This document shows, piece by piece, positions 1-64,000 of a DNA stretch of 64,000 bases. Source of the DNA: Bacteroidota bacterium (GTDB lineage: Bacteria > Bacteroidota > Bacteroidia > Flavobacteriales_D > JABDKJ01); NCBI GenBank assembly GCA_039028335.1, contig JBCCIF010000002.1, positions 12,317 through 76,316 of the forward strand. The letters are read 5' to 3'. Below the pieces are notes generated by a model that saw only the letters and a list, made by a program, of their open reading frames with translations, did not search any database and was not told where the DNA came from. Position numbers and translations under genes: made by a program. Within the stretch, counting starts at the first letter, position 1, and each line of letters starts with the position of its first letter.

Positions 1-13
1 TTTCGAAAGACCG

Positions 14-454
14 CTATTCTAAAGGTTGTTGCTGAGTTACACAGTGAACCATACCCCCATTTTCGTAGAGATTTCGGACATCTATCCCTACTACTGTTCT
101 CGATGGATATAAGCTTTGAATAATGCCATTGGCCACTTCATCATTTGGATCATTGTAATTGGGCACCAATACTTTGGTATTCGCAATATAGTAATTGACA
201 TATGAGCCTTTGTATCCTAAATTTATTCCATTGGTAGTAACTACATTATTTTGACTCAAAGGCACTGTTAAAAAAGAATAGCTATTCCCTTGCTTGTCTT
301 TAGCGGCATAAAGTAGATCAATATCCGATTGCATAACATCGTAATAAAGCAAGTCTTCTTGCTCCATTGTAACGATAGTCGAAGGATCTCCAAAACGCGC
401 AAAACCGTCAATATGCTGATCAGTGATTCCAATAGCAGCAATTTTCCTTTTCAC
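14..454 (-). CDS. agmatine deiminase-family protein, C-terminal fragment only (probable truncated gene remnant)
   Basis: 146-aa ORF ending ...YENGGMVHCVTQQQPLE. This matches the conserved GGG(I/V)HC(I/V)TQQxP catalytic-Cys motif, and the HIDGFARF and SYVNYYIAN blocks also fit agmatine/peptidyl-arginine deiminases (normally ~340-370 aa). The ORF starts at GTG 452-454 with an in-frame TGA directly upstream (455-457). Confidence 0.6.
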   Translation of the reverse strand: MKRKIAAIGITDQHIDGFARFGDPSTIVTMEQEDLLYYDVMQSDIDLLYAAKDKQGNSYSFLTVPLSQNNVVTTNGINLGYKGSYVNYYIANTKVLVPNYNDPNDEVANGIIQSLYPSRTVVGIDVRNLYENGGMVHCVTQQQPLE

Positions 455-642
455 TCATTATAAATCCTTGCGTGCATCTTATAAAACCAAAACGGCCGTT
501 TCAGTCGTAAAGGAAACTGGTATATATTCTTTTGGGGGAACATACCCTTTTTCAACCACGAAATTCAAAATCACCTTTTGCGATGACTTTCTGAGCTGGA
601 ATCGATTATCTAAAAGAGATTATTCCTGGAATTGCTTAACAG

Positions 643-1248
643 CTATTCTTTTTCGAATTTTCCTTGTGCAAATTCGTAGGAATGCTGAAGGATTATTTTC
701 GCCACTTCCAGCTCCTTTTGATCTCTCGGAGCATAGAGCATTATGATATTTGGAGGAAGGATACCTCTTTCAATCAATGGATGCCATTCTCCCCATCCTT
801 TCTCAATAATAATTTCTGCTTCGAATTTGGGAAGTCCAAGGTGTAAGCTGTAGTCTGGATGTGGATGAAAATGCGCAAATTCTGTTCCCACCATAAAGGC
901 ATTGCATTGTACACATGTATGTCCTTCGTTCATCCACATTGCAATTGCCCCGGGCACGGAAACAGCGCTCGGTCTTTTTTGAATATGACTAAATTCAAAT
1001 GCCCAATCCATGAGATTCGTAACATAAGATATATCCTCAGGTTGCTGATTGAGCTGTGTATGTGGATTTGTATTTGTAGTCTCAGGGCGAAGTCCCTCCC
1101 TGATTGGAAGGTTTTCCCAAGTGCTTTTTATTTCCATTTCATTCTTTTGTTTATGTGAACATTTTGCAGAAGACAACAGGCATAGTCCTACCATCAGTAA
1201 TAGCTTACAAAACACAAATCTGTTAGGGAATTTTTTGTCGTCTTCCAT
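643..1248 (-). CDS. secreted hypothetical protein with a C-terminal motif resembling the small bacterial luciferase-family domain
   Basis: The ORF-track entry begins at TTG 1278. ATG at 1246-1248 gives an N-terminal signal-like segment (KLLLMVGLCLLSSAKC). The motif EFAHFHPHPDYSLHLGLP...GWGEWHPL is as I recall it for that family. The family assignment is tentative. Confidence 0.45.
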   Translation of the reverse strand: MEDDKKFPNRFVFCKLLLMVGLCLLSSAKCSHKQKNEMEIKSTWENLPIREGLRPETTNTNPHTQLNQQPEDISYVTNLMDWAFEFSHIQKRPSAVSVPGAIAMWMNEGHTCVQCNAFMVGTEFAHFHPHPDYSLHLGLPKFEAEIIIEKGWGEWHPLIERGILPPNIIMLYAPRDQKELEVAKIILQHSYEFAQGKFEKE

Positions 1249-1303
1249 TTGATCACAAATTTCCAAACTCAAGCGCAAATGAAAAATAAAGTAGTTTAAG
1301 AAA

Positions 1304-1873
1304 TCACTTCTGCCTTCTTCGAATCATACTCAAAAACTCGGGGGTTATGCCTAGGTAGCGTGCGATTTGTTTTTGAGCTATTCGCTGTGATAATTTTGGA
1401 TAATCCTTCATAAACTTATGATATCGCTCCTCGGCCGAATAGGATAAATTTTGCACTATTCTGTTTTCCTGCGCAAAAAGTGTGTTTCTGAAAAGTGTTC
1501 GGGTATAGGTTGAAAAATTTGAGCTTTCAGCTATCAAGAAATCCCAGTCACTTTTATTAATTGAGAGCACTTTGCAATCTTCCAAAGCTTGAATACTAAA
1601 TGAAGCGGGAGAATTCTTTATAAAACTCTGTAAGTCTCCAAACCACCAATCTTCCATTGAAAAGGAAATATTATGCTCAACGCCTTCATAATCATAAATA
1701 TAAGTTCTGACACATCCAGAAATAATGAAATAGACTTCCTTAACTCCTTCACCGATTTCTAAAAAATGTACGTTCTTTGATACGCTTTTCTCACGAAATT
1801 TGCGGCAAATTAGCGCGAGTTCACTTTTATCAATAGAACATGATTGCATTATGTGATCTTCTAAAGCTTTCAA
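1304..1873 (-). CDS. Crp/Fnr family transcriptional regulator (cNMP-binding domain plus C-terminal HTH)
   Basis: 189 aa. It has a beta-roll-like region (YFIISGCVRTYIYD...) and a C-terminal SAEERYHKFMKDYPKLSQRIAQKQIARYLGITPEFLSMIRRR, typical of Bacteroidota Crp/Fnr regulators. Confidence 0.85.
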   Translation of the reverse strand: MKALEDHIMQSCSIDKSELALICRKFREKSVSKNVHFLEIGEGVKEVYFIISGCVRTYIYDYEGVEHNISFSMEDWWFGDLQSFIKNSPASFSIQALEDCKVLSINKSDWDFLIAESSNFSTYTRTLFRNTLFAQENRIVQNLSYSAEERYHKFMKDYPKLSQRIAQKQIARYLGITPEFLSMIRRRQK

Positions 1874-1970
1874 TTCAATACGAATTCAAAAGTGATTCTA
1901 TTCAGCACTTTGGATAAAGTAATTATCGACTCGATCAATAAACAACTTTGCATTCAATACTATTACTGAA

Positions 1971-2585
1971 TCAGTACATTTTAAATTTAGGCGATCGATC
2001 TTCAGTAATATTCAGTTTCAACATACGATCTAGCATCATTTCAAACATGCGAAATAGACTCTTCAATACCAATTTATCTTTGATAATCCCATAGTCTTCG
2101 AAAACCAATACATTGATTCCATCCGAATACGCATCCGAAAAAAACCTACTTCCATCATCTACGAATAGATGCAAGCCTGGTTGAACAAATATGATATTCA
2201 TCAATTCAATATCACATAAAAACTGTTGAATGCTCTTTTCATCATTGCCTTTTATAACGAACCGATCATCAAATGCTTTGTCCTTCAATTCAATATCCTG
2301 ATTACCAAATAACTTTCTAATCGACCCCATGAAATTTTCCTCGAAGATTTCAAATTTCAATCCGCTGAGGTTATAAAAAGGTACACGCAGACGCGTATAG
2401 TTTCTGCTATTTTTTCCTGATCCTTTTGTTATCTTGTCCAAATAGATTTTCCAAGCCTTGTATTCATAAATGAATTCATCTCTACCAAAAAAACCTCCGT
2501 AGTAAAATTCAACTCCCAATTCCTCGGCTACTTCCGTCCACACTTCTTTTCTCGAGGGGCCAAATAGTCTTTTGAAGAATGTCAT
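1971..2585 (-). CDS. hypothetical protein
   Basis: 204-aa ORF in a gene-sized gap with no competing ORF. No motif recognised. Confidence 0.55.
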   Translation of the reverse strand: MTFFKRLFGPSRKEVWTEVAEELGVEFYYGGFFGRDEFIYEYKAWKIYLDKITKGSGKNSRNYTRLRVPFYNLSGLKFEIFEENFMGSIRKLFGNQDIELKDKAFDDRFVIKGNDEKSIQQFLCDIELMNIIFVQPGLHLFVDDGSRFFSDAYSDGINVLVFEDYGIIKDKLVLKSLFRMFEMMLDRMLKLNITEDRSPKFKMY

Positions 2586-2611
2586 GTATGAATATACCTA
2601 ATCAAAAATTA

Positions 2612-3418
2612 TTAAAGCGAACCTGATTCTATCGCTTCTCTTACTGATCCGGCTTCCATTAATTTTTTATTGGCTTCTTCATAGGAAATGTTCAAGGCAT
2701 CCATCACCATTTTGGTTCCCCTGTCAACCAATTTATTATTGCTCAATTGCATGTCTACCATTCGATTCCCTTTTACTCGACCTAGTTTGATCATCAGGCT
2801 AGTAGACAGCATATTCAAGACTAGTTTTTGCGCTGTGCCGGATTTCATTCGTGTGCTTCCCGTAATGTACTCAGGACCTACCAGAGGGATGAGTGCATGA
2901 TCAGCTACTTCAGTAATTGGTGATTTGGGATTGCATGTAATGCATCCGGTGAGCAAATTGTGCTCTTGGCACTCTTTGAGTGCCCCCACCACGTATGGCG
3001 TGGTGCCGGATGCAGCGATCCCTATTACCGAGTCGTTCTCTCCTATCTCATGAACCAATAAATCCTGCCAACCTTGAGTACCATCGTCCTCGGCAAATTC
3101 AACGGCTTTGCGAATAGCAGTATCCCCGCCAGCCATTAATCCCACTACCAATCCATGGGCCACACCGAAAGTCGGTGGGCATTCCGATGCATCAACAATT
3201 CCCAGACGGCCACTAGTTCCGGCTCCAATATAAAAAAGTCTTCCTCCTGCTTCCATGCGCGGGTGAATTGCATCGACTAGCTCTTTAATTTCTGGAAGTA
3301 TTTCTTTTACAGCGAGCGCTACTTTCTGATCTTCTAGGTTGATGCCCTCTAAAATCTCTTGTGTACTTTTCGCTTCGAGGTGCTGATGCAGTGACTCTCT
3401 TTCGGTAATTTTTTCCAT
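2612..3418 (-). CDS. murQ: N-acetylmuramic acid 6-phosphate etherase
   Basis: 268 aa with a SIS-domain signature GRLFYIGAGTSGRLGIVDASECPPTFG and a conserved C-terminal half (GSTRMKSGTAQKLVLNMLST). Confidence 0.9.
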   Translation of the reverse strand: MEKITERESLHQHLEAKSTQEILEGINLEDQKVALAVKEILPEIKELVDAIHPRMEAGGRLFYIGAGTSGRLGIVDASECPPTFGVAHGLVVGLMAGGDTAIRKAVEFAEDDGTQGWQDLLVHEIGENDSVIGIAASGTTPYVVGALKECQEHNLLTGCITCNPKSPITEVADHALIPLVGPEYITGSTRMKSGTAQKLVLNMLSTSLMIKLGRVKGNRMVDMQLSNNKLVDRGTKMVMDALNISYEEANKKLMEAGSVREAIESGSL

Positions 3419-3624
3419 CAGACAATTTTCAAGATCTGCCCTTCAAATTCGACCCGATCCCCTGGCCTTAATTTTTTCCGTTTTTGCAACTCAGTTTGCC
3501 CATTCACTTCGACCATACCTTCATCGACAACCATCTTCGCCTCTCCTCCACTGCCAACCCAACCAATGGCCTTCAAGGCTTGAATCAGTTGAATGAATTC
3601 ACCATTGATCTGAAATTCTTCCAT
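3418..3624 (-). CDS. RNA-binding S4 domain-containing protein (YbcJ-like)
   Basis: 68 aa with GEAKMVVDEGMVEVNGQTELQKRKKLRPGDRVEF, typical of small S4-domain proteins. Its start and stop each overlap the neighbouring gene by 1 nt. Confidence 0.8.
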   Translation of the reverse strand: MEEFQINGEFIQLIQALKAIGWVGSGGEAKMVVDEGMVEVNGQTELQKRKKLRPGDRVEFEGQILKIV

Positions 3625-6041
3625 TAAATATCGGGATAGGAATGTGGATCGCTTTCAGACATGATGGCATACGCCCTCTCAAAAATATCGCTAATAGAAG
3701 GCTTAGAAAAATAATCCCCATCAGAAGAATAGGCAGGGCGGTGATCCTTTGCACTCAAGGTAACCGGCTCAGAATCGAGATGATAATATCCTTTTTGTTC
3801 GGTTAGTACTTTATCTAAAATATAAGCACTTGCGCCTCCACTAACGTCTTCGTCAACAATCATCAATTTGTTGGTTTTCTCAAGTGATTGAGCAATGACG
3901 TGCTCGCGATCAAAAGGCAGAAGCGTACGCACGTCTATTAATTCGACATCAATATCCATTTCTTCTAAGCGTTTGGCGGCCAGCTGACAAAGATTGAAAG
4001 TAGAGCCATAAGAAACCATGGTAATGTCCTCTCCTTCTCTTATGACCTCTGGCATTCCTAATGCAACAGTAAACTTTCCAAAATTAGAAGGCAATGGCTC
4101 TTTGGTGCGGTATCCATTCAAGGGTTCAATAATCAACCCTGGATCGTTGCTTTGCAGCAGTGTATTATACATACCCGCTGCTTCGGTCATATTCCTTGGA
4201 ACACAAACGTGAATTCCGCGCAATGAATTAATGATCATTCCCATAGGCGATCCGCTGTGCCAAATTCCTTCAAGGCGATGCCCTCTCGTACGTACGATTA
4301 AAGGTGCTATTTGTTGACCATTTGTACGGTAATGAACTGTCGCTAAATCATCGCTCATGATCTGGATAGCGTAGAGCAGATAGTCCAAATACTGAATTTC
4401 CGCAATTGGCCGCATGCCTCGCATAGCCATGCCAATCCCTTGTCCTACTATTGTACATTCACGGATTCCTGTATCCATAACACGAAGAGATCCGAACATA
4501 TCTTGCATCCCCTCCATACTTTGATTTACACCTCCAATATGACCCGTATCTTCTCCAAAAGTCGTTAACAAAGGATTGTCATTGAAAAGTATTTTGAAAT
4601 TCTCGCGAAGAATTATTCGACCATCCACGTGATCATCTCCCTCTATCAAGGGCTTGAGCTCAGGGATATCCAATGCGCTCTTCGCATCTGAAAAGAGTTT
4701 GGAATTGAATTTCTTGGCATTAATACCTTGTTGATTATTCAACCAGTCTTTTAATTGACTGCGGGAATTGGACTCTTCTCCTCTGGTCAATACTAAAGCC
4801 TCGCGCACGACTTCGAAGGTGTCTTTCTTGAAAGGATTCAAGGTACTCTTTAGGCGCTTAGCATAGGTATTCAACTCTTCTGCAAATGCACTCTGGCTCG
4901 CCATGTTGACGATGTAGGCATGGGCAGTATTGAGTTCATTTTTAATTTCACCTGAAAAAGCCTCCCATGCTTTTTTCTGAGCAGCCTTAACTTCTTCTTT
5001 TATTTCTAATTGAATAGCATCTAATTCCTTCTTCGAAGCGATCTTTTGGCCTTCGAATTCAAAGTCGATTATCCATTGCTTAAAGTGGGCGACACAATCG
5101 AATTCTTCTTCCCATTGCAATCGTTTCTTGCTCTTATAGCGTTCATGCGAACCAGAAGTTGAGTGCCCTTGTGGCTGCGTAACTTCTTCCACATGAATCA
5201 AAACGGGAACATGTTCTTTTCTGCACAGTTCGATTGCTTCTTTATAGGTCTTTATGAGATGAGGATAGTCCCAACCTTTTGTTTTAAAAATCTCAAATCC
5301 AGGATTTTCTTCTGTTCGTTGAAAGCCCGCTAGGGCCTCTGAAATACTTCCTTTAGTAGTCTGAAACTCTTTAGGAACAGAAATCCCATATCCATCGTCC
5401 CATACGCTCATAGCCACCGGAATCTGCATTACACCAATCGCATTCATGGCTTCCCAAAATGGTCCTTCTGAGGTACTAGCATCTCCAATCGTTCCAAAAG
5501 CCACCTCATTCCCCTTTGAACTGAGATGCTTATATCCATGTAAGGCTTTATTCTTTCTAAAGAGCTTAGACGCCAATCCCAAACCAACCAATCTTGGCAT
5601 CTGACCTCCGGTAGGCGAAATACAGGCGGAAGAATTTTTGCTTTCCATTACATTCAGAAACTCACCGTCATCATCAACATTTCGAGTGGTGTAATGTCCG
5701 CCCATTTGACGTCCTCCTGAATGTGGATCGTGCTTCAAATCTGCATGAGCATAAACACCTGCAAAAAAACTGCTTACATCGAGCTTGTCTATGGCCATCA
5801 TGAAGGTTTGATCTCGGTAATAACCCGATCTCCAATCACCCTTTTGAAATTGCTTGGCCATGGCAATTTGTGCCAATTCTTTTCCATCTCCAAAGATTCC
5901 AAATTTCGCCTTTCCTGTGAGCACTTCTTTTCTCCCAAGGAGAGATGCTTCACGGCTTCTACAGGCCAATTTGAAATCATTCAGAATTTCTTCAATATAT
6001 TGTTTTATGCTGTCTTCGCGCTTCTTTTCTTTTACGGGCAT
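3624..6041 (-). CDS. fused alpha/beta E1 component of a 2-oxoacid dehydrogenase (TPP-dependent)
   Basis: 805 aa. The N-terminal half resembles an E1-alpha TPP-binding region (GTIGDASTSEGPFWEAMNAIGV). The C-terminal half is transketolase-like E1-beta (FGEDTGHIGGVNQSMEGMQ...DTGIRECTIVGQGIGMAMRGMRPIAEIQYLDY). Confidence 0.85.
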   Translation of the reverse strand: MPVKEKKREDSIKQYIEEILNDFKLACRSREASLLGRKEVLTGKAKFGIFGDGKELAQIAMAKQFQKGDWRSGYYRDQTFMMAIDKLDVSSFFAGVYAHADLKHDPHSGGRQMGGHYTTRNVDDDGEFLNVMESKNSSACISPTGGQMPRLVGLGLASKLFRKNKALHGYKHLSSKGNEVAFGTIGDASTSEGPFWEAMNAIGVMQIPVAMSVWDDGYGISVPKEFQTTKGSISEALAGFQRTEENPGFEIFKTKGWDYPHLIKTYKEAIELCRKEHVPVLIHVEEVTQPQGHSTSGSHERYKSKKRLQWEEEFDCVAHFKQWIIDFEFEGQKIASKKELDAIQLEIKEEVKAAQKKAWEAFSGEIKNELNTAHAYIVNMASQSAFAEELNTYAKRLKSTLNPFKKDTFEVVREALVLTRGEESNSRSQLKDWLNNQQGINAKKFNSKLFSDAKSALDIPELKPLIEGDDHVDGRIILRENFKILFNDNPLLTTFGEDTGHIGGVNQSMEGMQDMFGSLRVMDTGIRECTIVGQGIGMAMRGMRPIAEIQYLDYLLYAIQIMSDDLATVHYRTNGQQIAPLIVRTRGHRLEGIWHSGSPMGMIINSLRGIHVCVPRNMTEAAGMYNTLLQSNDPGLIIEPLNGYRTKEPLPSNFGKFTVALGMPEVIREGEDITMVSYGSTFNLCQLAAKRLEEMDIDVELIDVRTLLPFDREHVIAQSLEKTNKLMIVDEDVSGGASAYILDKVLTEQKGYYHLDSEPVTLSAKDHRPAYSSDGDYFSKPSISDIFERAYAIMSESDPHSYPDI

Positions 6042-6091
6042 GGGCTCTTTGAAAGGTGGCGCAAAGATACGATTTTCAAATTTTTAAAATC

Positions 6092-7837
6092 TCATTTTCC
6101 TCCGTCCTTTTCTCCACTGCCTTCAGCCCCTTCTTCACCTTCGCCCTCATTAATTCCTTCAGGCGCTAAGTCTTCTACATCCGACTCTTGATCTTCAGAT
6201 TCTTCAATGTCAAACTCTTCTATTTCGAGTTCTTCATCCTCAAATTCACCCGGGTTTACTTCAGGATCCTTTTCTTCTTCACAGTCCATGCATTCCAATC
6301 CTGTCTCGGTCATAATCCAATAATGCCCGATCATGTCCCCATCCCACATATTCAAATTGTTGGGAATATCATGAATAATTCTACGCATACTTCTGTCGAG
6401 AAAAACACTTTTGCCCACAGGAAGACGGAGAATCAAATCCACTTCCTGATTGCGAATAAGATCACTGCGTTTGAATTCCATATGCGAATCAAATATGACT
6501 TTGTCATTGTTCTGACTCCAATTGTATGTGATGTTCTCAATTCGCTCCTTCGCATCTCTAGAATCAAAGCCATTGCTTGATTTCCGAATCTGCAATTGAA
6601 CAATACTGTCTTGTGTGCTCTTGAGAATCGTGAACTCAACATGCCCAAAAGACACGTTCTCTTCGTCTAAACCAATGAGTCCATTTCTGCGAAAATTTCT
6701 GTACTCTTCTGTATGGGTATTGCTCATCAATTTCAAACTATTCCCATTCCATTCTAAGTCTTCAAATTGCTCGATAGTCTCGCTGCGTTTATGGAGGGAA
6801 TTGACTTTTAGTCCAGAGTAAATGGTCAAGCCCATTCCCGTCATGAACATGATTAAGAGACTCCCTCCGATCATTTTTGAATTGGATTTGATCTTGAAAA
6901 CCAATTTCAAGCCCAAATAAATGAGCGCTATTAAAGGAGAGAATACGAGCATCACTATACCCAATGTCATGAGTGAAGAGATGCTCGAATCTCCGATAAA
7001 CAAGTCCTTAGCATCTTTCAATGAAAATACATTAAGCCCGTTATCGTGCCATGCAAAAACCTCAGGATCAAAAAGCGCGATAGAAAGAGCGACCAAAGCT
7101 ATCATCGCCCCGATCAAAAACACGGCTCCAATGATTTTACCGATAAACCTAAATATGGAAAAGAAAATACTCATAATTCCACCAAAAAACCTGCTAAAGC
7201 CATTCTTCACGTTTTGTGCACGCGCAGATCTAGAAGAATGGTTCTCACCCTTTCCCAGCAGAGCGTCAATACCTTCGTCAACTACTTTTTTAATGTTTTC
7301 TACCGTGACCGGCTCACCATGCATCATAATTTTCTCAGCAGTGGTTTCTGCCTTAGGAATTACAATCCAAAGGATGATATAAGCTACAAAGCCAAATCCA
7401 CCAAACACGAAGAGGAGAATCAGGATAATTCTCAACCAAACAGGGTCCCAACCGAAATAATTGGATAAACCTGCACAGACACCACCGATTAATTGATTGT
7501 CGGGATCGCGAAAAAGTCTTCTTCTCTTTCGACCCTTTTTCGTATAAGTCGTTTCAACGGGTTCTTCGCTATCTTCTCCGATGTAGTCTTCTGGACGCCC
7601 CATTATACGGATCACTTTTTCGACATCATCTGAGTTAATGACTTCTTTGCGGTCATTGATGTTTTCTAAAAACAACTCGCCTATTCTTGCTTCGATATCC
7701 GCTATCACTTCATCGGCTCCTTCGGAGTTATTGAGGTACTTGCGAATGCGATCGAGATAATTATTCAATTTCTCAAAGGCCTGCTCTTCAATATTGAAGA
7801 TTAAACCATTTATATTAACTGATACTGTCTTGTTCAT
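6092..7837 (-). CDS. PspC domain-containing membrane protein with an acidic C-terminal tail
   Basis: 581 aa. PspC motif LFRDPDNQLIGGVCAGLSNYFGWDPVWLRIILILLF, several TM segments, and a Glu/Asp-rich C-terminus. It overlaps the upstream PadR gene by 4 nt. Confidence 0.85.
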   Translation of the reverse strand: MNKTVSVNINGLIFNIEEQAFEKLNNYLDRIRKYLNNSEGADEVIADIEARIGELFLENINDRKEVINSDDVEKVIRIMGRPEDYIGEDSEEPVETTYTKKGRKRRRLFRDPDNQLIGGVCAGLSNYFGWDPVWLRIILILLFVFGGFGFVAYIILWIVIPKAETTAEKIMMHGEPVTVENIKKVVDEGIDALLGKGENHSSRSARAQNVKNGFSRFFGGIMSIFFSIFRFIGKIIGAVFLIGAMIALVALSIALFDPEVFAWHDNGLNVFSLKDAKDLFIGDSSISSLMTLGIVMLVFSPLIALIYLGLKLVFKIKSNSKMIGGSLLIMFMTGMGLTIYSGLKVNSLHKRSETIEQFEDLEWNGNSLKLMSNTHTEEYRNFRRNGLIGLDEENVSFGHVEFTILKSTQDSIVQLQIRKSSNGFDSRDAKERIENITYNWSQNNDKVIFDSHMEFKRSDLIRNQEVDLILRLPVGKSVFLDRSMRRIIHDIPNNLNMWDGDMIGHYWIMTETGLECMDCEEEKDPEVNPGEFEDEELEIEEFDIEESEDQESDVEDLAPEGINEGEGEEGAEGSGEKDGGK

Positions 7838-8169
7838 CTTTTCAGGGTTTTGGTGGTTTTTTTAACCGCGTTTTCTAATTCTGACCATGTCATGTGTAAT
7901 TCTGATAAAAACTTCTCGCCTTCATCCGTAAGGCGATAATATTTTCTCGGTGGGCCCGATTTAGATTCCTCCCACCTATAGGTAAGTATTCCCGCATTCT
8001 TCAAACGCATCAACAAAGGATAAATGGTACCTTCTACTACAATGAGTTTGGCGTCCTTGAGCTCTTGGAGAATATCCGAAGGATAGGCTTCCTGAGCCTG
8101 TAAAATGGAAAGAATACAGTATTCCAATACACCCTTTCTCATTTGTGCTTTTGTATTTTCTAATTTCAT
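7834..8169 (-). CDS. PadR family transcriptional regulator
   Basis: 111 aa with VLEYCILSIL...YPSDILQEL...EGTIYPLLMRLKNAGILTYRWEES...PRKYYRLTDEG, a classic PadR winged helix. Confidence 0.9.
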   Translation of the reverse strand: MKLENTKAQMRKGVLEYCILSILQAQEAYPSDILQELKDAKLIVVEGTIYPLLMRLKNAGILTYRWEESKSGPPRKYYRLTDEGEKFLSELHMTWSELENAVKKTTKTLKR

Positions 8170-8181
8170 TTTTGTCTTTTT

Positions 8182-8418
8182 TTAATGAATGACAAAGTCA
8201 TAATTGGTACTTGGACTTGAATCCATTGCTTCAGTGGACTTTACTTCTTCCGTCTTATCAACCCGCTCAATTAGCCCAGAGATATTCGGAACGCGATAGC
8301 GTTTCTTTTCGACATTTTGAGCGGCCTCCGGCTTGAACAGCAATCCGAGAAGAACGAGTGCAATAAAACCTGCCGAAGTCCACTTCAAAAATGTGTATGT
8401 GTCTTGATCGTGTCTCAT
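8182..8418 (-). CDS. small single-pass membrane protein (hypothetical), first gene of the PadR-PspC operon
   Basis: The ORF-track entry runs 8182..8490. ATG at 8416-8418 (MRHDQDTYTFLKWTSAGFIALVLLGLLF...) is the more plausible start and gives one TM helix. Confidence 0.45.
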   Translation of the reverse strand: MRHDQDTYTFLKWTSAGFIALVLLGLLFKPEAAQNVEKKRYRVPNISGLIERVDKTEEVKSTEAMDSSPSTNYDFVIH

Positions 8419-8653
8419 AATTATTAATTGACTATACAAATATATATCTTTTACTTGGTACTTTGCATTACATATTACTATAATTTTCAAACAAATGTTG
8501 TGTTTGGAGTCCTTTTCGTGACAAACGGTCCAGACTTTGTGTGAAAGGTTTTTAAAAATGTGGATAAGAAAAACAGGCTTATTTCGTTTAAAGAAAAAGA
8601 TATATCTACTTTAATCGAATCAACAGTACCTTTTAATTTAACGCAGCACACTA

Positions 8654-9013
8654 ATGATGAAAGCACTGTATTTGTCAGATACTGACGCAAGGCGAGCCGC
8701 TATTTCTCGTCTATTGGAACAAAAAGATATTGCCTTTGAACGCGTAGATAATGTCACTACCGCATTGCGTACTTTAATGACCTCTCGTTTTGAACTAATT
8801 ATAAGCGAATTGAGGCTGAAAGATCTTGACGCCTATGACCTCATTAAATTAATGAGGAAGTTCAATTTGAATCAACCGGTCATTGTACTAGATGATGAGA
8901 CAAATGATCTTGAAAGAGCCCTGGTGCAAAACGAAGGTGGTTTCGATCTCGTTAACTCAAAGGATCTGGAAAATTTATCGACTGCAATTGAAGAAGTATT
9001 GATTCTGGCTTAA
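8654..9013 (+). CDS. orphan single-domain response-regulator receiver-like protein (atypical)
   Basis: 119 aa with CheY-like alternating beta/alpha periodicity (KALYLSDTD ... [24 protein letters not shown] ... PVIVLDDE ... FDLVNSK). Glu52 sits where the phospho-acceptor Asp is expected. Confidence 0.65.
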
Positions 9014-9036
9014 TATTTCTACCTTCAAGCCTTCGC

Positions 9037-9270
9037 TTGAATCCTTTTCAATACATATTGATTTTCTTTGTGCGTATTTACCAAAACGTATTATCTCCTT
9101 TATTTCCCTCTACCTGTCGCTATCAACCCACTTGCTCAACTTACATGATTGAAGCAATAAGAGAATGGGGAGCTATACGTGGCACATGGTTAGGTTTAAA
9201 AAGAATTGGAAGATGTCACCCTTGGGGTAATTCTGGGCATGACCCAGTACCGAAAAAAATTAAGGATTAA
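9037..9270 (+). CDS. yidD: membrane protein insertion efficiency factor YidD
   Basis: 77 aa with [49 protein letters not shown] start at 9037. Confidence 0.9.
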
Positions 9271-10202
9271 TAAAGCTTTGTCCTCTTAGTAAGGTATTCT
9301 ACCAATACCTTGTTAAATCCTGCGTTGATATCTGCCTCAATAAAATCAATTCGGTATTGTGCACACTTTAACTTAAGTTCAGCGGTATACTCTTTGATTG
9401 CTTTTTGGTAAATCTGCTTGACTTCTTTTGGATGTGCCTTAATTTCTTCATTGGTTTCGAGGTCAACAAACGTATAGGGTCGATTTTCCAGATCAAAATC
9501 GATTTCCGTCTTTTCATCTCTCACATGAAATAAAATGACTTCGTGTTTGTTGTGTTTCAGATGCTGCAAGGCTGAAAAGAGATCATCACTTTTCTCAGAA
9601 TTGTCAAGCATATCACTAAAAATGCAAATAAGTGATCGCTTAGGAATAGACTCCGCAATAGCATGCAAAGCGTCAACCGTTGCTGTTTTCTTCTCTTTTG
9701 GTCTACCTGGCTCGTCAATTAATTTTTCCAATTCAGAAAATAAATAACGATGATGAACGGTACTGCTTCTCGCATTCGTATGCAAATCAATTTGCTCATT
9801 AAAAAGGGACAGACCCACAGCATCTCGCTGCGTTTTCAGCATTTCAATAATTGCAGCAGCAGCATAAACAGAAAACTTAACCTTGTTAAATTTATCTGAC
9901 TTCAAATCGAACTCTTCTGGATAGTACATTGAAGAAGAAGTATCGATGACCAATTGACAACGTAAATTCGTTTCCTCTTCATATTTCTTGAGAAACATCT
10001 TATCTGTTCGGGCAAAAAGTTTCCAATCCATGTGCTTTGTAGATTCACCTTGATTGTAAATTTTATGCTCTGCAAATTCAACTGAAAAACCGTGAAAAGG
10101 GGATTTATGTAAACCAACGATAAAGCCCTCTACCACTTGTCTTGCAAGAAATTCAAGATGGCTGATTTCCTGAAGTTTCGTTCTGTCTATGTTAATTGGC
10201 AT
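9267..10202 (-). CDS. DUF58 domain-containing protein (vWA-like, MoxR-associated family)
   Basis: 311 aa with [56 protein letters not shown], characteristic of DUF58. Confidence 0.85.
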
Positions 10203-10241
10203 ATTCTAATTACGATAAAGCTATTGCTCAGATTCAAAAGA

Positions 10242-12185
10242 TCACATCTTTTTAAGAATTATTTTCTCGGTTCTTTTTTGAAGCGCATTTTCATACATGG
10301 TCTTCAAATCGAGATAATCACTAGGCAAAATGATGTCGGCATTTATCTTAAACGCATAATTGATGACTAAATTATTTCCAAAATGTTTTGCATCATACAT
10401 AAAAGATCCTTGATTATCTTTCATCATGTATACTATTGGTTCTGGCATCGATTCAAGCTCAACATCTTCCGGTAAAGTGATAGTGGAAACATATCTCAGG
10501 TCATATTTATATGGAAAAAAAACAGGAAATTCTCTTTCCTCTTTTAAGAATGGATTTTCTTCAATTCCCATATTCAAGTCGCCATTGATCAACACCTGAT
10601 CTCCTATTGATACTATATCCTTTTGAATGGTTTCATTAAAGAGCACATCTATATCACCATCTTTATCGCTCACCCCTATACTTTCTAAAGCTTCGAATAT
10701 ATCCTCTACTTCTTCTTCAATTTCTTCTTCAGCATCCTCCTCTATCCCACTTTTGCTCAATTTATCTCGATAGCGCTTTGAAGCATAGGACCTATACATT
10801 TCTTGTCCTTCACCTTCAAAAATATTTTTATCGCTATTGAATGTCAATGTGCTATTCTTGAGATATTTGTATACATTAGGATTCACCAGATCTACGACTT
10901 GAACATTTTGCATATCCATTAATATACCTGAGAGATTCATTGCTCGCTTGGGTAACATTCCAAAACGGCAGTTTTCATCAGATGCGTCCAAAACCAAATC
11001 CATACCATCCACTGTTACCATGGCCAAAACATAGTTCAATTCCGACAAACTTGGAATGGCAGCATTAAACACTCCTCTATTTCTATTTTTTGTTAAAATG
11101 GGATACGAGCCAAGACCCGCTTTTTGCAGCAAGCCAATTAAAAGAATATTAAAGTCTGCAACGTTGCCAACCCGCTCTTCAGTGAATTTCTTCATCCCTT
11201 TTTCGGGATAAATACTTGATTCGCCATTCCATGTGAAATTATCTCTGACGTAAGCAAAAATGGTCTCAGCCTTTTCTCGTTGACTCTTGCCGCTGCACGA
11301 GTCGATTAGATCATTGTGTTGCTTCAAGTTCTTTCTTAAGTGTATTCCAAAGCGGTCTGACGAAGATAAATTGGTGCAAATCGAATTCCAATCAGAAGTA
11401 TAGTCTTTGTGAAAAACCCCTGGAATATTAATCGAATGTAATTCTAATTTGATGTTGCTTCGATAGTCATTTAAGTTCAAAACAAAGTCATCCTCCTTCA
11501 TAGGTGGAATGTCCTTAGCATAATAGTGATAGTTATTCTCATTATATCCTTTTTCTTTAATCTCAAGCTCTATTGGAAAAACGCCTCGAACAATTGGTGT
11601 ATAGGATGCATACTGATTTAACCGAACCCGATAGCTGCTATAATCGACTGGAACGTCTTTTTGGAAATACCATTTAGGAATCAAGTAAACGAATGGTGAC
11701 CGAATCGTATAGTCTACTTCGATAATTGATCCTTGCTTAACCTTAGGCAACGCAAATTTCTTTATCAAATATTTTTTCTCTTCCTCTTCATAAATTTCTT
11801 TTTTATCCATGCCCGAGGCCATTATTTTCCCCGTCTCTGTTAGATTGTAAACTTTGGTTTTAATTTGAATCAGTTTTTCTTTGGATCCAGCCTTCCCTAT
11901 GTATAATGGAATCTCAAAATTGGCATAGTCCAATCCCTTTTCATCATAAATCTTGATCCTTTGGTGAACATTAATATCTACTGTAAATCCCGCAGCATTC
12001 TCATTTAATTTCACATCACAATTAGAGAATATATATTTTGCAGATGCTTGATGAACTGGATGTTCTTTCTCCATTAAATCTTCAAGTGTAACCTCTTCTA
12101 TTTCTTGCGAAAAAATCTTTTCTGGCGGCAAAGAGAATAAGGCACTAAGGAGCAGCAGTCTCAAAAATGCAGGGTAAAGTTTCAT
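10242..12185 (-). CDS. DUF3857/transglutaminase-like family protein, catalytic residues substituted (predicted inactive paralog)
   Basis: 647 aa with a signal peptide (MKLYPAFLRLLLLSALFSL). The transglutaminase-core-like block is GNVADFNILLIGLLQKAG...NYVLAMV...LVLDAS, where Cys becomes Val/Ala and His becomes Tyr. Confidence 0.75.
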   Translation of the reverse strand: MKLYPAFLRLLLLSALFSLPPEKIFSQEIEEVTLEDLMEKEHPVHQASAKYIFSNCDVKLNENAAGFTVDINVHQRIKIYDEKGLDYANFEIPLYIGKAGSKEKLIQIKTKVYNLTETGKIMASGMDKKEIYEEEEKKYLIKKFALPKVKQGSIIEVDYTIRSPFVYLIPKWYFQKDVPVDYSSYRVRLNQYASYTPIVRGVFPIELEIKEKGYNENNYHYYAKDIPPMKEDDFVLNLNDYRSNIKLELHSINIPGVFHKDYTSDWNSICTNLSSSDRFGIHLRKNLKQHNDLIDSCSGKSQREKAETIFAYVRDNFTWNGESSIYPEKGMKKFTEERVGNVADFNILLIGLLQKAGLGSYPILTKNRNRGVFNAAIPSLSELNYVLAMVTVDGMDLVLDASDENCRFGMLPKRAMNLSGILMDMQNVQVVDLVNPNVYKYLKNSTLTFNSDKNIFEGEGQEMYRSYASKRYRDKLSKSGIEEDAEEEIEEEVEDIFEALESIGVSDKDGDIDVLFNETIQKDIVSIGDQVLINGDLNMGIEENPFLKEEREFPVFFPYKYDLRYVSTITLPEDVELESMPEPIVYMMKDNQGSFMYDAKHFGNNLVINYAFKINADIILPSDYLDLKTMYENALQKRTEKIILKKM

Positions 12186-14070
12186 TTTGTTTTACGGTTT
12201 TAAAGAATTCTTGAATCTCGGGATATAAATCTTTGGAGAAGGTTCCTTTTTTCAATCGAAACTCACGTTCGACTATCACTTTATTTTCTTGTATCAAAAG
12301 CGATAAGCTATAATCCGCAAAATCGCTAATCATATGCTTTTCACCTTTAAAATCAGCAAATCGCAAGTGATCTGGAATTTCTATTTCAATGAATGATTTA
12401 TACGCTTTAGATCTCGGAAATACAATAGATCTCTTTCTGTCTTTCTTCTTTCCCAAATTAGGGATTTCAAATGGTAGTACATTTAAAGGAAGCATCACAT
12501 ATTTTCCCGCATGAATCCTCATATTATTTGCATGTATGGAATAATCCATATTGAGCAACAAATCATTCTTTTCACTCTTTGAACAAGAAATTGGCCCTTC
12601 AACTCTAGTCTGCGTAAAGTCTTTATGCATGCTTTTCAAAGCGTATTCCATTTTCTCTTCGCTTTCTAGGTCCAAAATACCAGAAAAATTGGCCATGGGA
12701 ATTCCGACAAAATTCCTTTCAACATTTAAGCGAGTGAGATCCTTTTCCAATTTAATATGAATAGAATCACAAATTTGATTTCTATTAAAATCGTATCTTG
12801 GCGTACGAACAATTTCTCCGTGACCCTTATGATCAATGCTCAAACATAATCGGTCATCAGTAAAATCCCCTAAAAAATTAAAGGGAAGTCTTTTAGATGT
12901 GCAGTCAACCCAAACTGTATCCTCCTCAAATGGGATCGCAAGTATGATATGATTTCCCTGTGTAGAGGATGCAAAATCGGGCAAATAGGATACGAGCTCA
13001 TCTGATTCTGCATGAATCTCGACATAATTTGACTTGATATTATATAGTTCCAGTATCGATTTCATGTAAAAGCTTAACGCTTTACAATCCCCATATTTCT
13101 TGCTGTGAACTTCACTACTGAACATCGGTTGAATTGCACCTTCATCCAAACTTATACTGACATAGCGGGTTGTTTCTTGGATAAATTCATATACCCCCTT
13201 TGCAATTTCATAAGGATCGCTAGAATCTTTTACGTAAGGTTGGATATCGGATAAAATTGTTCGACTCAAATTATCCCTGCCCATCAAGAAATTTTGATGC
13301 CGCCAATTTCCAAATTCTTGCCAGTTAGAATAATTTCCTTCGAATCCCTCGAAAGTAAAAGAAGATGGACGTACATAAACAATAGGGAATATATCTCTGA
13401 AGCCAGGAGAATAACGTTCTCTTTGCTTTGCTTTAAAATCGCGCAATTCAAAGTGCTGCTCAGATATTTTCCATTTCTCATCCTCCATATTCTTTGACTG
13501 AATACTAAAATCATCGAGTTGACTTGAAACGATGCGATAACTGGAATGCTCTACAGAGACTCCGTATGAAGGTACCGGATACCAATTCGGGGGGAAGGTA
13601 TTTTTACGCTCAATTACATATGAATACTTCATGGTTATCGGGTAACGCGCAGCCTCCAAAGCCAAATATTTTACTCGAAAATCTGTAAATACAGAAAAGC
13701 CATCATAAGAAGCTCGATCTTCAATATCTTTATTGGTATAACTTTCCAATACTTGACCAAAAGGATCAATTAACTCTATTTTTATGGATTTTACCTTGTC
13801 GCTGCCTTCTTTATATCCTTTGTAAAATGAAAGGTGTTTCTTTCCAGATTTATTAAGCACAGTTATGGCATATTCCTTCTTGATTCGGGTTTTTGATGCA
13901 TTGCTGAAATCAAGTTCATTTCTGTCATACCTCACAACTGCAATCGCTTTATCTTTAAGGTCGCCAGAAATTAATCCAACACCTAATTCAGGATATTGAC
14001 CATATAAAGGGCCAATGGACAATAGCAAAATAATGAAGAGAGAGCCGTATACTTGGCTAGTAGAGAACAA
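12145..14070 (-). CDS. DUF3857 domain-containing transglutaminase-like protein (Cys-His-Asp triad intact)
   Basis: 641 aa with a signal peptide. Core is YGDCKALSFYMKSILELYNI...GNHIILAIPFEEDTVWVDCT (C, H, D present). Its 3' end overlaps the downstream paralog by 41 nt. Confidence 0.8.
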   Translation of the reverse strand: MFSTSQVYGSLFIILLLSIGPLYGQYPELGVGLISGDLKDKAIAVVRYDRNELDFSNASKTRIKKEYAITVLNKSGKKHLSFYKGYKEGSDKVKSIKIELIDPFGQVLESYTNKDIEDRASYDGFSVFTDFRVKYLALEAARYPITMKYSYVIERKNTFPPNWYPVPSYGVSVEHSSYRIVSSQLDDFSIQSKNMEDEKWKISEQHFELRDFKAKQRERYSPGFRDIFPIVYVRPSSFTFEGFEGNYSNWQEFGNWRHQNFLMGRDNLSRTILSDIQPYVKDSSDPYEIAKGVYEFIQETTRYVSISLDEGAIQPMFSSEVHSKKYGDCKALSFYMKSILELYNIKSNYVEIHAESDELVSYLPDFASSTQGNHIILAIPFEEDTVWVDCTSKRLPFNFLGDFTDDRLCLSIDHKGHGEIVRTPRYDFNRNQICDSIHIKLEKDLTRLNVERNFVGIPMANFSGILDLESEEKMEYALKSMHKDFTQTRVEGPISCSKSEKNDLLLNMDYSIHANNMRIHAGKYVMLPLNVLPFEIPNLGKKKDRKRSIVFPRSKAYKSFIEIEIPDHLRFADFKGEKHMISDFADYSLSLLIQENKVIVEREFRLKKGTFSKDLYPEIQEFFKTVKQNETLPCIFETAAP

Positions 14071-14106
14071 TGTTTGGTCGATTTTAGACCAAGGTAAACA
14101 ATTTTT

Positions 14107-14772
14107 TCAACCCTCATTGACGATTTTCCCCTCAGGGCTTATTTGAAGAAGGTACTTCTCAATAGTTTGTTCTAATTCAAAATCATATAAAATTTTGTCT
14201 TGCGGAAGGTGACCATTAATTAGTTCGTTTTCTGGTACAGAAAAATTGAATTCCTGAATATAAAAGGAAGTAAGGTTCTTTCTCTGAAATTTTATTTCGC
14301 TATAAAAAGTGCTGCCCAAATCATGGTCTGTAAACTCTTCAATCAAGGCTCTATCCAGTTCAATGGAATCTTTGAATGTATATAAATGAAGTTCAGAATG
14401 CACTCCTGAATTTCCACGAACAAATGCGCAAAGAATAGAATCAAAAGCAAGAAAGCAATCTTCGAGTTCAATAGGCACAAATTCATTCCCTTTCTTGCTC
14501 GCAAACACTTCTTCAAGCCACACCGGACATCGCTCTGTGTTGAATTGAGGATTTTGCTCAGGTAGCGAATGAGTCGTATTGGCTCTGATGTTTTGTCCCA
14601 AAGAATCAATAGAATGATCTAAGGCTTCAAACGAATTTTCTTCTTCTTCTATTCTTTGGGTATTAGATGAATCTGCGCTGGATTTACTGTTTGATTCACT
14701 ACAAGCACTTAGAACAAGCACATAGCTGAATAAAGAGAGCATAAAAAAACCCTGCCATCTTCCGCGTTTCAT
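14107..14772 (-). CDS. hypothetical lipoprotein
   Basis: The ORF-track entry runs to 14859 and would overlap trxA. ATG at 14770-14772 gives MKRGRWQGFFMLSLFSYVLVLSAC, a lipobox-type signal peptide. Confidence 0.55.
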   Translation of the reverse strand: MKRGRWQGFFMLSLFSYVLVLSACSESNSKSSADSSNTQRIEEEENSFEALDHSIDSLGQNIRANTTHSLPEQNPQFNTERCPVWLEEVFASKKGNEFVPIELEDCFLAFDSILCAFVRGNSGVHSELHLYTFKDSIELDRALIEEFTDHDLGSTFYSEIKFQRKNLTSFYIQEFNFSVPENELINGHLPQDKILYDFELEQTIEKYLLQISPEGKIVNEG

Positions 14773-14809
14773 CGAAAGACAACAGGGTTGAACAATCATG
14801 TTAAGTCTT

Positions 14810-15127
14810 CTACAAATGTGCGTCAATCTTATCTGACAATACATTCTTGGGTACTGCACCTACGGATTTATCTACTACCTCTCCATTCTTCAAGAATAAA
14901 ATGGTAGGAATATTTCTTACACCGTATTTGGCTGAGATTTCAGGGTCATTGTCCACGTTCACTTTTCCAACAACAGCCTTTCCTTCATATTCAGATGCCA
15001 GTTCATCAACTATTGGACCTACCATTCTGCATGGTCCGCACCATTCTGCCCAAAAATCTACCATTACTGGTTTGTCTGAATTCAATGCCAATTCTTCAAA
15101 ATTAGCGCCTGTAAATTCTAATGCCAT
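14810..15127 (-). CDS. trxA: thioredoxin
   Basis: 105 aa with the WAEWCGPCRM active site and a full thioredoxin fold pattern. Confidence 0.95.
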   Translation of the reverse strand: MALEFTGANFEELALNSDKPVMVDFWAEWCGPCRMVGPIVDELASEYEGKAVVGKVNVDNDPEISAKYGVRNIPTILFLKNGEVVDKSVGAVPKNVLSDKIDAHL

Positions 15128-15155
15128 AATTCTAAATAATTTTCAATTCTATAAT

Positions 15156-15163
15156 CAAATGTA
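15156..15163 (-). promoter_or_regulatory. Bacteroidota-type -7 promoter box (TAnnTTTG) for trxA
   Basis: The minus strand reads TACATTTG, ending 28 nt upstream of the trxA ATG (15127). Confidence 0.4.
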
Positions 15164-15172
15164 AATTTTAAA

Positions 15173-15209
15173 TGTGAGAACGTTACGTATACAAAAGTTA
15201 ATTCTCACA
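15173..15209. promoter_or_regulatory. inverted repeat TGTGAGAA-N21-TTCTCACA between dnaE and trxA
   Basis: Perfect 8-bp arms at 15173-15180 and 15202-15209. On the minus strand it is followed by TTTAAAATTT. It could be a weak dnaE terminator or an operator. Confidence 0.3.
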
Positions 15210-15348
15210 AATTGTTCACTCAAATTGCCTGCCAATGTTAAAAAGCTGACAAAATTGCAGTATTCAATGCTGCATTAGAATTTTTAACTCATAAATATTG
15301 TCGGCCTAAGGTTTTCAAACCCGGAATACTTAAAAGATTAGTAGAACC

Positions 15349-18300
15349 TCAATTCAAAGAGTACTTGACGTTTTCAAATGCATCCAAAGCTTGCAAGAAA
15401 TCATTACTTGCTTCTATCTTTTTGGACTTTGAAGGCATGGAAATTGATTTTCCTTCCAAATCAAAGACCTCAAATTTCAAATTACAATTCCCTTGATTGG
15501 CTTTAACTAAGTCATTCAATTGACCGACAAAGTCTTGATTTAAATCACTTAACCTTAAAGATATTTTCACCTCTTTCGTTGAAGCTCCCATTATCTCTGA
15601 AAGCAATTCAATTCCAGTTATTTTGAACTCAACTTCCCCTTCTCGAAACCTGTGTTTTTGAACTCTTCCGTTAATCATGAGAAAATTCCCGATTTGGAAG
15701 AAATGTTTCATACGCAAATAGTCTTCGCCAAATAACACAAATTCATGCGTGGACTTGTAGTCTTCCATTTCAAAACTTCCAAAAGGCTTACCCTTTTTAG
15801 TTACCCGATGATTGACTTTAGTGACCATGCCGGGGAGTTTGAATAATGTATTCACATATCGTTCGATATCGGACATGACGGATAAATCTCCTTGAGCAAA
15901 ATGCTCTACTTGCTTCTTAAAATCATCTAAAGGATGCCCAGATACATAAATTCCAATAACCTCTTTTTCTTTTCTCAACATCTCTAAAGTCGACCAAATG
16001 TTTTCTACCTCTGGAACTTCAGGTTTTCTGATTTCTACTTCCAGGGAATCTCCAAATAAATCAGGCGGGCGTTCATCATTGGCACGAAGCGCTTGCCCAA
16101 ACTTCATCATATCTTCCATAAAAGTCCGCTCTCCATCGTAAGGCACGATATATTTTGAGCGCATCAATCCAAAACAATCAAATGCTCCTCCTACGATCAA
16201 ATTCTCAATGCTGCGTTTATTCGCAGCTCTCAAATCAATTCGCGAGACCAAATCAAAACAATCGCTGTACTTACCGTCCTTATTTCGTTCATCAACAATA
16301 CTCTCGACCGCATTCGAACCAACTCCCTTGATTGCCCCCATACCAAAGCGGATTTCTCCCTTTTTGTTGACCGTAAAAAGGTAATCACTTTCGTTTACAC
16401 AGGGACCCAACACAGGGATTCCCATTTTTTTGGATTCCTGCATGAATTTCTCAACGGTCTTAATTTGATTGAGGTTATTACTCAGGAGAGAGGCCATAAA
16501 TTCTGCTGGATAATTTGCTTTGAGGTATGCAGTTTGATAGCCCAACAAAGCATAGCAGGTAGAATGTGACTTATTGAAGGCATAGGAAGCAAAAGCTTCC
16601 CAATCTTTCCAAATCTTATTGACCTTATCTTCGGGATGCCCATTGGATTGGCAACCATCAAGAAACTTTGGGAACATTTTATCCAGAACATCCTTTTTCT
16701 TTTTCCCCATGGCCTTTCTAAGGACATCGGCTTCACCCTTGGTAAAATTGGCCAACTTTTGTGATAAGAGCATTACCTGCTCCTGATAGACCGTGATACC
16801 ATATGTCGCTTCTAAGTGTTCTTTGCAATCCTCAAGATCGTACTTGATTTCTTCTTGTCCGTGTTTCCGCTTAATGAAAGATGGAATATAAGCCAAAGGT
16901 CCTGGTCGATAAAGGGCATTCATAGCAATGAGATCATCAAACTTATCAGGTTTCAAATCCTTCATATGCTTTCTCATCCCATCGGATTCATATTGAAATA
17001 TACCTACCGTTTCTCCTCTTTGAAATAGCTCATAGGTTTTTATATCATCGAGAGGGATATCATCGGCAATAATTTCAATATTGTGATTTTGCTTTACCAA
17101 AGCAATCGCATCATCAATGATTGTGAGGGTTTTCAATCCCAGAAAATCCATTTTCAACAAGCCTGCATCCTCCACAACAGAGTTGTCAAACTGGGTACAA
17201 ACCATGTCCGAATCTTTGGCCGTTGCAACAGGCACTAAATTGGTCAGGTCCTCAGGCGTGATGATTACACCACATGCGTGTATACCCGTATTTCGCACCG
17301 ATCCTTCAATAACTCTTGCTTGAGCAATGGTGTCGGCAGACTCTTCCTTTCCATTGGCAATCTTCATGAACTGCTGAACCTTATCGTATTGCTCGTTCTG
17401 AAAGCGATGTTTCAATTCCTTATCATCAAAAGAGAATAATTTCTTTAGAGATGTAAAGTCAGGAATCAGTTTCGCAATTCGATCAGCATCACTTAATGGC
17501 AATTCCATAACCCTCGCAGTATCTCGAATAGAAGACTTGGCTGCCATAGTACCAAAAGTTATGATCTGTGCTACATTAGATGCACCATACTTATTGACTA
17601 CCCATTCTATAATCTTATCGCGGCCGCGATCGTCAAAATCAATATCGATATCGGGAAGTGAAACCCTTTCCGGATTGAGAAAACGCTCGAACAGGAGATC
17701 GTATTTGATCGGATCGACATTCGTAATCCCAATACAATAGGCAACTGCAGACCCTGCAGCACTTCCTCTGCCCGGCCCAACAGAAACGCCCATTTTCCTG
17801 GCTTGAGAGGTGAAGTCTTGAACGATCAAGAAATATCCCGGATAACCTGTATTCTCGATTACGGATAACTCAAAATCCAACCTGTTCTTAATCTCTTCAC
17901 TTATTTCTCCATAGCGCTTTTTCGCGCCTTCATGCGTCAAATGTCTGAGGTAATTGTTTTCTCCTCGATTTCCATCGTCAGCATCATCTTGTGCATCTCT
18001 GAATTCTTCTGGAATATCAAATTTTGGTAAGAGCACATCATGACGGAGCGTGTAGGGTTCAAATTTTTCAAGAAGCCCGCTTAAATTGTCTATGCATTCA
18101 GGTAAATCTGCGAAAAGAGCGCGCATTTCGTCACTCGACTTGAAATAAAACTCCTCATTCGGAAATCCAAATCTGTAATCACGCCCCCTCTTTCCTGTGT
18201 ACTTTTTTGGTGTTGATTGATTCTCTGCGTCTTTCACACAAAGAAGAATATCATGCGCATTCGCGTCTTCCTTATCAATATAATAGGTGTTATTTGCCGC

Positions 18301-19653
18301 TATCATCTTCACATCCATCTCGCGTGCAAATTTTTGTAAGATCATATTTACGCGATCTTCTTCTGGCAAACCATGACGATTTAGCTCGAGATAAAAATCA
18401 TCTCCAAAAGTCTGGCTCCACCACAAACAGGCTTCTTGTGCCTGCTTCTCCCCAACATTCAATATTAAAGAGGAAATCTCTCCAAAAATCCCGCCTGAAA
18501 TGACCATTAAATCTTCCTTGAATTCCTCAATTAACTTTCTGTCAACCCGAGGCACATAATAAAAGCCATCTACATAAGCTTTGGAAGCCAATTTGATCAG
18601 GTTCTTATATCCTTGAAAATTCTTGGCCAATAACACTGTTGGAAAGCCGTTGTCTTTGACGGACTTATTGCTATGATCTTTGCACACATTCAATTCTATT
18701 CCCACAATACCGAGAATCTCATTCTGCTCACATGCATTTACGAACTGAAATGCACCGTATAGATTACCGTGATCAGAAAATGCAACAGCCGGCATTTTTA
18801 ATTCTTTGGCCTTTGCTACCAAAGATTTGACATTGGTGGTGGATTGCAATACGGAAAAGCCTGTATGGTTATGAATATGAAAAAATTCTCCTGTGCTTTG
18901 TTGAACATCGCTGACTTTTCCATACTCATCAATCACATCTCCTTCTTCCTCGAGGGCTTCCTCAGACAAGGGCGTATAAGGTTGTATGTTTAGGCCTATG
19001 GCCTGAATTACATCAGGATTATTCGTTTTGAATTCTGCGCGATCGATTTCATTCCAATCAAGCACCTCGTTTTTTAAAACATCTACGCGAATCAGTTCCA
19101 GAAAACAACGGGCGGTGGCCTCCACATCGGCACTGGCATTATGAGCAGCATCAAATCCCTCATTAAATAATTTGTGATGCAACTCCTCTAGTTTGGGGAA
19201 TTTGAATTTACCTCCTTTGCCTCCTGGTAATGCACAGAAATCTACGGTGCTCTTCATGGTGTCGACAAGTCCTATATCGCGAATAGAGCTTAACACACCA
19301 TAGCGGTGCATTTCAGAACCAACAACGTTTATGTCGAAACCAATATTATGCCCGACATTAAATTGTGCTTTTTGTAATGCTCGGTTAAACTCCTCAAGTA
19401 CCTGATGAACATCAACACCTTGTTTTATCGCCCGTTCTGTTGAAATCCCATGAATTTGCTCGGAATTATATGGAATGTCAAAACCGTCCGGTTTGACGAT
19501 AAAGTTCTTGACTTCAATCAAGTCCCCCTTTGCATCATGAAGCTGCCAGGCCAATTGCACCATTCGACAGGAATCATAAGCCTGAAGATCTGAATATGGT
19601 GCATCAAAATAGGCTGGAAATCCAGTCGTTTCTGTATCGTAGATGAGGAACAT
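15349..19653 (-). CDS. dnaE: DNA polymerase III alpha subunit with N-terminal DEDDh 3'-5' exonuclease (epsilon-like) domain
   Basis: 1434 aa. Exonuclease motifs are IYDTETTG (ExoI), VGHNIGFDINVV (ExoII) and HNASADVEATARCF (ExoIII). These are followed by a PHP domain (FFHIHNHTGFSVLQS), the pol III alpha core (GPGRGSAAGSAVAYCIGITNVDP, DIDIDFDD) and an OB-fold C-terminus. Confidence 0.95.
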   Translation of the reverse strand: MFLIYDTETTGFPAYFDAPYSDLQAYDSCRMVQLAWQLHDAKGDLIEVKNFIVKPDGFDIPYNSEQIHGISTERAIKQGVDVHQVLEEFNRALQKAQFNVGHNIGFDINVVGSEMHRYGVLSSIRDIGLVDTMKSTVDFCALPGGKGGKFKFPKLEELHHKLFNEGFDAAHNASADVEATARCFLELIRVDVLKNEVLDWNEIDRAEFKTNNPDVIQAIGLNIQPYTPLSEEALEEEGDVIDEYGKVSDVQQSTGEFFHIHNHTGFSVLQSTTNVKSLVAKAKELKMPAVAFSDHGNLYGAFQFVNACEQNEILGIVGIELNVCKDHSNKSVKDNGFPTVLLAKNFQGYKNLIKLASKAYVDGFYYVPRVDRKLIEEFKEDLMVISGGIFGEISSLILNVGEKQAQEACLWWSQTFGDDFYLELNRHGLPEEDRVNMILQKFAREMDVKMIAANNTYYIDKEDANAHDILLCVKDAENQSTPKKYTGKRGRDYRFGFPNEEFYFKSSDEMRALFADLPECIDNLSGLLEKFEPYTLRHDVLLPKFDIPEEFRDAQDDADDGNRGENNYLRHLTHEGAKKRYGEISEEIKNRLDFELSVIENTGYPGYFLIVQDFTSQARKMGVSVGPGRGSAAGSAVAYCIGITNVDPIKYDLLFERFLNPERVSLPDIDIDFDDRGRDKIIEWVVNKYGASNVAQIITFGTMAAKSSIRDTARVMELPLSDADRIAKLIPDFTSLKKLFSFDDKELKHRFQNEQYDKVQQFMKIANGKEESADTIAQARVIEGSVRNTGIHACGVIITPEDLTNLVPVATAKDSDMVCTQFDNSVVEDAGLLKMDFLGLKTLTIIDDAIALVKQNHNIEIIADDIPLDDIKTYELFQRGETVGIFQYESDGMRKHMKDLKPDKFDDLIAMNALYRPGPLAYIPSFIKRKHGQEEIKYDLEDCKEHLEATYGITVYQEQVMLLSQKLANFTKGEADVLRKAMGKKKKDVLDKMFPKFLDGCQSNGHPEDKVNKIWKDWEAFASYAFNKSHSTCYALLGYQTAYLKANYPAEFMASLLSNNLNQIKTVEKFMQESKKMGIPVLGPCVNESDYLFTVNKKGEIRFGMGAIKGVGSNAVESIVDERNKDGKYSDCFDLVSRIDLRAANKRSIENLIVGGAFDCFGLMRSKYIVPYDGERTFMEDMMKFGQALRANDERPPDLFGDSLEVEIRKPEVPEVENIWSTLEMLRKEKEVIGIYVSGHPLDDFKKQVEHFAQGDLSVMSDIERYVNTLFKLPGMVTKVNHRVTKKGKPFGSFEMEDYKSTHEFVLFGEDYLRMKHFFQIGNFLMINGRVQKHRFREGEVEFKITGIELLSEIMGASTKEVKISLRLSDLNQDFVGQLNDLVKANQGNCNLKFEVFDLEGKSISMPSKSKKIEASNDFLQALDAFENVKYSLN

Positions 19654-19835
19654 TGAGTCGAATTTGTAGTTCTATTTCAAAGGTAATTTTTCTGCCAAGA
19701 ATGAGCTATTCTCGTCAATTTTAGATACTAACAAAACGCTGCATCTCCTATAGAAAGACATTCAAAACTCGGCAAGCAATATTTCGGGATCAAGGAAGGA
19801 ATAAAATGAATCCCTTATTCTTTTCCTAAAACGAA

Positions 19836-20480
19836 TTAAAAATCCTTCCCTTCCCATTCTAAGATAAAGCGATCGAGATAATCTAGCAGATAAGCATGAC
19901 GCTCTTCTGCAATACGTTTACCTTCTTTTGTGTTCATTAAATCTTTAAGCAATAAAAGTTTCTCGTGGAAATGATTGATAGTGCTCGTTTTTGCATTCTT
20001 ATACTTTTCAAAACTATCAAAAAACTGAGCCTTCAGATCTGGGTCAAAAATGGCTTGACCTTTTTTTCCTCCATATGCAAAAGTGCGCGCCAATCCAATC
20101 GCTCCAATGGCATCTAAGCGATCGGCATCTTGAACCACCTGTGCTTCTAATGAGCTTGGTTTTGAGTTGACTCCATTGCCCTTGAAAGAAATCTCATCGC
20201 ATGCACCTTCGAAAAATTGGACTTCTTGTTTCGGCAATCCCAATTCTTCAATAAGCCTTCTGGCGTGTCCGCTTCCTTCAATTAGCTTGTAGTCATCCAT
20301 CTCATGCAGCCATGCAATGATTTCACATTTCATCACATCAGCATGCTCACTTTTGGCTATGTGTTTAGACAGCTTTACGACTCGTTGAATGTGAAAATAG
20401 TCATGGCCTGATGTATCGCTTTCAAAACGCTTTTTGACGCGCTCTTCTATGGTTCTAATTAATTCTGTGTTAATGATCAC
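19836..20480 (-). CDS. HD domain-containing phosphohydrolase
   Basis: 214 aa with GHDYFHIQRVV ... WLHEMDD ... VQDADRLDAIGAIGLARTF, the metal-binding pattern of the HD superfamily. Confidence 0.85.
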   Translation of the reverse strand: MIINTELIRTIEERVKKRFESDTSGHDYFHIQRVVKLSKHIAKSEHADVMKCEIIAWLHEMDDYKLIEGSGHARRLIEELGLPKQEVQFFEGACDEISFKGNGVNSKPSSLEAQVVQDADRLDAIGAIGLARTFAYGGKKGQAIFDPDLKAQFFDSFEKYKNAKTSTINHFHEKLLLLKDLMNTKEGKRIAEERHAYLLDYLDRFILEWEGKDF

Positions 20481-20542
20481 AACCCTCTTAAAATAAGTTC
20501 GTTAAAGTTTAGATATTTCTATGGATTTAGCGATATTCGCGC

Positions 20543-20559
20543 TCCCAAAAATTTTGGGA
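20543..20559. promoter_or_regulatory. perfect 17-bp palindrome TCCCAAAA-A-TTTTGGGA in the divergent HD-gene/rpsP intergenic region
   Basis: Read directly from the sequence. It lies 63 nt from the HD-gene start and 68 nt from the rpsP ATG. Confidence 0.3.
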
Positions 20560-20626
20560 CTCGATAGAAATCGAAAAATAAACAAATTAGTTAACCGGGT
20601 TTAGGACCCTTTTAAAAGAATTAATA

Positions 20627-21637
20627 ATGCCTACAAAAATCAGGCTTCAGAGACACGGAAAGAAGCGTTACCCTTATTATTATATCGTAGCCGTAGACGG
20701 CAGAGAAAAGAGAGATGGAAAGTACATTGAGCGTTTGGGAGAATATGACCCGAACACCAACCCAGCGACTATTAATCTCGATTTTGACCGCGCACTTTAT
20801 TGGTTGCAAGTTGGTGCTCAACCAACAGATACCATGCGAGCTATTTTGTCATACAAAGGAGTGATGCATAAAAATCACTTGTTGAATGGAGTCAAAAAAG
20901 GTGCATTCTCAGAAGATGAAGCAGAAAAGAGATTTGCTTCTTGGATGGAAGAGAAAGAATCTAAAATTAAAGCGAAAAGAGAAGGATTGATTGCTTCTGC
21001 AGATGCTGAATTGGCCGAAAGAATGAAAGCCGAAAAAGCCATAGCAGACAAACGAAGTGCTGAAATCTTGGCTAAGCAAGCTGCTGCTGCAGGTGTTATT
21101 GCTGCCGCTGCTGCTGGAGAAGCAGAAGATGCCGCTGACGTTGCAGATGAAGCAGGTGATATTGCAGAAGATGCTGCTGAGCAAGCAGAAGCCATGGCTG
21201 ATGTAGCCGAGGCTGCTGCTGAAGATGGCAATGCAGAAATCGCTGCCGAAGCTGCTGAAGCTGCCGAAGAAGCTGCTGCCGTTGCTGAAGAAGTTGCTGA
21301 AGTTGCGGAAGACGCGGCAAAAGAAGCTGAAACTGCGGCTGAAGCTGCTGCTGACATCGCTGAAGAAGCGACAGAAAAAGCTGAAGAGGCCGTTGAAGCT
21401 GCTGCTGAAGAAGGAACAGCTGAAGCTGTTGAAGCTGCTGAGAAAGCAGTAGAAGCTGCGGATGCTGCAACCGAAGCTGCTGAGGAAGCAGCTGAAGATG
21501 CTGCAGAAGCGAAAGAGGATGCAGAAGAAGCAAAAGAAGATGCAGAAGAAGCTGCAGAGGCCGCTGAAGATGCTGCTGAAGCTGCCGCTGAAGTAGCAGA
21601 AGAACAAGCCGAAGAGGCTGCTTCTGAAGAAGAATAA
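20627..21637 (+). CDS. rpsP: 30S ribosomal protein S16 with a long Ala/Glu-rich C-terminal extension
   Basis: The N-terminus MPTKIRLQRHGKKRYPYYYIVAVDGREKRDGKYIERLGEYDP...ALYWLQVGAQPTDT is canonical S16. Residues ~151-336 are low-complexity A/E sequence. Confidence 0.9.
   Translation: MPTKIRLQRHGKKRYPYYYIVAVDGREKRDGKYIERLGEYDPNTNPATINLDFDRALYWLQVGAQPTDTMRAILSYKGVMHKNHLLNGVKKGAFSEDEAEKRFASWMEEKESKIKAKREGLIASADAELAERMKAEKAIADKRSAEILAKQAAAAGVIAAAAAGEAEDAADVADEAGDIAEDAAEQAEAMADVAEAAAEDGNAEIAAEAAEAAEEAAAVAEEVAEVAEDAAKEAETAAEAAADIAEEATEKAEEAVEAAAEEGTAEAVEAAEKAVEAADAATEAAEEAAEDAAEAKEDAEEAKEDAEEAAEAAEDAAEAAAEVAEEQAEEAASEEE
21077..21637 (+). repeat. low-complexity degenerate GCT/GAA-rich coding repeat (Ala/Glu tail of S16)
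   Basis: Reiterated gaagctgctgaagaagc-type units. The region is open in several frames on both strands, which explains the long antisense ORFs in the ORF track. Confidence 0.7.
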
Positions 21638-21642
21638 TTTTT

Positions 21643-22164
21643 ATGGCCTTCGAAGGACATTACTATATAGGTAAGGTCGCTAGGCTATACAGTTACAAGG
21701 GAGAACTCTACATTCGATTGTATGTAAAGGACCCTGAAATGTATTTAGAAATGGAATCAATGTTCCTTGCTATTGAAGGGGAATTGGTTCCATTTTTTAT
21801 TGAATCCATCCAATTTGGATCCAAAGGGATGCTGCGTATCAAGTTCGAAGATGTTGACAACGAAGCAGAGGCTAAAAAACTTGTAAAAAAAGAAATCTTT
21901 GCGCCTAATTCATTTCTTCCCAAGGAAGAAGGAGAATTTCATGGTCATGAAATTCTAGGCTTTTTGGTCGTTGACCAAAAAGACGGTGAATTGGGAAATG
22001 TAGAAGATGTCATCGAACACAGCAGTAATCCGCTCATTCGTGTTGATCAGGGAGAACGCGAAATCCTTATTCCTTACCAAGATGAATTTATTATTGAAAT
22101 TAACTCTTCAAAAAAAAGAATTGAAGTTGATTTACCTGAAGGATTGATTGAGATGAATGACTAG
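21643..22164 (+). CDS. rimM: 16S rRNA processing protein RimM
   Basis: 173 aa, immediately downstream of rpsP (conserved synteny). It has a PRC-barrel-like C-terminus (HGHEILGFLVVDQKDGELGNVEDVIEHSSNPLIRV...EILIPY). Confidence 0.9.
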   Translation: MAFEGHYYIGKVARLYSYKGELYIRLYVKDPEMYLEMESMFLAIEGELVPFFIESIQFGSKGMLRIKFEDVDNEAEAKKLVKKEIFAPNSFLPKEEGEFHGHEILGFLVVDQKDGELGNVEDVIEHSSNPLIRVDQGEREILIPYQDEFIIEINSSKKRIEVDLPEGLIEMND

Positions 22165-22212
22165 TACTCATCTATATTTATTATTATTGAATCCTTCCCC
22201 TCGTCATTAAAA

Positions 22213-22911
22213 ATGATCTTCCGCTTCAAACAATTTTCTGTCAAACATGAAAAGTCGGCAATGAAAGTTGGCACAGATGGAAATTTAATTGGAGCATGGA
22301 CAGAAGTTGAAGAAGCGAGAAAAGCATTGGATATTGGAACAGGCTGCGGATTGCTTGCTTTAATGTTGGCGCAAAAAAAATCAGAACTCTTTATTGATGC
22401 TATCGATATCGACAAAGCGGCAATAGAAGAAGCCACGGAGAATGTAGAGAACTCCCCTTTTAACCAACAAATAAACGTAATTGAAAGTCGATTTGAAGAT
22501 TGGTCCTCTTCGAATAAGTATGACCTCATCATTAGCAATCCCCCCTTCTATCATCAACAGTATGACGCAAAAGGGGAGAGCCGAATTCTTGCTCGACAAG
22601 GCTTAATAGATTGGAAGGACTGGCTCCCAAAAATTTCAGAACATCTTTCATCAGCAGGTCGATTCTCGTGCATCTTTCCGATTGATCAATTGGAAGAGGT
22701 GCTTCTTCGAGCCGAAAAATCTGGCCTTTTCCCCTTGAGAATCACACATATTAAACCTAAATCACATTTACCTCCACATCGAATTGCACTTTCTTTATCC
22801 ACATCTGATGAAGAGGTTCAAAAGGATCAACTGATCATCGAAAAAAAAGAAAGACATTCTTACACCCCAGAATATAAGGCCTTACTGAAAGATTACCTTA
22901 TTATATTCTGA
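22213..22911 (+). CDS. SAM-dependent methyltransferase, tRNA1(Val) (adenine37-N6)-methyltransferase-like
   Basis: 232 aa with FRFKQFSVKHEKSAMKVGTDGNLIG, SAM-binding LDIGTGCGLLALMLAQ, and the N6-adenine MTase motif DLIISNPPFY. Confidence 0.8.
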   Translation: MIFRFKQFSVKHEKSAMKVGTDGNLIGAWTEVEEARKALDIGTGCGLLALMLAQKKSELFIDAIDIDKAAIEEATENVENSPFNQQINVIESRFEDWSSSNKYDLIISNPPFYHQQYDAKGESRILARQGLIDWKDWLPKISEHLSSAGRFSCIFPIDQLEEVLLRAEKSGLFPLRITHIKPKSHLPPHRIALSLSTSDEEVQKDQLIIEKKERHSYTPEYKALLKDYLIIF

Positions 22912-23027
22912 TAATCTCCGCAAGGGAACTTTTTGATTTAATCGCCCTAGGGATTCAGAATATTACCCATTTGTCGAAACAAAAAATTTCTACTTCAGTA
23001 TAAGCAAGCAACCTAATAAACCTATTT

Positions 23028-23909
23028 ATGTTCAAAATACTATCCACACTATTGTTCGTATGCCTTATTAACCAAGGGCAAGCAGCAGAAAATATTTATG
23101 AACCGAAAGAGGAAAAGAAAACCTCTGAGGAAGTATATACAATCAATGTCAGCACGTCCGGTGTTGCCATTTCTCCTTCACGTGTACGATTTAATGTAAT
23201 GCCTGGTAAGTCGAAGACTCATCAGATTAAAATCAATAATGATACTGAAGAGGCCAAGGCATTTCGTGTAAAATTCAATGACTTTAACATGAACCAGTTC
23301 GGTAAAAGTCAATTCGTAGAACCCGGTAATGGTAAATATGGAATTTCCAATTGGGTAAGTGTTTCTCCATCATTTATTGAAGTGGCCCCCGGTGAGAAAA
23401 AAGAAGTCACCATTACCATTGATGTTCCCGATGACGAAGCGGGAAAAAAAGCAGCTTGGGGAATCATGATGATCGAAGAAGCAGCAGAAAGAAAAACACT
23501 TGAATACGACCAGAACAACAGCGACCAAATTTCATTTGGTATCGTTCCTACTCTGGCTTTTGGCGTTTTTCTTTATCAAAACCCTCCCGGTGTTTCAACC
23601 AATGAAGTTGAAATTCAAGATTTTTTAATTGAACAAAAAGATGAAAACTATTTTGTCAACATAGATGCGAAGAATGTAGGCACTGGAATTGCCTATTGCA
23701 AAGCTTATGTTGAATTAACCAACTTGAACAACGGTGAACAAGAGAAACTTTTGGTGAAATCTTTCACCATCGTTCCCGACCTCACCCGCGTTTTCAGTTT
23801 TGAACTACCCGAACATTTGAAAAACGGAAAGTATTCTGCTGTAGGGGTCATAGATTATGGCAACCAAGAGGAAATCGAAGCAGCGGAATTAGAATTTGAG
23901 ATCAAATAA
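23028..23909 (+). CDS. secreted two-Ig-domain protein, PapD-like pilus-chaperone candidate
   Basis: 293 aa with a signal peptide (MFKILSTLLFVCLINQGQA|AE). VAISPSRVRFNVMPGKSKTHQIKINNDTEEAKAFRVKF and VSVSPSFIEVAPGEKKEVTITIDVP resemble the PapD_N pattern (..tRviy....l.v.N....p..vq.w / tPPlfrlePg..q.vRi). A second beta-rich domain follows. The gene is confident. The function is inferred. Confidence 0.55.
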   Translation: MFKILSTLLFVCLINQGQAAENIYEPKEEKKTSEEVYTINVSTSGVAISPSRVRFNVMPGKSKTHQIKINNDTEEAKAFRVKFNDFNMNQFGKSQFVEPGNGKYGISNWVSVSPSFIEVAPGEKKEVTITIDVPDDEAGKKAAWGIMMIEEAAERKTLEYDQNNSDQISFGIVPTLAFGVFLYQNPPGVSTNEVEIQDFLIEQKDENYFVNIDAKNVGTGIAYCKAYVELTNLNNGEQEKLLVKSFTIVPDLTRVFSFELPEHLKNGKYSAVGVIDYGNQEEIEAAELEFEIK

Positions 23910-23954
23910 TTTTTATAAAACAAATGTTTACTAAACCCTTTAAAATTTAATGTT

Positions 23955-24737
23955 ATGAGAAAGTTGAAACTTATGATGTTGGCGGTGGTTGCAGGATTCT
24001 GCTTCCAGACGGCAAACGCACAGTTGATTGATGAGCAGGATGTAACGATTACAATGGAATTACAGCCAGTTCTTCAACTTGACATGAAAACCCCAAACCA
24101 GCTCGAATTTGTATTCGATGAAATTGAAGAGTACTACAGAGGTATTACTCAGTATGCAGCTACAGAATTAAAAGTAAGCTCAAGTGTATCTTGGGACCTT
24201 TATGCTGTAGGTAGATCTAATGGAACGAATTGCGCTGAGTGCTGGGACCAACAATTGGTTTACGGTTCTGGAGGTGTAACTTCTGGAGCACAAGCAAACT
24301 TACCTATGAGTCTTGTAGAATTGAGACAAAACAGAGCTAACTCTGGAGCAGGTGTTGCAACTAGTTTCCCAGATTACAACCAAGCATTCTCACCAGCAGC
24401 TACTGCTTCTGGAGGAAACAGCTTGTACGTAAACGGTGGTACTAATACACCTCCTGGTGTAAACGGTAAGTATATCGCAGGTCACTCTGGAACATCTGGT
24501 ACTCCTGGTACTGATGCTATGGTTGGTGGTTCTTGGATGACTCAAACTGGAACAGCATCTGATTACTACTACACAGTTGATTACAGAATTTTACCTGGTC
24601 TTCCTGCTATTTTCCCAATGGCATTTAACGAAGATGGGGTAACAGCTGAAGATTTATCTACAGTTTCTGCGACTGCTTATGCGCAGCCAGGTGTCTATAC
24701 AATGTACGTACAGTACGTATTGTTGGAAGACCAATAA
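23955..24737 (+). CDS. secreted Gly/Ser/Thr/Ala-rich subunit-like protein (candidate major fibre subunit)
   Basis: 260 aa with a signal peptide ending ANA|Q. The mature N-terminus has alternating hydrophobics (DVTITMELQPVLQL). The C-terminus is QPGVYTMYVQYVLLEDQ. A strong hairpin terminator follows the stop codon. Confidence 0.55.
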   Translation: MRKLKLMMLAVVAGFCFQTANAQLIDEQDVTITMELQPVLQLDMKTPNQLEFVFDEIEEYYRGITQYAATELKVSSSVSWDLYAVGRSNGTNCAECWDQQLVYGSGGVTSGAQANLPMSLVELRQNRANSGAGVATSFPDYNQAFSPAATASGGNSLYVNGGTNTPPGVNGKYIAGHSGTSGTPGTDAMVGGSWMTQTGTASDYYYTVDYRILPGLPAIFPMAFNEDGVTAEDLSTVSATAYAQPGVYTMYVQYVLLEDQ

Positions 24738-24746
24738 AAAGAATTA

Positions 24747-24787
24747 TCAAAGCCGGCTGAAGTCAGTCGGCTTTGAATTTTTTCTTT
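24747..24787 (+). terminator. rho-independent terminator/attenuator between the two subunit genes
   Basis: A 13-bp stem, tcaaagccggctg (24747-24759) paired with cagtcggctttga (24764-24776), contains one G-U pair and a 4-nt loop aagt. It is followed by atttttctttc. Confidence 0.7.
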
Positions 24788-24805
24788 CACCTTAAACTAT
24801 TTTTA

Positions 24806-25420
24806 ATGTCACCTTTAAAACAAACCATAGTCGGTCTTTTCCTTCTACTAGTTTTGCCATTCAGTGCTCAGATTCACTGTGGCAATGTCGAGTTGAGCGT
24901 TGATGGAAGCACCAATGCTATGATTACTTTCGATGATTTTTCGAAGTATAATGGAGGTGTAACATTAAACAATGCACTTACGCTCAGAGTAAAAGTCGAT
25001 CACCAAGCTGTACCGGATCCCGATTGCAGTTGGTTCCTTAACATGGAAGTATTTAATAATCCTGGAGCAGGAACACCCATCGATGAATGGGAAGAATTGT
25101 TTCAATACGGAAGTGGAAGCTCTGACAATCCAGATCTAGATATTCTTGAAATTAGAATTCGCAACACATGCGCTACGTCTCCTTTAAACGGGACATTTCA
25201 GACCTTTACCAATAACGGTGATATTATGGATATCATTCAATCCATGTTACCTGTAACGCCCGCAGGTTCATGTACAAGCAATGTAAACGGTCCTGGAGAT
25301 TTCAATACCAATTATGATGAATTCACATTCACCGTGGATATTCGAGTGCGACCTACGCTCAATTACAATCCCGGTATATATGAAATGAGTGTGCGTTTTC
25401 ATCTTGAAGAAAACCTATGA
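24806..25420 (+). CDS. secreted subunit-like protein, paralog of 23955-24737 (candidate minor subunit)
   Basis: The ORF-track TTG start (24773) lies inside the terminator stem. ATG 24806 gives MSPLKQTIVGLFLLLVLPFSA|Q. It shares ITFDDFSKYNGGVT and C-terminal NPGIYEMSVRFHLEENL with the upstream subunit and has four Cys residues. Confidence 0.55.
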   Translation: MSPLKQTIVGLFLLLVLPFSAQIHCGNVELSVDGSTNAMITFDDFSKYNGGVTLNNALTLRVKVDHQAVPDPDCSWFLNMEVFNNPGAGTPIDEWEELFQYGSGSSDNPDLDILEIRIRNTCATSPLNGTFQTFTNNGDIMDIIQSMLPVTPAGSCTSNVNGPGDFNTNYDEFTFTVDIRVRPTLNYNPGIYEMSVRFHLEENL

Positions 25421-25432
25421 TCTAAGCCAACC

Positions 25433-28400
25433 ATGAAAAACATTTACCTTAAACTCTTTTTGGCTTTTCTTCTGCTTTTAAGCGTATCTTTTGTTAGCGC
25501 ACAAACAGAAGAAACAGCATTCCCCATTGACTCACTCAATCAGATCATTGACAACTCTACAGATACTATTCCTACTCAAGAAAATACGCCAGTAATTTCA
25601 AACACAGAAGAGCAAGTACAACCCTTTGTTAATCAAGACAGCCTAAACATCAAGCCTCCAAAAATGAACCGAGGTATTGAAATTTCTTTCGCCAAATCCG
25701 AACTAAAACCTGAAAGTGGCGAAATTCTTTCAAATGTTTTAAAAATTGTCAATCACAATACAGAGGCAAAAATCATCCTTCCAGAATACAACCATCCCGC
25801 TTCCTGGAAACTCGTAGGACAAAAGGATGTATGGTATGAAATTCAAGCAAACGATACCATTTATGTGCCCGTTCGAATCATTCCTCAGGCTATCGCTTCA
25901 GGGCAATCAAATTATCAAATAAATGTATTTATCTATAATGATAAAGGCATACAAATCCTAACTGATCATTTCAATTGTGTTACAGATAAAACTGTGCAAT
26001 GGAATGTACAGAATAGCGATGACAAAATTTACTTTAAGCATGGAGAAAACTGGGAGGATTTATCTTTCAACATCTCTAATACTTCGGTTTTTCCACAAGA
26101 GATTTTCATGACAACTGCTGCCGCTAAAGGCAGTTTGGCATTAAGTCGTGATGGAGAAGAGCTTGAAGAAGGTGAATCAAGCACTTTTCAATTGGATTCA
26201 TTTGAGGATACAACATTTACCTATACAGCGACTATTGACAACCTCCGAAGAAACTTCAGACGCGTTTCACTGCTTGGACACATTCCAAACAGAAACAATC
26301 AAACGAGAAGGTATTCAGTATACATGAATACACAAGAAACAAAGTCTGTTGGTCAAACCGATTATAGAAATGGATCGAAAATAGATCTTATAAAACTGGC
26401 CAATGTTTTGAGAGCTACTGAATACAGCTCAAACGATTTACCTCTTGATGTTCAAGCTAACTATCAGAATATTTTAGGTGACTTTCCTTTTCTGTCCATC
26501 AACATGAACGGATACAAGAATTTGAATAACGATGCCAGTTTAAACTACTTTACTCAACTTAATTATAACCAAGTCTTTTGGAATGCACAGAACTTGGGAA
26601 ATATTCCATGGTATTTAGGTTATTTTTCGAGAGAATGGACAGCACAAGCTGGAAACATCAATGGAGGAATCGTAGGAATGCCTGCTGTTGGAAAAGGTGT
26701 AAAAGGATCTTATTTCATAAATCCTCAGCACGAGGTAGGAGGATTCTTTACCTCTTCAAAAGGATTTCTTCAAACCGGTCATACTGACTCATACGGTATT
26801 CATTATCAATACAATTTCCCAAATAATGGCTTTGTCATGGGAAAACTCGGACGTTATACAAATGGCCTGAATGGCACATCTGGTAACGTATTAAGTGTGC
26901 AATCAAGCTACCGTCTCGCTGAAAAACACAGTATCGGAGCATTTGGAGGATTCAGTACGAGAAACTTCTTATGGGGAGGAATCATGACACCTCAAACAGG
27001 AGGACTATTCGGCCTCAACTATACTTCTCGATTTCTTGAAAATAAATTATTTGTGAATGTGGGAGGTCGATACAATTCCAAATTCTTTGGAAACTCGACA
27101 ACTGAAATCCTTACTTCAGACGCTAAAGTACAATATGAAATCAGCAATAAATGGTCAGTATTCTATTCTGGAAACTATGCAAATATTGATGCATTTAATC
27201 CAGCTACGGCATTCTTCAATCCATTTTCGAGCTATGATTTTTTCCAGAACAGAGTCGTTTTCACAACGACAAATAGATGGGGAACATTCAACCCAGGATT
27301 GTACTATAATTTCAATAAATTCTTCGATTACAATGTACAAGCAAGAGGACTCTCTCTTCGTTTTTCAAGATTGAATTATTTGAAGAACACTTTGCTTTCC
27401 TTTTACTCAGAAGCAGGATATACAGATAATAGAGGTCAAAGCGAAATTGGTGACTATTTCAATTTCAGAATGAATATGTTGTACCGAATTCGAACCTTGA
27501 CCTTAACAAGTAATTATCGCTACGGTGCCAACAATAAATCAGCACAAGATTATCAAACGGCTACCGGACAAGCGCCTCAGTTGGGAAGAATTAGCGCTTC
27601 ACACCAATACCTGTTCAACAATCAACATTGGATATTGGAAACCAACACCTCTTATACGTACAACAATCGATTTAAATCACAGTTCTTAGGAATTTTTCCC
27701 GAGCTCTTTTACTTCTCGAATAGTGGATGGAGATATAGTATAAACCCTGGATATACCGTAAGTATTACCAATTACAATGCTGATCTACTCAATCTCTATC
27801 AGAATGTGCCAATTAATTCAGATGATGTTGGAAGTAATGTAAACAAGGGATTTAGATTGAATGTTTCAGCAAGAAAAACCTTTGGAATTCCTATTCCATT
27901 TGTTAAACCACAAAATTCAAATATTTCCTACAACACCTTCTATGATTTGAATGGAAATGATGTACAAGATAAAGGAGAAACTGCTGTTCCCAATGTCGTT
28001 CTAAAGCTCAATGACTACGAAGTTCTTACAAATGACAATGGTTTTGCCTTGATCGAGAACTTGCCGCATGAAACGTATTATTTGCAATCATTCCCACTTG
28101 AAGATATGCAAGGTTGGTTTGCAAAGGTTCCAGATTCACTGGTAATTTCAACAGACATGATTATTCAAATCCCATTCGTAAGAGGAGTAAAAGTAATGGG
28201 AGATGTCATTTTGAATAGACAAGAAATAGCCGTTACAGATGAAAGACCTTTTGATTTATCCAATATCAGAGTTTCTGCAAATGACGGCAATAAAGTCTAC
28301 AGCACGCTTACTAATTTTGACGGTTCATTTGACTTGTATCTTCCAAACGGAAACTATACTTTGACAATTGACGAAAATATATTGGGAGACAAGTATTCTT

Positions 28401-28537
28401 TGCTTCAAAATAATATTGAACTTGACTTAAATAGCGAAATGGAAAACGTGTACACAAGTTTCTATATCGTAGAAAAAGAAAGAAAAGTGAAAGTCAAGAA
28501 GTTTGGTTCACAAGGAACAATCATCAAAAGAAACTAG
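25433..28537 (+). CDS. large secreted outer-membrane protein: N-terminal Ig-like region, Tyr/Asn/Gly/Phe-rich beta-barrel-like core, two C-terminal SdrD-B/carboxypeptidase-regulatory-like domains (usher-like candidate)
   Basis: 1034 aa with a signal peptide (LLLLSVSFVSA|QT). The core, ~aa 300-830, has amphipathic beta-strand periodicity. The C-terminus has YDLNGNDVQDKGETAVPNVVLKLNDYEVLTNDNGFALIENLPHETYYL and a second NFDGSFDLYLPNGNYTLTI module. Confidence 0.5.
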   Translation: MKNIYLKLFLAFLLLLSVSFVSAQTEETAFPIDSLNQIIDNSTDTIPTQENTPVISNTEEQVQPFVNQDSLNIKPPKMNRGIEISFAKSELKPESGEILSNVLKIVNHNTEAKIILPEYNHPASWKLVGQKDVWYEIQANDTIYVPVRIIPQAIASGQSNYQINVFIYNDKGIQILTDHFNCVTDKTVQWNVQNSDDKIYFKHGENWEDLSFNISNTSVFPQEIFMTTAAAKGSLALSRDGEELEEGESSTFQLDSFEDTTFTYTATIDNLRRNFRRVSLLGHIPNRNNQTRRYSVYMNTQETKSVGQTDYRNGSKIDLIKLANVLRATEYSSNDLPLDVQANYQNILGDFPFLSINMNGYKNLNNDASLNYFTQLNYNQVFWNAQNLGNIPWYLGYFSREWTAQAGNINGGIVGMPAVGKGVKGSYFINPQHEVGGFFTSSKGFLQTGHTDSYGIHYQYNFPNNGFVMGKLGRYTNGLNGTSGNVLSVQSSYRLAEKHSIGAFGGFSTRNFLWGGIMTPQTGGLFGLNYTSRFLENKLFVNVGGRYNSKFFGNSTTEILTSDAKVQYEISNKWSVFYSGNYANIDAFNPATAFFNPFSSYDFFQNRVVFTTTNRWGTFNPGLYYNFNKFFDYNVQARGLSLRFSRLNYLKNTLLSFYSEAGYTDNRGQSEIGDYFNFRMNMLYRIRTLTLTSNYRYGANNKSAQDYQTATGQAPQLGRISASHQYLFNNQHWILETNTSYTYNNRFKSQFLGIFPELFYFSNSGWRYSINPGYTVSITNYNADLLNLYQNVPINSDDVGSNVNKGFRLNVSARKTFGIPIPFVKPQNSNISYNTFYDLNGNDVQDKGETAVPNVVLKLNDYEVLTNDNGFALIENLPHETYYLQSFPLEDMQGWFAKVPDSLVISTDMIIQIPFVRGVKVMGDVILNRQEIAVTDERPFDLSNIRVSANDGNKVYSTLTNFDGSFDLYLPNGNYTLTIDENILGDKYSLLQNNIELDLNSEMENVYTSFYIVEKERKVKVKKFGSQGTIIKRN

Positions 28538-29910
28538 GCAATTTCTTTTTCCTGAAATGTAATTCCAAGATTTTCCAATTCGTTTAGAATAGGTGTATAA
28601 ATTGCTGAATGTGTAGGCAGATGTACTCCTTTTAAGTTAATTTGATCGTTCAAAATCAATTTAGCTCCTATTGCTAAGGGAAGACCCACCGTTTTGGCCA
28701 TTCCTGTGTAGATTTCATCATCCCCAATACAAACCAATGAAGACTGTATTTCCTTGGCTTCTTCATCCATTCTAAACCTGAATTGATGCCACATGACAAT
28801 CATATCTTTATCACCATCTTCCAATTGCCATTTCCGCTCCAAAAGTTGCTGAAGTATTTGAGCTGGACTGGCATTTTCAATACCTACTTTCTCGTTTTCA
28901 AATAAGCCCAGCCATTCTAATTTATCAAATACCTCATCCTCAGGATCGAGACGCAGAACATACTTCAATTTTAATTCGACAGAATCACTTGGGTGATACG
29001 CCAAAAATGAATTGGTAAAATCGCGATAGGTCATGTTTTCCGACCCTTCTAACTGATATGTATCATCTGTCATCCCTAATTGAACAAGCGCATCCCAAGC
29101 TCGGCAATAGCCTGATTTCCTGAGCGTACCTCGATAAATTGTAGGAATGTCTTCAAGATTATAAATCGATCGATATTTAAGCGAATCTCTGTTGGCATAG
29201 CCATCAAATTTTCCATATCCATCAATCTGTATTTTCTCTATCCGCTTGAAAAGTTGGTTATAAGGAATGTATTTGTAACGACCATTTCTAATATATTGAA
29301 CGGCTCCTCCCTGCCCAGCCAAGACTACATTTCTCGGGTTCCAAGTAAATTTATAATTCCATGGATTGGTATCGCTCTCAGGTGCTATTAATCCTCCCGT
29401 GAAACTTTTGAAGCTTTCCATTACCCCACCCTTATTTTTCACCTCATCGATGATCTGCATAGCCGACATATGATCCAAGCCTGGATCAAGTCCCATTTCA
29501 TTCAGTATAATAATTCCAGCATCACAAGCATCTGCATCCAAAGCCTTTATATCGTCAGAAACGTATGATGGTGTAATAACGTCTTTCTTAAATGCTATGC
29601 AATCCTTAACCACGTGAATGTGAAAATGAGCAGGTAACATTGAAATAATGAGATCATGCTCTTTGATTTGCTGCTTTCGCTCATCCTCATTCATTGCATC
29701 GAAAACAAGTCCTTTGGCATTTTGCAGTCCTTCTAAACGCTCGTCAATTAGGCTTTGTTCCCTATCAGTAACCGTCAACACCCAATTGTTTTCACTTGAA
29801 TTCTCGGCTAAATATTTTATCAATGAGGAACTTGATCTTCCTGCCCCAATTACCAAAATCTTCTTCATCAATCGATTTATTGAATGCTTCAAATTTAGAT
29901 TTCTTTTCAT
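28534..29910 (-). CDS. saccharopine dehydrogenase family protein (NADP+, L-glutamate-forming type)
   Basis: 458 aa with an N-terminal Rossmann motif KILVIGAGRSSSSLIKYL, plus LNEMGLDPGLDHMSAMQIID and conserved C-terminal blocks. Confidence 0.85.
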   Translation of the reverse strand: MKRNLNLKHSINRLMKKILVIGAGRSSSSLIKYLAENSSENNWVLTVTDREQSLIDERLEGLQNAKGLVFDAMNEDERKQQIKEHDLIISMLPAHFHIHVVKDCIAFKKDVITPSYVSDDIKALDADACDAGIIILNEMGLDPGLDHMSAMQIIDEVKNKGGVMESFKSFTGGLIAPESDTNPWNYKFTWNPRNVVLAGQGGAVQYIRNGRYKYIPYNQLFKRIEKIQIDGYGKFDGYANRDSLKYRSIYNLEDIPTIYRGTLRKSGYCRAWDALVQLGMTDDTYQLEGSENMTYRDFTNSFLAYHPSDSVELKLKYVLRLDPEDEVFDKLEWLGLFENEKVGIENASPAQILQQLLERKWQLEDGDKDMIVMWHQFRFRMDEEAKEIQSSLVCIGDDEIYTGMAKTVGLPLAIGAKLILNDQINLKGVHLPTHSAIYTPILNELENLGITFQEKEIA

Positions 29911-30033
29911 GCTAAAAAACAGCTGTCAATATTTTATTTCAAGATTGAATTAAAGAATTGTCAAAAAAAATTTACTTTGAACTGGAATCCATGAAATAAT
30001 ATTCATGTGCCTGATATTCAAGGCTTTGAACAA

Positions 30034-30050
30034 TTGGCACGGCATTTGAA
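30034..30050 (+). promoter_or_regulatory. candidate sigma-54-type promoter (-24 TGGCAC; -12 deviates)
   Basis: TTGGCACGGCATTTGAA, 83 nt upstream of ATG 30118. GG-N10-GA rather than the consensus GG-N10-GC. Confidence 0.35.
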
Positions 30051-30117
30051 TTTTAAAGCATGAAACCAAGAGAATCTTTTTCCGAACAGAGAGATTTCTC
30101 TTACAAATTATTGCAAT

Positions 30118-31482
30118 ATGAAAAATTTGAAATTTCTCTTATTCTTCTTTATCGCATTTGCATTTATTTCATGTGCCACGTCTAAGTCCTTTTATAAAAA
30201 GGGCATCAAATTAGACGAAGCAGGGATGTCCGAAGAGGCAGCTGAAATGTACATGAAGTCATTGGCCAAGAAAAACACCAATGTCAATTCAAAGATTGCA
30301 CTGAAGAAAACAGGTCAGCGTGCCTTGAATGAAAAATTAGATGATTTCAATAAATCACATATGCTGGAAGATCACGATCAGGCGGTATATGAATTTGAAA
30401 TTGCAAAGCTATTCTTTGACCGTGTTGATGGGTATGGAATAAAATTAGAATTACCCAATCATTACAAAGAGCGCTATGAAAGTTCTGTAGTTGTTTATAA
30501 AGAACAATTGTACATTGAAGGCGTGACTTTGTATGAAGCCAAAAACTACAGCGAAGCGACACGAAAGTTCAATAAGATTTCCGGCTACGATCCGACTTAC
30601 AAGGACATTCAAGATTATAAGGTATTGACTTTTGCTGAGCCTTTGTATGAAAAAGGGATGCTGGCTTACGAGCGAGAAGAATGGAGAAAGGCATACAAAT
30701 ACTTCGATCAAATTCATAAGAAGAATCCAGAATTTCGTGATGTAACCGAGTTATGGCAAAGCAGTTTGGATTACGGAACATTTCCAGTAGCTGTGGTGCC
30801 CTTTGAACATGCTCCAAGTGATAAAGCGAAAAGCGAAAAATTACACTCGAGTATTTTAGGTGAAATAACCTCGATAGACAATCCATTTGTTAAAGTGGTT
30901 GATCGGGAAAATATTGATCAACTTATTGAGGAGCAAACATTAGGATTGAGTGGGGTTGTTGAAGAAGGAACAGCTGCTCAAGTTGGAAAAATACTAGGGG
31001 CGAAAGGAATGATTACAGGAGAAATACTGAATTATTCTCAAAGCCTTGGAAGATTGAAAAAGAAGACGGTACAAGCTTTCGAAGCTTATCAAGTAACCGT
31101 AAAAAATGAAGAAACAGGAAAAGAAGAACAAGTAACAAAATATAAACCCGCCAAATATTTTGATTACTATAATAAAAATGAAATTACCTTTTCAGTTCAG
31201 TACAAATGTACTTCGCTTGAGACAGGACAAATCATCTTTTCTAAAGTGTATGAGAAAACGACCAGTGATGAAATTCATTACGCAGTGTTTAATGGCGAGG
31301 GTAAGAAATTGGTTCCTTCAAAAGATGGACAACCAACTACTAGAAGGCAAGATTATGATGCATTGCAATCTCTTTTGAGAGCAAATAAGACGCTTCTAAC
31401 TCCAGAAGAATTGATTAGTGCCCATTATGATGGCATTGGCACGGAATTGGCAAAAGAAATTGAAGATTACCTTGAATTTTAA
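30118..31482 (+). CDS. lipoprotein with N-terminal TPR-like region and C-terminal CsgG/HfaB-like domain
   Basis: 454 aa with lipobox FAFISC. The C-terminal half, FPVAVVPFEHAPS...FVKVVDRENIDQLIEEQTLGLSGVVEEGTAAQVGKILGAKGMITGEI, follows the CsgG-family pattern (VaV.pF.n...f.vveR..ld.v..Eq.l..sG.v.....a..lGk.lGAd.vi.G.v). Confidence 0.7.
   Translation: MKNLKFLLFFFIAFAFISCATSKSFYKKGIKLDEAGMSEEAAEMYMKSLAKKNTNVNSKIALKKTGQRALNEKLDDFNKSHMLEDHDQAVYEFEIAKLFFDRVDGYGIKLELPNHYKERYESSVVVYKEQLYIEGVTLYEAKNYSEATRKFNKISGYDPTYKDIQDYKVLTFAEPLYEKGMLAYEREEWRKAYKYFDQIHKKNPEFRDVTELWQSSLDYGTFPVAVVPFEHAPSDKAKSEKLHSSILGEITSIDNPFVKVVDRENIDQLIEEQTLGLSGVVEEGTAAQVGKILGAKGMITGEILNYSQSLGRLKKKTVQAFEAYQVTVKNEETGKEEQVTKYKPAKYFDYYNKNEITFSVQYKCTSLETGQIIFSKVYEKTTSDEIHYAVFNGEGKKLVPSKDGQPTTRRQDYDALQSLLRANKTLLTPEELISAHYDGIGTELAKEIEDYLEF
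31436..31452 (+). promoter_or_regulatory. candidate sigma-54-type promoter inside the 3' end of the preceding gene
   Basis: TTGGCACGGAATTGGCA satisfies GG-N10-GC and lies 48 nt upstream of GTG 31485. Confidence 0.4.
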
Positions 31483-31484
31483 GT

Positions 31485-32861
31485 GTGAAGAAAATTACAT
31501 ACATACTGATACTGCTATTCCTTACTTCTTGTGGAAAACAAAAAGTAGTGATTTCTTCTATCCCCGAAATTGTCGAGAAAAATGATGATCGCCCAATTTG
31601 GATAAAAGAAAGACCGCTGGGAGACTTTGAGTACATTGGAATTGGGGCTGCGAGCAAAGTCCGGAATCCGGATGAATACATGAAAGTGGCCAAGAACAAT
31701 GCTCTTTCAGATTTATCATCAGAGATTAAGGTAACAGTCCAATCGAATTCATTCTTGTACGTACTCGATCGTAAGTACAAATTTGATGAAGAATTCAGCC
31801 AGGGAATCCAAACGTTTACCGATCAAAATTTAGAGGGTTTTGAATTCGTAGACTCCTATGAAACTGAGTTTGAATATTGGGTGTATTACCGATTAAATCG
31901 GGCTTTGTACAAAGAGAATTTTGAAAAAAGAAGGCAGGAATCCATCAAAATAAGCCATGATCTATTGAATAAAGGGCAAGAGCAGCGCTATGAGGGAAAT
32001 GTTGAAGGTGCGCTTTCACTTTTTACAAAAGCATTAGGGTCCTTACGCGAATATTGGGGTGAAAGTAATAAGGTAATTACTTCTGAAGGAGAAATCTTTC
32101 TTGAAAATGAAATTTTGTTCAATTTGCAAGAAATGATGAATGACATTAGTCTTCAGCCGGCTACAGAACAAGTCATTTTGAATATGGACAATGACTATCG
32201 ATATAATTTCGCAGTTCATGTAATCAAGAATGGAAATCCATTAAAAAATGCAAAACTCGATTTTTGTTATCCTTCGCAAAAAGGACTTGCTGAAAAGCAC
32301 TTCATCACGAATGAAAACGGAATGTCCGTTGTTCAGATTGAAGACTTTGACAAAGACTTCAAAAAGGAAAATCTGGAAGTGGAAATGGATCTTGAACATT
32401 GGTTAAGTAATGCGAGCGAAATAGAAAAAGAAATACTGAAAATCGTTAAGCCCCGCAAATTATCCATTCCTATTTTGCTGCAGAAGCCCACGTTTTTCTT
32501 CGATGTAAAGGAAAGTAATTTAGGGAGTGATTTGTCATCACCTGTTATCAGTAATGTAATTAAAAATGGTTTAACAAAAAGAGATTTTAAATTGAGTAAT
32601 AATCGAAATGAGAGTGATCTAATTGTTCAACTTTCGGCTTCAACAGAACAAGCCGGAACAAGTTATAGCTTTCACGTAGCTCATTGCGATATGGAAATCA
32701 AGGTCCTCGACAAGAAAGGAAATATTGTTTATCAAAACGCATTTCACGATGTCAAAGGATTGAATGTAAATTTTGAGTCAGCGGGAATAAAAGCACTAAG
32801 TAATGTCGCTGAAAAAGTAAAGAAAACAATGATTAAAGATCTGATAAACAGTGTTTTATAG
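31485..32861 (+). CDS. LPP20-like lipoprotein with extended C-terminal region
   Basis: 458 aa with a GTG start and lipobox LFLTSC. RPIWIKERPLGDFEYIGIGAASKVRNPDEYMKVAKNNALSDLSSEIKVTVQS matches the LPP20 lipoprotein pattern. Confidence 0.65.
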   Translation: MKKITYILILLFLTSCGKQKVVISSIPEIVEKNDDRPIWIKERPLGDFEYIGIGAASKVRNPDEYMKVAKNNALSDLSSEIKVTVQSNSFLYVLDRKYKFDEEFSQGIQTFTDQNLEGFEFVDSYETEFEYWVYYRLNRALYKENFEKRRQESIKISHDLLNKGQEQRYEGNVEGALSLFTKALGSLREYWGESNKVITSEGEIFLENEILFNLQEMMNDISLQPATEQVILNMDNDYRYNFAVHVIKNGNPLKNAKLDFCYPSQKGLAEKHFITNENGMSVVQIEDFDKDFKKENLEVEMDLEHWLSNASEIEKEILKIVKPRKLSIPILLQKPTFFFDVKESNLGSDLSSPVISNVIKNGLTKRDFKLSNNRNESDLIVQLSASTEQAGTSYSFHVAHCDMEIKVLDKKGNIVYQNAFHDVKGLNVNFESAGIKALSNVAEKVKKTMIKDLINSVL

Positions 32862-32864
32862 ACT

Positions 32865-32881
32865 TTGGCACAGTTTTCGAA
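32865..32881 (+). promoter_or_regulatory. candidate sigma-54-type promoter (-12 deviates)
   Basis: TTGGCACAGTTTTCGAA, 52 nt upstream of ATG 32918. It shares TTGGCACRG...GAA...AAAG with the 30034 site. Confidence 0.3.
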
Positions 32882-32917
32882 AGTAAAAGAGTATAGAAAT
32901 TCAGAAAACCCAGAGAT

Positions 32918-33502
32918 ATGAGAATTATGAACATGAAAAGCATTGCAATGATAGGTCTAGTGGCCATCACAATGATAGGAACAGGATGTAAAAAGAAAAA
33001 AGAAGTTGTTAAAGCACCAGAAGGTGAAACTCCAATAACAGAATATTGTTCAGGTCCCGATTTCTTCAGCAGTAAGGACTATTTTAGAGCAAGTGGTTTA
33101 GGAGAGAGCATGGACCAAGCGACAGCGAAAAAGAAAGCATTGAACAATGCACGAGCTGATCTGGCTGCAACCTTGCAAGTGACCATTAATAGCGTAATCG
33201 ACAATTATGTTAATTCCAGAGAATTCAATAACAAGGAAGAAATTGAAGAGCGCTTTGAAGGATTGACAAGAGAAATTGTTAAGCAGAATATGGTAGGTGT
33301 AAAAACGATTTGCTCGCAGCCTGTAAAAGTGAATTCAACAGGAAACATAAAGTACTACGTTGCTTTAGAATTGTCAGGAGATGATATCGTTTCTAAATAC
33401 CATGAAAGAATTTCGAAAGATGAAAGATTGAGAATAGACTACGATTACGAAAAATTCAAAGAGACTTTCGATAAAGAAATGGAAAAGCTTGAAAACAGAT
33501 AA
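32918..33502 (+). CDS. LPP20 family lipoprotein
   Basis: 194 aa with lipobox MIGTGC (the true start may be ATG 32927 or 32933). YFRASGLGESMDQATAKKKALNNARADLAATLQVTINSVI is LPP20-like. Confidence 0.7.
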   Translation: MRIMNMKSIAMIGLVAITMIGTGCKKKKEVVKAPEGETPITEYCSGPDFFSSKDYFRASGLGESMDQATAKKKALNNARADLAATLQVTINSVIDNYVNSREFNNKEEIEERFEGLTREIVKQNMVGVKTICSQPVKVNSTGNIKYYVALELSGDDIVSKYHERISKDERLRIDYDYEKFKETFDKEMEKLENR

Positions 33503-33510
33503 TTGGTTTC

Positions 33511-33550
33511 ATCCTGTCCTGTGAAAACAGGGCGGGATTTTCTTATTTTT
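33511..33550 (+). terminator. rho-independent terminator after the LPP20 gene
   Basis: A 12-bp stem, atcctgtcctgt paired with acagggcgggat, contains two G-U pairs and loop gaaa. It is followed by tttcttattttt. Confidence 0.75.
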
Positions 33551-33554
33551 GGAT

Positions 33555-33944
33555 ATGCACAAAAACCTGATTCGCCTCTCTTCCATACTTATGATATTTG
33601 CAATAATATTGGGCGCTTTTGGCGCCCATTTTTTAAAGGCAAAAATATCAGAAAACCTAATTGAGGCTTATAAAACAGGTGTTCTTTATCATCTCATTCA
33701 TGCTCTGGCCCTCTTTGTGATAGGCGCCACACAGAAAACACTTAACTCAGTTTTAAACAAAGCTAAATTCTTTCTTTTCCTTGGAATAATTCTATTCAGC
33801 GGTTCGTTATACCTCCTAAGCATAAAGGAGTTAATCGAATTTCCATCGCTTTTTCGATTTGTCGGGAAACTAACACCGATAGGAGGAGTATCTTTTATTG
33901 TTGGATGGATTTTTATATTTCTATCCTTGAAAGATAAAAGTTAG
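33555..33944 (+). CDS. DUF423 domain-containing membrane protein
   Basis: LGAFGAHFLK...GVLYHLIHALALF with four TM helices. ATG 33555 is preferred over TTG 33549, which lies in the terminator T-tract. Confidence 0.8.
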   Translation: MHKNLIRLSSILMIFAIILGAFGAHFLKAKISENLIEAYKTGVLYHLIHALALFVIGATQKTLNSVLNKAKFFLFLGIILFSGSLYLLSIKELIEFPSLFRFVGKLTPIGGVSFIVGWIFIFLSLKDKS

Positions 33945-34093
33945 TGTCTGTTTGACACATTAAAACTTTTCAACGAATTGTATAACTGACTTATTTACAG
34001 CCTATTATTGATAGCACTTGAGCGAAATAAATTGAAGAAGATGTTTGCATGCCCGCTTTCAATTCCTGTAACTTTGTCCTATAAACCCATTCT

Positions 34094-35701
34094 ATGGAAA
34101 ACCTCGGAAACAATCCACAGAATTTAGACTATTTAGGTCTTTCTAAATGTGGAAAGTTAAATTGGAACCTACTCCCCGAAGAATTAATTGAGAAAACAGT
34201 CTGTGAAGGACAAGGCAAATTAGCCAGTAATGGTGCCTTATGCATTAATACAGGCGAATTTACAGGTCGTTCACCTAAAGATCGATTCATTGTCAAAGAT
34301 GAAATCACAGCGGATAATGTCTGGTGGGGCGACATCAACAAACCTTTTGATAGTGCAAAATTTGATCAACTCGATCAAAAGATATGCGATTATTTAGAAG
34401 GAAAGGAAATTTTCGTAAAGGATGCTGCCGCATGCGCCAATGATCAGTATCAATTGAAAGTAAGGGTGGTAAGTGAATACCCCTGGTCTTCCATGTTCGC
34501 TGACAATATGTTCTTACGTTTTAGAGGTCAAGAACTCGAAAATTTTTCACCTGATTGGCATGTGATATGTGCTCCAGGTTTTATGGCCAACCCAGAGGTA
34601 GATGGAACAAGACAGCACAATTTTGCCATAGTGAACTTTAGCAAAAAGAAAATCATTATCGGAGGGACTGGATATACAGGAGAAATCAAAAAGGGAATTT
34701 TTTCTGTTTTGAATTTCGTCCTGCCTTTCGAAAGAAATGTGCTTTCTATGCACTGTTCAGCAAATGTTGGAATTCAGGGTGATACCGCTATTTTCTTTGG
34801 CTTATCGGGCACTGGAAAAACGACACTTTCATCTGACCCAAATAGAAAGTTAATTGGTGATGACGAGCATGGTTGGGCAGGTAACAAAGTCTTCAATTTT
34901 GAAGGCGGTTGTTATGCAAAGACAATTGACCTTACGAGAGAGCAAGAACCGCAAATTTTCGATGCGATTAAGCACGGAGCGATTTTAGAGAATATTGGAT
35001 TCAAACAAGGAACGATGGATCCTGATTATTCTGATGTAAGTATTACTCAGAATACGCGTGTATCCTACCCCATACACCATATCGATAACATTATGGTTCC
35101 GAGCCAGGGAGAGAATCCGCGGAATATTTTCTTTTTGACCTGCGATGCCTTTGGTGTTCTTCCTCCTATATCTAAGTTGACTAAAGCACAAGCTATGTAT
35201 CACTTCATTAGCGGCTATACGGCTAAAGTTGCTGGTACAGAAGCCGGTATTACGGAACCAGTAACGGCCTTTTCTGCTTGCTTTGGAGCACCTTTTCTTC
35301 CATTGCATCCAACAAAATATGCTGAGATGTTAGGAGAAAAAATGGATGAACATGGCGTAGCTGTTTGGTTAGTAAACACAGGATGGTCGGGAGGTCCTTA
35401 TGGAATTGGATCACGCCTGAAACTTTCTTGGACGCGATCTATGATTACTGCTGCATTAGAAGGCCATCTCAACAAAGTTCAATATCAAAATCACGAAATT
35501 TTTGGTTTGGCTATGCCTGTTGAATGTCCAAATGTCCCTGCTGAAATTCTAAACCCAAAGAATACATGGACAAACAAAGAGGATTACGACAAAAAAGCCA
35601 ATGACCTTGCAGATAAGTTCGTTAAGAATTTTGAAGATTTTGCCAGTTTGGCAAGTTCTGAAATTTTAAGTGCTGCACCAAAAGTATCAGCCAGCGTTTA
35701 A
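34094..35701 (+). CDS. pckA: phosphoenolpyruvate carboxykinase (ATP)
   Basis: 535 aa with GEFTGRSPKDRF, the kinase-1a loop FFGLSGTGKTTLS, and IGDDEHGW. Confidence 0.95.
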   Translation: MENLGNNPQNLDYLGLSKCGKLNWNLLPEELIEKTVCEGQGKLASNGALCINTGEFTGRSPKDRFIVKDEITADNVWWGDINKPFDSAKFDQLDQKICDYLEGKEIFVKDAAACANDQYQLKVRVVSEYPWSSMFADNMFLRFRGQELENFSPDWHVICAPGFMANPEVDGTRQHNFAIVNFSKKKIIIGGTGYTGEIKKGIFSVLNFVLPFERNVLSMHCSANVGIQGDTAIFFGLSGTGKTTLSSDPNRKLIGDDEHGWAGNKVFNFEGGCYAKTIDLTREQEPQIFDAIKHGAILENIGFKQGTMDPDYSDVSITQNTRVSYPIHHIDNIMVPSQGENPRNIFFLTCDAFGVLPPISKLTKAQAMYHFISGYTAKVAGTEAGITEPVTAFSACFGAPFLPLHPTKYAEMLGEKMDEHGVAVWLVNTGWSGGPYGIGSRLKLSWTRSMITAALEGHLNKVQYQNHEIFGLAMPVECPNVPAEILNPKNTWTNKEDYDKKANDLADKFVKNFEDFASLASSEILSAAPKVSASV

Positions 35702-35763
35702 ATTCTAAGCGGATTTTTCAGATTCTGTTTTGCATTCTATTTTTAAAAATGGACTTTTGATAA

Positions 35764-36597
35764 ATGTCCATGGGAAAAAAAATAAAGTCTATTTGGCTTA
35801 AAGAATATCCTCAAGCAGAAACTCTTAACGATGAAGTCAAAGGTTTGCTTATAGCTGCTTTTATCGTGAGCTTTATTCTCTTCGTTTTTCGCCCTTTTGG
35901 ACTGCACAATTATAAAGGATCCATGCTCTGGATTGCTCTTTGTTTTGGTGGAATTACTTTTGCCGTAGGCCTCATTCTCAACCTCATATTCATTGCTTAT
36001 TATAAGTTTCTCGGAAAACGCAGAACCTATCGTTTTGGAAATTGGATAGTCGAATCCATAATTCTGATCATAGCTATAGCCTTGGCCAATCTACTATTTA
36101 TGCGCTGGGGTTTAGACCAGAGATGGTCATTAGAAGCTTATTTCATGATGTTATTGAATACGTTCCTTATCGGCATTTTTCCATTGGCCTTCTTTGGATT
36201 AATTAATCAAAATAAAAGCCAAAAGAAAAATGAAAATTCGGCTAAAGACCTAAACACCGGAATAGCTTCAATAGATATAAATAAGCCATCCATTTCATCA
36301 ATATTTGCCATTGAATCTATGCAAAACTATATTCATATATACCGAAAAACTCATGGCGGATTCGAAAAAGAAATTGAAAGGAGCACCCTATCGTCTGCAT
36401 TAGAAAAATATTCAACAGAGGGGTTGATTAGATGTCATCGTTCGTTTTTGGTTAATCCGAATATGATCAAATCTGTCAGCGGAAACGCGCAAGGCTTAAA
36501 GCTTACACTCGTGCATGAAGAATGTCCGATCATTCCTGTTTCGCGATCATATATCTCTAAAGTGAAAGAAAATGTAATGCATGTTCCAGCTGCTTAA
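35764..36597 (+). CDS. membrane-anchored LytTR family DNA-binding protein
   Basis: 277 aa with four N-terminal TM helices and a C-terminal LytTR domain (IFAIESMQNYIHIY...LIRCHRSFLVNPNMIKSV). Confidence 0.8.
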   Translation: MSMGKKIKSIWLKEYPQAETLNDEVKGLLIAAFIVSFILFVFRPFGLHNYKGSMLWIALCFGGITFAVGLILNLIFIAYYKFLGKRRTYRFGNWIVESIILIIAIALANLLFMRWGLDQRWSLEAYFMMLLNTFLIGIFPLAFFGLINQNKSQKKNENSAKDLNTGIASIDINKPSISSIFAIESMQNYIHIYRKTHGGFEKEIERSTLSSALEKYSTEGLIRCHRSFLVNPNMIKSVSGNAQGLKLTLVHEECPIIPVSRSYISKVKENVMHVPAA

Positions 36598-36733
36598 TGT
36601 GGTAGTGTTATTTATCCCAGTATCTTGACATTCGTCCCTCACCCTTGATAGTCATCACAAAGCCATGTTATTGAACACATTTCTTTTTATTGGATACTTT
36701 TCCATCGTAAACTTGCTCATCAAATCTTGAGAC

Positions 36734-37411
36734 ATGGAATGGATTATAAAAATTTTATTGGGGATACACATCACAGCAGGGTTCACAAGCATTGTCATTT
36801 TCTGGATACCCATGTTGAGTAGAAAAGGAGGCAAACTTCACATCAAATCAGGAAAATTATACGTCTGGGCAATGTGGGTGGTAGTTTGCTCAGCAGCTCT
36901 TCTTTCCATCAAAAATATCATTATTGGCAATTACAATAGTGCCATTTTCTTAGGGTTCTTAACCATCATTACCAGCGGTCCGCTTTGGTATGCCATTGCC
37001 ATATTGAATCAAAAAAAAGGGCGCACGCCAGAATATAAACAGAAACTCTTTTACTTTAATTTAAGTGTTGTTCTCTGCGCTATTGCAATGATATCATATG
37101 GATTCGTGATTGAATCTGGCATTAAAATACTGATGTTCATTTTCGGAGGTCTGGGCTTAACTTCCATTCCTGATGTTTTGCGCCATCTTAGAGGAAAAGA
37201 AAAGAAGTTAACTTGGATACAGGAACACTTAATTGGAATGATATCAACCGGAATTGCGGCTTACACCGCATTCTTGGTTTTTGGGGGGCAACAATTTTTT
37301 GGACAATTTTTCAGAGGTAATTCGGTGATCATTCTCTGGACAGCTCCAGGTGTCCTTGGAACAATTGCCAATTTTTATTTTTCTAGAAAATATGCAGCGA
37401 AGAAGAAATAA
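36734..37411 (+). CDS. hypothetical multi-pass membrane protein
   Basis: 225 aa with ~6 hydrophobic segments. No family recognised. Confidence 0.6.
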   Translation: MEWIIKILLGIHITAGFTSIVIFWIPMLSRKGGKLHIKSGKLYVWAMWVVVCSAALLSIKNIIIGNYNSAIFLGFLTIITSGPLWYAIAILNQKKGRTPEYKQKLFYFNLSVVLCAIAMISYGFVIESGIKILMFIFGGLGLTSIPDVLRHLRGKEKKLTWIQEHLIGMISTGIAAYTAFLVFGGQQFFGQFFRGNSVIILWTAPGVLGTIANFYFSRKYAAKKK

Positions 37412-37564
37412 GGATTTGAAGGTTTTTCTTCTATAGAATTTCTTTATCTGTTGCTGCAATGATCTTTGCGCATATCATCGCTCAAAGTAAATTTTTATTA
37501 GGCAATTGCATTATCCTTTTGCAATCCAAACTTTTAGTCTTTATTTCGCGTTCCACTAATTGAG

Positions 37565-38143
37565 ATGCACACAATAGAGCCCTTTTACAATTGGAGAAAC
37601 TATTACACAAGCGATGAAGATGAGCGTTCGCCATTTTTCGATCGTGAATACAGTGAGTTCGAATATTCTCAAAAAATTTACAACTATTATATTCATCCCC
37701 AATGGGATCATATGGGATCTCCTACATTATTCATCAAGATCATATTTACAGATTACGAACAAGGATGTTGCATCATAGAATTGATTGGCGAGTGGAATGA
37801 CGCCATCAATAACGACATTATGTTTCTGAAGAGAAATATTGCAGAACACTTGGCTTTAGAAGGAATCAATAAGTATATTTTGATTGGAGAAAACGTGCTC
37901 AACTTTCACGGTTCTGACGATTGTTATTACGAAGAATGGTTTGAAGAGGTATTTGAAGAAGAAGGATGGATAGCCTTGTTAAATTTTAGAGAGCATGTGT
38001 TGCATGAGTTTATTCAAGCCAATATTGACAACTATTTTCTTCAAGGTGGAGACCTCGCCGAATTAGAATGGCGCACATTTACACCCCAGAGTCTTTTTAC
38101 TAAAATTGATGCCTATGCTCAAAAAAGACTAGGTATCTTTTGA
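37565..38143 (+). CDS. hypothetical protein
   Basis: 192-aa ORF with no competing ORF, acidic and Trp/Tyr-rich. Confidence 0.6.
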   Translation: MHTIEPFYNWRNYYTSDEDERSPFFDREYSEFEYSQKIYNYYIHPQWDHMGSPTLFIKIIFTDYEQGCCIIELIGEWNDAINNDIMFLKRNIAEHLALEGINKYILIGENVLNFHGSDDCYYEEWFEEVFEEEGWIALLNFREHVLHEFIQANIDNYFLQGGDLAELEWRTFTPQSLFTKIDAYAQKRLGIF

Positions 38144-38178
38144 TTGCTTTCTTCTTATATTTGGTGTATTAAAGCACC

Positions 38179-39042
38179 ATGAAAAAATATATTCTATTTC
38201 TTTTTATCGCCTTGTTCAGCTTCTCATCTTTTGCCCAGGAGGAACCTGAATATGAGGTATTTGATGTAATTTATCGTAAAGAAGGAGGTGCCATAAAAGG
38301 AGAAATTTTATCCTTTGACGAGGCTTCTGGGACCATTGTATTTAAAGATCGCAATGGAAACAAATACACATTTGGACGAGAAGACTATACCCACTTTCGA
38401 GAAAACGAGCGCTTTGAGGTGAGGAAGAAAAAGGAAAGGGTATTAAAAGAAAGAAAGAATAATGAACTCGCATTTGAGGCCGGATTCTATTATAACTACC
38501 TAACGCTTGATCTTAATTTTACAGAAGATGATTATCTCATAAACGGAGATAATAATTATTGGGAAGCTCCCCTTTTCTTAAAGCTAGCTGGTGGAAAATT
38601 TCTAGATGAAAAGAACTTTATCGGTGGAACTTTTGAATATGCCATTTCTCTTGATGGCGATGATTTTTATAGCCTCGGTGCACGCTACAAACATTATTAC
38701 GATGCGGGTAATAATAATCTCGGTCTTTATATTCCCGTAGAATTGAAATATTCCGCATTCTCCGGACCAACGAATTTGGCTGTCAACGATACACTTTTTG
38801 AGCCGGATGGTTCATACAGCTGGCCATTAGACCTCACAGCGAAAGCGGAATTCGCAGCGCTCAATCTAACTCTTGGCCATGGATTTTCAGTTATACTCGA
38901 CAATAAAAAGTACCTGAACCTTGAACTCTATGTGAACACACTCTTTGCGCTCAAAGAAGAGTACGATGTAGATTTTGATCTACTATTGGATGACGACTTC
39001 AGCGCCCTTGGTTACGGAGCCGCCCTTACATTCGGATTTTAA
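38179..39042 (+). CDS. hypothetical secreted protein, small N-terminal beta module plus beta-barrel-like C-terminus ending in Phe
   Basis: Signal peptide MKKYILFLFIALFSFSSFA|QE and a C-terminal ...GYGAALTFGF (OMP-like terminal aromatic). Confidence 0.55.
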   Translation: MKKYILFLFIALFSFSSFAQEEPEYEVFDVIYRKEGGAIKGEILSFDEASGTIVFKDRNGNKYTFGREDYTHFRENERFEVRKKKERVLKERKNNELAFEAGFYYNYLTLDLNFTEDDYLINGDNNYWEAPLFLKLAGGKFLDEKNFIGGTFEYAISLDGDDFYSLGARYKHYYDAGNNNLGLYIPVELKYSAFSGPTNLAVNDTLFEPDGSYSWPLDLTAKAEFAALNLTLGHGFSVILDNKKYLNLELYVNTLFALKEEYDVDFDLLLDDDFSALGYGAALTFGF

Positions 39043-39092
39043 GACTTTTTTTCTATCACTGACATTGGCTTTCAATAGGTAATCCAATATTC

Positions 39093-39944
39093 ATGTATAA
39101 ATTAACTCGAATCCTAGTACTGCATTTTCTCATTCTTATCATTCCTATTCTTGGAATTAGTCAAGATACTGCGGAGAAGAATAATGGCGAAAAAGTAATC
39201 ATCGAAATGTCAGATGGCTCAAAGTATATTGGATATGTACAAAGTGTGAATGACAACCATTATGTTCTTAAGACTAAAAATGGTGATTTGAAAATTAGAC
39301 GTGAATTCATTCGTTCTATTCATACAATTAATTATGATGGAAAATACATTTATGCAAATCAACACTACACGAGCTATTTCTTTTCACCTTCCTCAATTCC
39401 TTTAGAAAAAAAGAAGAGTTATTATCAAAATATTCTGGTCACACTAAATTCAGTCAACTACGGTTTGAGTAAAAAATTTTCAATTGGGGGAGGACTAGAT
39501 GTGTTGGCAACAATAGCCGCACGGCCAACCTGGTTTATCAATCCAAAAGTTGGGTTTGAAGTAGGTGATCAACTCTATACAGGTGCCTCAATAATAGTAG
39601 CAGGAGCTGATCAAAATATAGTAGGCATAAGTTTTGCATCTGCTACTTATGGATCAAAAGAATCGAATTTAAGCCTTGGTTTAGGTTATGGCTTTTCCGA
39701 TGGTGAGTTAAGTAATTCTCCTTTATTTGTTGCGTCTGGAACTCACAGAATAAGCAACTCTATTGCTCTAATGAGCGAAAATTATTTTTTCATTAATGGT
39801 TTCGAAGGGAACAATTATTTCGGGGTTCATGGAATACGAACAATTTCAAGAAATCACAATTTTGATTTTGGCTTGATTATAATTCCCTCTATTAGTTTTT
39901 TGATTCCTGCAATTCCAATGGTGGGATACGTTCGTTCATTTTGA
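39093..39944 (+). CDS. hypothetical secreted protein with the same module architecture as 38179-39042
   Basis: Signal-like N-terminus. The module SDGSKYIGYVQSVNDNHYVLKTKNGDLKIRREFIRSIH parallels GAIKGEILSFDEASGTIVFKDRNGNKYTFGREDY in the upstream gene. The protein ends ...GYVRSF. Confidence 0.55.
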   Translation: MYKLTRILVLHFLILIIPILGISQDTAEKNNGEKVIIEMSDGSKYIGYVQSVNDNHYVLKTKNGDLKIRREFIRSIHTINYDGKYIYANQHYTSYFFSPSSIPLEKKKSYYQNILVTLNSVNYGLSKKFSIGGGLDVLATIAARPTWFINPKVGFEVGDQLYTGASIIVAGADQNIVGISFASATYGSKESNLSLGLGYGFSDGELSNSPLFVASGTHRISNSIALMSENYFFINGFEGNNYFGVHGIRTISRNHNFDFGLIIIPSISFLIPAIPMVGYVRSF

Positions 39945-39955
39945 TAAAAGCAATC

Positions 39956-41866
39956 CTATACACTGTGAATCGATTTCGCTCCATTGATCAATTCTTCAAC
40001 AACTTCAGGATTCAACAATGTCGAAACATCACCTAAAGATTCTGCATCGTCCGAAGCAATTTTCCTAAGTATCCTTCGCATGATTTTCCCTGACCGGGTC
40101 TTTGGCAATCCTTCGGTAAATTGGATTGAGTCTGGTTTAGCTATTGGACCTATTTCTTTCGAAACAACATTCAATATTTCCTTTTTGAAATCATCATTCA
40201 GTTCTTTGCCTTGACTTATCACATAGGCATAAATTCCTTGACCTTTAATATCATGAGGAAACCCTACGACAGCTGATTCGATTACATTGGGGTGTTCATT
40301 GATGGCATTCTCCACTTCTGCTGTTCCCATTCTGTGCCCAGAAACATTGATTACATCATCTACCCTTCCGATAACGCGTATACGACCTTCTGCATCTCTT
40401 CGAGCTCCATCTCCAGTAAAGTACATATTCTCAAAGGCCGAAAAATAAACTTGCCGACATCGCTCATGATCTCCATAAGTTGTGCGTATCATAGATGGCC
40501 AAGGATGTTTGATACACAATAATCCCTCAACCTCATTTCCTTTGACCTCATTTCCCTCAGCATCAACCAAAATGGGCTGAATACCGGGTAATGGGTATGA
40601 AGCATAAGTAGGTTTGGTATCCGTTATACCCGGGAGTGGTGTAATCATTATCCCTCCTGTCTCAGTTTGCCACCAGGTATCCACAATTGGAGCTTTCCCT
40701 TTACCGATGTGTTTGTCATACCAATGCCATGCTTCTTCATTAATTGGTTCTCCAACCGAACCCAGAACTTTCAATGATGACAAATCATAGCTCGATGGCC
40801 ACTCATCACCCTTTGCCATAAGAGCTCTTATAGCAGTTGGTGCAGTGTAGAATTGATTAACCTTATGCTTCTCACATATCTGCCAAAATCGTCCTGGATT
40901 GGGATAAGTTGGAACCCCTTCAAACATCATGCTTGTAGCACCGGCCAACAAAGGGCCATAAATTATATAAGAATGCCCTGTAATCCAACCAATATCTGCA
41001 GTACACCAATAGACATCACCATCTTTGTATTGAAATACATTTTTAAAACTGAAACAGGTATAGACCATATAACCTCCTACACTATGCACAACACCTTTTG
41101 GTTTACCGGTTGAACCCGAAGTATATAAAATGAACAATAGATCTTCGCTATCCATTTCTTCAGGAGGGCACTGTTCGGATTGCCCAGCAATCATATCATG
41201 CCACCAGACATCAGTATCATCGGACCAATTGATAGCATCCCCTGTATTTCTTTGAACAACAACTTTTTCCACACTATTGCATCCTTTGTCCATGGCATCA
41301 TCCACTACAGATTTAACAGGAATATTTTTAGTTCCCCGTCTATTGAAATCAGAACAAATAATAAGTTTCGCAGAGGCATCATCTACTCTATCGGCCAATG
41401 CTTGTGCCGAAAATCCTGCAAATACAACGGAATGTACTGCACCTATTCTCGCACAGGCCAGAACCCCAATCGCCAATTCCAATACCATGGGCATATAGAA
41501 CACTACGCGATCTCCTTTCTCTATGCCTATGGCCTTTAGTCCATTTGCACACTTGCAAACTTCTGCATGCAAGTCTTTGTAGCTAACGTGCTTTGAAGGA
41601 GTATCAGGATCATTGGCCTCCCAAATGATGGCCGTTTGATCGCCACGTTCAGACAAATGTCGATCCAAACAGTTATAGGTAATATTCGTCTTTCCTTCCA
41701 AAAACCATTTGACATCAGGGTCCTTGAAATTCCATTCACATACCTGTTTAAAGGGTTTAAACCAATGAAAAGTGTCAGCTTCTTTTTTCCAGAAATCAAA
41801 GGGGTTGCTCGTGGCTTCATCATAAAGCTCCTTATACTCCTTCAGGCTTGAGATTTGTGTTGTCAT
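39956..41866 (-). CDS. acs: acetyl-CoA synthetase (acetate--CoA ligase)
   Basis: 636 aa with the AMP-binding motif YTSGSTGKPKGV, plus WWQTETGG and KTRSGKIMRRILRKIA. Confidence 0.95.
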   Translation of the reverse strand: MTTQISSLKEYKELYDEATSNPFDFWKKEADTFHWFKPFKQVCEWNFKDPDVKWFLEGKTNITYNCLDRHLSERGDQTAIIWEANDPDTPSKHVSYKDLHAEVCKCANGLKAIGIEKGDRVVFYMPMVLELAIGVLACARIGAVHSVVFAGFSAQALADRVDDASAKLIICSDFNRRGTKNIPVKSVVDDAMDKGCNSVEKVVVQRNTGDAINWSDDTDVWWHDMIAGQSEQCPPEEMDSEDLLFILYTSGSTGKPKGVVHSVGGYMVYTCFSFKNVFQYKDGDVYWCTADIGWITGHSYIIYGPLLAGATSMMFEGVPTYPNPGRFWQICEKHKVNQFYTAPTAIRALMAKGDEWPSSYDLSSLKVLGSVGEPINEEAWHWYDKHIGKGKAPIVDTWWQTETGGIMITPLPGITDTKPTYASYPLPGIQPILVDAEGNEVKGNEVEGLLCIKHPWPSMIRTTYGDHERCRQVYFSAFENMYFTGDGARRDAEGRIRVIGRVDDVINVSGHRMGTAEVENAINEHPNVIESAVVGFPHDIKGQGIYAYVISQGKELNDDFKKEILNVVSKEIGPIAKPDSIQFTEGLPKTRSGKIMRRILRKIASDDAESLGDVSTLLNPEVVEELINGAKSIHSV

Positions 41867-41973
41867 TATTGTTTAAATAAAAGAATTCGCTCAGCATTTA
41901 CATCATATTGTTGGCGAATTACAATTCACATTCAAAATTTGGTCTTCTAAATTAAAATTAAAACCTTTCATAA

Positions 41974-42600
41974 ATGATTCCTTCATTCATCCATCTCAAT
42001 AAGCATCAATTTAAACTACGCTCATTTCTAATTCTTATTTTTTGTGTTGCCATCTACCCGATTGATTCGCAAATTATAGAAGGACAGAATTTCTGTGATG
42101 GAAATAAAAAAGGGGCATATTTCCCGCTGAATATCAAAGAGAAGTTCATTATTTGGGGAGACACTTATTATGTTGAAACACATATGGGGAGTGAATCAAT
42201 GAATGGAAAAAACTATGAAATTTTCAAGCAAGAATGGGAAAGTGGAGATATTGGAATATTGCATTTAAGAAACAAAAATGGCATTACGTATCAATTCGAG
42301 GATTGCACCAATATGGAGAGCATACGGTTAAATACAAAATTCAAAAAAAGTCATTCTTGGGAGAGGAAATGCGAGAATTGGAAATACCGCATTGTCTCTA
42401 AAAAAGGAAAGCTAAAAACACCCCTTTGCAAATACAATAAACTTATCGTTATTGAAGCACTGATAGAAGGAACCCGATTTCACTATTATTATCTAAAGGG
42501 ATTGGGCTATATCGGAGCTACAGTCAATGGAGAACTGATTTCTTTTTTGGCCCCTATTCATCCGAGTAAGCTGAAAAAAGAACGATATAAAAGAAGTTAA
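41974..42600 (+). CDS. hypothetical protein with N-terminal signal/anchor
   Basis: 208-aa ORF with a hydrophobic N-terminal segment FLILIFCVAIYPI. Confidence 0.5.
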   Translation: MIPSFIHLNKHQFKLRSFLILIFCVAIYPIDSQIIEGQNFCDGNKKGAYFPLNIKEKFIIWGDTYYVETHMGSESMNGKNYEIFKQEWESGDIGILHLRNKNGITYQFEDCTNMESIRLNTKFKKSHSWERKCENWKYRIVSKKGKLKTPLCKYNKLIVIEALIEGTRFHYYYLKGLGYIGATVNGELISFLAPIHPSKLKKERYKRS

Positions 42601-42604
42601 GATT

Positions 42605-42910
42605 ATGTATAAAGATATCATCACTTATGAGCTGGCAGAAGGAATTGATGAAGACCACGTGAAAAAAGTGGGTACCCGAATACTTGAAGAATGGATGCAA
42701 AAGCTACCTGGTTTTATTTCTTGGGAATTGAATCGTTCATCAGAAGGGAAATATGTTGACATTGTCACCTGGGAATCGAAAGAGGCAGCATTGAATGCTC
42801 AAAAAGAAATGACGAATATCCCAAATATGGGAGAGTGGTACTCTTGTTATGATAAAGAAAGTATTTCTTCAATTAATATAGAACTAATAACACTTTTCAA
42901 AATCGATTGA
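42605..42910 (+). CDS. small ABM-like (dimeric alpha/beta-barrel) protein, hypothetical
   Basis: 101 aa. The pattern ...PGFISWELNRSSEGKYVDIVTWESKEAALNAQ resembles antibiotic-biosynthesis-monooxygenase-fold proteins. Tentative. Confidence 0.45.
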   Translation: MYKDIITYELAEGIDEDHVKKVGTRILEEWMQKLPGFISWELNRSSEGKYVDIVTWESKEAALNAQKEMTNIPNMGEWYSCYDKESISSINIELITLFKID

Positions 42911-42948
42911 CTTAAGTACATATTTGAAAAATTTAATTGCTTCCTTCA

Positions 42949-44520
42949 ATGATAAAAAAGACATCTTACATCACCTTTGCAAGTACTTTTATTATTTCTC
43001 TATTTATCTTGGGAAATAACTTAAGCGGTCAAACCTCTGAATTCACCTTTTTCTCAAAATCTGAAGAGGAATTTTTTGAAAACAAAAAGGAAAATTTGTT
43101 TGATTATTACTACACTATTGGTAATGAAAAGACCACCAAATCTCAGCTTTCGAAGTTCAAGTCCGACTTCGAATCTTTTACTCGAGAATTGAATGGTAAG
43201 ATTCATAAACTAAAACACAAGAAAAAAATTCAAATCTTATACAAGGAAATACACGATAAGTATTTCCAGCTGTATTCAGAAGACGTTTTGTTTTACGATA
43301 TTTTTCTTCAAAAAAAATACAATTGTCTGACAGCCACTGCTTTGTATTCGCTTGCATGTCAAATAATGGATATTCCATTTGAGATTAGGCAAGAACCTAC
43401 ACATGTTTATTTGATCGCCTACCCAGAAAGTGATCGGATAATTATGGAGACTACCTTACCTTCTCAAGGATTATACTTGATCAAAGATAAGCATCTCGAG
43501 ATGTATAAACGAATGATGGTCGAAAACAAGTATATAACTCATGAAGAAGCATCTAGTCCCGATTTCTATGAAAGGTATTTCTTGAATGACAAATCAGCCT
43601 CAACAATTGATCTGATCGGTTTTCTTTATCACAATAGTTCTATTCTCTTTACTGAATCTGAAGACTTTGAAAGAGCTTTTCACCAAGCTGAGAAGGCCAA
43701 TTCCATATTAGATACTGAATTATCAATGATTCATATGACTAGTTTGCTATCACGAATAATTGTTCTTGAAAAAGATAATCTCAGCATTCAGAAATTCTGC
43801 CACTTCATTTCAAAGTTGGAAAATCTCACAGGTCCAGGTGAAGCATTAATTGATGAATTACCTACCTGGTATAGTATAAAAGCTGATAAATTGATACGCG
43901 AGAACAAGGACTTCAATCTATTTCAATCGTTCAGTAATTGTGTGCTTGAAAAAGTTGAAAAAGAAGAATTGAAATTCAAGATTCAAGAAGAATATGACAT
44001 CATTTTAGGATTTCATCACTATCAAAACGAAAATTTTGAGAAAGCGTTTCATTTGACTGCAAAGTATCATGAATCCGAATCCTTTGCGGAGAGAAAATTA
44101 GAATTTGCCCAATCTTGTTTTATGAATTTTGTTAGCAATATTACATACACTGATCAAAGTCTAGACACCATTGCTAAGTATGAAAATATATACCCATTTC
44201 TCAAGAACATCCCTTCTTTAAATAGCTACAAAACGTGGGCGCTTATGAAACTCGCAGCAGATGCTTTTGACGAAAATCATGGAACAAAAGGATCAAATTG
44301 GATCTCGTCTTTTGAACAGAGTTTTGACCCTGATGAAAATTTGCACGAAAAAAAATACATTTCGTGGGGTTATTCTGCAGCCGCTTTTTATGCCCTTAGA
44401 AAAGGAAAATTGATTGAAGCCAGAAATAGGCTTAACAAAGGATTGAAATATGACCCCTATAACTCGATCCTTACCAAGCAATTAAATGAATTATATCGAA
44501 TATATCCTCATTTAAAATAA
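42949..44520 (+). CDS. hypothetical protein with possible transglutaminase-like core and helical-repeat C-terminus
   Basis: ATG 42949 is preferred over TTG 42937. YNCLTATALYSLACQIMDIPFEIRQEPTHVYLIAY suggests a Cys...His papain-like core. Tentative. Confidence 0.45.
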   Translation: MIKKTSYITFASTFIISLFILGNNLSGQTSEFTFFSKSEEEFFENKKENLFDYYYTIGNEKTTKSQLSKFKSDFESFTRELNGKIHKLKHKKKIQILYKEIHDKYFQLYSEDVLFYDIFLQKKYNCLTATALYSLACQIMDIPFEIRQEPTHVYLIAYPESDRIIMETTLPSQGLYLIKDKHLEMYKRMMVENKYITHEEASSPDFYERYFLNDKSASTIDLIGFLYHNSSILFTESEDFERAFHQAEKANSILDTELSMIHMTSLLSRIIVLEKDNLSIQKFCHFISKLENLTGPGEALIDELPTWYSIKADKLIRENKDFNLFQSFSNCVLEKVEKEELKFKIQEEYDIILGFHHYQNENFEKAFHLTAKYHESESFAERKLEFAQSCFMNFVSNITYTDQSLDTIAKYENIYPFLKNIPSLNSYKTWALMKLAADAFDENHGTKGSNWISSFEQSFDPDENLHEKKYISWGYSAAAFYALRKGKLIEARNRLNKGLKYDPYNSILTKQLNELYRIYPHLK

Positions 44521-44906
44521 GAACCAATTCTGCGTACAACTTCTTGATCTATTGGAAAAGTAACATCTTCCACTTCCAAATCCGAGAGTGCCCTCCAAAA
44601 GAAGCTTTCATTCGGAAGTACCGTTCCAAATCCTTTTATCTCGAAATAAATACTGATGACCTGACTATCATCAAAAACCGAAGGAACATAGAATTCGGTT
44701 GTATAGAAATGCCCCAGGTCTTCGATTTCCCAATCTAACTCCTCTTTGAATTCTCGTTTTAAGCATTCTATAGGCCCCTCTCCCATTTCTAGTCCTCCCC
44801 CAGGAAATTTTGTGAACTTAACTCCTTGGTATTCTTCGTTCACCAAAAGAATTTCGCGCTTTTCATTCACACAAATCCCATAAACGCGAACATTAAAATT
44901 CTTCAT
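44508..44906 (-). CDS. NUDIX hydrolase
   Basis: 132 aa with the Nudix box GGGLEMGEGPIECLKREFKEELD. Confidence 0.85.
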   Translation of the reverse strand: MKNFNVRVYGICVNEKREILLVNEEYQGVKFTKFPGGGLEMGEGPIECLKREFKEELDWEIEDLGHFYTTEFYVPSVFDDSQVISIYFEIKGFGTVLPNESFFWRALSDLEVEDVTFPIDQEVVRRIGSYFK

Positions 44907-45577
44907 ATTTTCTTCGCTCTAAGCATTTCTCTCTTTCCTGGTGGGCCAGGTAATCGCTCAACCTCAAACCCACAGTCTTGCATTGTTCTTCTCACTTCAC
45001 CCTTTGCACAATACGTCACTAAAATCCCGTCTTTTGCCATCAATTCGTGACATTTTTGGAAGATATCTTCCTTCCACATTTCAGGTTGAGGCCGAGGAGC
45101 AAAAGCATCAAAATAAATGAGATCGAAGAGTAAATCTGGCTCATATTCTTGAATGGTCTCTTGCACCTTAATTAATCGGAATCCTTTTAATATTTCAATC
45201 CAAGCATTCCAATCGGCTTGATGAATTGCCTTATAAAGTTGTTCATTTTGAATCCCAATTTGTTTAATGTAATTGAGAGAATTGAGGAGTTTATCTTGAA
45301 CAGGAAATGGTTCCAATGCCACATAGTCGAGTTTTAGCTTTCCTCTATTGAACCCTGTAAGTAGTGCATTTAACCCTGTGCCAAAACCAATTTCTAATAA
45401 GCTAATTATCCCTTTCGCATTCAGCATTGGCTTTAGGCCCATTTCAATAAAAACATGCAAAGATTCCTGAATTGAACCATGTTTGGAATGGTAATGCTCA
45501 TCTAAACTCTCATTATAGAGTGTATGTGAACCGTCTGCTGTTTCAATAATGCGAATATTTTCATACGGTTTTTGCAT
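44903..45577 (-). CDS. mnmD: tRNA (5-methylaminomethyl-2-thiouridine)(34)-methyltransferase, standalone MnmC-methyltransferase-domain type
   Basis: 224 aa with TADGSHTLYNESLDEHYHSKHGSIQES, IGFGTGLN, and YFDAFAPRPQPEMW. Confidence 0.75.
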   Translation of the reverse strand: MQKPYENIRIIETADGSHTLYNESLDEHYHSKHGSIQESLHVFIEMGLKPMLNAKGIISLLEIGFGTGLNALLTGFNRGKLKLDYVALEPFPVQDKLLNSLNYIKQIGIQNEQLYKAIHQADWNAWIEILKGFRLIKVQETIQEYEPDLLFDLIYFDAFAPRPQPEMWKEDIFQKCHELMAKDGILVTYCAKGEVRRTMQDCGFEVERLPGPPGKREMLRAKKI

Positions 45578-45647
45578 GTCTTTAAAAGTAACAGAATAAA
45601 GGGATTAACGTAATTGAATATAGGTTCAAATTGATCAAATTTGTAGT

Positions 45648-48600
45648 ATGACAAAAATAAATACCCTTATCATAGTTTTTCTGGTCAGCGTTGTTTCTTT
45701 GAATGCCCAAAATAAACCTCTTGATTGGCAAGAAGCGATGATTGAAAGAAGTGTTTCATTCGAAGAAATTCAGGAATCATTCAATGCTGCATGGGAAGGA
45801 AAATCCTATGAAAAAGGCAAAGGGTATAAACAATTCAAGCGATGGGAATACATCAACCGTTCTCGGCTTATAGATGGCAATCATCCACCAGCAGATATTG
45901 CTTGGAAAGAAATTAAAAAATTGGGCCTAAATAAGGCTAATTCGCAATTAAAAAATTTAGGCTCTTGGACGAGTATCGGACCGACAAATGTGTTTCCAAC
46001 AGACAATGCAGGCGCTCCTGGTTTAGGGCGTGTGAATGTGATCGCGGTTTCACCCTCTGACCCCAATACAATTTTCATCGGTGCTCCTGCAGGAGGATTA
46101 TGGAAAACGGAAAATGCCGGAAATTCCTGGACCCCGCTAACGGATAACCTGATGAGTATCGGAATATCGGGAATCGCAATAGATCCAAATAATGAAGACA
46201 TCATTTACATAGGAACAGGGGATGGCGATGGCAGCGACACCTATTCAATAGGCGTTTTAAAATCTTTAGATGGAGGTCAAAGCTGGAATGAAACTGGATT
46301 AACGTTCAACACCTCTCAGAGTAGAACCTTTAATGAATTGATTTTTGATCCAGAAGACTCAGACATACTCTATGCCGCTACGAGCAATGGTTTGTACAAA
46401 ACCATAGATGCGGGCGATAATTGGGTCAATTTGTTAAGTGGAAATATCGAAGATGTTGCAATTCACCCGCTCGATAATCAAATCATCTATGCCTGCACGG
46501 ATGAATTTTTTAAATCAATTAATGCAGGAGAGAGTTTCGAAGAAATTGAGCAAGGACTCCCCTCTTCCTTTAACGTGAGGAGATTTAAAATGGCTTTGAG
46601 TCCAGATGAACCGGATTATGTCTATTTGGTGGCTGGTGATCAATCTGATGATGGATTCTTAGGATTGTATCGTTCAACTGATACAGGAGAATCGTTTGAC
46701 TTGCGCTCTAATAGCCCAAATATTTTGCACTGGAGCCAAAGTGGAAATGGCGATGGTGGCCAATCATGGTACGATCTCGCTATTGCGGCAGATCCTGATG
46801 ATGCCGATCGCATTTTTGTTGGAGGAGTGAATGTTTGGTCTTCAGATGACGGAGGAGTCAATTGGGATATATCATCGCATTGGGTTTTTCCAAACTCGAT
46901 TGGATATACGCATGCGGATATCCATTTTCTTTCTTTTGAAAACGGAATTATTTATTGCGGAAGTGATGGAGGAATTTATCGCTCAGAAAATGACGGGAAT
47001 ACTTGGAATGATTTAAGTGATGGCTTAGGTATTACTCAATTTTATCGCATTGGTGTATCTGAAACTAATCCAGATCTCATCCTGGGCGGCACACAAGACA
47101 ATGGTACTTTTCTTTTCAAAGAAGGCAATTGGTTCAATGTCTTAGGGGCAGATGGCATGGAGTGCCTTATTTACCCGAATGATGAAGATCGCATGATAGG
47201 TTCTATCTATTTTGGATCGCTATCCAGAAGTTTGAATGGCGCGGATTCATGGAATGCCTTTTCAGACGGAGTTGACGAAAACGGAGCTTGGGTGACCCCT
47301 TTTGAAATTGACCCGCAAAATCCCAACAATGTTTTTGCGGCATATGATAATGTGTGGAAACATGAAAACGGATTTTGGACGCAAATATCTGAGTTTGGAA
47401 GTAGCGATTTCTTTGCACTGCGCGTTGCTCCTTCAAACAGTGATTATATCTATGCTGCCAAGAGTTCAGCTCTTTTTAGAACCACAGATGGTGGTGAAAA
47501 TTGGGAAAATATTACCGTAGGCCTTCCTGGTGTAGGTGTAGAATATATTGAAGTCGATCCAGATAATCCAGATAGAGTTTATACTGTCCATGGCGGATTC
47601 TCTTCAGGTGAAAAGGTTTTTATGTCCGAAGATGGTGGCCAGACTTGGCAGAACATTTCATATAATTTACCGAATGTACCCGTAAATTGTATTGAGTTTC
47701 AAAACGGATCTGATGGCGGAATTTATATTGGAACAGACATTGGAATATTTTACACAGACAACGCTTTGGTTAATTGGACTCCATTCATGAATGGATTACC
47801 AAATACCGTAATTAGAGAATTAGAAATTCACGATCAGAGTCAAAAAATAAGAGCAGCCACGTTTGGCAGGGGAATTTGGGAATCTAGCCTTTATCAAGGT
47901 TTCACAGAGGTCCCAACAGCTGACTTTGAGTCGAATAGATTTGTAATATGCGCAGGAGAAAGTATTGATTTTACCGATATTTCCATTGGAAATGATGGAG
48001 GTTGGGACTGGGAATTTGAAGGAGGTTCTCCTTCAATATCCGAGGATCAAAACCCTACCATAACTTATAATACTCCAGGCAGTTATCAGGTTACGCTAAC
48101 AGTTGACAATGCTAACGGAAGTGGAACAGAAATAAAAACCGCATTTATTCATGTTTTAGAGAATGAAGGACTTCCTTCTCCATTTGCAGAGCCTTTTGAA
48201 AACGTGCAAATACCTGGAGATTGGTTTGTTAACAATCCGGATGGTCAAGTGACTTGGGAAATTTCCTCATCTTCTGGAAACATTGGTTTAGGATCAGCTT
48301 ACATCAACAATATCACTAATACAGAAGGGCAAACAGATGAATTACAATCCCCTACGATTGATCTTTCTTCAGCCACTGATGCAGTATTGAGTTTTTATGT
48401 GGCGTATAGCAAGAAGGGTGAAAGTGACGATGACCGTTTACGTGTATATGTCTCTAAAGATTGTGGAGAGAATTGGTCTTTGCGGAAAACAATAACTGCC
48501 AATGGCGATCTTGAAACAGGTGCACCTCAAGTAGCTCCGTTCGCACCAGAAGCAGATCAATGGAATTTTATTGAAGTCACAAATATTCTAGAAAGTTTCT

Positions 48601-48968
48601 ATGTAGAGAACTTCCGAATGATGTTTAGATGGGAATCTGGAGGAGGAAACAATATTTATCTTGATGACATCAATTTAATTGGGACGGTTTCGAACAATGA
48701 CATTTCCATCGACAGAATACAATTGCAGCTCTTTCCGAACCCTAGCGAAGGTCAAAGCACCTTGGCCTTCTCGATTGGAGAAGCAGCTAATGCCACAATT
48801 TATATTACGGACTTGAATGGGAAGAAAGTGGCTTCCTTATATGCCGGGAATCTAAATGCAGGCCAACAGAGTTTAAATTTTGATAGCCCTGAACTGGCCA
48901 ATGGAACTTATTTAATAGTTATCGAATTGAACGATCAATTATTCTCTAAAAAATGGGTAAAAAAGTGA
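45648..48968 (+). CDS. secreted BNR/Asp-box repeat protein with PKD domain and T9SS type-A C-terminal sorting domain
   Basis: 1106 aa with a signal peptide and at least 8 Asp-box-like SxDxGxxW motifs (SLDGGQSWN, SDDGGVNWD, SENDGNTWN, TTDGGENWE, SEDGGQTWQ ...). The PKD-like region is ITYNTPGSYQVTLTVDNANG. The C-terminus is LFPNPSEGQSTLAF...GTYLIVIELNDQLFSKKWVKK. Confidence 0.85.
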   Translation: MTKINTLIIVFLVSVVSLNAQNKPLDWQEAMIERSVSFEEIQESFNAAWEGKSYEKGKGYKQFKRWEYINRSRLIDGNHPPADIAWKEIKKLGLNKANSQLKNLGSWTSIGPTNVFPTDNAGAPGLGRVNVIAVSPSDPNTIFIGAPAGGLWKTENAGNSWTPLTDNLMSIGISGIAIDPNNEDIIYIGTGDGDGSDTYSIGVLKSLDGGQSWNETGLTFNTSQSRTFNELIFDPEDSDILYAATSNGLYKTIDAGDNWVNLLSGNIEDVAIHPLDNQIIYACTDEFFKSINAGESFEEIEQGLPSSFNVRRFKMALSPDEPDYVYLVAGDQSDDGFLGLYRSTDTGESFDLRSNSPNILHWSQSGNGDGGQSWYDLAIAADPDDADRIFVGGVNVWSSDDGGVNWDISSHWVFPNSIGYTHADIHFLSFENGIIYCGSDGGIYRSENDGNTWNDLSDGLGITQFYRIGVSETNPDLILGGTQDNGTFLFKEGNWFNVLGADGMECLIYPNDEDRMIGSIYFGSLSRSLNGADSWNAFSDGVDENGAWVTPFEIDPQNPNNVFAAYDNVWKHENGFWTQISEFGSSDFFALRVAPSNSDYIYAAKSSALFRTTDGGENWENITVGLPGVGVEYIEVDPDNPDRVYTVHGGFSSGEKVFMSEDGGQTWQNISYNLPNVPVNCIEFQNGSDGGIYIGTDIGIFYTDNALVNWTPFMNGLPNTVIRELEIHDQSQKIRAATFGRGIWESSLYQGFTEVPTADFESNRFVICAGESIDFTDISIGNDGGWDWEFEGGSPSISEDQNPTITYNTPGSYQVTLTVDNANGSGTEIKTAFIHVLENEGLPSPFAEPFENVQIPGDWFVNNPDGQVTWEISSSSGNIGLGSAYINNITNTEGQTDELQSPTIDLSSATDAVLSFYVAYSKKGESDDDRLRVYVSKDCGENWSLRKTITANGDLETGAPQVAPFAPEADQWNFIEVTNILESFYVENFRMMFRWESGGGNNIYLDDINLIGTVSNNDISIDRIQLQLFPNPSEGQSTLAFSIGEAANATIYITDLNGKKVASLYAGNLNAGQQSLNFDSPELANGTYLIVIELNDQLFSKKWVKK

Positions 48969-48993
48969 TACAAATAGGCTAGAGAGATTTAAA

Positions 48994-49683
48994 CTAGCGA
49001 TGTTGCTTCTCAAAGAAATCCCAAAGAGAATCTTTAGGTGGACGTGCTGTTAAGTCAATCAATTCTTTCTTTACAGGATGTTCAAAAGAAATGGTACGAG
49101 CATGAAGAGATATTGATCCGTCTTTGTTTGATCTACTAAATCCATATTTTAAGTCTCCCTTAATTGGGCAACCAATATGTGCAAGTTGTGCGCGAATTTG
49201 ATGATGTCTGCCTGTATGAAGTTCAATTTCTAAAAGATGATATCGATCAGAACTGCCTATATGGGCATATTCCAATGACGCTGTTTTGGCCTCCTTGTTA
49301 TTTCCTTGATGCACGTATGACTTATTCTGCTTTTGATTTCTTAGCAAACGATGCTCTAGGCGTTCATGTTTAGCAGGTGTTTCATTTCCTACAATAGCCC
49401 AATACTTTTTTTTGATGTCCCTATCCTTGAAAATTTTCGTCATTCTACTCAAAGCCTTGCTGGTTCTGCACATCACAAGAATGCCGCTAGTTGGGCGATC
49501 TAAGCGATGAGGAAGGCCTAAAAATACTTCGCCTGGCTTATTGTACTTTTCTTTAATGTAGGCCTTTGATCTATCCATCAAAGTAGCATCACCCGTACGA
49601 TCACCTTGGACCAATTCCCCTGATTTTTTATTGACAATTAATAAGTGATTGTCTTCGTATAAAACCTGTTTCTCAAAGCTCAT
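48994..49683 (-). CDS. RluA family pseudouridine synthase
   Basis: Motifs VLYEDNHLLIVNKKSG, LGLPHRLDRPTSGILV and HTGRHHQIRAQLAHIGCPIKGDLKYG. ATG 49681-49683 is preferred over the upstream ORF-track start. Confidence 0.85.
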   Translation of the reverse strand: MSFEKQVLYEDNHLLIVNKKSGELVQGDRTGDATLMDRSKAYIKEKYNKPGEVFLGLPHRLDRPTSGILVMCRTSKALSRMTKIFKDRDIKKKYWAIVGNETPAKHERLEHRLLRNQKQNKSYVHQGNNKEAKTASLEYAHIGSSDRYHLLEIELHTGRHHQIRAQLAHIGCPIKGDLKYGFSRSNKDGSISLHARTISFEHPVKKELIDLTARPPKDSLWDFFEKQHR

Positions 49684-49954
49684 TGCTTGGGTGATTTGGC
49701 ATAGGCATCCAATGCGTAACATCCTCGAAATAATGATTACTCAAGCCCTCTCCCAACCAGAAGTGCGGTCCGTGTTTTTCAAACTTCACACTTCCTTCCT
49801 GAAAGAATGACGCGACATATCTCAAAATGACAACAGGTTCATGTCTTTGTTCACCTGACTTACCAGGGAGGTATTGAAAATTATTTGGAAGGAAACAAAG
49901 TACCTTTTGACCATCATCGGGTTTTTGTTCATTGATATCTATCCAAGAATACAT
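49673..49954 (-). CDS. DUF551-like small protein
   Basis: 93 aa. N-terminal WIDINEQKPDDGQKVLCF and C-terminal VTHWMPMPNHP match the DUF551 pattern (W....lP ... vtHWmPlP.pP). The ATG directly abuts the panB stop. Confidence 0.55.
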   Translation of the reverse strand: MYSWIDINEQKPDDGQKVLCFLPNNFQYLPGKSGEQRHEPVVILRYVASFFQEGSVKFEKHGPHFWLGEGLSNHYFEDVTHWMPMPNHPSNEL

Positions 49955-50770
49955 TTAATACTGTTCAGATTCATTCGGGAAATCTTGATTTCTTACGTCT
50001 TTGACATAAGAAGAAATTGCATTAGTCATTACATCTGATAGATCTGCATATCTTCTCAAAAATCGCGGACTAAATTCCTGAGTTATTCCAAGCATGTCAT
50101 GAACAACCAATACTTGTCCATCCACAGACGCTCCGGCCCCTATGCCGATGATAGGAATTTCAACTGTTTTAGAAACACGTGCAGCAAGTTTTGCTGGAAT
50201 TTTCTCAAGCACAATTCCAAAGCATCCAATGTCCTCCAGTAACTTCGCATCTTCAACTAATCTTTTTGCCTCGTCATCCTGTTTCGCACGAACAGTATAC
50301 GTACCAAACTTATAGATAGATTGAGGTGTCAGGCCTAAATGCCCCATTACCGGAATTCCGGCACTTAAAATTCTTTCTATGGATTCGCGAATTTCATGAC
50401 CGCCTTCTAATTTTACTGCATGCGCTCCCGATTCTTTCATTATCCGAATAGCTGAATTCAAGGCTTCCTTTGAATTGCCCTGATAATATCCAAAAGGAAT
50501 ATCTACTACCACGAGCGCTCTTTTGATAGCTCTAATTACCGATGAAGCGTGATAAATCATTTGATCTAGCGTAATCGGCAAGGTGGTCTCATGACCTGCC
50601 ATAACGTTGGAAGCCGAATCTCCTACTAATACAATATCAATCCCAGCTTGATCAACGATTTTCGCCATAGAAAAATCGTAGGCCGTTAACATGGCTATTT
50701 TCTCGTTTTGGGCTTTCATTTCGCGCAAGGTATGAGTAGTAATTCGCTTTGCCTTCTGATGTACTGACAT
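49955..50770 (-). CDS. panB: 3-methyl-2-oxobutanoate hydroxymethyltransferase
   Basis: 271 aa with [48 protein letters not shown] and [10 protein letters not shown]. Confidence 0.95.
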
Positions 50771-50932
50771 AATATCTTTAATCTGCCCAAATTTAGTTTT
50801 TCTCTAATGATTATTGCACTTTTATTTTATTCCTAACCATTCAATACGAAAAACAGTCCATTCCTCAAAGAGCATAATTTCTTGTATAAATTTCAGTTAT
50901 AAAAACGTACTTTTGCATCTGATTTCGAGGAT

Positions 50933-52021
50933 ATGAGGATATTTATTGGTTTTGCTGCTTTTTTTATGTTAATCATGACCTTTTCGTCATGTGAAACAGA
51001 TTTCGAACTAAATGCGCCTTATGAGAAAACTGCGGTCATTTTCGGATTTTTGGAGATGTCAGCAGATACCCAGTTTTTTAGAATTCAAAAAACCTTTTTA
51101 GGTGAAGGGGATGCCGTTTTATTTGCGCAGGAGCCTGATTCATCTTATTTCGACAATGTGCAAGGAAAAGTATTTTGGACAAATGAAAACGGTGCTACCT
51201 TGGGTATGGCAACGATGGATGAAATTATTATCACTGACAAAGATACCGATGGAGCATTTTTTGCTCCAGAACAATTGGTCTACTACATTCCCTCAAGCGA
51301 TATCGATTTTGACGTAGACTACACCTACCATCTTGAAGTCATTGCTGACGGCCAGACGTATACCAGTTCTACGAGGTTGGTTGAAATTCGTGAGCAATTT
51401 GTTCAACAACCTTCCCCAACGGCTCAGGACCCTGAAATTTCTATGGTAAGCGGTCAAGGCCCTACAGTAAACTATCTCGATAAGAGAGTTCGATTTACAA
51501 CCCAGGAGTTCGCTAGAAGATATAATATCTCCATGAACTATTTATGGAACGATGTGCGCACAGATGGCACATTTGGTCGCAATTTCAATTTGGAAATTGG
51601 TAATGTTATTACAGAAGATGACCTAGGAGGTGCTACAGAAGAGCGCTCTTTTAATAGTGAAGCTTGGTATGCGTTGATAGATAATTTGACTGATCCTCAT
51701 CCGAACTTACAGTATAGAGAGGCCGGTCGCTTAGATTTTAAAATCACTTTGGCGGCAGAAGACCTTCACAATTATTTATCTGTCAACGAACCTGTAACGA
51801 GTATTGTAACAGAAAGACCGGAGTATACTAACATCAATAAAGGCGACAATGGTGAACCAGGTATTGGAATCTTTTCAAGCCGTTTTACCATTACACGAAC
51901 CAAATTCCTCAATTTTTCTTCCATGAGAGAAATGGTTTGTGGTCAATATACTTTGGATGATTTGTTTTGCGATCCGAATTCGGGCTCTTTGCAGTGCGGA
52001 ACGGGCTTTGATTGCAATTAA
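50933..52021 (+). CDS. hypothetical lipoprotein (possibly DUF4249-like)
   Basis: 362 aa with lipobox MTFSSC. CETDFELNAPYEKTAVIFGFL resembles the start of Bacteroidota DUF4249 lipoproteins. Tentative. Confidence 0.5.
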   Translation: MRIFIGFAAFFMLIMTFSSCETDFELNAPYEKTAVIFGFLEMSADTQFFRIQKTFLGEGDAVLFAQEPDSSYFDNVQGKVFWTNENGATLGMATMDEIIITDKDTDGAFFAPEQLVYYIPSSDIDFDVDYTYHLEVIADGQTYTSSTRLVEIREQFVQQPSPTAQDPEISMVSGQGPTVNYLDKRVRFTTQEFARRYNISMNYLWNDVRTDGTFGRNFNLEIGNVITEDDLGGATEERSFNSEAWYALIDNLTDPHPNLQYREAGRLDFKITLAAEDLHNYLSVNEPVTSIVTERPEYTNINKGDNGEPGIGIFSSRFTITRTKFLNFSSMREMVCGQYTLDDLFCDPNSGSLQCGTGFDCN

Positions 52022-52145
52022 TCTGCCTTTTTGACACATTTTGTCAGTATTTTTCTGTCAGAAATCCATCATTTCTCCTATGGCATAATCATTGACTTCG
52101 ACACAGTGATTATTTAAAAGATTACTAAAACTCTAATACAAGACA

Positions 52146-54059
52146 ATGAGCAAGATTATTGGAATTGACTTAGGAACTACAAATTCATGTGTTTCTGTAA
52201 TGGAGGGTAACGAACCTGTAGTTATCACCAATAGCGAAGGAAAAAGAACCACTCCTTCAGTTGTGGCCTTTATAGAAAATGGTGAAAGAAAAATTGGGGA
52301 TCCGGCAAAAAGACAGGCCATAACCAATCCTACAAAGACGATCTACTCCATCAAAAGATTTATGGGTAACAACTTTGACGAAGTTACCAATGAGGTTGGA
52401 AGAGTTCCTTATGAAGTTGTCAAAGGAGATAATAATACGCCTCGTGTTCAAATTGACGACAGGTTATATACTCCTCAAGAAATTTCAGCTATGATTCTTC
52501 AAAAGATGAAAAAAACGGCTGAAGATTACTTAGGGCAAAAAGTTACCGAAGCGGTAATAACAGTTCCTGCCTATTTCAACGATTCACAGAGACAAGCAAC
52601 CAAAGAAGCAGGAGAAATTGCTGGCTTAGAAGTAAAAAGAATTATAAATGAACCTACAGCTGCGGCATTGGCTTATGGTCTTGACAAAAAGGCACAAGAT
52701 GTCAAAGTGGTTGTTTTTGACTGTGGAGGAGGAACACATGATGTTTCTATTCTTGAGTTAGGAGATGGAGTGTTTGAAGTACTTTCTACAGACGGTGATA
52801 CGCATCTAGGAGGAGACGATTTCGATGAAGCCATCATTTCTTGGTTGGCAGAAGAATTCATGAATGATGAAGGAATTGATTTAAGAAAAGATCCAATGGC
52901 TTTGCAGCGCTTAAAAGAAGCTGCTGAAAAAGCAAAAATAGAGTTGTCTTCTACAACTTCAAGCGAAATTAATTTGCCTTATATCATGCCAGTAGATGGT
53001 GTACCTAAACACTTGGTAAAATCACTTTCTAGAGCAAAGTTTGATCAATTGACTGCCGATTTGGTGAAGAGAACAATTGAGCCATGCGAAAGTGCTTTGA
53101 AAGCTGCAGGTTTGAGCAAAAGCGATATTGATGATGTTATATTAGTAGGAGGATCTACGCGAATTCCCGCGATTCAAGAGGCCGTTAAGTCATTCTTTGG
53201 AAAAGAACCTTCTAAAGGGGTTAATCCAGACGAAGTGGTTTCTCTTGGTGCTGCTATTCAAGGTGGAGTGCTAACTGGAGAGGTGACAGATGTTCTTCTT
53301 CTTGACGTTACTCCATTGTCTTTGGGAATTGAAACAATGGGAGGTGTGTTTACGCGATTAATAGATGCGAACACAACTATACCTACAAATAAGTCAGAAG
53401 TATTCTCTACGGCAGCTGACAATCAGACTTCTGTTGAAATACATGTACTTCAAGGAGAGCGTTCAATGGCCAATGATAACAGAACAATCGGTCGTTTTCA
53501 CTTAGACGGTATTCCATCAGCTCCTAGAGGAGTTCCACAAGTCGAAGTAACTTTCGACATTGATGCCAATGGAATCATCAATGTTTCAGCAAAAGATAAA
53601 GCAACGAACAAAGAACAAAGTATTCGAATAGAAGCTTCCTCTGGACTTTCTGATGAGGACATCGAAAAGATGAAAAGAGAAGCAGAAGCGAATGCTGATG
53701 CTGACAAGGCCGCAAAAGAAAAGGTCGATGTCGTAAATAAGGCGGATAGTTTAATCTTTCAAACTGAAAAACAATTGGATGAGTTTGGAGAAAAGATTCC
53801 TGCTGACAAAATGCAACCAATAAAAGATGCTTTGGCAGAGTTAAAGGAAGCGCATAAGTCAGGAGATGTTGAAGTTATCAAGCCGGCAATTGAAAAGTTA
53901 AATACTGCATTTTCTGCGGCATCTCAAGAGATGTACAATGCCGCAAATGCAGAGAATGCCGATCAAGGTCCGACAAACACAGGTTCTTCAGAAAGTGCCA
54001 ACGAAGGTGACGAAGAAGTCACGGATGTTGATTTTGAAGAGGTGAAAGACGAAGGATAA
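52146..54059 (+). CDS. dnaK: molecular chaperone DnaK (Hsp70)
   Basis: 637 aa with [22 protein letters not shown]-type ([12 protein letters not shown]) and [14 protein letters not shown] signatures. Confidence 0.97.
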
Positions 54060-54082
54060 GTAAAAAAGAGCATACTAAAAGG

Positions 54083-54109
54083 CCCGTTTCAATTGAAACG
54101 GGTTTTTTT
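54083..54109. terminator. bidirectional rho-independent terminator between convergent dnaK and the phosphatase gene
   Basis: cccgtttc-aatt-gaaacggg (8-bp GC-rich stem), flanked by aaaa on the left and ttttttt on the right. The T-tract overlaps the stop codon of the minus-strand gene. Confidence 0.85.
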
Positions 54110-55643
54110 ATGCCACAATTTTAAGTTCAGGAAAAGAAGTTTTTGAATAATCTACACCTGGAATTTCAAATCCTGCGACCAAAACATCATCTACTTGTTC
54201 TTCTTCTCGCTGCCAATGATGAAATTCGTAATTAAACAGATAACGTTGATCTTCCATTCTCAAATCCTGTGATTGACTCACAAATTCTCTGAACCTTTTT
54301 GTCATGTATTTCTTTCCTTTTTCACCACCGAATTGATCGCAATAGCCATCTGTATAAAAATAATAGCGGTCCCCTGGTTCTACATTTACAAGTCGATTCT
54401 CAAAAGTCTTTTCCTTATCGAGTATTCCACCAATTGAATATTTATTTCCAGGAATTATCTCCAAGTCTCCTTTTCTTACTTTAATCATTGGACGCATTGC
54501 CCCTGCATATTCAATGGTATTGTCTTTTCTGCTCATTCGGCACATAGAAATGTCCATTCCTTCAGGGATATCGTATTTTTTATGATTGATCGAACGCTCT
54601 AATCGGACGTCTAATTCATGTAAAATTTCAGCAGGAGAGATATTCTCACTCCCTTTAATGATATCTCTCAAAATTGCCTGTCCAAGCATCGTCACCATCG
54701 CTCCTGGCACTCCATGTCCAGTGCAGTCGGCTATTGCAAAATAAGATATATCGCCAATAGTATAGTACCAGAAGAAGTCACCACTGACAATATCTTTCGG
54801 CTTGTAGACCACGAAAAAATCTGGAAATTCTTTTTGAATTTTCTTGTATGGTGGAAGTATCGATTCTTGTATTCTCTTGGCACTTTTAATACTAGCAATA
54901 ATATTCTTGTTCTTGTTCTCAATCAGCATATTGTGAAGAGCCATTTTCTTTTTGGTCTTGATCTCTTTTCGTATGATTCGCACCATTAATAAATACAATA
55001 GAAAAGATGCCAATACTAAAAATCCGCCTATAACCCATGTCTTTTGCAGAGCTGCTTCCTGTGCACTTTTTATGAATGGAGTAAATGGAGTATCTACCTG
55101 AATGATGGCTCTAGATTCTCCATGATCATTTATAGGAGCAAAAGCAGAAATCCAAATTCCATTTTCAGTCTCGTATTTGTCAATTGTTCCACCAATATGA
55201 ATTTCATCTCTTTGCCGTTCATTAAATTTCTTCCACTTATGTCTAAAGTATGGCCGCACTCCTGAGGTAACGACAAAGCTAAAGCTCTGTTCCTTTTCAC
55301 TAAAGACTGCCGTATAAATATCTGTTGGTAGATTATTGGTTTGCTTAACGGTCTTTAAAATTTCATGAATTTTTTGGTAGGTTTCGTCTTGATCAGAGGT
55401 TTTTATATCGTCTTTCTTTTTGTTCTCTTCGTATAATGCAGAATGCTGTTCTCCATCAATTTGGCAAGCTACTGTTTTCGCTATGACCAATAATCTGGAC
55501 TTTTCTTGCTTTTCGAAAATTTCAATTGTTCTGAGATAATCGTAATAAGTAAAGAATGCCGTGAAAAGAATCAATGCAAAGAGTAGAAGCATTAATGCTC
55601 TAGAAATACTATTACTAAATATCTCTTTGAGATATAAAGGCAT
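54108..55643 (-). CDS. membrane sensor PP2C-type (SpoIIE family) protein phosphatase
   Basis: 511 aa with two TM segments bracketing a ~170-aa extracytoplasmic region. The C-terminal PP2C/SpoIIE domain has SGDFFWY, IADCTGHGVPGAMVTMLG, YFYTDGYCDQFGG and DDVLVAGFE. Confidence 0.85.
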   Translation of the reverse strand: MPLYLKEIFSNSISRALMLLLFALILFTAFFTYYDYLRTIEIFEKQEKSRLLVIAKTVACQIDGEQHSALYEENKKKDDIKTSDQDETYQKIHEILKTVKQTNNLPTDIYTAVFSEKEQSFSFVVTSGVRPYFRHKWKKFNERQRDEIHIGGTIDKYETENGIWISAFAPINDHGESRAIIQVDTPFTPFIKSAQEAALQKTWVIGGFLVLASFLLYLLMVRIIRKEIKTKKKMALHNMLIENKNKNIIASIKSAKRIQESILPPYKKIQKEFPDFFVVYKPKDIVSGDFFWYYTIGDISYFAIADCTGHGVPGAMVTMLGQAILRDIIKGSENISPAEILHELDVRLERSINHKKYDIPEGMDISMCRMSRKDNTIEYAGAMRPMIKVRKGDLEIIPGNKYSIGGILDKEKTFENRLVNVEPGDRYYFYTDGYCDQFGGEKGKKYMTKRFREFVSQSQDLRMEDQRYLFNYEFHHWQREEEQVDDVLVAGFEIPGVDYSKTSFPELKIVA

Positions 55644-55772
55644 GATGAAGTTGATTTAGTTAGTCTTTGTACGTTTATTTCGGTAAAAGGTTCAAAAAGG
55701 AGACTAAGCAGTTGGAATTATTTCATATGAATGACAAACAATTCCTTCGTACATTCGTTTTGTCTTTAGCAA

Positions 55773-58040
55773 ATGAAAGAGAAAAAGCTTAGAAAAATTG
55801 CATTTACGGTCATAGGTAGTATAGCGGCTTTGACCGTTTTTTTTTGCTTCCAAATTACAGATAAACTAACGACCAATTACGACTTTGAGAAGTTCTTCCC
55901 GCAGAATGATCCCGAAACCGATTTCTTTCTTGAATTTCGCGACAAATTTGAAACAGACAACGACTTTGTCCTTATTGGAATTGGGAATGATAATGGAATT
56001 TTTGATGCTGAATTTCTATTTGACATTGATCGATTTTCAAACGCGCTTGCTCGACTCAAATTTGTAACGGATGTAAAGAGTCCAACAAATATCGAATTAC
56101 CTATAATTTCAGGTGGAGTGCCTTATGATGTTCCAATACTCAATTTTCAAAAAGAAGAAAAGTACAGCTCGGACTCAACAAAAATCTTTAATTCACCAGA
56201 ATTGTTGAACAACTTCTTTTCTGAAGACGGAAAGCATCTCTCAATTCTGGTTAGTCATGAACAATACCTTTCAAAACAGAGATGTGATAGTTTAAGCATG
56301 TCTTTGCAAGATTGTGTATCTGATTTCGGTTTTGATGAAATACATTTGGCAGGAAGAGCCGTAGGGCAGCGCTATTTCGTAGAGCGAATAGAAATGGAGT
56401 TGATCACCTTTGTATCTATCTCCATTGTACTTATAACTCTTTTTCTGGTCATTGCTTTTCGCAGTAAATGGGGCGTAGCGGTTCCCCTGACAGTTGTTCT
56501 TTTAGCTGTTATTTGGTTGGTAGGGATTATGGTTATGTTCGGCAAAGCATTCGACATTTTGCTCACTATTGTTCCTACAATACTATTTGTTGTTGGAATG
56601 AGTGATGTCGTTCATATCGTATCCAAATACTTCGATGAACTCCGCTTGGGTCGCGAAAAATTGGTAGCACTTAAAACGGCCTTTAAAGAAATTGGCATTG
56701 CCACATTCTTAACCTCAATTACGACAGCAATTGGGTTTTTAACCCTTCTATCATCGAGTATTATACCCCTAAGGGAATTTGGAATTATAGCAGCAACCGG
56801 AGTCTTTGTAGCCTATATTCTAGCCTACACCTTATTACCTGCAGTCTTACTATTAAGCAAAAAACCAAAGGTTTCTGATAAGAAGCCTCTAGAAGTCTTT
56901 TGGACGCGAAAATTACATGGCTTTTTACTTTGGACAATTCGCAATAAGAAAAAAGTTCTTATCGGATCACTTGGGGTCTTGGCCCTTTGTATCCTGGGAA
57001 TTTCAAAAATTGAAGTCAATAATTATTTGCTTGAAGATTTAAGGGAAAATGATCCTTTGAAGAAGGATTTCATGTACTTCGAAAACACTTTTGCCGGTGT
57101 ACGCCCTTTTGAAATGCACATTAACGTAATTGATAAGAACAAGAGCATATTCCACCCTCAAGTACTTCATGAAATTGAATTGATTGAAGACTATTTGTAT
57201 TCTGATTATGAAATAGGTTTTATAGCCTCTCCAGTTTCGGCAATAAAAATGATAAATAAAGCCAATCACAGAGGCATTCAAGAATTTTATAAGTTACCGG
57301 ATGATTACGAGCAATTGGACAAAGTTTCTAAGCAATTGTCGCGATTCGCGAAGAGTAAGCAAATGCGCGCTCTGATTACCGAAGATCAAAGTGAAGGAAG
57401 ACTATTCGGCAAGATGGGTGATTGGGGTGCAAAGGAGATCAAAAGACGTAATGAAGGACTTGATAACTTTATTAATCAGAATATAAATACCCAGCTTATT
57501 CAAGTCAGACAAACGGGCACGGCTCGATTGATAGACCTAAATAATGAGCTGCTATCAGCAACGATGATTCAAGGATTAGTCATTGCGTTCTTGGCCATTG
57601 CCTTAATCGTAGGATTAATGTTTAAGTCGTTCAAAATGATTTTAATCAGTTTTGTTCCGAATGTATTTCCGTTACTTCTCGTAGCTGCCTTTATGGGCTT
57701 TACAGGAATTGACCTTAAAGTATCAACAGCGATTATTTTTACCATTGCCTTTGGTATCGCGGTCGATGATACCATACACTTCTTGAGCAAATTGCGGCTT
57801 GAGTTAGGAAAAGGACGATCAGAGCTTTACGCTATCAAGAGAACTTTCATAGGCACGGGCAAAGCTATCATCCTCACTTCCTTGATCCTAGTTGCAGGAT
57901 TTTTGTCTTTGATGATCTCTTCCTTTAAAGGGACATTCTATACAGGACTCTTGGTTAGTCTCACCTTATTTTTTGCCGTATTCTCGGACTTGCTTTTATT
58001 GCCCGTTTTGTTGTGGTTGACAAAAAAGAAATCTAGATAG
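55773..58040 (+). CDS. MMPL/RND-superfamily transporter (two sterol-sensing-like 6-TM bundles)
   Basis: 755 aa with duplicated TM clusters, each preceded by a soluble loop. Contains GMSDVVHIVSKY and GIAVDDTIHFLSK motifs. Confidence 0.85.
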   Translation: MKEKKLRKIAFTVIGSIAALTVFFCFQITDKLTTNYDFEKFFPQNDPETDFFLEFRDKFETDNDFVLIGIGNDNGIFDAEFLFDIDRFSNALARLKFVTDVKSPTNIELPIISGGVPYDVPILNFQKEEKYSSDSTKIFNSPELLNNFFSEDGKHLSILVSHEQYLSKQRCDSLSMSLQDCVSDFGFDEIHLAGRAVGQRYFVERIEMELITFVSISIVLITLFLVIAFRSKWGVAVPLTVVLLAVIWLVGIMVMFGKAFDILLTIVPTILFVVGMSDVVHIVSKYFDELRLGREKLVALKTAFKEIGIATFLTSITTAIGFLTLLSSSIIPLREFGIIAATGVFVAYILAYTLLPAVLLLSKKPKVSDKKPLEVFWTRKLHGFLLWTIRNKKKVLIGSLGVLALCILGISKIEVNNYLLEDLRENDPLKKDFMYFENTFAGVRPFEMHINVIDKNKSIFHPQVLHEIELIEDYLYSDYEIGFIASPVSAIKMINKANHRGIQEFYKLPDDYEQLDKVSKQLSRFAKSKQMRALITEDQSEGRLFGKMGDWGAKEIKRRNEGLDNFINQNINTQLIQVRQTGTARLIDLNNELLSATMIQGLVIAFLAIALIVGLMFKSFKMILISFVPNVFPLLLVAAFMGFTGIDLKVSTAIIFTIAFGIAVDDTIHFLSKLRLELGKGRSELYAIKRTFIGTGKAIILTSLILVAGFLSLMISSFKGTFYTGLLVSLTLFFAVFSDLLLLPVLLWLTKKKSR

Positions 58041-59520
58041 TTTCTTTTTGAACTAGAGCCTTAATTTTTATTCCGAGGTAGGCAAAAGCAACGGTCATGA
58101 ATGGACTTACAATATTAAAAATACAATAAGGTGCAAATGTCCATACACTCATTCCAAGTATTCCAGCTTGTGTTGCTCCACAGGTGTTCCATGGAATTAA
58201 AACCGAAGTCACCGTTCCAGCATCTTCCAAGGTTCGACTTAAATTTTCAGGAGCCAAGCCCTTATCCTTGAAAGCATCTCCAAACATCTTTCCAGGAACA
58301 ACAATGGCCACATATTGATCGGAAGCGGTGGCATTAAAAAATAAACATGTACCAGCAGTTCTTAACACCAAGGACCCCGTTGATCGCACTCTCGCCAACA
58401 AAACTTGCGTAATTTTGCGAAGCAACCCTGCAGATTGCATTGCACCACCGAAAATCATCGCACATAGTATTAACCAAACCGTATTAAGCATTCCTTCCAT
58501 GCCTCCAGCCTTAAGCAAGTTCGATCGGTCTTCAATAGGAATATTAAATATCTCATTTATCCGATCATTTTCTGATTGAAAATAATCAGTTGTGTTTAAC
58601 GCCATGGATTCTATACTTGCTTTGTAGGCATCCTCAATATAATTTCCAGATTCACTGATTCTTGAAACGATTTCAGGTTGCGTAATTGCTGCAGCAATTG
58701 CACCTAATAAAACACCAATCAATAATGCAGGAATAGCAGGCATTTTCTTGATTATCAAAATAATTACAGCTATTGGAACAAGAAACAAAAGCAGGTTAGT
58801 ATTGAAGGCCTTGGAAATAACCATTTGCATTTCATCGATTTGATTTTGGTCTGCTCCTCCTTCAAATAAAAAACCCGCTATTAAGAATACAATCAACGCA
58901 AGACTAATTGAAGGGACCGTAGTATAAAGCATATATCTGATATGTGTAATTAAATCAGTTCCCGCAACTGCAGGCGCTAAATTGGTTGTATCAGATAATG
59001 GCGACATTTTGTCACCAAAATAGGCCCCAGATATGATAGCACCTCCTATCCAGCCAGGATGAATACCTAAAGCTATTCCTATTCCCAATAAAGCCACACC
59101 TACGGTAGCTACAGTACTCCACGAACTGCCTGTAGCCAAGGATACTATGGCACAAATTATACATGTAGCGAAGAGGAAGATTTTTGGACTCAAAATATTC
59201 AACCCATAATAAATCATTGTAGGAACTATTCCACTGATTAACCAAGTACCTGCTAAGGCACCAATTAGCAATAAGATTATTAAAGCAGGCATCGCTGTTG
59301 AAATACTATCTACAATCTCTTGCATAATGGTTTTCCAAGAGATTTTATGATAAAAAGCTACACAAGCTGCAGCACCAGCTGCCAATAAAAGTGCAATTTG
59401 ATTTGGACCATAGGATGAGTCTCCTCCAAAGTAGATTACATTTATAGCCAATAGGCCAATAAGAAGGAGGATGGGAATAAAGGCTTGAAACAAGCTTACC
59501 TTAGGTTGTTGTTCTGGCAT
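58033..59520 (-). CDS. nhaC: Na+/H+ antiporter NhaC family protein
   Basis: 495 aa, ~11-12 TM, with GAYFGDKMSPLSDTTNLAPAVAGTDL and IPWNTCGATQAG blocks. Confidence 0.9.
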   Translation of the reverse strand: MPEQQPKVSLFQAFIPILLLIGLLAINVIYFGGDSSYGPNQIALLLAAGAAACVAFYHKISWKTIMQEIVDSISTAMPALIILLLIGALAGTWLISGIVPTMIYYGLNILSPKIFLFATCIICAIVSLATGSSWSTVATVGVALLGIGIALGIHPGWIGGAIISGAYFGDKMSPLSDTTNLAPAVAGTDLITHIRYMLYTTVPSISLALIVFLIAGFLFEGGADQNQIDEMQMVISKAFNTNLLLFLVPIAVIILIIKKMPAIPALLIGVLLGAIAAAITQPEIVSRISESGNYIEDAYKASIESMALNTTDYFQSENDRINEIFNIPIEDRSNLLKAGGMEGMLNTVWLILCAMIFGGAMQSAGLLRKITQVLLARVRSTGSLVLRTAGTCLFFNATASDQYVAIVVPGKMFGDAFKDKGLAPENLSRTLEDAGTVTSVLIPWNTCGATQAGILGMSVWTFAPYCIFNIVSPFMTVAFAYLGIKIKALVQKETI

Positions 59521-59577
59521 ATAAAATTTCTATTCTCTAAATATAGAAAAGAAGAGCACTTATATTTGTCTGCGAAG

Positions 59578-60132
59578 ATGAAAGTCCATTATTTCCTGTA
59601 CATACTTATTTTATTGAATTCCTGCTCAAATCGGCCGAACTGGAAAGAATTAGAACTGGAAAATTTGAAAGGAAACAAAATCGTTCTTTCAGAGAATGAA
59701 GGACCACTTGTTCTTTTCTTTCTTTCACCTGAATGTCCACTTTGCGAAAATTACGCCCTGAATATGCGAGAACATTTCGAAGATGCATCCTTAAAAAGCA
59801 TGGCATTTTATGGCATTTTTCCTGGTGAATACTATTCTAAAAAGCAGATCTTGAAATACAAAAAAGTGTATGATTTGAAAATGGAATTTCTATTAGATCC
59901 TGATTATTCTTTGACACATTCCTTAAGCGCCACTGTAACACCGGAAGTTTTTCTTTTTAATGAAAAGAAAGAATTAGTTTATGAAGGAGCCATAGACAAT
60001 TGGATGATGAGTTTAGGTAAAAAGAGAACAGTCATTACTGAACATTATCTGAAAGATGCCTTTAAAGCGATGAAAAATAATCGCATTCCAGATACGACTA
60101 AAACTACTCCAATCGGATGCTATATCGAATAG
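59578..60132 (+). CDS. thioredoxin-fold (TlpA/redoxin-like) lipoprotein with CxxC
   Basis: ATG 59578 gives MKVHYFLYILILLNSC (lipobox). The active-site-like motif is FFLSPECPLCENY. It overlaps the downstream gene by 16 nt. Confidence 0.7.
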   Translation: MKVHYFLYILILLNSCSNRPNWKELELENLKGNKIVLSENEGPLVLFFLSPECPLCENYALNMREHFEDASLKSMAFYGIFPGEYYSKKQILKYKKVYDLKMEFLLDPDYSLTHSLSATVTPEVFLFNEKKELVYEGAIDNWMMSLGKKRTVITEHYLKDAFKAMKNNRIPDTTKTTPIGCYIE

Positions 60133-61511
60133 GATTACTAAGCTTTATTTTGATCTTTACTTTTTCTTGTCAAGAAAAAAAAGAAAAGCGCATACCTTTT
60201 TCTGAGGTCAAAGAAATTGTTCATAGAAATTGTTTCGGTTGTCATCATCCAGGTGGGGCAGCACCTTTCACCTTATATACACATGACCAAATAAAACGCA
60301 AAGCAAATACGATCAAAGATGTGGTTGAGAATGGCGTAATGCCTCCATGGCCTGCCAATTCAAATTACACCCATTTTATTGACGAAAAAAAGCTGACCTC
60401 AATTGAAAAAAATGCATTGATTAAATGGATTGAACAAGGAGCTCAGAATAATGAGGTTGAAAAGAAAACAGAAATTGAAGGCCAAGGGGCAGAAGAAAAA
60501 TGGATGGAAAATATTGCTGTTGACCTCTATTCTGAAACAAAACATGTTCAACGCTTCGAAATGATTTCACCTATCGAACTAGCAGGAGACAACAGGGATA
60601 AATTCTATTATGTAAAGATTCCGGTAGAACTTGAAAAAGACACCTTCATCAAGTCCGTTTCTTTCATTCCAGGCAACCGAGAACGCGTGCATCATATGAA
60701 TGGACATTGGTTGAATTATGATTATACTAAAAAAGAGAAACTAGCTGAAGGAAAAAGCTATGTGAACGCTGAAGAAAATACAGATCTGCGCAAATTTTTG
60801 GAATTGGGCATTGAACAAGATGATGGTTCTTTTCCAGAATTAAAACCCTCGGTGGTCAACTACCTACCAGGAATGAACGCTTTACATTATCCAGATGGAA
60901 TAGGAGGATTCAAAGCGAATAGAAAATCTACTTTGCTGATTCAATCAATTCATTACGGACCTAACTCGAAAGATAGTAAGGATCAATCTTCGGTTGAAAT
61001 AGAGTTTATGGATAAGGCTCCAAATAGACCTCTATTGGAAATGCAATTGGGAAGTTTAGGAATTTCTCCTATTGAACCGGCATTTGTTCTAGAACCAGAA
61101 AGCAAGAATTCGTTTCGAACACAATGGACAACTGATAAAAATCTTTCCCTTTTAACCATAATACCTCACATGCATTTGCTCGGCACAAAATTCAAAGCCT
61201 ATGCCCTTTCACCCCAAAATGACACCATCCGTTTAATCAAAATTGATCGATGGGACTTTCGTTGGCAATATCACTATACCTTTCCTAAAATTAAGGTAAT
61301 TCCCAAAGGCTATACCATTGTCGCAGAAGCAGAATTTGACAATACATCCGAAAACCCCAATCAAGCTTTCTTTCCTCCAAAGCGAATTGTGGAGCCTCTG
61401 AGTCTGAACATGAAAACAACCGATGAAATGTTTCAATTAATTCTCATGTATATTGATCATCAAGATGGAGATGAAAACATTTCTTTGGAGCTACAAAACG
61501 GTGCTAATTGA
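60117..61511 (+). CDS. lipoprotein fusing a c-type cytochrome domain (CFGCH) to a PHM/DBH-like type-II copper monooxygenase domain
   Basis: 464 aa with lipobox FTFSC and heme motif C39-F-G-C42-H43 (nt 60231-60245). Candidate copper ligands are in PHM order: H192-H193, H279, H351-x-H353 (IIPHMHLLG) and M438 in TTDEMF. Confidence 0.65.
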   Translation: MLYRIGLLSFILIFTFSCQEKKEKRIPFSEVKEIVHRNCFGCHHPGGAAPFTLYTHDQIKRKANTIKDVVENGVMPPWPANSNYTHFIDEKKLTSIEKNALIKWIEQGAQNNEVEKKTEIEGQGAEEKWMENIAVDLYSETKHVQRFEMISPIELAGDNRDKFYYVKIPVELEKDTFIKSVSFIPGNRERVHHMNGHWLNYDYTKKEKLAEGKSYVNAEENTDLRKFLELGIEQDDGSFPELKPSVVNYLPGMNALHYPDGIGGFKANRKSTLLIQSIHYGPNSKDSKDQSSVEIEFMDKAPNRPLLEMQLGSLGISPIEPAFVLEPESKNSFRTQWTTDKNLSLLTIIPHMHLLGTKFKAYALSPQNDTIRLIKIDRWDFRWQYHYTFPKIKVIPKGYTIVAEAEFDNTSENPNQAFFPPKRIVEPLSLNMKTTDEMFQLILMYIDHQDGDENISLELQNGAN

Positions 61512-61534
61512 ACTTTATTTTCGCATTGTATAAA

Positions 61535-61936
61535 ATGAAAAAACCAAAAAAATTCATTCAAGTCCCTCAATATCCAGGCGGTAGGGATGCAATGCGAAAG
61601 TTCATTACTGAAAATCTAAGCTACCCTAAAAAAGCAGGAGAAAACAATATCGAAGGCACGGTCGTTGTGGTCATTGATATAAATGGAGATGGCATTGTTG
61701 AGCGAACGAGACTCAAGAAGAAATTGGGCTATGGTTGCGATGAAGAAGCACAAAGAGTCGCAAAGCTTTTGAAATTTCATCCGACAAAAAATCGTAAAGT
61801 GAGAGTCACCTCACATCGCACGATTAACTTTAGCTTTCGCAAACCAAGGAAAAAAATAGTCAAAAAAGTGATTCCAAAACCTCAAACAAGGAGTATTCAG
61901 GTGGTCTATAATTATGTTCCAAAAAAGAAATCATGA
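61535..61936 (+). CDS. TonB C-terminal domain-containing protein
   Basis: PQYPGGRDAMRKFITENLSYPKKAGENNIEGTVVVVIDINGDGIVERTRLKKKLGYGCDEEAQRV is the TonB_C fold pattern. ATG 61535 is preferred over TTG 61508. Confidence 0.7.
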   Translation: MKKPKKFIQVPQYPGGRDAMRKFITENLSYPKKAGENNIEGTVVVVIDINGDGIVERTRLKKKLGYGCDEEAQRVAKLLKFHPTKNRKVRVTSHRTINFSFRKPRKKIVKKVIPKPQTRSIQVVYNYVPKKKS

Positions 61937-62418
61937 AAGGAGAATTTTTCGAATTTGAAGTAAGATGGTCAGACATAGACGCCAACAGGCATATGGCTAA
62001 TTCGGCTTATGTTGAGCGCTGCATTGATTGCAGAGTGCATTTCTTCAATGTTTCAGGAGTAAGTACGAAAGTGATAAGCAAAGACATTGGACCAGTTATT
62101 TTTCATGAGCATTATTACTTCATCAAAGAAATGCATATGGGCGAGAAGGCTAAGATGAATATGCAATTGAAAGGGAATTCAGAAGACTACAGATTTGTTG
62201 AATTCGAAATCAATTTGTACAAGACAAATGGCGATTTAGCAATGTACTCAACCCTCATTTTTACACTGATGGACTTGAATACGAGAAAGATTGTCACGCC
62301 TACAAAAGACATTATTTCTTTTTATGACGGACTAGAAAAAGCCGAGAACTACAAAGTCTTTGATCCTTCCTATACTCGCGCTAAAGATGTACCTTACGGA
62401 CGCAAGATTTCGTTTTAA
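61933..62418 (+). CDS. acyl-CoA thioesterase (hotdog fold, YbgC/4HBT-like)
   Basis: 161 aa with FEFEVRWSDIDANRHMANSAYV, typical of 4HBT thioesterases. ATGA overlap with the upstream gene. Confidence 0.8.
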   Translation: MKGEFFEFEVRWSDIDANRHMANSAYVERCIDCRVHFFNVSGVSTKVISKDIGPVIFHEHYYFIKEMHMGEKAKMNMQLKGNSEDYRFVEFEINLYKTNGDLAMYSTLIFTLMDLNTRKIVTPTKDIISFYDGLEKAENYKVFDPSYTRAKDVPYGRKISF

Positions 62419-63509
62419 TGAATCAAGATAATCAAAAAGCAACAGCACCATTTTCCTGCTCTTTTAGCCCAAACGTTCCGGAATTAATGAGTCGGTTAAA
62501 TTGCACTTTGGCGATCACTACGTATCAAGCTGGCAAAATCGTTTTCATTTCTCCAAAGAATGAATCAAATTTAGTGCAGCTTCCCAGAACTTTTCCGAAG
62601 CCAATGGGCATAGCCCTGGAAGAACAAGGAGATAAAATGGCCTTGGCTTGCAAAGACGAGATTACGGTATTTAAGAATTCTAAAGCACTCGCTTTTAGTT
62701 ACCCACCTAAACCCAAAGTTTACGACTCACTCTACATGCCGCGATCTAAGTATTATGTTGGCCCGGTGGATATTCATGATCTCATGTGGGGAGATGACGG
62801 CTTATATGCAGTTAACACCTTATTTTCATGCATAGCTAAAATCGGAGAAGATTACAGCTTCACTCCATACTGGAAGCCTCCATTCATAACTGAAATTACT
62901 CCTGAGGATAGATGTCACCTGAATGGAATGGCAATGGTCAATGGCAAACCAAAATTTGCGACAGCATTTTGTCAAGGTAATACTGCAAGAAGCTGGCGAG
63001 ATGTGGTAACAACGGACGGTATATTAATGGATATGGATAGCAATGAAGTGATTGTGCCTAACATTCCTATGCCTCACTCCCCAAGAATATTTAACAATGA
63101 GCTTTTCTTATTGCTCTCAGCAACTGGTGAATTTGTCAAAATTCAAATCAATGAGGGTAAGTATGATGTCATTTGTAATCTAAACGGATTTGTGAGAGGT
63201 ATGGCACACATTGAGGATTATGTCTTCATCGCCATATCTAAGTTGAGAGAAAACTCTTCAACTTTCGCGAAACTAGACATAGCCGGAAAAAGTAAAAATG
63301 CCAAAATTATGATCGTCCATCTACCAACAGGAAGCGTGCAAGGTGAGATCACCTATCATACCTCTGTTGATGAGATTTACGATATCCAAATCTTACCGAA
63401 TAAAATTCGTCCCAATATCATGAATAGCGCCAAAGAAGATCATAAGTTAGGTGTCGTGCTCCCGGAAAGCACCTATTGGGCGAAGCAAAACGAAGAAGCA
63501 AAAAATTAA
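62418..63509 (+). CDS. TIGR03032/DUF4915-like uncharacterised protein
   Basis: 363 aa. The EDRCHLNGMAMVNGKPKFATA block is as I recall it for the TIGR03032 family. Predicted beta-propeller-like. Confidence 0.5.
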   Translation: MNQDNQKATAPFSCSFSPNVPELMSRLNCTLAITTYQAGKIVFISPKNESNLVQLPRTFPKPMGIALEEQGDKMALACKDEITVFKNSKALAFSYPPKPKVYDSLYMPRSKYYVGPVDIHDLMWGDDGLYAVNTLFSCIAKIGEDYSFTPYWKPPFITEITPEDRCHLNGMAMVNGKPKFATAFCQGNTARSWRDVVTTDGILMDMDSNEVIVPNIPMPHSPRIFNNELFLLLSATGEFVKIQINEGKYDVICNLNGFVRGMAHIEDYVFIAISKLRENSSTFAKLDIAGKSKNAKIMIVHLPTGSVQGEITYHTSVDEIYDIQILPNKIRPNIMNSAKEDHKLGVVLPESTYWAKQNEEAKN

Positions 63510-63610
63510 CATTTTATGGAACGAATATTGTTCAGCAGAAACGCATCAAACCAATTTTAAATATGGACATAAAAAATCTACTATTCAGACACAAAAACAG
63601 ACCAATTATT

Positions 63611-64000
63611 ATGAAAAATTCATTTAGCCGCGTTCAGGGCAATTGTTGGAAAGCATTTGGAGCTATTGCCGCTTTTTTTGGCTTCAATCCCGCTCAGGCT
63701 CAGTCTTTTGAAGCACCTGTTGATAGCGTGTTTGGCTTGCCTACAGACTTAAATCTTCCTATCCTAACAAGTGCAGACTTAGACAATGATGGAGACTTTG
63801 ATCTTATCATAACGGAAAGAAGCTATAGCTATGGCTCATACGACTATACACGCGTTCTTTATTATCAAAATGTGGGAACTGCCGAGGATCCCCTATTTTC
63901 TGACGCAGATGAAAACCTCATTCCAATTCCAGTAGCGGGTCCCTATCAATACGTTTATCTGCGAAATTGTGAACTTGCAGATTTAGACGGAGATGGAGAC
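63611..64000 (+). CDS. secreted FG-GAP/VCBS repeat protein (5' partial, runs off the window)
   Basis: Not in the ORF track because it is open-ended. I translated atg 63611 through 64000 and found no stop. Signal peptide ...AIAAFFGFNPAQA|QS, with repeats ADLDNDGDFDL and ADLDGDGD. An alternative in-frame ATG lies at 63563. Confidence 0.65.
   Translation, partial: MKNSFSRVQGNCWKAFGAIAAFFGFNPAQAQSFEAPVDSVFGLPTDLNLPILTSADLDNDGDFDLIITERSYSYGSYDYTRVLYYQNVGTAEDPLFSDADENLIPIPVAGPYQYVYLRNCELADLDGDGD

Follow-up and report, generated by a model that had tools for sequence, protein, structure and literature searches.

What do three consecutive lipoprotein genes in a Bacteroidota genome do, when the first of them carries the name of a curli-type secretion channel? 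The question is raised by a stretch of 64,000 nucleotides from a Bacteroidota bacterium (GCA_039028335.1, JBCCIF010000002.1:12317-76316), which in its full length we call the window, and a preliminary description of it had implied a CsgG/HfaB-type channel awaiting its cargo. The answer we prefer, to which we would give a probability of roughly 0.45, is that the products of the three genes, here g1, g2 and g3, are instead a periplasm-facing, membrane-anchored and non-pore lipoprotein scaffold under the outer membrane.

The three open reading frames lie on the plus strand exactly where the preliminary description had placed them (Table 1), g1 and g2 being separated by 2 nt, and the many orthologues of each show that these are genuine genes, none of them a chance reading frame. 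Their lipoboxes, which had been read as FAFISC, LFLTSC and MIGTGC, all fit the PROSITE PS51257 pattern when compared with it by eye. A hairpin resembling an intrinsic terminator closes the operon, beginning 9 nt past the g3 stop codon with the sequence ATCCTGTCCTGTGAAAACAGGGCGGGAT, then TTTCTTATTT, and its RNA fold (-22 kcal/mol, z = -3.9) is matched in stability by 0 of 200 shuffled sequences. At the other end, the presumed promoter region is divergent from a minus-strand saccharopine dehydrogenase gene, the one opposite-strand metabolic gene that had been described between g1 and a fibre-like operon about 1.6 kb away, whose end (28537) is indeed 1.58 kb upstream of g1. The single sigma-70-like match upstream of g1 is weak (29971-30000, 9/12), and such matches are not commoner in the scanned region than in shuffled sequence.

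Table 1. Features of the three-gene operon, in window coordinates
Feature	Residues	Coordinates	Strand	Details or basis
Intergenic region upstream of g1, presumed promoter region		29911..30117	+	Inferred
g1		30118-31482	+	454-aa lipoprotein; lipobox FISC, Cys19 at 30172-30174
g1 TPR-like helical domain	22-220	30181-30777	+	AF2, Pfam TPR_2
g1 CsgG/LpoB/TolB-N-like alpha/beta domain	222-454	30781-31479	+	AF2, Pfam CsgG
g2		31485-32861	+	458-aa lipoprotein; GTG start; lipobox LTSC, Cys16 at 31530-31532
g2 LPP20/SHS2 domain	37-138	31593-31898	+	Low-confidence insert at residues 85-113
g2 helical hairpin	139-186		+	AF2 model
g2 Ig/Big-like sandwich	221-301	32145-32387	+	AF2 model, Foldseek
g2 LptE/PelC-like alpha/beta domain	325-457	32457-32855	+	AF2 model, Foldseek
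g3		32918-33502	+	194-aa lipoprotein; lipobox GTGC, Cys24 at 32987-32989
Intrinsic-terminator-like hairpin and T-rich tail		33511..33548	+	12-bp stem, 4-nt loop

Together the genes form one co-conserved lipoprotein operon that is widespread in Bacteroidota, a conclusion supported by genome neighbourhoods. Of 379 genomes with a match, the best 80, drawn from both Flavobacteriales and Cytophagales, have g3 orthologues of 54-87% identity, and wherever a genome locus extends far enough on both sides, g2 and g3 are neighbours. Directly upstream of g2, g1 is present in every Flavobacteriales locus that has upstream DNA, and in 47 of 65 loci the two genes share a 4-nt overlap. Distant Flavobacteriales keep the triad at 35-37% g1 identity, and it is also found in a different genomic context (L088). 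The earlier expectation that all three genes would be co-conserved in relatives therefore holds throughout these Flavobacteriales loci, but not everywhere, since in 18 of 80 genome loci, all from Cytophagales or relatives, no g1 adjoins the g2-g3 pair. In Marinifilum the pair sits beside a DUF6175 protein and a lipoprotein that is LpoB/CsgG- and FlgT_C-like (LpoB 17.2 bits; the FlgT_C match is weak), so that alpha/beta and LPP20 lipoproteins are found together again, in a different order. In at least 34 of 58 loci the gene immediately before g1, one that the window lacks, encodes a DUF4476 protein. This protein, in which a Thr-rich linker joins a small N-terminal domain to a C-terminal domain containing Cys, is a possible partner of the triad; on its composition, with no Gln/Asn repeats, we rejected it as an amyloid-like cargo.

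At sequence level the clearest assignment is in g2, where Pfam LPP20 (PF02169) scores 49.6 bits against a gathering score of 25.9 and covers positions 1-96 of the 97 in the profile; with its lipobox, this makes g2 an LPP20 lipoprotein. LPP20-type domains had been described in g3 as well, and here Pfam falls short (19.1 bits, the same gathering score), with 23 of 30 orthologues matching at E<0.01 and a best E-value of 1e-4; homology to g2 nevertheless stands, hhalign pairing g3 with the g2 LPP20 domain, insert region included, at 86% probability (E 5e-6). On these comparisons g3 is a small LPP20-type paralogue of the g2 N-terminal domain. It is also the best conserved gene of the triad (1652 homologues were found, 120 of them listed at 58-100% identity), with Cys44 and Cys132 invariant and its most conserved motifs, DNYVNSRE and ERFEGLTRE, both inside the insert. 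The g2 family is large too, forming 974 clusters at 50% identity (E<=1e-30), and its invariant residues all fall in the LPP20 domain, as do all but 4 of the 19 nearly invariant ones. In the AF2 model of g2 (pLDDT 84.3) the insert is predicted at a pLDDT of 30-47 and, at that low confidence, shows no clear beta-hairpin of the FlgP kind.

Beyond the LPP20 domain, g2 appears to be built from parts that are recognisable by fold. Foldseek aligns its C-terminal domain with Cj1090c (E 1.4e-5), LptE (1.7e-4, the LptE/Cj1090c matches ranging from 1.4e-5 to 1e-3) and PelC (9.8e-4), and finds HP1454 and macroglobulin and intimin Ig domains as further matches of g2, an intimin match (E 5.5e-4) also emerging from a profile search of PDB sequences; for g1 and g2 alike, Foldseek gives modest E-values (1e-5 to 1e-3) and low TM-scores. 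The alpha/beta region that had been said to recall the CsgG/LpoB fold is a real domain, probably of a broad LptE/PelC-type lipoprotein fold, but it has no sequence-level likeness to the alpha/beta domain of g1. A CsgG-domain paralogy was rejected on this point, as a g1-g2 profile comparison shared a TPR-like helix pair and no alpha/beta domain.

Could this domain then belong to an export apparatus? One can imagine the triad as accessories of a beta-barrel exporter encoded elsewhere, in which the LptE/PelC-like domain of g2 would plug or funnel into a polysaccharide- or lipid-carrying barrel while the g1 TPRs would act as they do in PelB or BamD. The fold matches just given are the best that the PDB offers for the g2 domain, LptE and PelC are themselves sub-outer-membrane lipoproteins (PelC a dodecamer, PDB 5T11), and the g1 TPR region matches BamD, with TIGR03302 weakly alongside. 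However, Pfam finds neither LptE nor PelC in g2, the domain is fused behind LPP20 and Ig-like domains, and it is the least conserved part of a protein whose invariant residues lie elsewhere; moreover, no LptD or PelB-type barrel is encoded nearby, and barrel, glycosyltransferase and Lpt genes are not co-conserved beside the operon. We consider this reading unlikely.

The first gene is where the question of a channel has to be decided. The preliminary description saw a TPR-like helical region fused to a CsgG/HfaB-like domain, and Pfam and AF2 agree with it: TPR_2 scores 30.0 bits against a cut-off of 27, CsgG (PF03783) 34.9 bits against a gathering score of 20.8, and the AF2 monomer model (pLDDT 87.9) places ten helices, at a pLDDT above 90, ahead of an alpha/beta domain. 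Designed TPR proteins accompany BamD among the matches of the TPR region, and NCBI names the protein a CsgG/HfaB family protein (MEM7160928.1). Single-sequence searches of the PDB with g1, g2 and g3 returned nothing relevant.

Whether g1 is itself a CsgG/HfaB-type oligomeric outer-membrane secretion channel, with g2 and g3 as periplasmic accessories and a cargo encoded elsewhere, is a separate matter, and there are points in its favour. All 80 of the 80 g1 orthologues match Pfam CsgG at E<0.01; like CsgG of E. coli (PDB 4UV3) and HfaB, g1 combines a lipobox with the core alpha/beta fold; and solved CsgG chains are the top Foldseek matches of its model (4uv3_A, E 5.2e-5, target-normalised TM 0.37-0.51). 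F229 is invariant and P228 nearly so among orthologues, and the two align with the P-Y that opens the CsgG YPASNF segment, the constriction loop. The CsgG channel uses two amphipathic transmembrane beta-hairpins, TM1 and TM2, to build a 36-strand barrel, and the g1 model has long beta-hairpins at the TM1 position. On closer inspection, however, much of this likeness is shared with proteins that form no channel, FlgT, HpaA, GNA1162 and CT253 having Foldseek scores against g1 similar to those of CsgG. The Pfam match covers g1 residues 259-309, or positions 55-104 of 210 in the profile, about a quarter of it, and leaves the hairpin-covering part unmatched; a profile search of PDB sequences with the g1 family reaches TPR proteins only and not CsgG; and hhalign of the family against E. 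coli CsgG, used solely to map corresponding regions, is weak (probability 2%, E 0.025).

Then there is the hairpin itself. The one aligned with TM1 has 16 charged residues among 43, a count that is indecisive alone because TM2 of E. coli CsgG is itself fairly charged (6 of 21 residues, 29%). The argument rests instead on where the charges lie: each strand has, on its two faces alike, positions that are charged in 72-99% of the 80 orthologues, so that on sequence grounds the hairpin is probably not of the amphipathic transmembrane kind. Unlike CsgG, too, g1 has some 200 residues of TPR between its lipid anchor and its alpha/beta domain, and its partners are LPP20 lipoproteins and not CsgE/F/A/B or HfaA/D. 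The earlier remark that no curli-subunit-like cargo gene lies nearby was correct, as Pfam finds no CsgA/B/E/F or holdfast genes among 28 window proteins (the majority of the ORFs from 3.6 to 49 kb that reach 120 aa), and the 25 commonest neighbour clusters of the loci, some of them checked by Pfam, include no CsgE, CsgF, amyloid-subunit, HfaA or HfaD family. The fibre-like operon can be rejected as cargo because it adjoins the triad only in the two closest relatives (L004 and L007). With a partial profile match, a hairpin charged on two faces, no co-conserved fibre operon and a g2-g3 core that persists without an adjacent g1 in Cytophagales, the implied channel does not survive well, and we think it improbable.

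A further reading makes the triad a regulator of cell-wall enzymes, g1 and its LPP20 partners reaching out from the outer membrane to a peptidoglycan synthase or hydrolase that they would activate or hold in position, much as the outer-membrane lipoproteins LpoA and LpoB activate PBP1A and PBP1B, respectively. LpoA has a TPR-like domain, LpoB (PF13036) shares the broad alpha/beta lipoprotein fold class and matches 64 of 80 g1 orthologues at E<0.01, albeit sub-threshold, and the Marinifilum alpha/beta lipoprotein matches it as well, in a same-strand cluster that carries an M23 peptidase gene two genes downstream of the g3 orthologue. Against this, that adjacency was seen in a single lineage, no PBP or amidase gene is co-conserved across the 80 loci, g1 of the window scores 15.0 bits against the LpoB cut-off of 22.3, and LpoB works through a long disordered linker that g1 does not have. 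The chance that this reading is correct seems to us small.

We therefore return to the scaffold. Counting in its favour is that every domain of g1 and g2, as modelled, resembles sub-outer-membrane lipoproteins, several of them ring-forming or barrel-plugging: CsgG, FlgT and the LPHT ring, HpaA and GNA1162 on the side of g1, and LptE, PelC and HP1454 on that of g2. Its conserved and ancient core would be the paralogous pair of LPP20/SHS2-domain lipoproteins, large g2 and small g3, whose LPP20 domains may hetero-oligomerise through the conserved insert that in both follows the SHS2 helix and precedes the second strand; among FlgP/LPP20 proteins, ring formation correlates with an insert in the corresponding place (PMC12222027). 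In Flavobacteriales, g1, presumably translationally coupled to g2, would bind this core, bringing an alpha/beta domain of the CsgG/LpoB/TolB-N type, whose long beta-hairpins would be water-soluble, as well as a docking surface made of TPRs, through which it could recruit or position a further envelope partner. The three proteins would on this model meet in a physical complex on the periplasmic side of the outer membrane, perhaps oligomeric or ring-like, which would structure or organise the envelope.

Is there a precedent for such an arrangement? Two known systems draw on the set of domains that the triad uses. One is the flagellar H-ring of Vibrio (PDB 3W1E, 8Z5N), in which FlgP, a lipoprotein of LPP20/SHS2 type, is likewise found with alpha/beta components, and FlgT, its LPHT-ring copy included, is among the best fold matches of g1. 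The likeness is at fold level only, with no sequence-level match of the triad to FlgO, FlgP or FlgT, and the triad has its domains fused and ordered differently, with TPR, Ig-like and LptE-like parts added. No flagellar genes occur in the window or related loci; Bacteroidota are known for gliding and are not known to be flagellated. [quoted passage not shown] The bolder proposal that g2 and g3, with g1 added in Flavobacteriales, form a previously unseen sub-outer-membrane ring or lattice, equivalent to the FlgP/FlgT/FlgO disk and H-ring but serving no flagellum, is a long shot; if true, such a structure might organise another envelope machine, or represent an ancestral role from which the flagellar disk proteins were recruited. 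A second relative is the lpp20 operon of Helicobacter pylori (HP1454, Lpp20/HP1456 and HP1457; PDB 5OK8, 4KZS), whose proteins remain unresolved in function (PMC11756786). Several LPP20-fold paralogues are encoded together there too, the LPP20 profile and HP1454 fold matches of g2 point the same way, and a profile search of PDB sequences with g3 gives a weak match to 5OK8 (E 0.55), but the H. pylori proteins are small and have no TPR or CsgG-like partner.

Our literature searches (CsgG with LPP20, Bacteroidetes LPP20, CsgG-like with TPR, DUF6175/DUF4476) found no paper on this operon. For those who annotate genomes, the lesson is that the label 'CsgG/HfaB family' on a Bacteroidota protein should not be equated with curli-like secretion. 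For the experimentalist, the triad is a defined and testable module, available in cultured species such as Cryomorpha ignava, Pseudochryseolinea flava and Marinifilum fragile, with which to probe the part played by LPP20/SHS2 lipoproteins away from flagellar motors and to ask whether ring-forming scaffolds under the outer membrane are more general than has been thought, and the breadth of the families involved (g2 alone accounts for about 970 clusters) makes the question worth asking. As for which way the proteins face, the canonical Bacteroidota lipoprotein export signal, C-X-K-(D/E)2 (PMC5080379), follows the lipobox cysteine in none of g1, g2 and g3. The N-terminus of g3 (C-KKKKEV) is faintly like the divergent export signal of MucG, KKEVEEE, and for this reason we keep in mind that g3 may be exposed at the cell surface.

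The three head-to-tail lipoprotein genes g1, g2 and g3 of the window, which comes from a Bacteroidota MAG, are best filed as an outer-membrane lipoprotein module, and a curli-like secretion system is ruled against. Their components come from known superfamilies, and GenBank labels them accordingly: the identical NCBI proteins (MEM7160928-30, with g3 there read from a later start codon) are named 'CsgG/HfaB family protein', 'LPP20 family lipoprotein' and 'hypothetical protein', and the preliminary description of a three-lipoprotein CsgG-like/LPP20-like cluster, whose reading frames and lipoboxes we found, therefore agrees with automatic annotation. For the operon as a unit, that is, a g2-g3 core with a TPR-CsgG-like fusion and a wide distribution in Bacteroidota, our literature searches found no describing paper. 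Each protein has an N-terminal hydrophobic signal with a lipobox at its end (judged by eye against a PROSITE-type rule), g1 and g2 are 2 nt apart and g2 and g3 56 nt apart, and 9 nt 3' of the g3 stop lies a GC-rich 12-bp hairpin with a T-rich tail, folding as RNA at -22 kcal/mol (z = -3.9; equalled by 0 of 200 shuffles). Spacing, lipoboxes and hairpin together make the unit a three-gene operon, lying between a 207-bp intergenic region and this terminator. Separately, a perfect GC-rich palindrome lies inside the DUF423 gene, ~60 nt past its TTG start, and is terminator-like on both strands in our scan.

Features of the lipoprotein genes, their surroundings and related loci (window coordinates unless a locus or residues are named)
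Feature	Position	Strand	Description
g1	30118-31482	+	454 aa; lipobox FISC, Cys19
g2	31485-32861	+	458 aa; GTG start; lipobox LTSC, Cys16
g2 SHS2-type LPP20 domain	residues 37-138		AF2 model; low-confidence insert 85-113
g2 helical hairpin	after LPP20 domain		AF2 model
g2 Ig-like sandwich	residues 221-301		AF2 model; intimin profile match, E 5.5e-4
g2 C-terminal alpha/beta domain	residues 325-457		AF2 model; closest matches Cj1090c, LptE, PelC
g3	32918-33502	+	194 aa; lipobox GTGC, Cys24
Palindrome	33610-33628		TGGGCGC TTTTG GCGCCCA; T-run on + strand
Fibre-like cluster	23028-28537	+	also in related locus L004, 966-6520
T9SS cargo gene	45648-48968	+	1106 aa; Sortilin/BNR repeats, PKD domains, Por_Secre_tail C-terminal domain
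Ribosomal protein S16 gene	20627-21637	+	336 aa; S16 domain only residues 9-67
DNA polymerase III alpha gene	15349-19653	-	1434 aa; N-terminal RNase_T/DnaQ-like exonuclease, residues 3-184, E 1.3e-11
LytTR membrane protein gene	35764-36597	+	downstream of PEPCK
DUF4476 genes, related loci	L001 6852-7922; L089 3649-4593		directly upstream of g1, same strand
Marinifilum fragile cluster	L005 6144-12789		g2 homologue with g3 orthologue
DUF6175 variant	L087 899-6842		with g2-like protein

The conserved core of the system is the paralogous LPP20/SHS2 lipoprotein pair, g2 and g3. Both had been credited with LPP20-type domains, and g2 bears this out at 49.6 bits against a Pfam cut-off of 25.9, with an AF2 model at pLDDT 84.3. 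At 19.1, g3 falls under the same cut-off, but profile-profile comparison makes it a paralogue of the g2 domain (probability 86%, E 5e-6, 134 columns), extending to a homologous insert that the two share at the same position and that contains the most conserved g3 motifs, DNYVNSRE and ERFEGLTRE. Besides its lipobox Cys, g3 has invariant cysteines C44 and C132, which would be compatible with a periplasmic disulfide.

A g3-profile scan of one genome per species matched 379 genomes, the best 80 of which were analysed with HMMs of the three families. Among these 80, g2 and g3 are neighbours wherever the locus extends far enough in both directions, and g1 lies directly upstream in all Flavobacteriales loci holding upstream DNA; the expected co-conservation of the triad stands in Flavobacteriales. 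Another 18 loci, belonging to Cytophagales or relatives (Chryseolinea, Ohtaekwangia, Pseudochryseolinea flava, Cyclobacteriaceae, Roseivirgaceae), have g2-g3 as a pair of genes and lack g1 in the vicinity. Cultured carriers are Cryomorpha ignava, Pseudochryseolinea flava and Marinifilum fragile, and g2-g3 is also present in Chryseolinea OZ245766.1. Orthologues of g1 are common in uncultured Flavobacteriales, all ~455-460 aa long with TPR and CsgG parts. Since gene order is retained in loci down to 35-37% g1 identity, and the triad in locus L088 has a different genomic context, the linkage is more than frozen synteny, and a 4-nt overlap of g1 stop and g2 start in 47 of 65 loci suggests translational coupling. 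Conservation is graded among the genes, from g3 (54-87% identity in the 80 loci) through g1 (about 37%) to g2 (about 28%), whose invariant residues are confined to the LPP20 domain; full-length g2 relatives fill 974 50%-identity clusters at E<=1e-30 in an exhaustive profile search.

The triad also has a possible companion, a secreted DUF4476 protein whose gene directly precedes g1 in 34 or more of 58 loci. Its small N-terminal domain is joined by a Thr-rich linker to the DUF4476 domain, which is C-terminal and holds two Cys. This protein, present in most Flavobacteriales relatives and absent from the window's own clade, may be a fourth operon member. In the Marinifilum fragile cluster the g2 homologue, of 700 aa, carries a fused LamG domain, and the g2-like and g3 genes are accompanied by four others. 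Their products are a lipoprotein resembling LpoB/CsgG and FlgT_C, a DUF6175 protein, a protein of 322 aa (LPP20-like by eye, no Pfam match) and an M23 peptidase. Locus L087 is a further variant with DUF6175, and it also encodes one small protein judged LPP20-like by eye and another, of 365 aa, that has a faint ARM/TPR-type match in Pfam. DUF6175 itself seems, by eye, to belong with the alpha/beta lipoproteins in fold class.

Could g1 be a channel, as the preliminary description implied in calling it CsgG/HfaB-like? Its Pfam CsgG score is above cut-off (34.9 against 20.8 bits), but the match is limited to residues 259-309, profile positions 55-104 of 210, and the hairpin-bearing part of the profile finds no match in g1. 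The protein also matches TPR_2 (30.0, cut-off 27), and a confident AF2 model built from 80 orthologues (pLDDT 87.9) gives ten helices in residues 22-220, followed by an alpha/beta domain whose long beta-hairpins fall at 314-329, 336-366 and 372-390. Foldseek against the PDB ranks CsgG first (E 5e-5), with similar scores for lipoproteins that share its fold class but form no channel, namely HpaA/HP0492, CT253, GNA1162 and FlgT, the last both as a lone structure and within the Vibrio LPHT ring, while the TPR part is matched by BamD. Searching PDB sequences with the g1 family profile did not find CsgG, and the alpha/beta domains of g1 and g2 have no profile similarity.

CsgG is defined by two transmembrane beta-hairpins, from which its barrel is built, whereas the g1 hairpin is charged on both strand faces. 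With E. coli csgG from MG1655 as reference, hhalign places the TM1 segment opposite g1 residues ~313-355, in a weak alignment (E 0.025, probability 2%), and charged residues make up 16/43 of the g1 hairpin against 3/21 of TM1 and 6/21 of TM2. In 80 orthologues, each strand has positions that are 72-99% charged on its two faces alike (first strand: 314, 315, 318, 319, 322, 325; return strand: 341, 343, 346, 349), and no face of these strands should be capable of lipid contact. Taken with the unmatched profile, the PDB search and the ~200 TPR residues between lipid anchor and alpha/beta domain, these charged faces argue, on sequence grounds, that g1, a member of the CsgG/LpoB/TolB-N-like fold class, probably forms no membrane barrel. 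A CsgG-type channel with g1 as its pore, for which the Pfam and fold matches speak, is in our opinion unlikely, with the hairpins unsuitable, the expected partners missing and the distribution of the genes unfitting. Pfam scans of 28 window proteins found one T9SS cargo and no curli or holdfast component, in line with the preliminary description, which saw no obvious cargo nearby; housekeeping proteins among the 28 are DnaE, S16, RimM, a methyltransferase, saccharopine dehydrogenase, DUF423, PEPCK and acetyl-CoA synthetase.

Two further alternatives deserve a hearing. An LptE/PelC-like accessory of an unlinked barrel exporter would fit the fold matches of the g2 C-terminal domain, but this is the least conserved g2 domain, and we regard the idea as doubtful. 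An LpoA/LpoB-like regulator of cell-wall enzymes, to which the below-threshold Pfam LpoB similarity of g1 and the single case of M23 peptidase adjacency would point, strikes us as improbable.

All the domains of g1, g2 and g3 are of fold classes used by lipoproteins under the outer membrane, among them CsgG, PelC, LptE, FlgT, FlgP and HpaA; ring formation and docking into barrels are frequent in such lipoproteins. In Campylobacter FlgP, which shares its fold with Lpp20 and FlgT, cryo-EM shows rings built by an insert that follows the SHS2 helix and precedes the second strand (PMC12222027). At this position g2 and g3 have their mutually homologous insert. In Vibrio cholerae, the lipoproteins FlgO and FlgP and their partner FlgT make up concentric rings, lipid-anchored and poreless, by which the motor is tethered to the outer membrane (bioRxiv 10.64898/2025.12.02.691832). 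None of g1, g2 and g3 has C-X-K-(D/E)2, the canonical signal for surface export in Bacteroidota (PMC5080379), so that a periplasmic orientation is likely, with a small doubt left by KKKKEV in g3. The genes, their domains, the paralogy of g2 and g3 and the co-conservation are shown directly. From the paralogous core, the fold classes, these precedents and the missing signal we infer location, complex formation, oligomeric state and role, and favour, at a probability of roughly 45%, a scaffold that forms no pore and is anchored beneath the outer membrane, whose core g2 and g3 would form and which g1 would join as a TPR-bearing adaptor in Flavobacteriales.

Homologues of the fibre-like operon, ~1.6 kb upstream, adjoin the triad only in L004 and L007, the two closest relatives, and dozens of loci have the triad without it. 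This cluster encodes a WxLIP_PGBD/Ig-like protein, two function-unassigned proteins and a 1034-aa protein with C-terminal CarboxypepD_reg/SdrD_B-like domains. Its place between the methyltransferase and saccharopine dehydrogenase genes is shared by the window and these two relatives alone, and looks like a lineage-specific insertion. Elsewhere in the window, a cargo protein with a Por_Secre_tail domain indicates that the organism possesses a type IX secretion system. Behind its S16 domain, the ribosomal protein carries a ~200-aa Ala/Glu-rich acidic low-complexity tail, which accounts for a local GC rise and antisense ORFs at 20875-21660 and varies in length (orthologues of 305 aa in L001 and 178 aa in L002). 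The exonuclease domain of DNA polymerase III alpha precedes the PHP and polymerase domains, an arrangement weakly seen in L001 too, and a membrane protein ends in a LytTR DNA-binding domain, with no receiver domain.

What the first reader, a model, noticed from the sequence alone, without database searches (positions are those of the whole stretch)
59578..61511. Cytochrome-c domain fused to a PHM/DBH-like copper monooxygenase, translationally coupled to a CxxC thioredoxin-fold lipoprotein
The 464-aa lipoprotein has one heme-c attachment motif (CFGCH, nt 60231-60245) in its N-terminal ~110 aa. This is followed by a domain with the full ordered ligand set of peptidylglycine alpha-hydroxylating monooxygenase and dopamine beta-hydroxylase. 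The set is HH (192-193) and H279 for the electron-transfer copper, and H351-x-H353 plus Met438 (in T-x-x-E-M, as in PHM) for the catalytic copper. Eukaryotic PHM and DBH receive electrons from ascorbate. A covalently fused c-type cytochrome suggests a built-in periplasmic electron donor instead. The upstream gene, which overlaps by 16 nt, is a TlpA-like lipoprotein with CPLC that could keep heme-attachment or copper-site thiols reduced. I am not aware of a characterised substrate for bacterial enzymes with this architecture.
Basis: partly seen in the sequence, partly recalled or inferred. Interest (0 to 1): 0.6.

Follow-up and report, generated by a model that had tools for sequence, protein, structure and literature searches.

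The report
Cytochrome-c-fused bacterial PHM-like copper monooxygenase
A Bacteroidota lipoprotein joins a heme-c cytochrome to a copper enzyme core of the type animals use to make amidated peptide hormones and noradrenaline; it has a dedicated thioredoxin-fold partner and belongs to a large bacterial family that I could not find characterised.

Summary
ORF 60117-61511 encodes a 464-aa lipoprotein. It has a c-type cytochrome domain (CxxCH, invariant Met75) and a flexible linker. These are followed by a two-domain core whose AlphaFold model matches human DBH and rat PHM (Foldseek E ~1e-12).

A 53-sequence profile aligns to rat PHM at 94% probability (E 1.3e-7). All six copper ligands are in register and invariant, as is the equivalent of PHM Gln272. 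The PHM peptide-carboxylate residues Arg240 and Tyr318 are not conserved, so this is not a peptide-amidating enzyme. The substrate is unknown.

The upstream redoxin is a real partner:
- It lies directly upstream in 53 of 73 informative genomes, often with the same 16-nt overlap.
- It is fused to the enzyme in one polypeptide in at least 23 protein clusters.

The redoxin is closest to the uncharacterised Prx-like group of PDB 2cvb, not to TlpA/ResA. Its conserved pair is Cys53 and C-terminal Cys181.

The wider family has 3,881 representatives at 50% identity clustering. Nearly all carry CxxCH, and one clade is secreted by the type IX system.

No characterisation was found in the literature searched. 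I rate it a new variant of a known kind and moderately to highly interesting.

The parts
59561..59568 (+). TATATTTG, a match to the Bacteroidota -7 promoter motif TAnnTTTG, 10 nt before the redoxin ATG
   Evidence: The motif is not enriched in the window (47 found, about 71 expected), so this is weak, position-based evidence only. That the motif is a promoter element is my own knowledge.
59578..60132 (+). Thioredoxin-fold (Prx-like/TlpA-like) lipoprotein, 184 aa. Lipobox Cys16. CPLC at nt 59734-59745 (Cys53, Cys56). Cis-Pro122. C-terminal IGCYIE with Cys181 (nt 60118-60120).
   Evidence: Pfam AhpC-TSA 43.6 bits and Redoxin 28.3 bits. Best solved relatives are 2cvb (E 2.8e-7), 3u5r and 2ywi, which share the IGC motif. 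Invariant residues are C53, P54, P122, Y135, G137, G180 and C181; C56 is present in only 46/54.
60117..60132 (+). 16-nt overlap of the two genes. The monooxygenase ATG (60117-60119) lies inside the Gly-Cys codons GGA TGC of the redoxin's invariant C-terminal motif.
   Evidence: The same offset (-15) occurs in 22 of 53 adjacent pairs, and 41 of 53 pairs overlap.
60117..61511 (+). Whole gene for the 464-aa cytochrome c / PHM-DBH-like copper monooxygenase lipoprotein
60117..60170 (+). Signal peptide with lipobox (FTFS-C18)
   Evidence: Read from the sequence. C18 is invariant and usually preceded by S/A/G in 39 homologues.
60189..60446 (+). c-type cytochrome domain (about aa 25-110). CFGCH at nt 60231-60245. 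Candidate axial Met75 (nt 60339-60341) in the invariant MPPWPA motif.
   Evidence: Haem_bd PF14376 E 1.4e-6 and Cytochrome_CBB3 E 1.2e-4. 37/39 homologues hit Cytochrome_CBB3 and 30/39 hit Haem_bd. C39, C42, H43 and M75-A80 are invariant.
60447..60542 (+). Flexible linker (about aa 111-142), longer here than in most homologues
   Evidence: pLDDT is below 50 at aa 117-123 and 135-140. There is an alignment gap in most homologues at this point.
60543..61016 (+). N-terminal beta-sandwich of the catalytic core with the CuH-type ligands H192 and H193 (nt 60690-60695) and H279 (nt 60951-60953)
   Evidence: These align with PHM H107, H108 and H172. They are invariant in 53/53. Relatives hit PF01082 above its cut-off (P0178 42.1 bits, P0266 37.1 bits).
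61017..61508 (+). C-terminal beta-sandwich with the CuM-type ligands H351 (nt 61167-61169), H353 (nt 61173-61175) and M438 (nt 61428-61430). Also the family motif WDFRWQ (aa 379-384), whose Q384 aligns with PHM Q272.
   Evidence: PF03712 covers aa 344-413.

Best explanation
The pair 59578-61511 is a two-gene module for a periplasm-facing, lipid-anchored copper monooxygenase of the PHM/DBH (non-coupled two-copper) type. The enzyme carries its own c-type cytochrome.

Proposed mechanism:
1. After Sec export and lipidation at Cys18, heme is attached covalently to Cys39/Cys42, with His43 and Met75 as axial ligands.
2. The catalytic core binds an electron-transfer copper at His192/His193/His279. It binds an O2-activating copper at His351/His353/Met438.
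3. Bacteria have no ascorbate pool in the periplasm. Electrons therefore come one at a time from periplasmic respiratory carriers, through the tethered heme, to the first copper and on to the second.
4. At the second copper, O2 is activated and a C-H bond of an unidentified substrate is hydroxylated. The substrate is not a glycine-extended peptide.

The upstream thioredoxin-fold lipoprotein is a dedicated partner acting through Cys53 and C-terminal Cys181. It most likely works during maturation in the periplasm. It could keep the CxxCH cysteines reduced for heme attachment, or handle copper. It is less likely to take part in each catalytic turnover.

Shown: gene structure, fold, ligand conservation and register, partner linkage, family size.
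Inferred: metal and heme occupancy, direction of electron flow, hydroxylase chemistry, and the redoxin's job.
For: - Fold: the AF2 model (pLDDT 87, pTM 0.82) has human DBH 4zel and about 30 rat PHM entries as its top PDB matches. These score E 1e-12 to 1e-8 over about 325 columns, and the next hits are unrelated jelly-rolls.
- Ligands: hhalign of a 53-sequence profile against the rat PHM 1sdw sequence gives 94.1% probability and E 1.3e-7. It pairs HH192/193 with H107/108, H279 with H172, H351/353 with H242/244, M438 with M314, and Q384 with Q272.
- Conservation: all six ligands are invariant in 39/39 and 53/53 sequences.
- Transitive Pfam link: all 39 homologues hit PF03712. Divergent relatives hit PF01082 and PF03712 above their gathering scores.
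- Heme: CxxCH and MPPWPA are invariant and Haem_bd scores above its cut-off. 101 of 105 full-length family representatives carry CxxCH.
- Partner adjacency: the redoxin is directly upstream on the same strand in 53/73 loci. It is the only co-located gene cluster in 80 loci.
- Partner fusion: the redoxin is fused to the enzyme, with no second signal peptide, in at least 23 clusters of 600-650 aa, on contigs up to 1.57 Mb. It also occurs in a 1251-aa protein with two tandem modules.
- Hint of a maturation role: a type-IX-secreted paralogue has the same redoxin, without a secretion tail, directly upstream. The two could therefore meet only in the periplasm.
Against: - There is no biochemical evidence for heme, copper or activity.
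- The window protein itself is below Pfam's cut-off for PF03712, and no homologue hits PF01082.
- A sequence HMM against PDB finds nothing.
- The heme-copper distance could not be measured, and the linker is predicted to be flexible.
- No neighbouring gene hints at a substrate.
- 20 of 73 loci, and 3 of 4 type-IX paralogue loci, lack an adjacent redoxin.
- A stable fusion of the redoxin would fit a per-turnover role better than a one-off maturation role.
- The second Cys of CxxC is dispensable, unlike in ResA or TlpA.
Confidence: 0.65

Rival explanations
1. The redoxin is a working subunit in every catalytic cycle rather than a maturation factor. It could supply two electrons per turnover as a dithiol, recharged through a CcdA/DsbD-type membrane pathway. 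Alternatively it could destroy peroxide or superoxide that leaks from the O2-activating copper.
For: It is stably fused to the enzyme in the order redoxin, cytochrome, copper core in at least 23 clusters, and in tandem-module proteins of another lineage. Translational coupling implies equal dosage. It hits the AhpC/TSA family. A published view treats the C-terminal Cys of the 2ywi group as a peroxiredoxin-type resolving Cys (PMC3091736).
Against: There is no invariant Arg or Thr of the peroxiredoxin catalytic triad. I know of no precedent for direct dithiol-to-heme-c transfer without a flavin (own knowledge). A type-IX-secreted paralogue is paired with a redoxin that has no secretion tail, so they could meet only in the periplasm. 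A quarter of loci lack the redoxin nearby.
Confidence: 0.25
2. The redoxin is a Sco-like copper chaperone. Cys53, Cys56 and Cys181 bind Cu(I) and load the two copper sites.
For: It has a thioredoxin fold like Sco. Two invariant Cys and one semi-conserved Cys could form a two- or three-thiolate Cu(I) site. Copper chaperone domains are often fused to their targets (own knowledge). This is compatible with a periplasm-only encounter for the secreted paralogue.
Against: The Sco signature CxxxC plus a distal His is absent, and there is no invariant His or Met. The C-terminal IGC motif is shared with relatives that have no known copper link.
Confidence: 0.15
3. The protein keeps the PHM scaffold and metals but is not a C-H hydroxylase. 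It could be a cytochrome-c-dependent oxidase or reductase acting on a small molecule such as O2, H2O2, nitrite or a thiol. Or it could be a copper-handling protein.
For: No substrate clue comes from gene context. The PHM substrate-binding residues are replaced. The layout of heme, electron-transfer copper and catalytic copper resembles cytochrome-c-fused copper nitrite reductases (own knowledge). Solved PHM structures show nitrite and azide bound (3mib, 3mic).
Against: The His2Met site, the Q272 equivalent and both domains are strictly conserved across thousands of sequences. This fits the one chemistry known for this fold.
Confidence: 0.12
4. It is a true bacterial peptidylglycine alpha-hydroxylating enzyme that makes amidated peptides.
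For: It has the same fold and copper ligands as PHM.
Against: PHM Arg240 and Tyr318, which hold the peptide C-terminal carboxylate, align with Ile349 and Ile442, and Asn316 aligns with Gln440. No lyase (PAL-like) or precursor-peptide gene is conserved nearby. None of PHM's disulfide cysteines is present; the protein has only three Cys.
Confidence: 0.04

Closest known systems
Peptidylglycine alpha-hydroxylating monooxygenase (PHM domain of PAM; PDB 1phm, 1opm, 1sdw)
   Same: It has the same two beta-sandwich domains. Both copper sites (HH + H, and HxH + M) are in the same order and register. Gln272 has an equivalent, and the DEM motif around the Met ligand is shared.
   Different: Sequence identity is only about 14%. 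It has no disulfides. The peptide-carboxylate binders Arg240 and Tyr318 are replaced. It has an N-terminal heme-c domain and a lipid anchor, and it is bacterial and periplasmic. It has the extra family motifs WDFxWQ and DN. The reductant is presumably not ascorbate.
Dopamine beta-hydroxylase, tyramine beta-monooxygenase and MOXD1 (PDB 4zel)
   Same: DBH is the top structural match (E 1.5e-12). Like DBH, it has an extra N-terminal domain in front of the copper core.
   Different: The extra domain here is a c-type cytochrome, not a DOMON domain. There is no dimerisation domain. It scores below Pfam thresholds for PF01082.
Cytochrome-c-fused copper nitrite reductases, and the cellobiose dehydrogenase to LPMO pair (analogies of logic only; own knowledge)
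   Same: In both, a tethered heme domain feeds single electrons to a copper active site in an extracytoplasmic compartment.
   Different: The folds and chemistry are unrelated. No homology is claimed or tested.
Prx-like thioredoxin-fold proteins 2cvb (Thermus), 3u5r and 2ywi (Geobacillus); structural-genomics entries of unknown function
   Same: These are the best solved relatives of the redoxin (E 2.8e-7 to 4e-4). The alignment runs to the shared C-terminal IGC-x-I motif.
   Different: Those proteins carry C-x-x-C-P, with the second Cys aligned to Cys53. They are not known to be linked to a monooxygenase.
ResA / TlpA / CcmG apocytochrome and Sco reductases
   Same: They share the thioredoxin fold and CxxC and are extracytoplasmic. 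PDB and NCBIfam matches are weak (ResA E 6e-4 to 0.3; StoA/ResA).
   Different: The second Cys is not conserved, there is an extra invariant C-terminal Cys, and the matches are weaker than to the 2cvb group.

Membership tests
Copper type II ascorbate-dependent monooxygenases (PHM/DBH/TBM; Pfam PF01082 + PF03712) | Two-domain beta-sandwich fold | tested here: met
   Foldseek against PDB puts DBH 4zel and about 30 PHM entries on top, with E 1e-12 to 1e-8 and about 325 aligned columns. The model has pLDDT 87.
Copper type II ascorbate-dependent monooxygenases (PHM/DBH/TBM; Pfam PF01082 + PF03712) | CuH ligands: HH plus a distal H, in register with PHM H107/H108/H172 | tested here: met
   hhalign gives 94.1% probability and E 1.3e-7. 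H192/H193/H279 are invariant in 53/53.
Copper type II ascorbate-dependent monooxygenases (PHM/DBH/TBM; Pfam PF01082 + PF03712) | CuM ligands: HxH plus Met, in register with PHM H242/H244/M314 | tested here: met
   H351/H353/M438 are invariant in 53/53.
Copper type II ascorbate-dependent monooxygenases (PHM/DBH/TBM; Pfam PF01082 + PF03712) | Scores above Pfam gathering thresholds for PF01082 and PF03712 | tested here: not met
   The window protein scores 17.2 bits on PF03712 (cut-off 23) and does not hit PF01082. Homologues reach E 2.1e-8 on PF03712. Divergent relatives pass both cut-offs (P0178: 42.1 and 24.1 bits). The link is therefore transitive, not direct.
Copper type II ascorbate-dependent monooxygenases (PHM/DBH/TBM; Pfam PF01082 + PF03712) | Binds two coppers, uses ascorbate, and hydroxylates a C-H bond with O2 | not testable with these tools
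   This needs protein chemistry.
PHM proper (peptide amidation) | Residues that bind the peptide C-terminal carboxylate (Arg240, Tyr318, Asn316) | tested here: not met
   They align with Ile349, Ile442 and Gln440.
DBH/TBM/MOXD1 | N-terminal DOMON domain | tested here: not met
   The N-terminal domain hits Haem_bd and Cytochrome_CBB3, with no DOMON hit.
Class I c-type cytochromes | CxxCH heme attachment motif, a distal Met ligand, and export to the periplasm | tested here: met
   C39, C42, H43 and M75 are invariant. PF14376 scores 28.7 bits against a cut-off of 27. A signal peptide with a lipobox is present in the sequence. Heme incorporation itself is not testable here.
TlpA/ResA-type thiol-disulfide oxidoreductases | Thioredoxin fold with both Cys of CxxC and a cis-Pro conserved | tested here: inconclusive
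   The fold and cis-Pro122 are conserved and Cys53 is invariant. Cys56 is Ser/Thr in 8 of 54. ResA matches are weaker than 2cvb matches.
Peroxiredoxins | Peroxidatic Cys with conserved Thr/Ser and Arg (catalytic triad) | tested here: not met
   There is no invariant Arg or Thr. The position three residues before Cys53 is S/L/D/A.
Sco copper chaperones | CxxxC motif plus a conserved His | tested here: not met
   The motif is CPxC and there is no invariant His.

The most novel reading that the evidence does not exclude
Bacteria have a large, unstudied class of PHM/DBH-type copper monooxygenases that run on a built-in c-type cytochrome instead of ascorbate. These enzymes would be powered by the respiratory chain. 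They would be matured or assisted by a dedicated thioredoxin-fold partner. They would be deployed both as periplasmic lipoproteins and as type-IX-secreted cell-surface enzymes, acting on substrates unlike any known for this fold, such as envelope components or environmental polymers and small molecules.
Probability: 0.5. Interest if true: 0.78.

Novelty: new variant of a known kind. Interest (0 to 1): 0.62.

Why it matters
All mechanistic knowledge of non-coupled two-copper monooxygenases comes from a few animal enzymes (PHM, DBH, TBM). Those enzymes need ascorbate and are hard to produce.

A bacterial family of this size would give three things:
- Tractable model enzymes. The family has 3,881 representatives at 50% identity, and at least 578 matches in the species-genome collection.
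- A defined intramolecular route from heme to CuH to CuM, on which to test long-debated electron-transfer questions.
- New oxidative chemistry in abundant aquatic and soil Bacteroidota, including possible cell-surface enzymes.

The redoxin partnership also assigns a first biological context to the 2cvb/2ywi group of solved proteins, whose function is unknown.

Tried and rejected
- Direct sequence searches of PDB, with the protein and with the 39-sequence profile, found only marginal cytochrome hits. The PHM link needed structure prediction and a broader profile.
- hhalign with the narrow profile gave the right register but weak statistics (E 0.002-0.003). It became convincing only after divergent representatives were added.
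- Neighbourhood clustering found no conserved gene other than the redoxin. The 29-locus minus-strand cluster is an antisense ORF artefact inside the conserved gene.
- The downstream TonB_C, thioesterase and DUF4915 genes are not conserved with the module.
- The longer TTG-started ORF from 59485 was rejected. It would overlap the divergent NhaC gene start. The ATG at 59578 gives a normal signal peptide and sits 10 nt after a TAnnTTTG motif.
- Seven literature searches found no paper on bacterial members. The library lacks many subscription papers, so prior work cannot be excluded.
- Peptide amidation, Sco and peroxiredoxin memberships were each tested and not met.
Full report
**1. Observation**

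The window carries two same-strand ORFs exactly as described.
- The first is a 184-aa thioredoxin-fold protein at 59578-60132.
- The second is a 464-aa protein at 60117-61511.
- They overlap by 16 nt. The second gene's ATG sits inside the Gly-Cys codons (GGATGC) of the first gene's C-terminal IGCYIE.

CFGCH is at nt 60231-60245. The protein has only three cysteines: the lipobox Cys18 and the two heme-attachment Cys.

**2. Homologues and conservation**

The protein is identical to a 'hypothetical protein' of a Bacteroidota MAG. It has 2,850 database relatives at E <= 0.001, mostly unnamed or called 'cytochrome c' or 'monooxygenase'.

In 39 relatives that are about 43% identical, the following are invariant:
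- C18, C39, C42 and H43;
- the motif M75-PPWPA;
- H192, H193, H279, H351, H353 and M438;
- family motifs such as WDFRWQ (379-384) and D408-N409.

**3. Is it PHM/DBH-like?**

Pfam gives only a sub-threshold PF03712 hit for the window protein. All 39 relatives hit that model, best E 2.1e-8, and none hits the N-domain model PF01082.

An AlphaFold model built on the alignment is confident (pLDDT 87, pTM 0.82). It has a low-confidence linker at about aa 117-140. Foldseek against PDB returns human DBH and about 30 rat PHM entries as the only strong matches (E 1e-12 to 1e-8, about 325 columns, 13-15% identity).

I took the true rat PHM sequence from PDB.
- hhalign with the narrow family profile put the ligands in register, but weakly (E 0.002-0.003).
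- An exhaustive phmmer search with the catalytic part found 3,881 representatives at 50% clustering.
- A 53-sequence profile built from those representatives aligned to PHM with 94.1% probability and E 1.3e-7 over 240 columns.

That alignment pairs the residues as follows:

| Window protein | Rat PHM |
|---|---|
| HH192/193 | H107/H108 |
| H279 | H172 |
| H351/H353 | H242/H244 |
| M438 | M314 |
| Q384 | Q272 |

All six ligands are 53/53 in that alignment. Divergent relatives pass Pfam's cut-offs for both PF01082 and PF03712, which closes the link transitively.

PHM's carboxylate-binding Arg240 and Tyr318 are replaced by Ile. The enzyme is therefore not a peptide-amidating orthologue.

**4. The heme domain**

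Haem_bd scores above its Pfam cut-off. CxxCH and a Met in MPPWPA are invariant. Of 105 full-length family representatives, 101 contain CxxCH. The cytochrome is thus a near-universal part of the bacterial family and not a local accident.

**5. The redoxin partner**

I examined 80 genome loci, nearly all Bacteroidota MAGs of the Flavobacteriales, Cytophagales, Chitinophagales and Sphingobacteriales.
- The redoxin is directly upstream on the same strand in 53 of 73 loci with enough flank.
- 22 of those pairs show the identical 16-nt overlap, and 41 overlap in some way.
- It is the only gene cluster that travels with the enzyme.

It is also fused to the enzyme. P0134 reads lipobox, redoxin, cytochrome, copper core, with no second signal peptide. 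This form recurs in at least 23 clusters down to 68% identity, on contigs up to 1.57 Mb. A 1251-aa protein from another lineage holds two such modules in tandem.

The redoxin's closest solved relatives are the uncharacterised 2cvb, 3u5r and 2ywi, which share its C-terminal IGC motif. ResA is a weaker match.

Its invariant residues are C53, P54, cis-P122, Y135, G137, G180 and C181. The second Cys of CPLC is Ser/Thr in 8 of 54. A published analysis treats the C-terminal Cys of 2ywi as a resolving Cys (PMC3091736).

The peroxiredoxin triad and the Sco signature are both absent.

**6. Wider family**

A sister clade carries type IX secretion tails, often with Ig or PKD domains, and usually also the cytochrome. 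One such gene has the same redoxin family directly upstream. Three others do not. The redoxin has no secretion tail, so the two could meet only in the periplasm. This mildly favours a maturation role.

**7. Mechanism**

The best-supported model is a lipid-anchored periplasmic enzyme in which heme c relays single electrons from respiratory carriers to CuH and then to CuM. At CuM, O2 is activated to hydroxylate an unknown substrate. The redoxin acts as a dedicated thiol-based helper.

Fold, ligands and linkage are shown. Cofactor occupancy, electron flow, chemistry and the redoxin's role are inferred.

The rivals I considered are:
- a per-turnover redox or peroxide-scavenging subunit;
- a copper chaperone;
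- non-hydroxylase chemistry;
- true peptide amidation.

**8. Context in the window**

The downstream TonB_C, thioesterase and DUF4915 genes are same-strand and tightly packed, with no plus-strand terminator predicted. They are not conserved with the module.

**9. Novelty**

Seven literature searches found nothing on bacterial members, and PDB holds no bacterial structure. Database pipelines already tag some members as 'copper type II ascorbate-dependent monooxygenase-like', so the domain similarity is not hidden.

I rate it a new variant of a known kind: a cytochrome-c-driven bacterial branch of the PHM/DBH superfamily with an obligate thioredoxin-fold partner.

Noticed in passing
P0134 and P0281-P0302 (proteins); relates to window 59578-61511: A clade of marine Bacteroidota encodes redoxin, cytochrome c and copper core as one 600-650 aa lipoprotein with no second signal peptide. 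This is a natural fusion of the two window genes.
   Followed up: yes
L086 4001-5593; also P0157, P0167, P0218, P0245, P0271, P0206, P0266, P0279: A sister clade of the enzyme carries type IX secretion C-terminal sorting domains, often with Ig/PKD domains. This implies cell-surface heme-copper monooxygenases. One of four loci has the same redoxin upstream.
   Followed up: partly
L087 4001-7756 (P0250, 1251 aa): Two complete redoxin-cytochrome-monooxygenase modules lie in tandem in one ORF, separated by a hydrophobic segment. More redoxin-containing ORFs lie next door. The redoxin motif here is CPLA (a single Cys) plus PGC(L/I)IG. The organism was not identified.
   Followed up: partly
window 60117-60119: The monooxygenase start codon is built from the Gly-Cys codons of the redoxin's invariant C-terminal motif. 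Protein conservation of one gene therefore fixes the start site of the next. The same offset is seen in 22 of 53 pairs.
   Followed up: yes
window 61233-61436 (-) and equivalent minus-strand ORFs in 29 loci: An antisense ORF inside the monooxygenase gene recurs across loci only because the sense strand is conserved. It is not a gene.
   Followed up: yes
window 61532-61936, 61933-62418, 62418-63509 (+): Three tightly packed downstream genes: a TonB C-terminal-domain-only protein with no obvious signal peptide, a 4HBT thioesterase, and a DUF4915/TIGR03032 protein (E 1.7e-108). They are probably co-transcribed here but are not conserved with the module.
   Followed up: partly
window 60447-60542 (aa about 111-142): The window protein has a longer, charged linker (EGQGAEEKWMENIA...) than most homologues, predicted with low confidence.
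   Followed up: no
window 54108-55643 (-), 55773-58040 (+), 58033-59520 (-): The upstream neighbours are a 511-aa membrane protein that I did not scan, an MMPL/RND-type transporter, and an NhaC-type Na+/H+ antiporter. The antiporter is transcribed divergently from the redoxin, with only 57 nt between the start codons.
   Followed up: no
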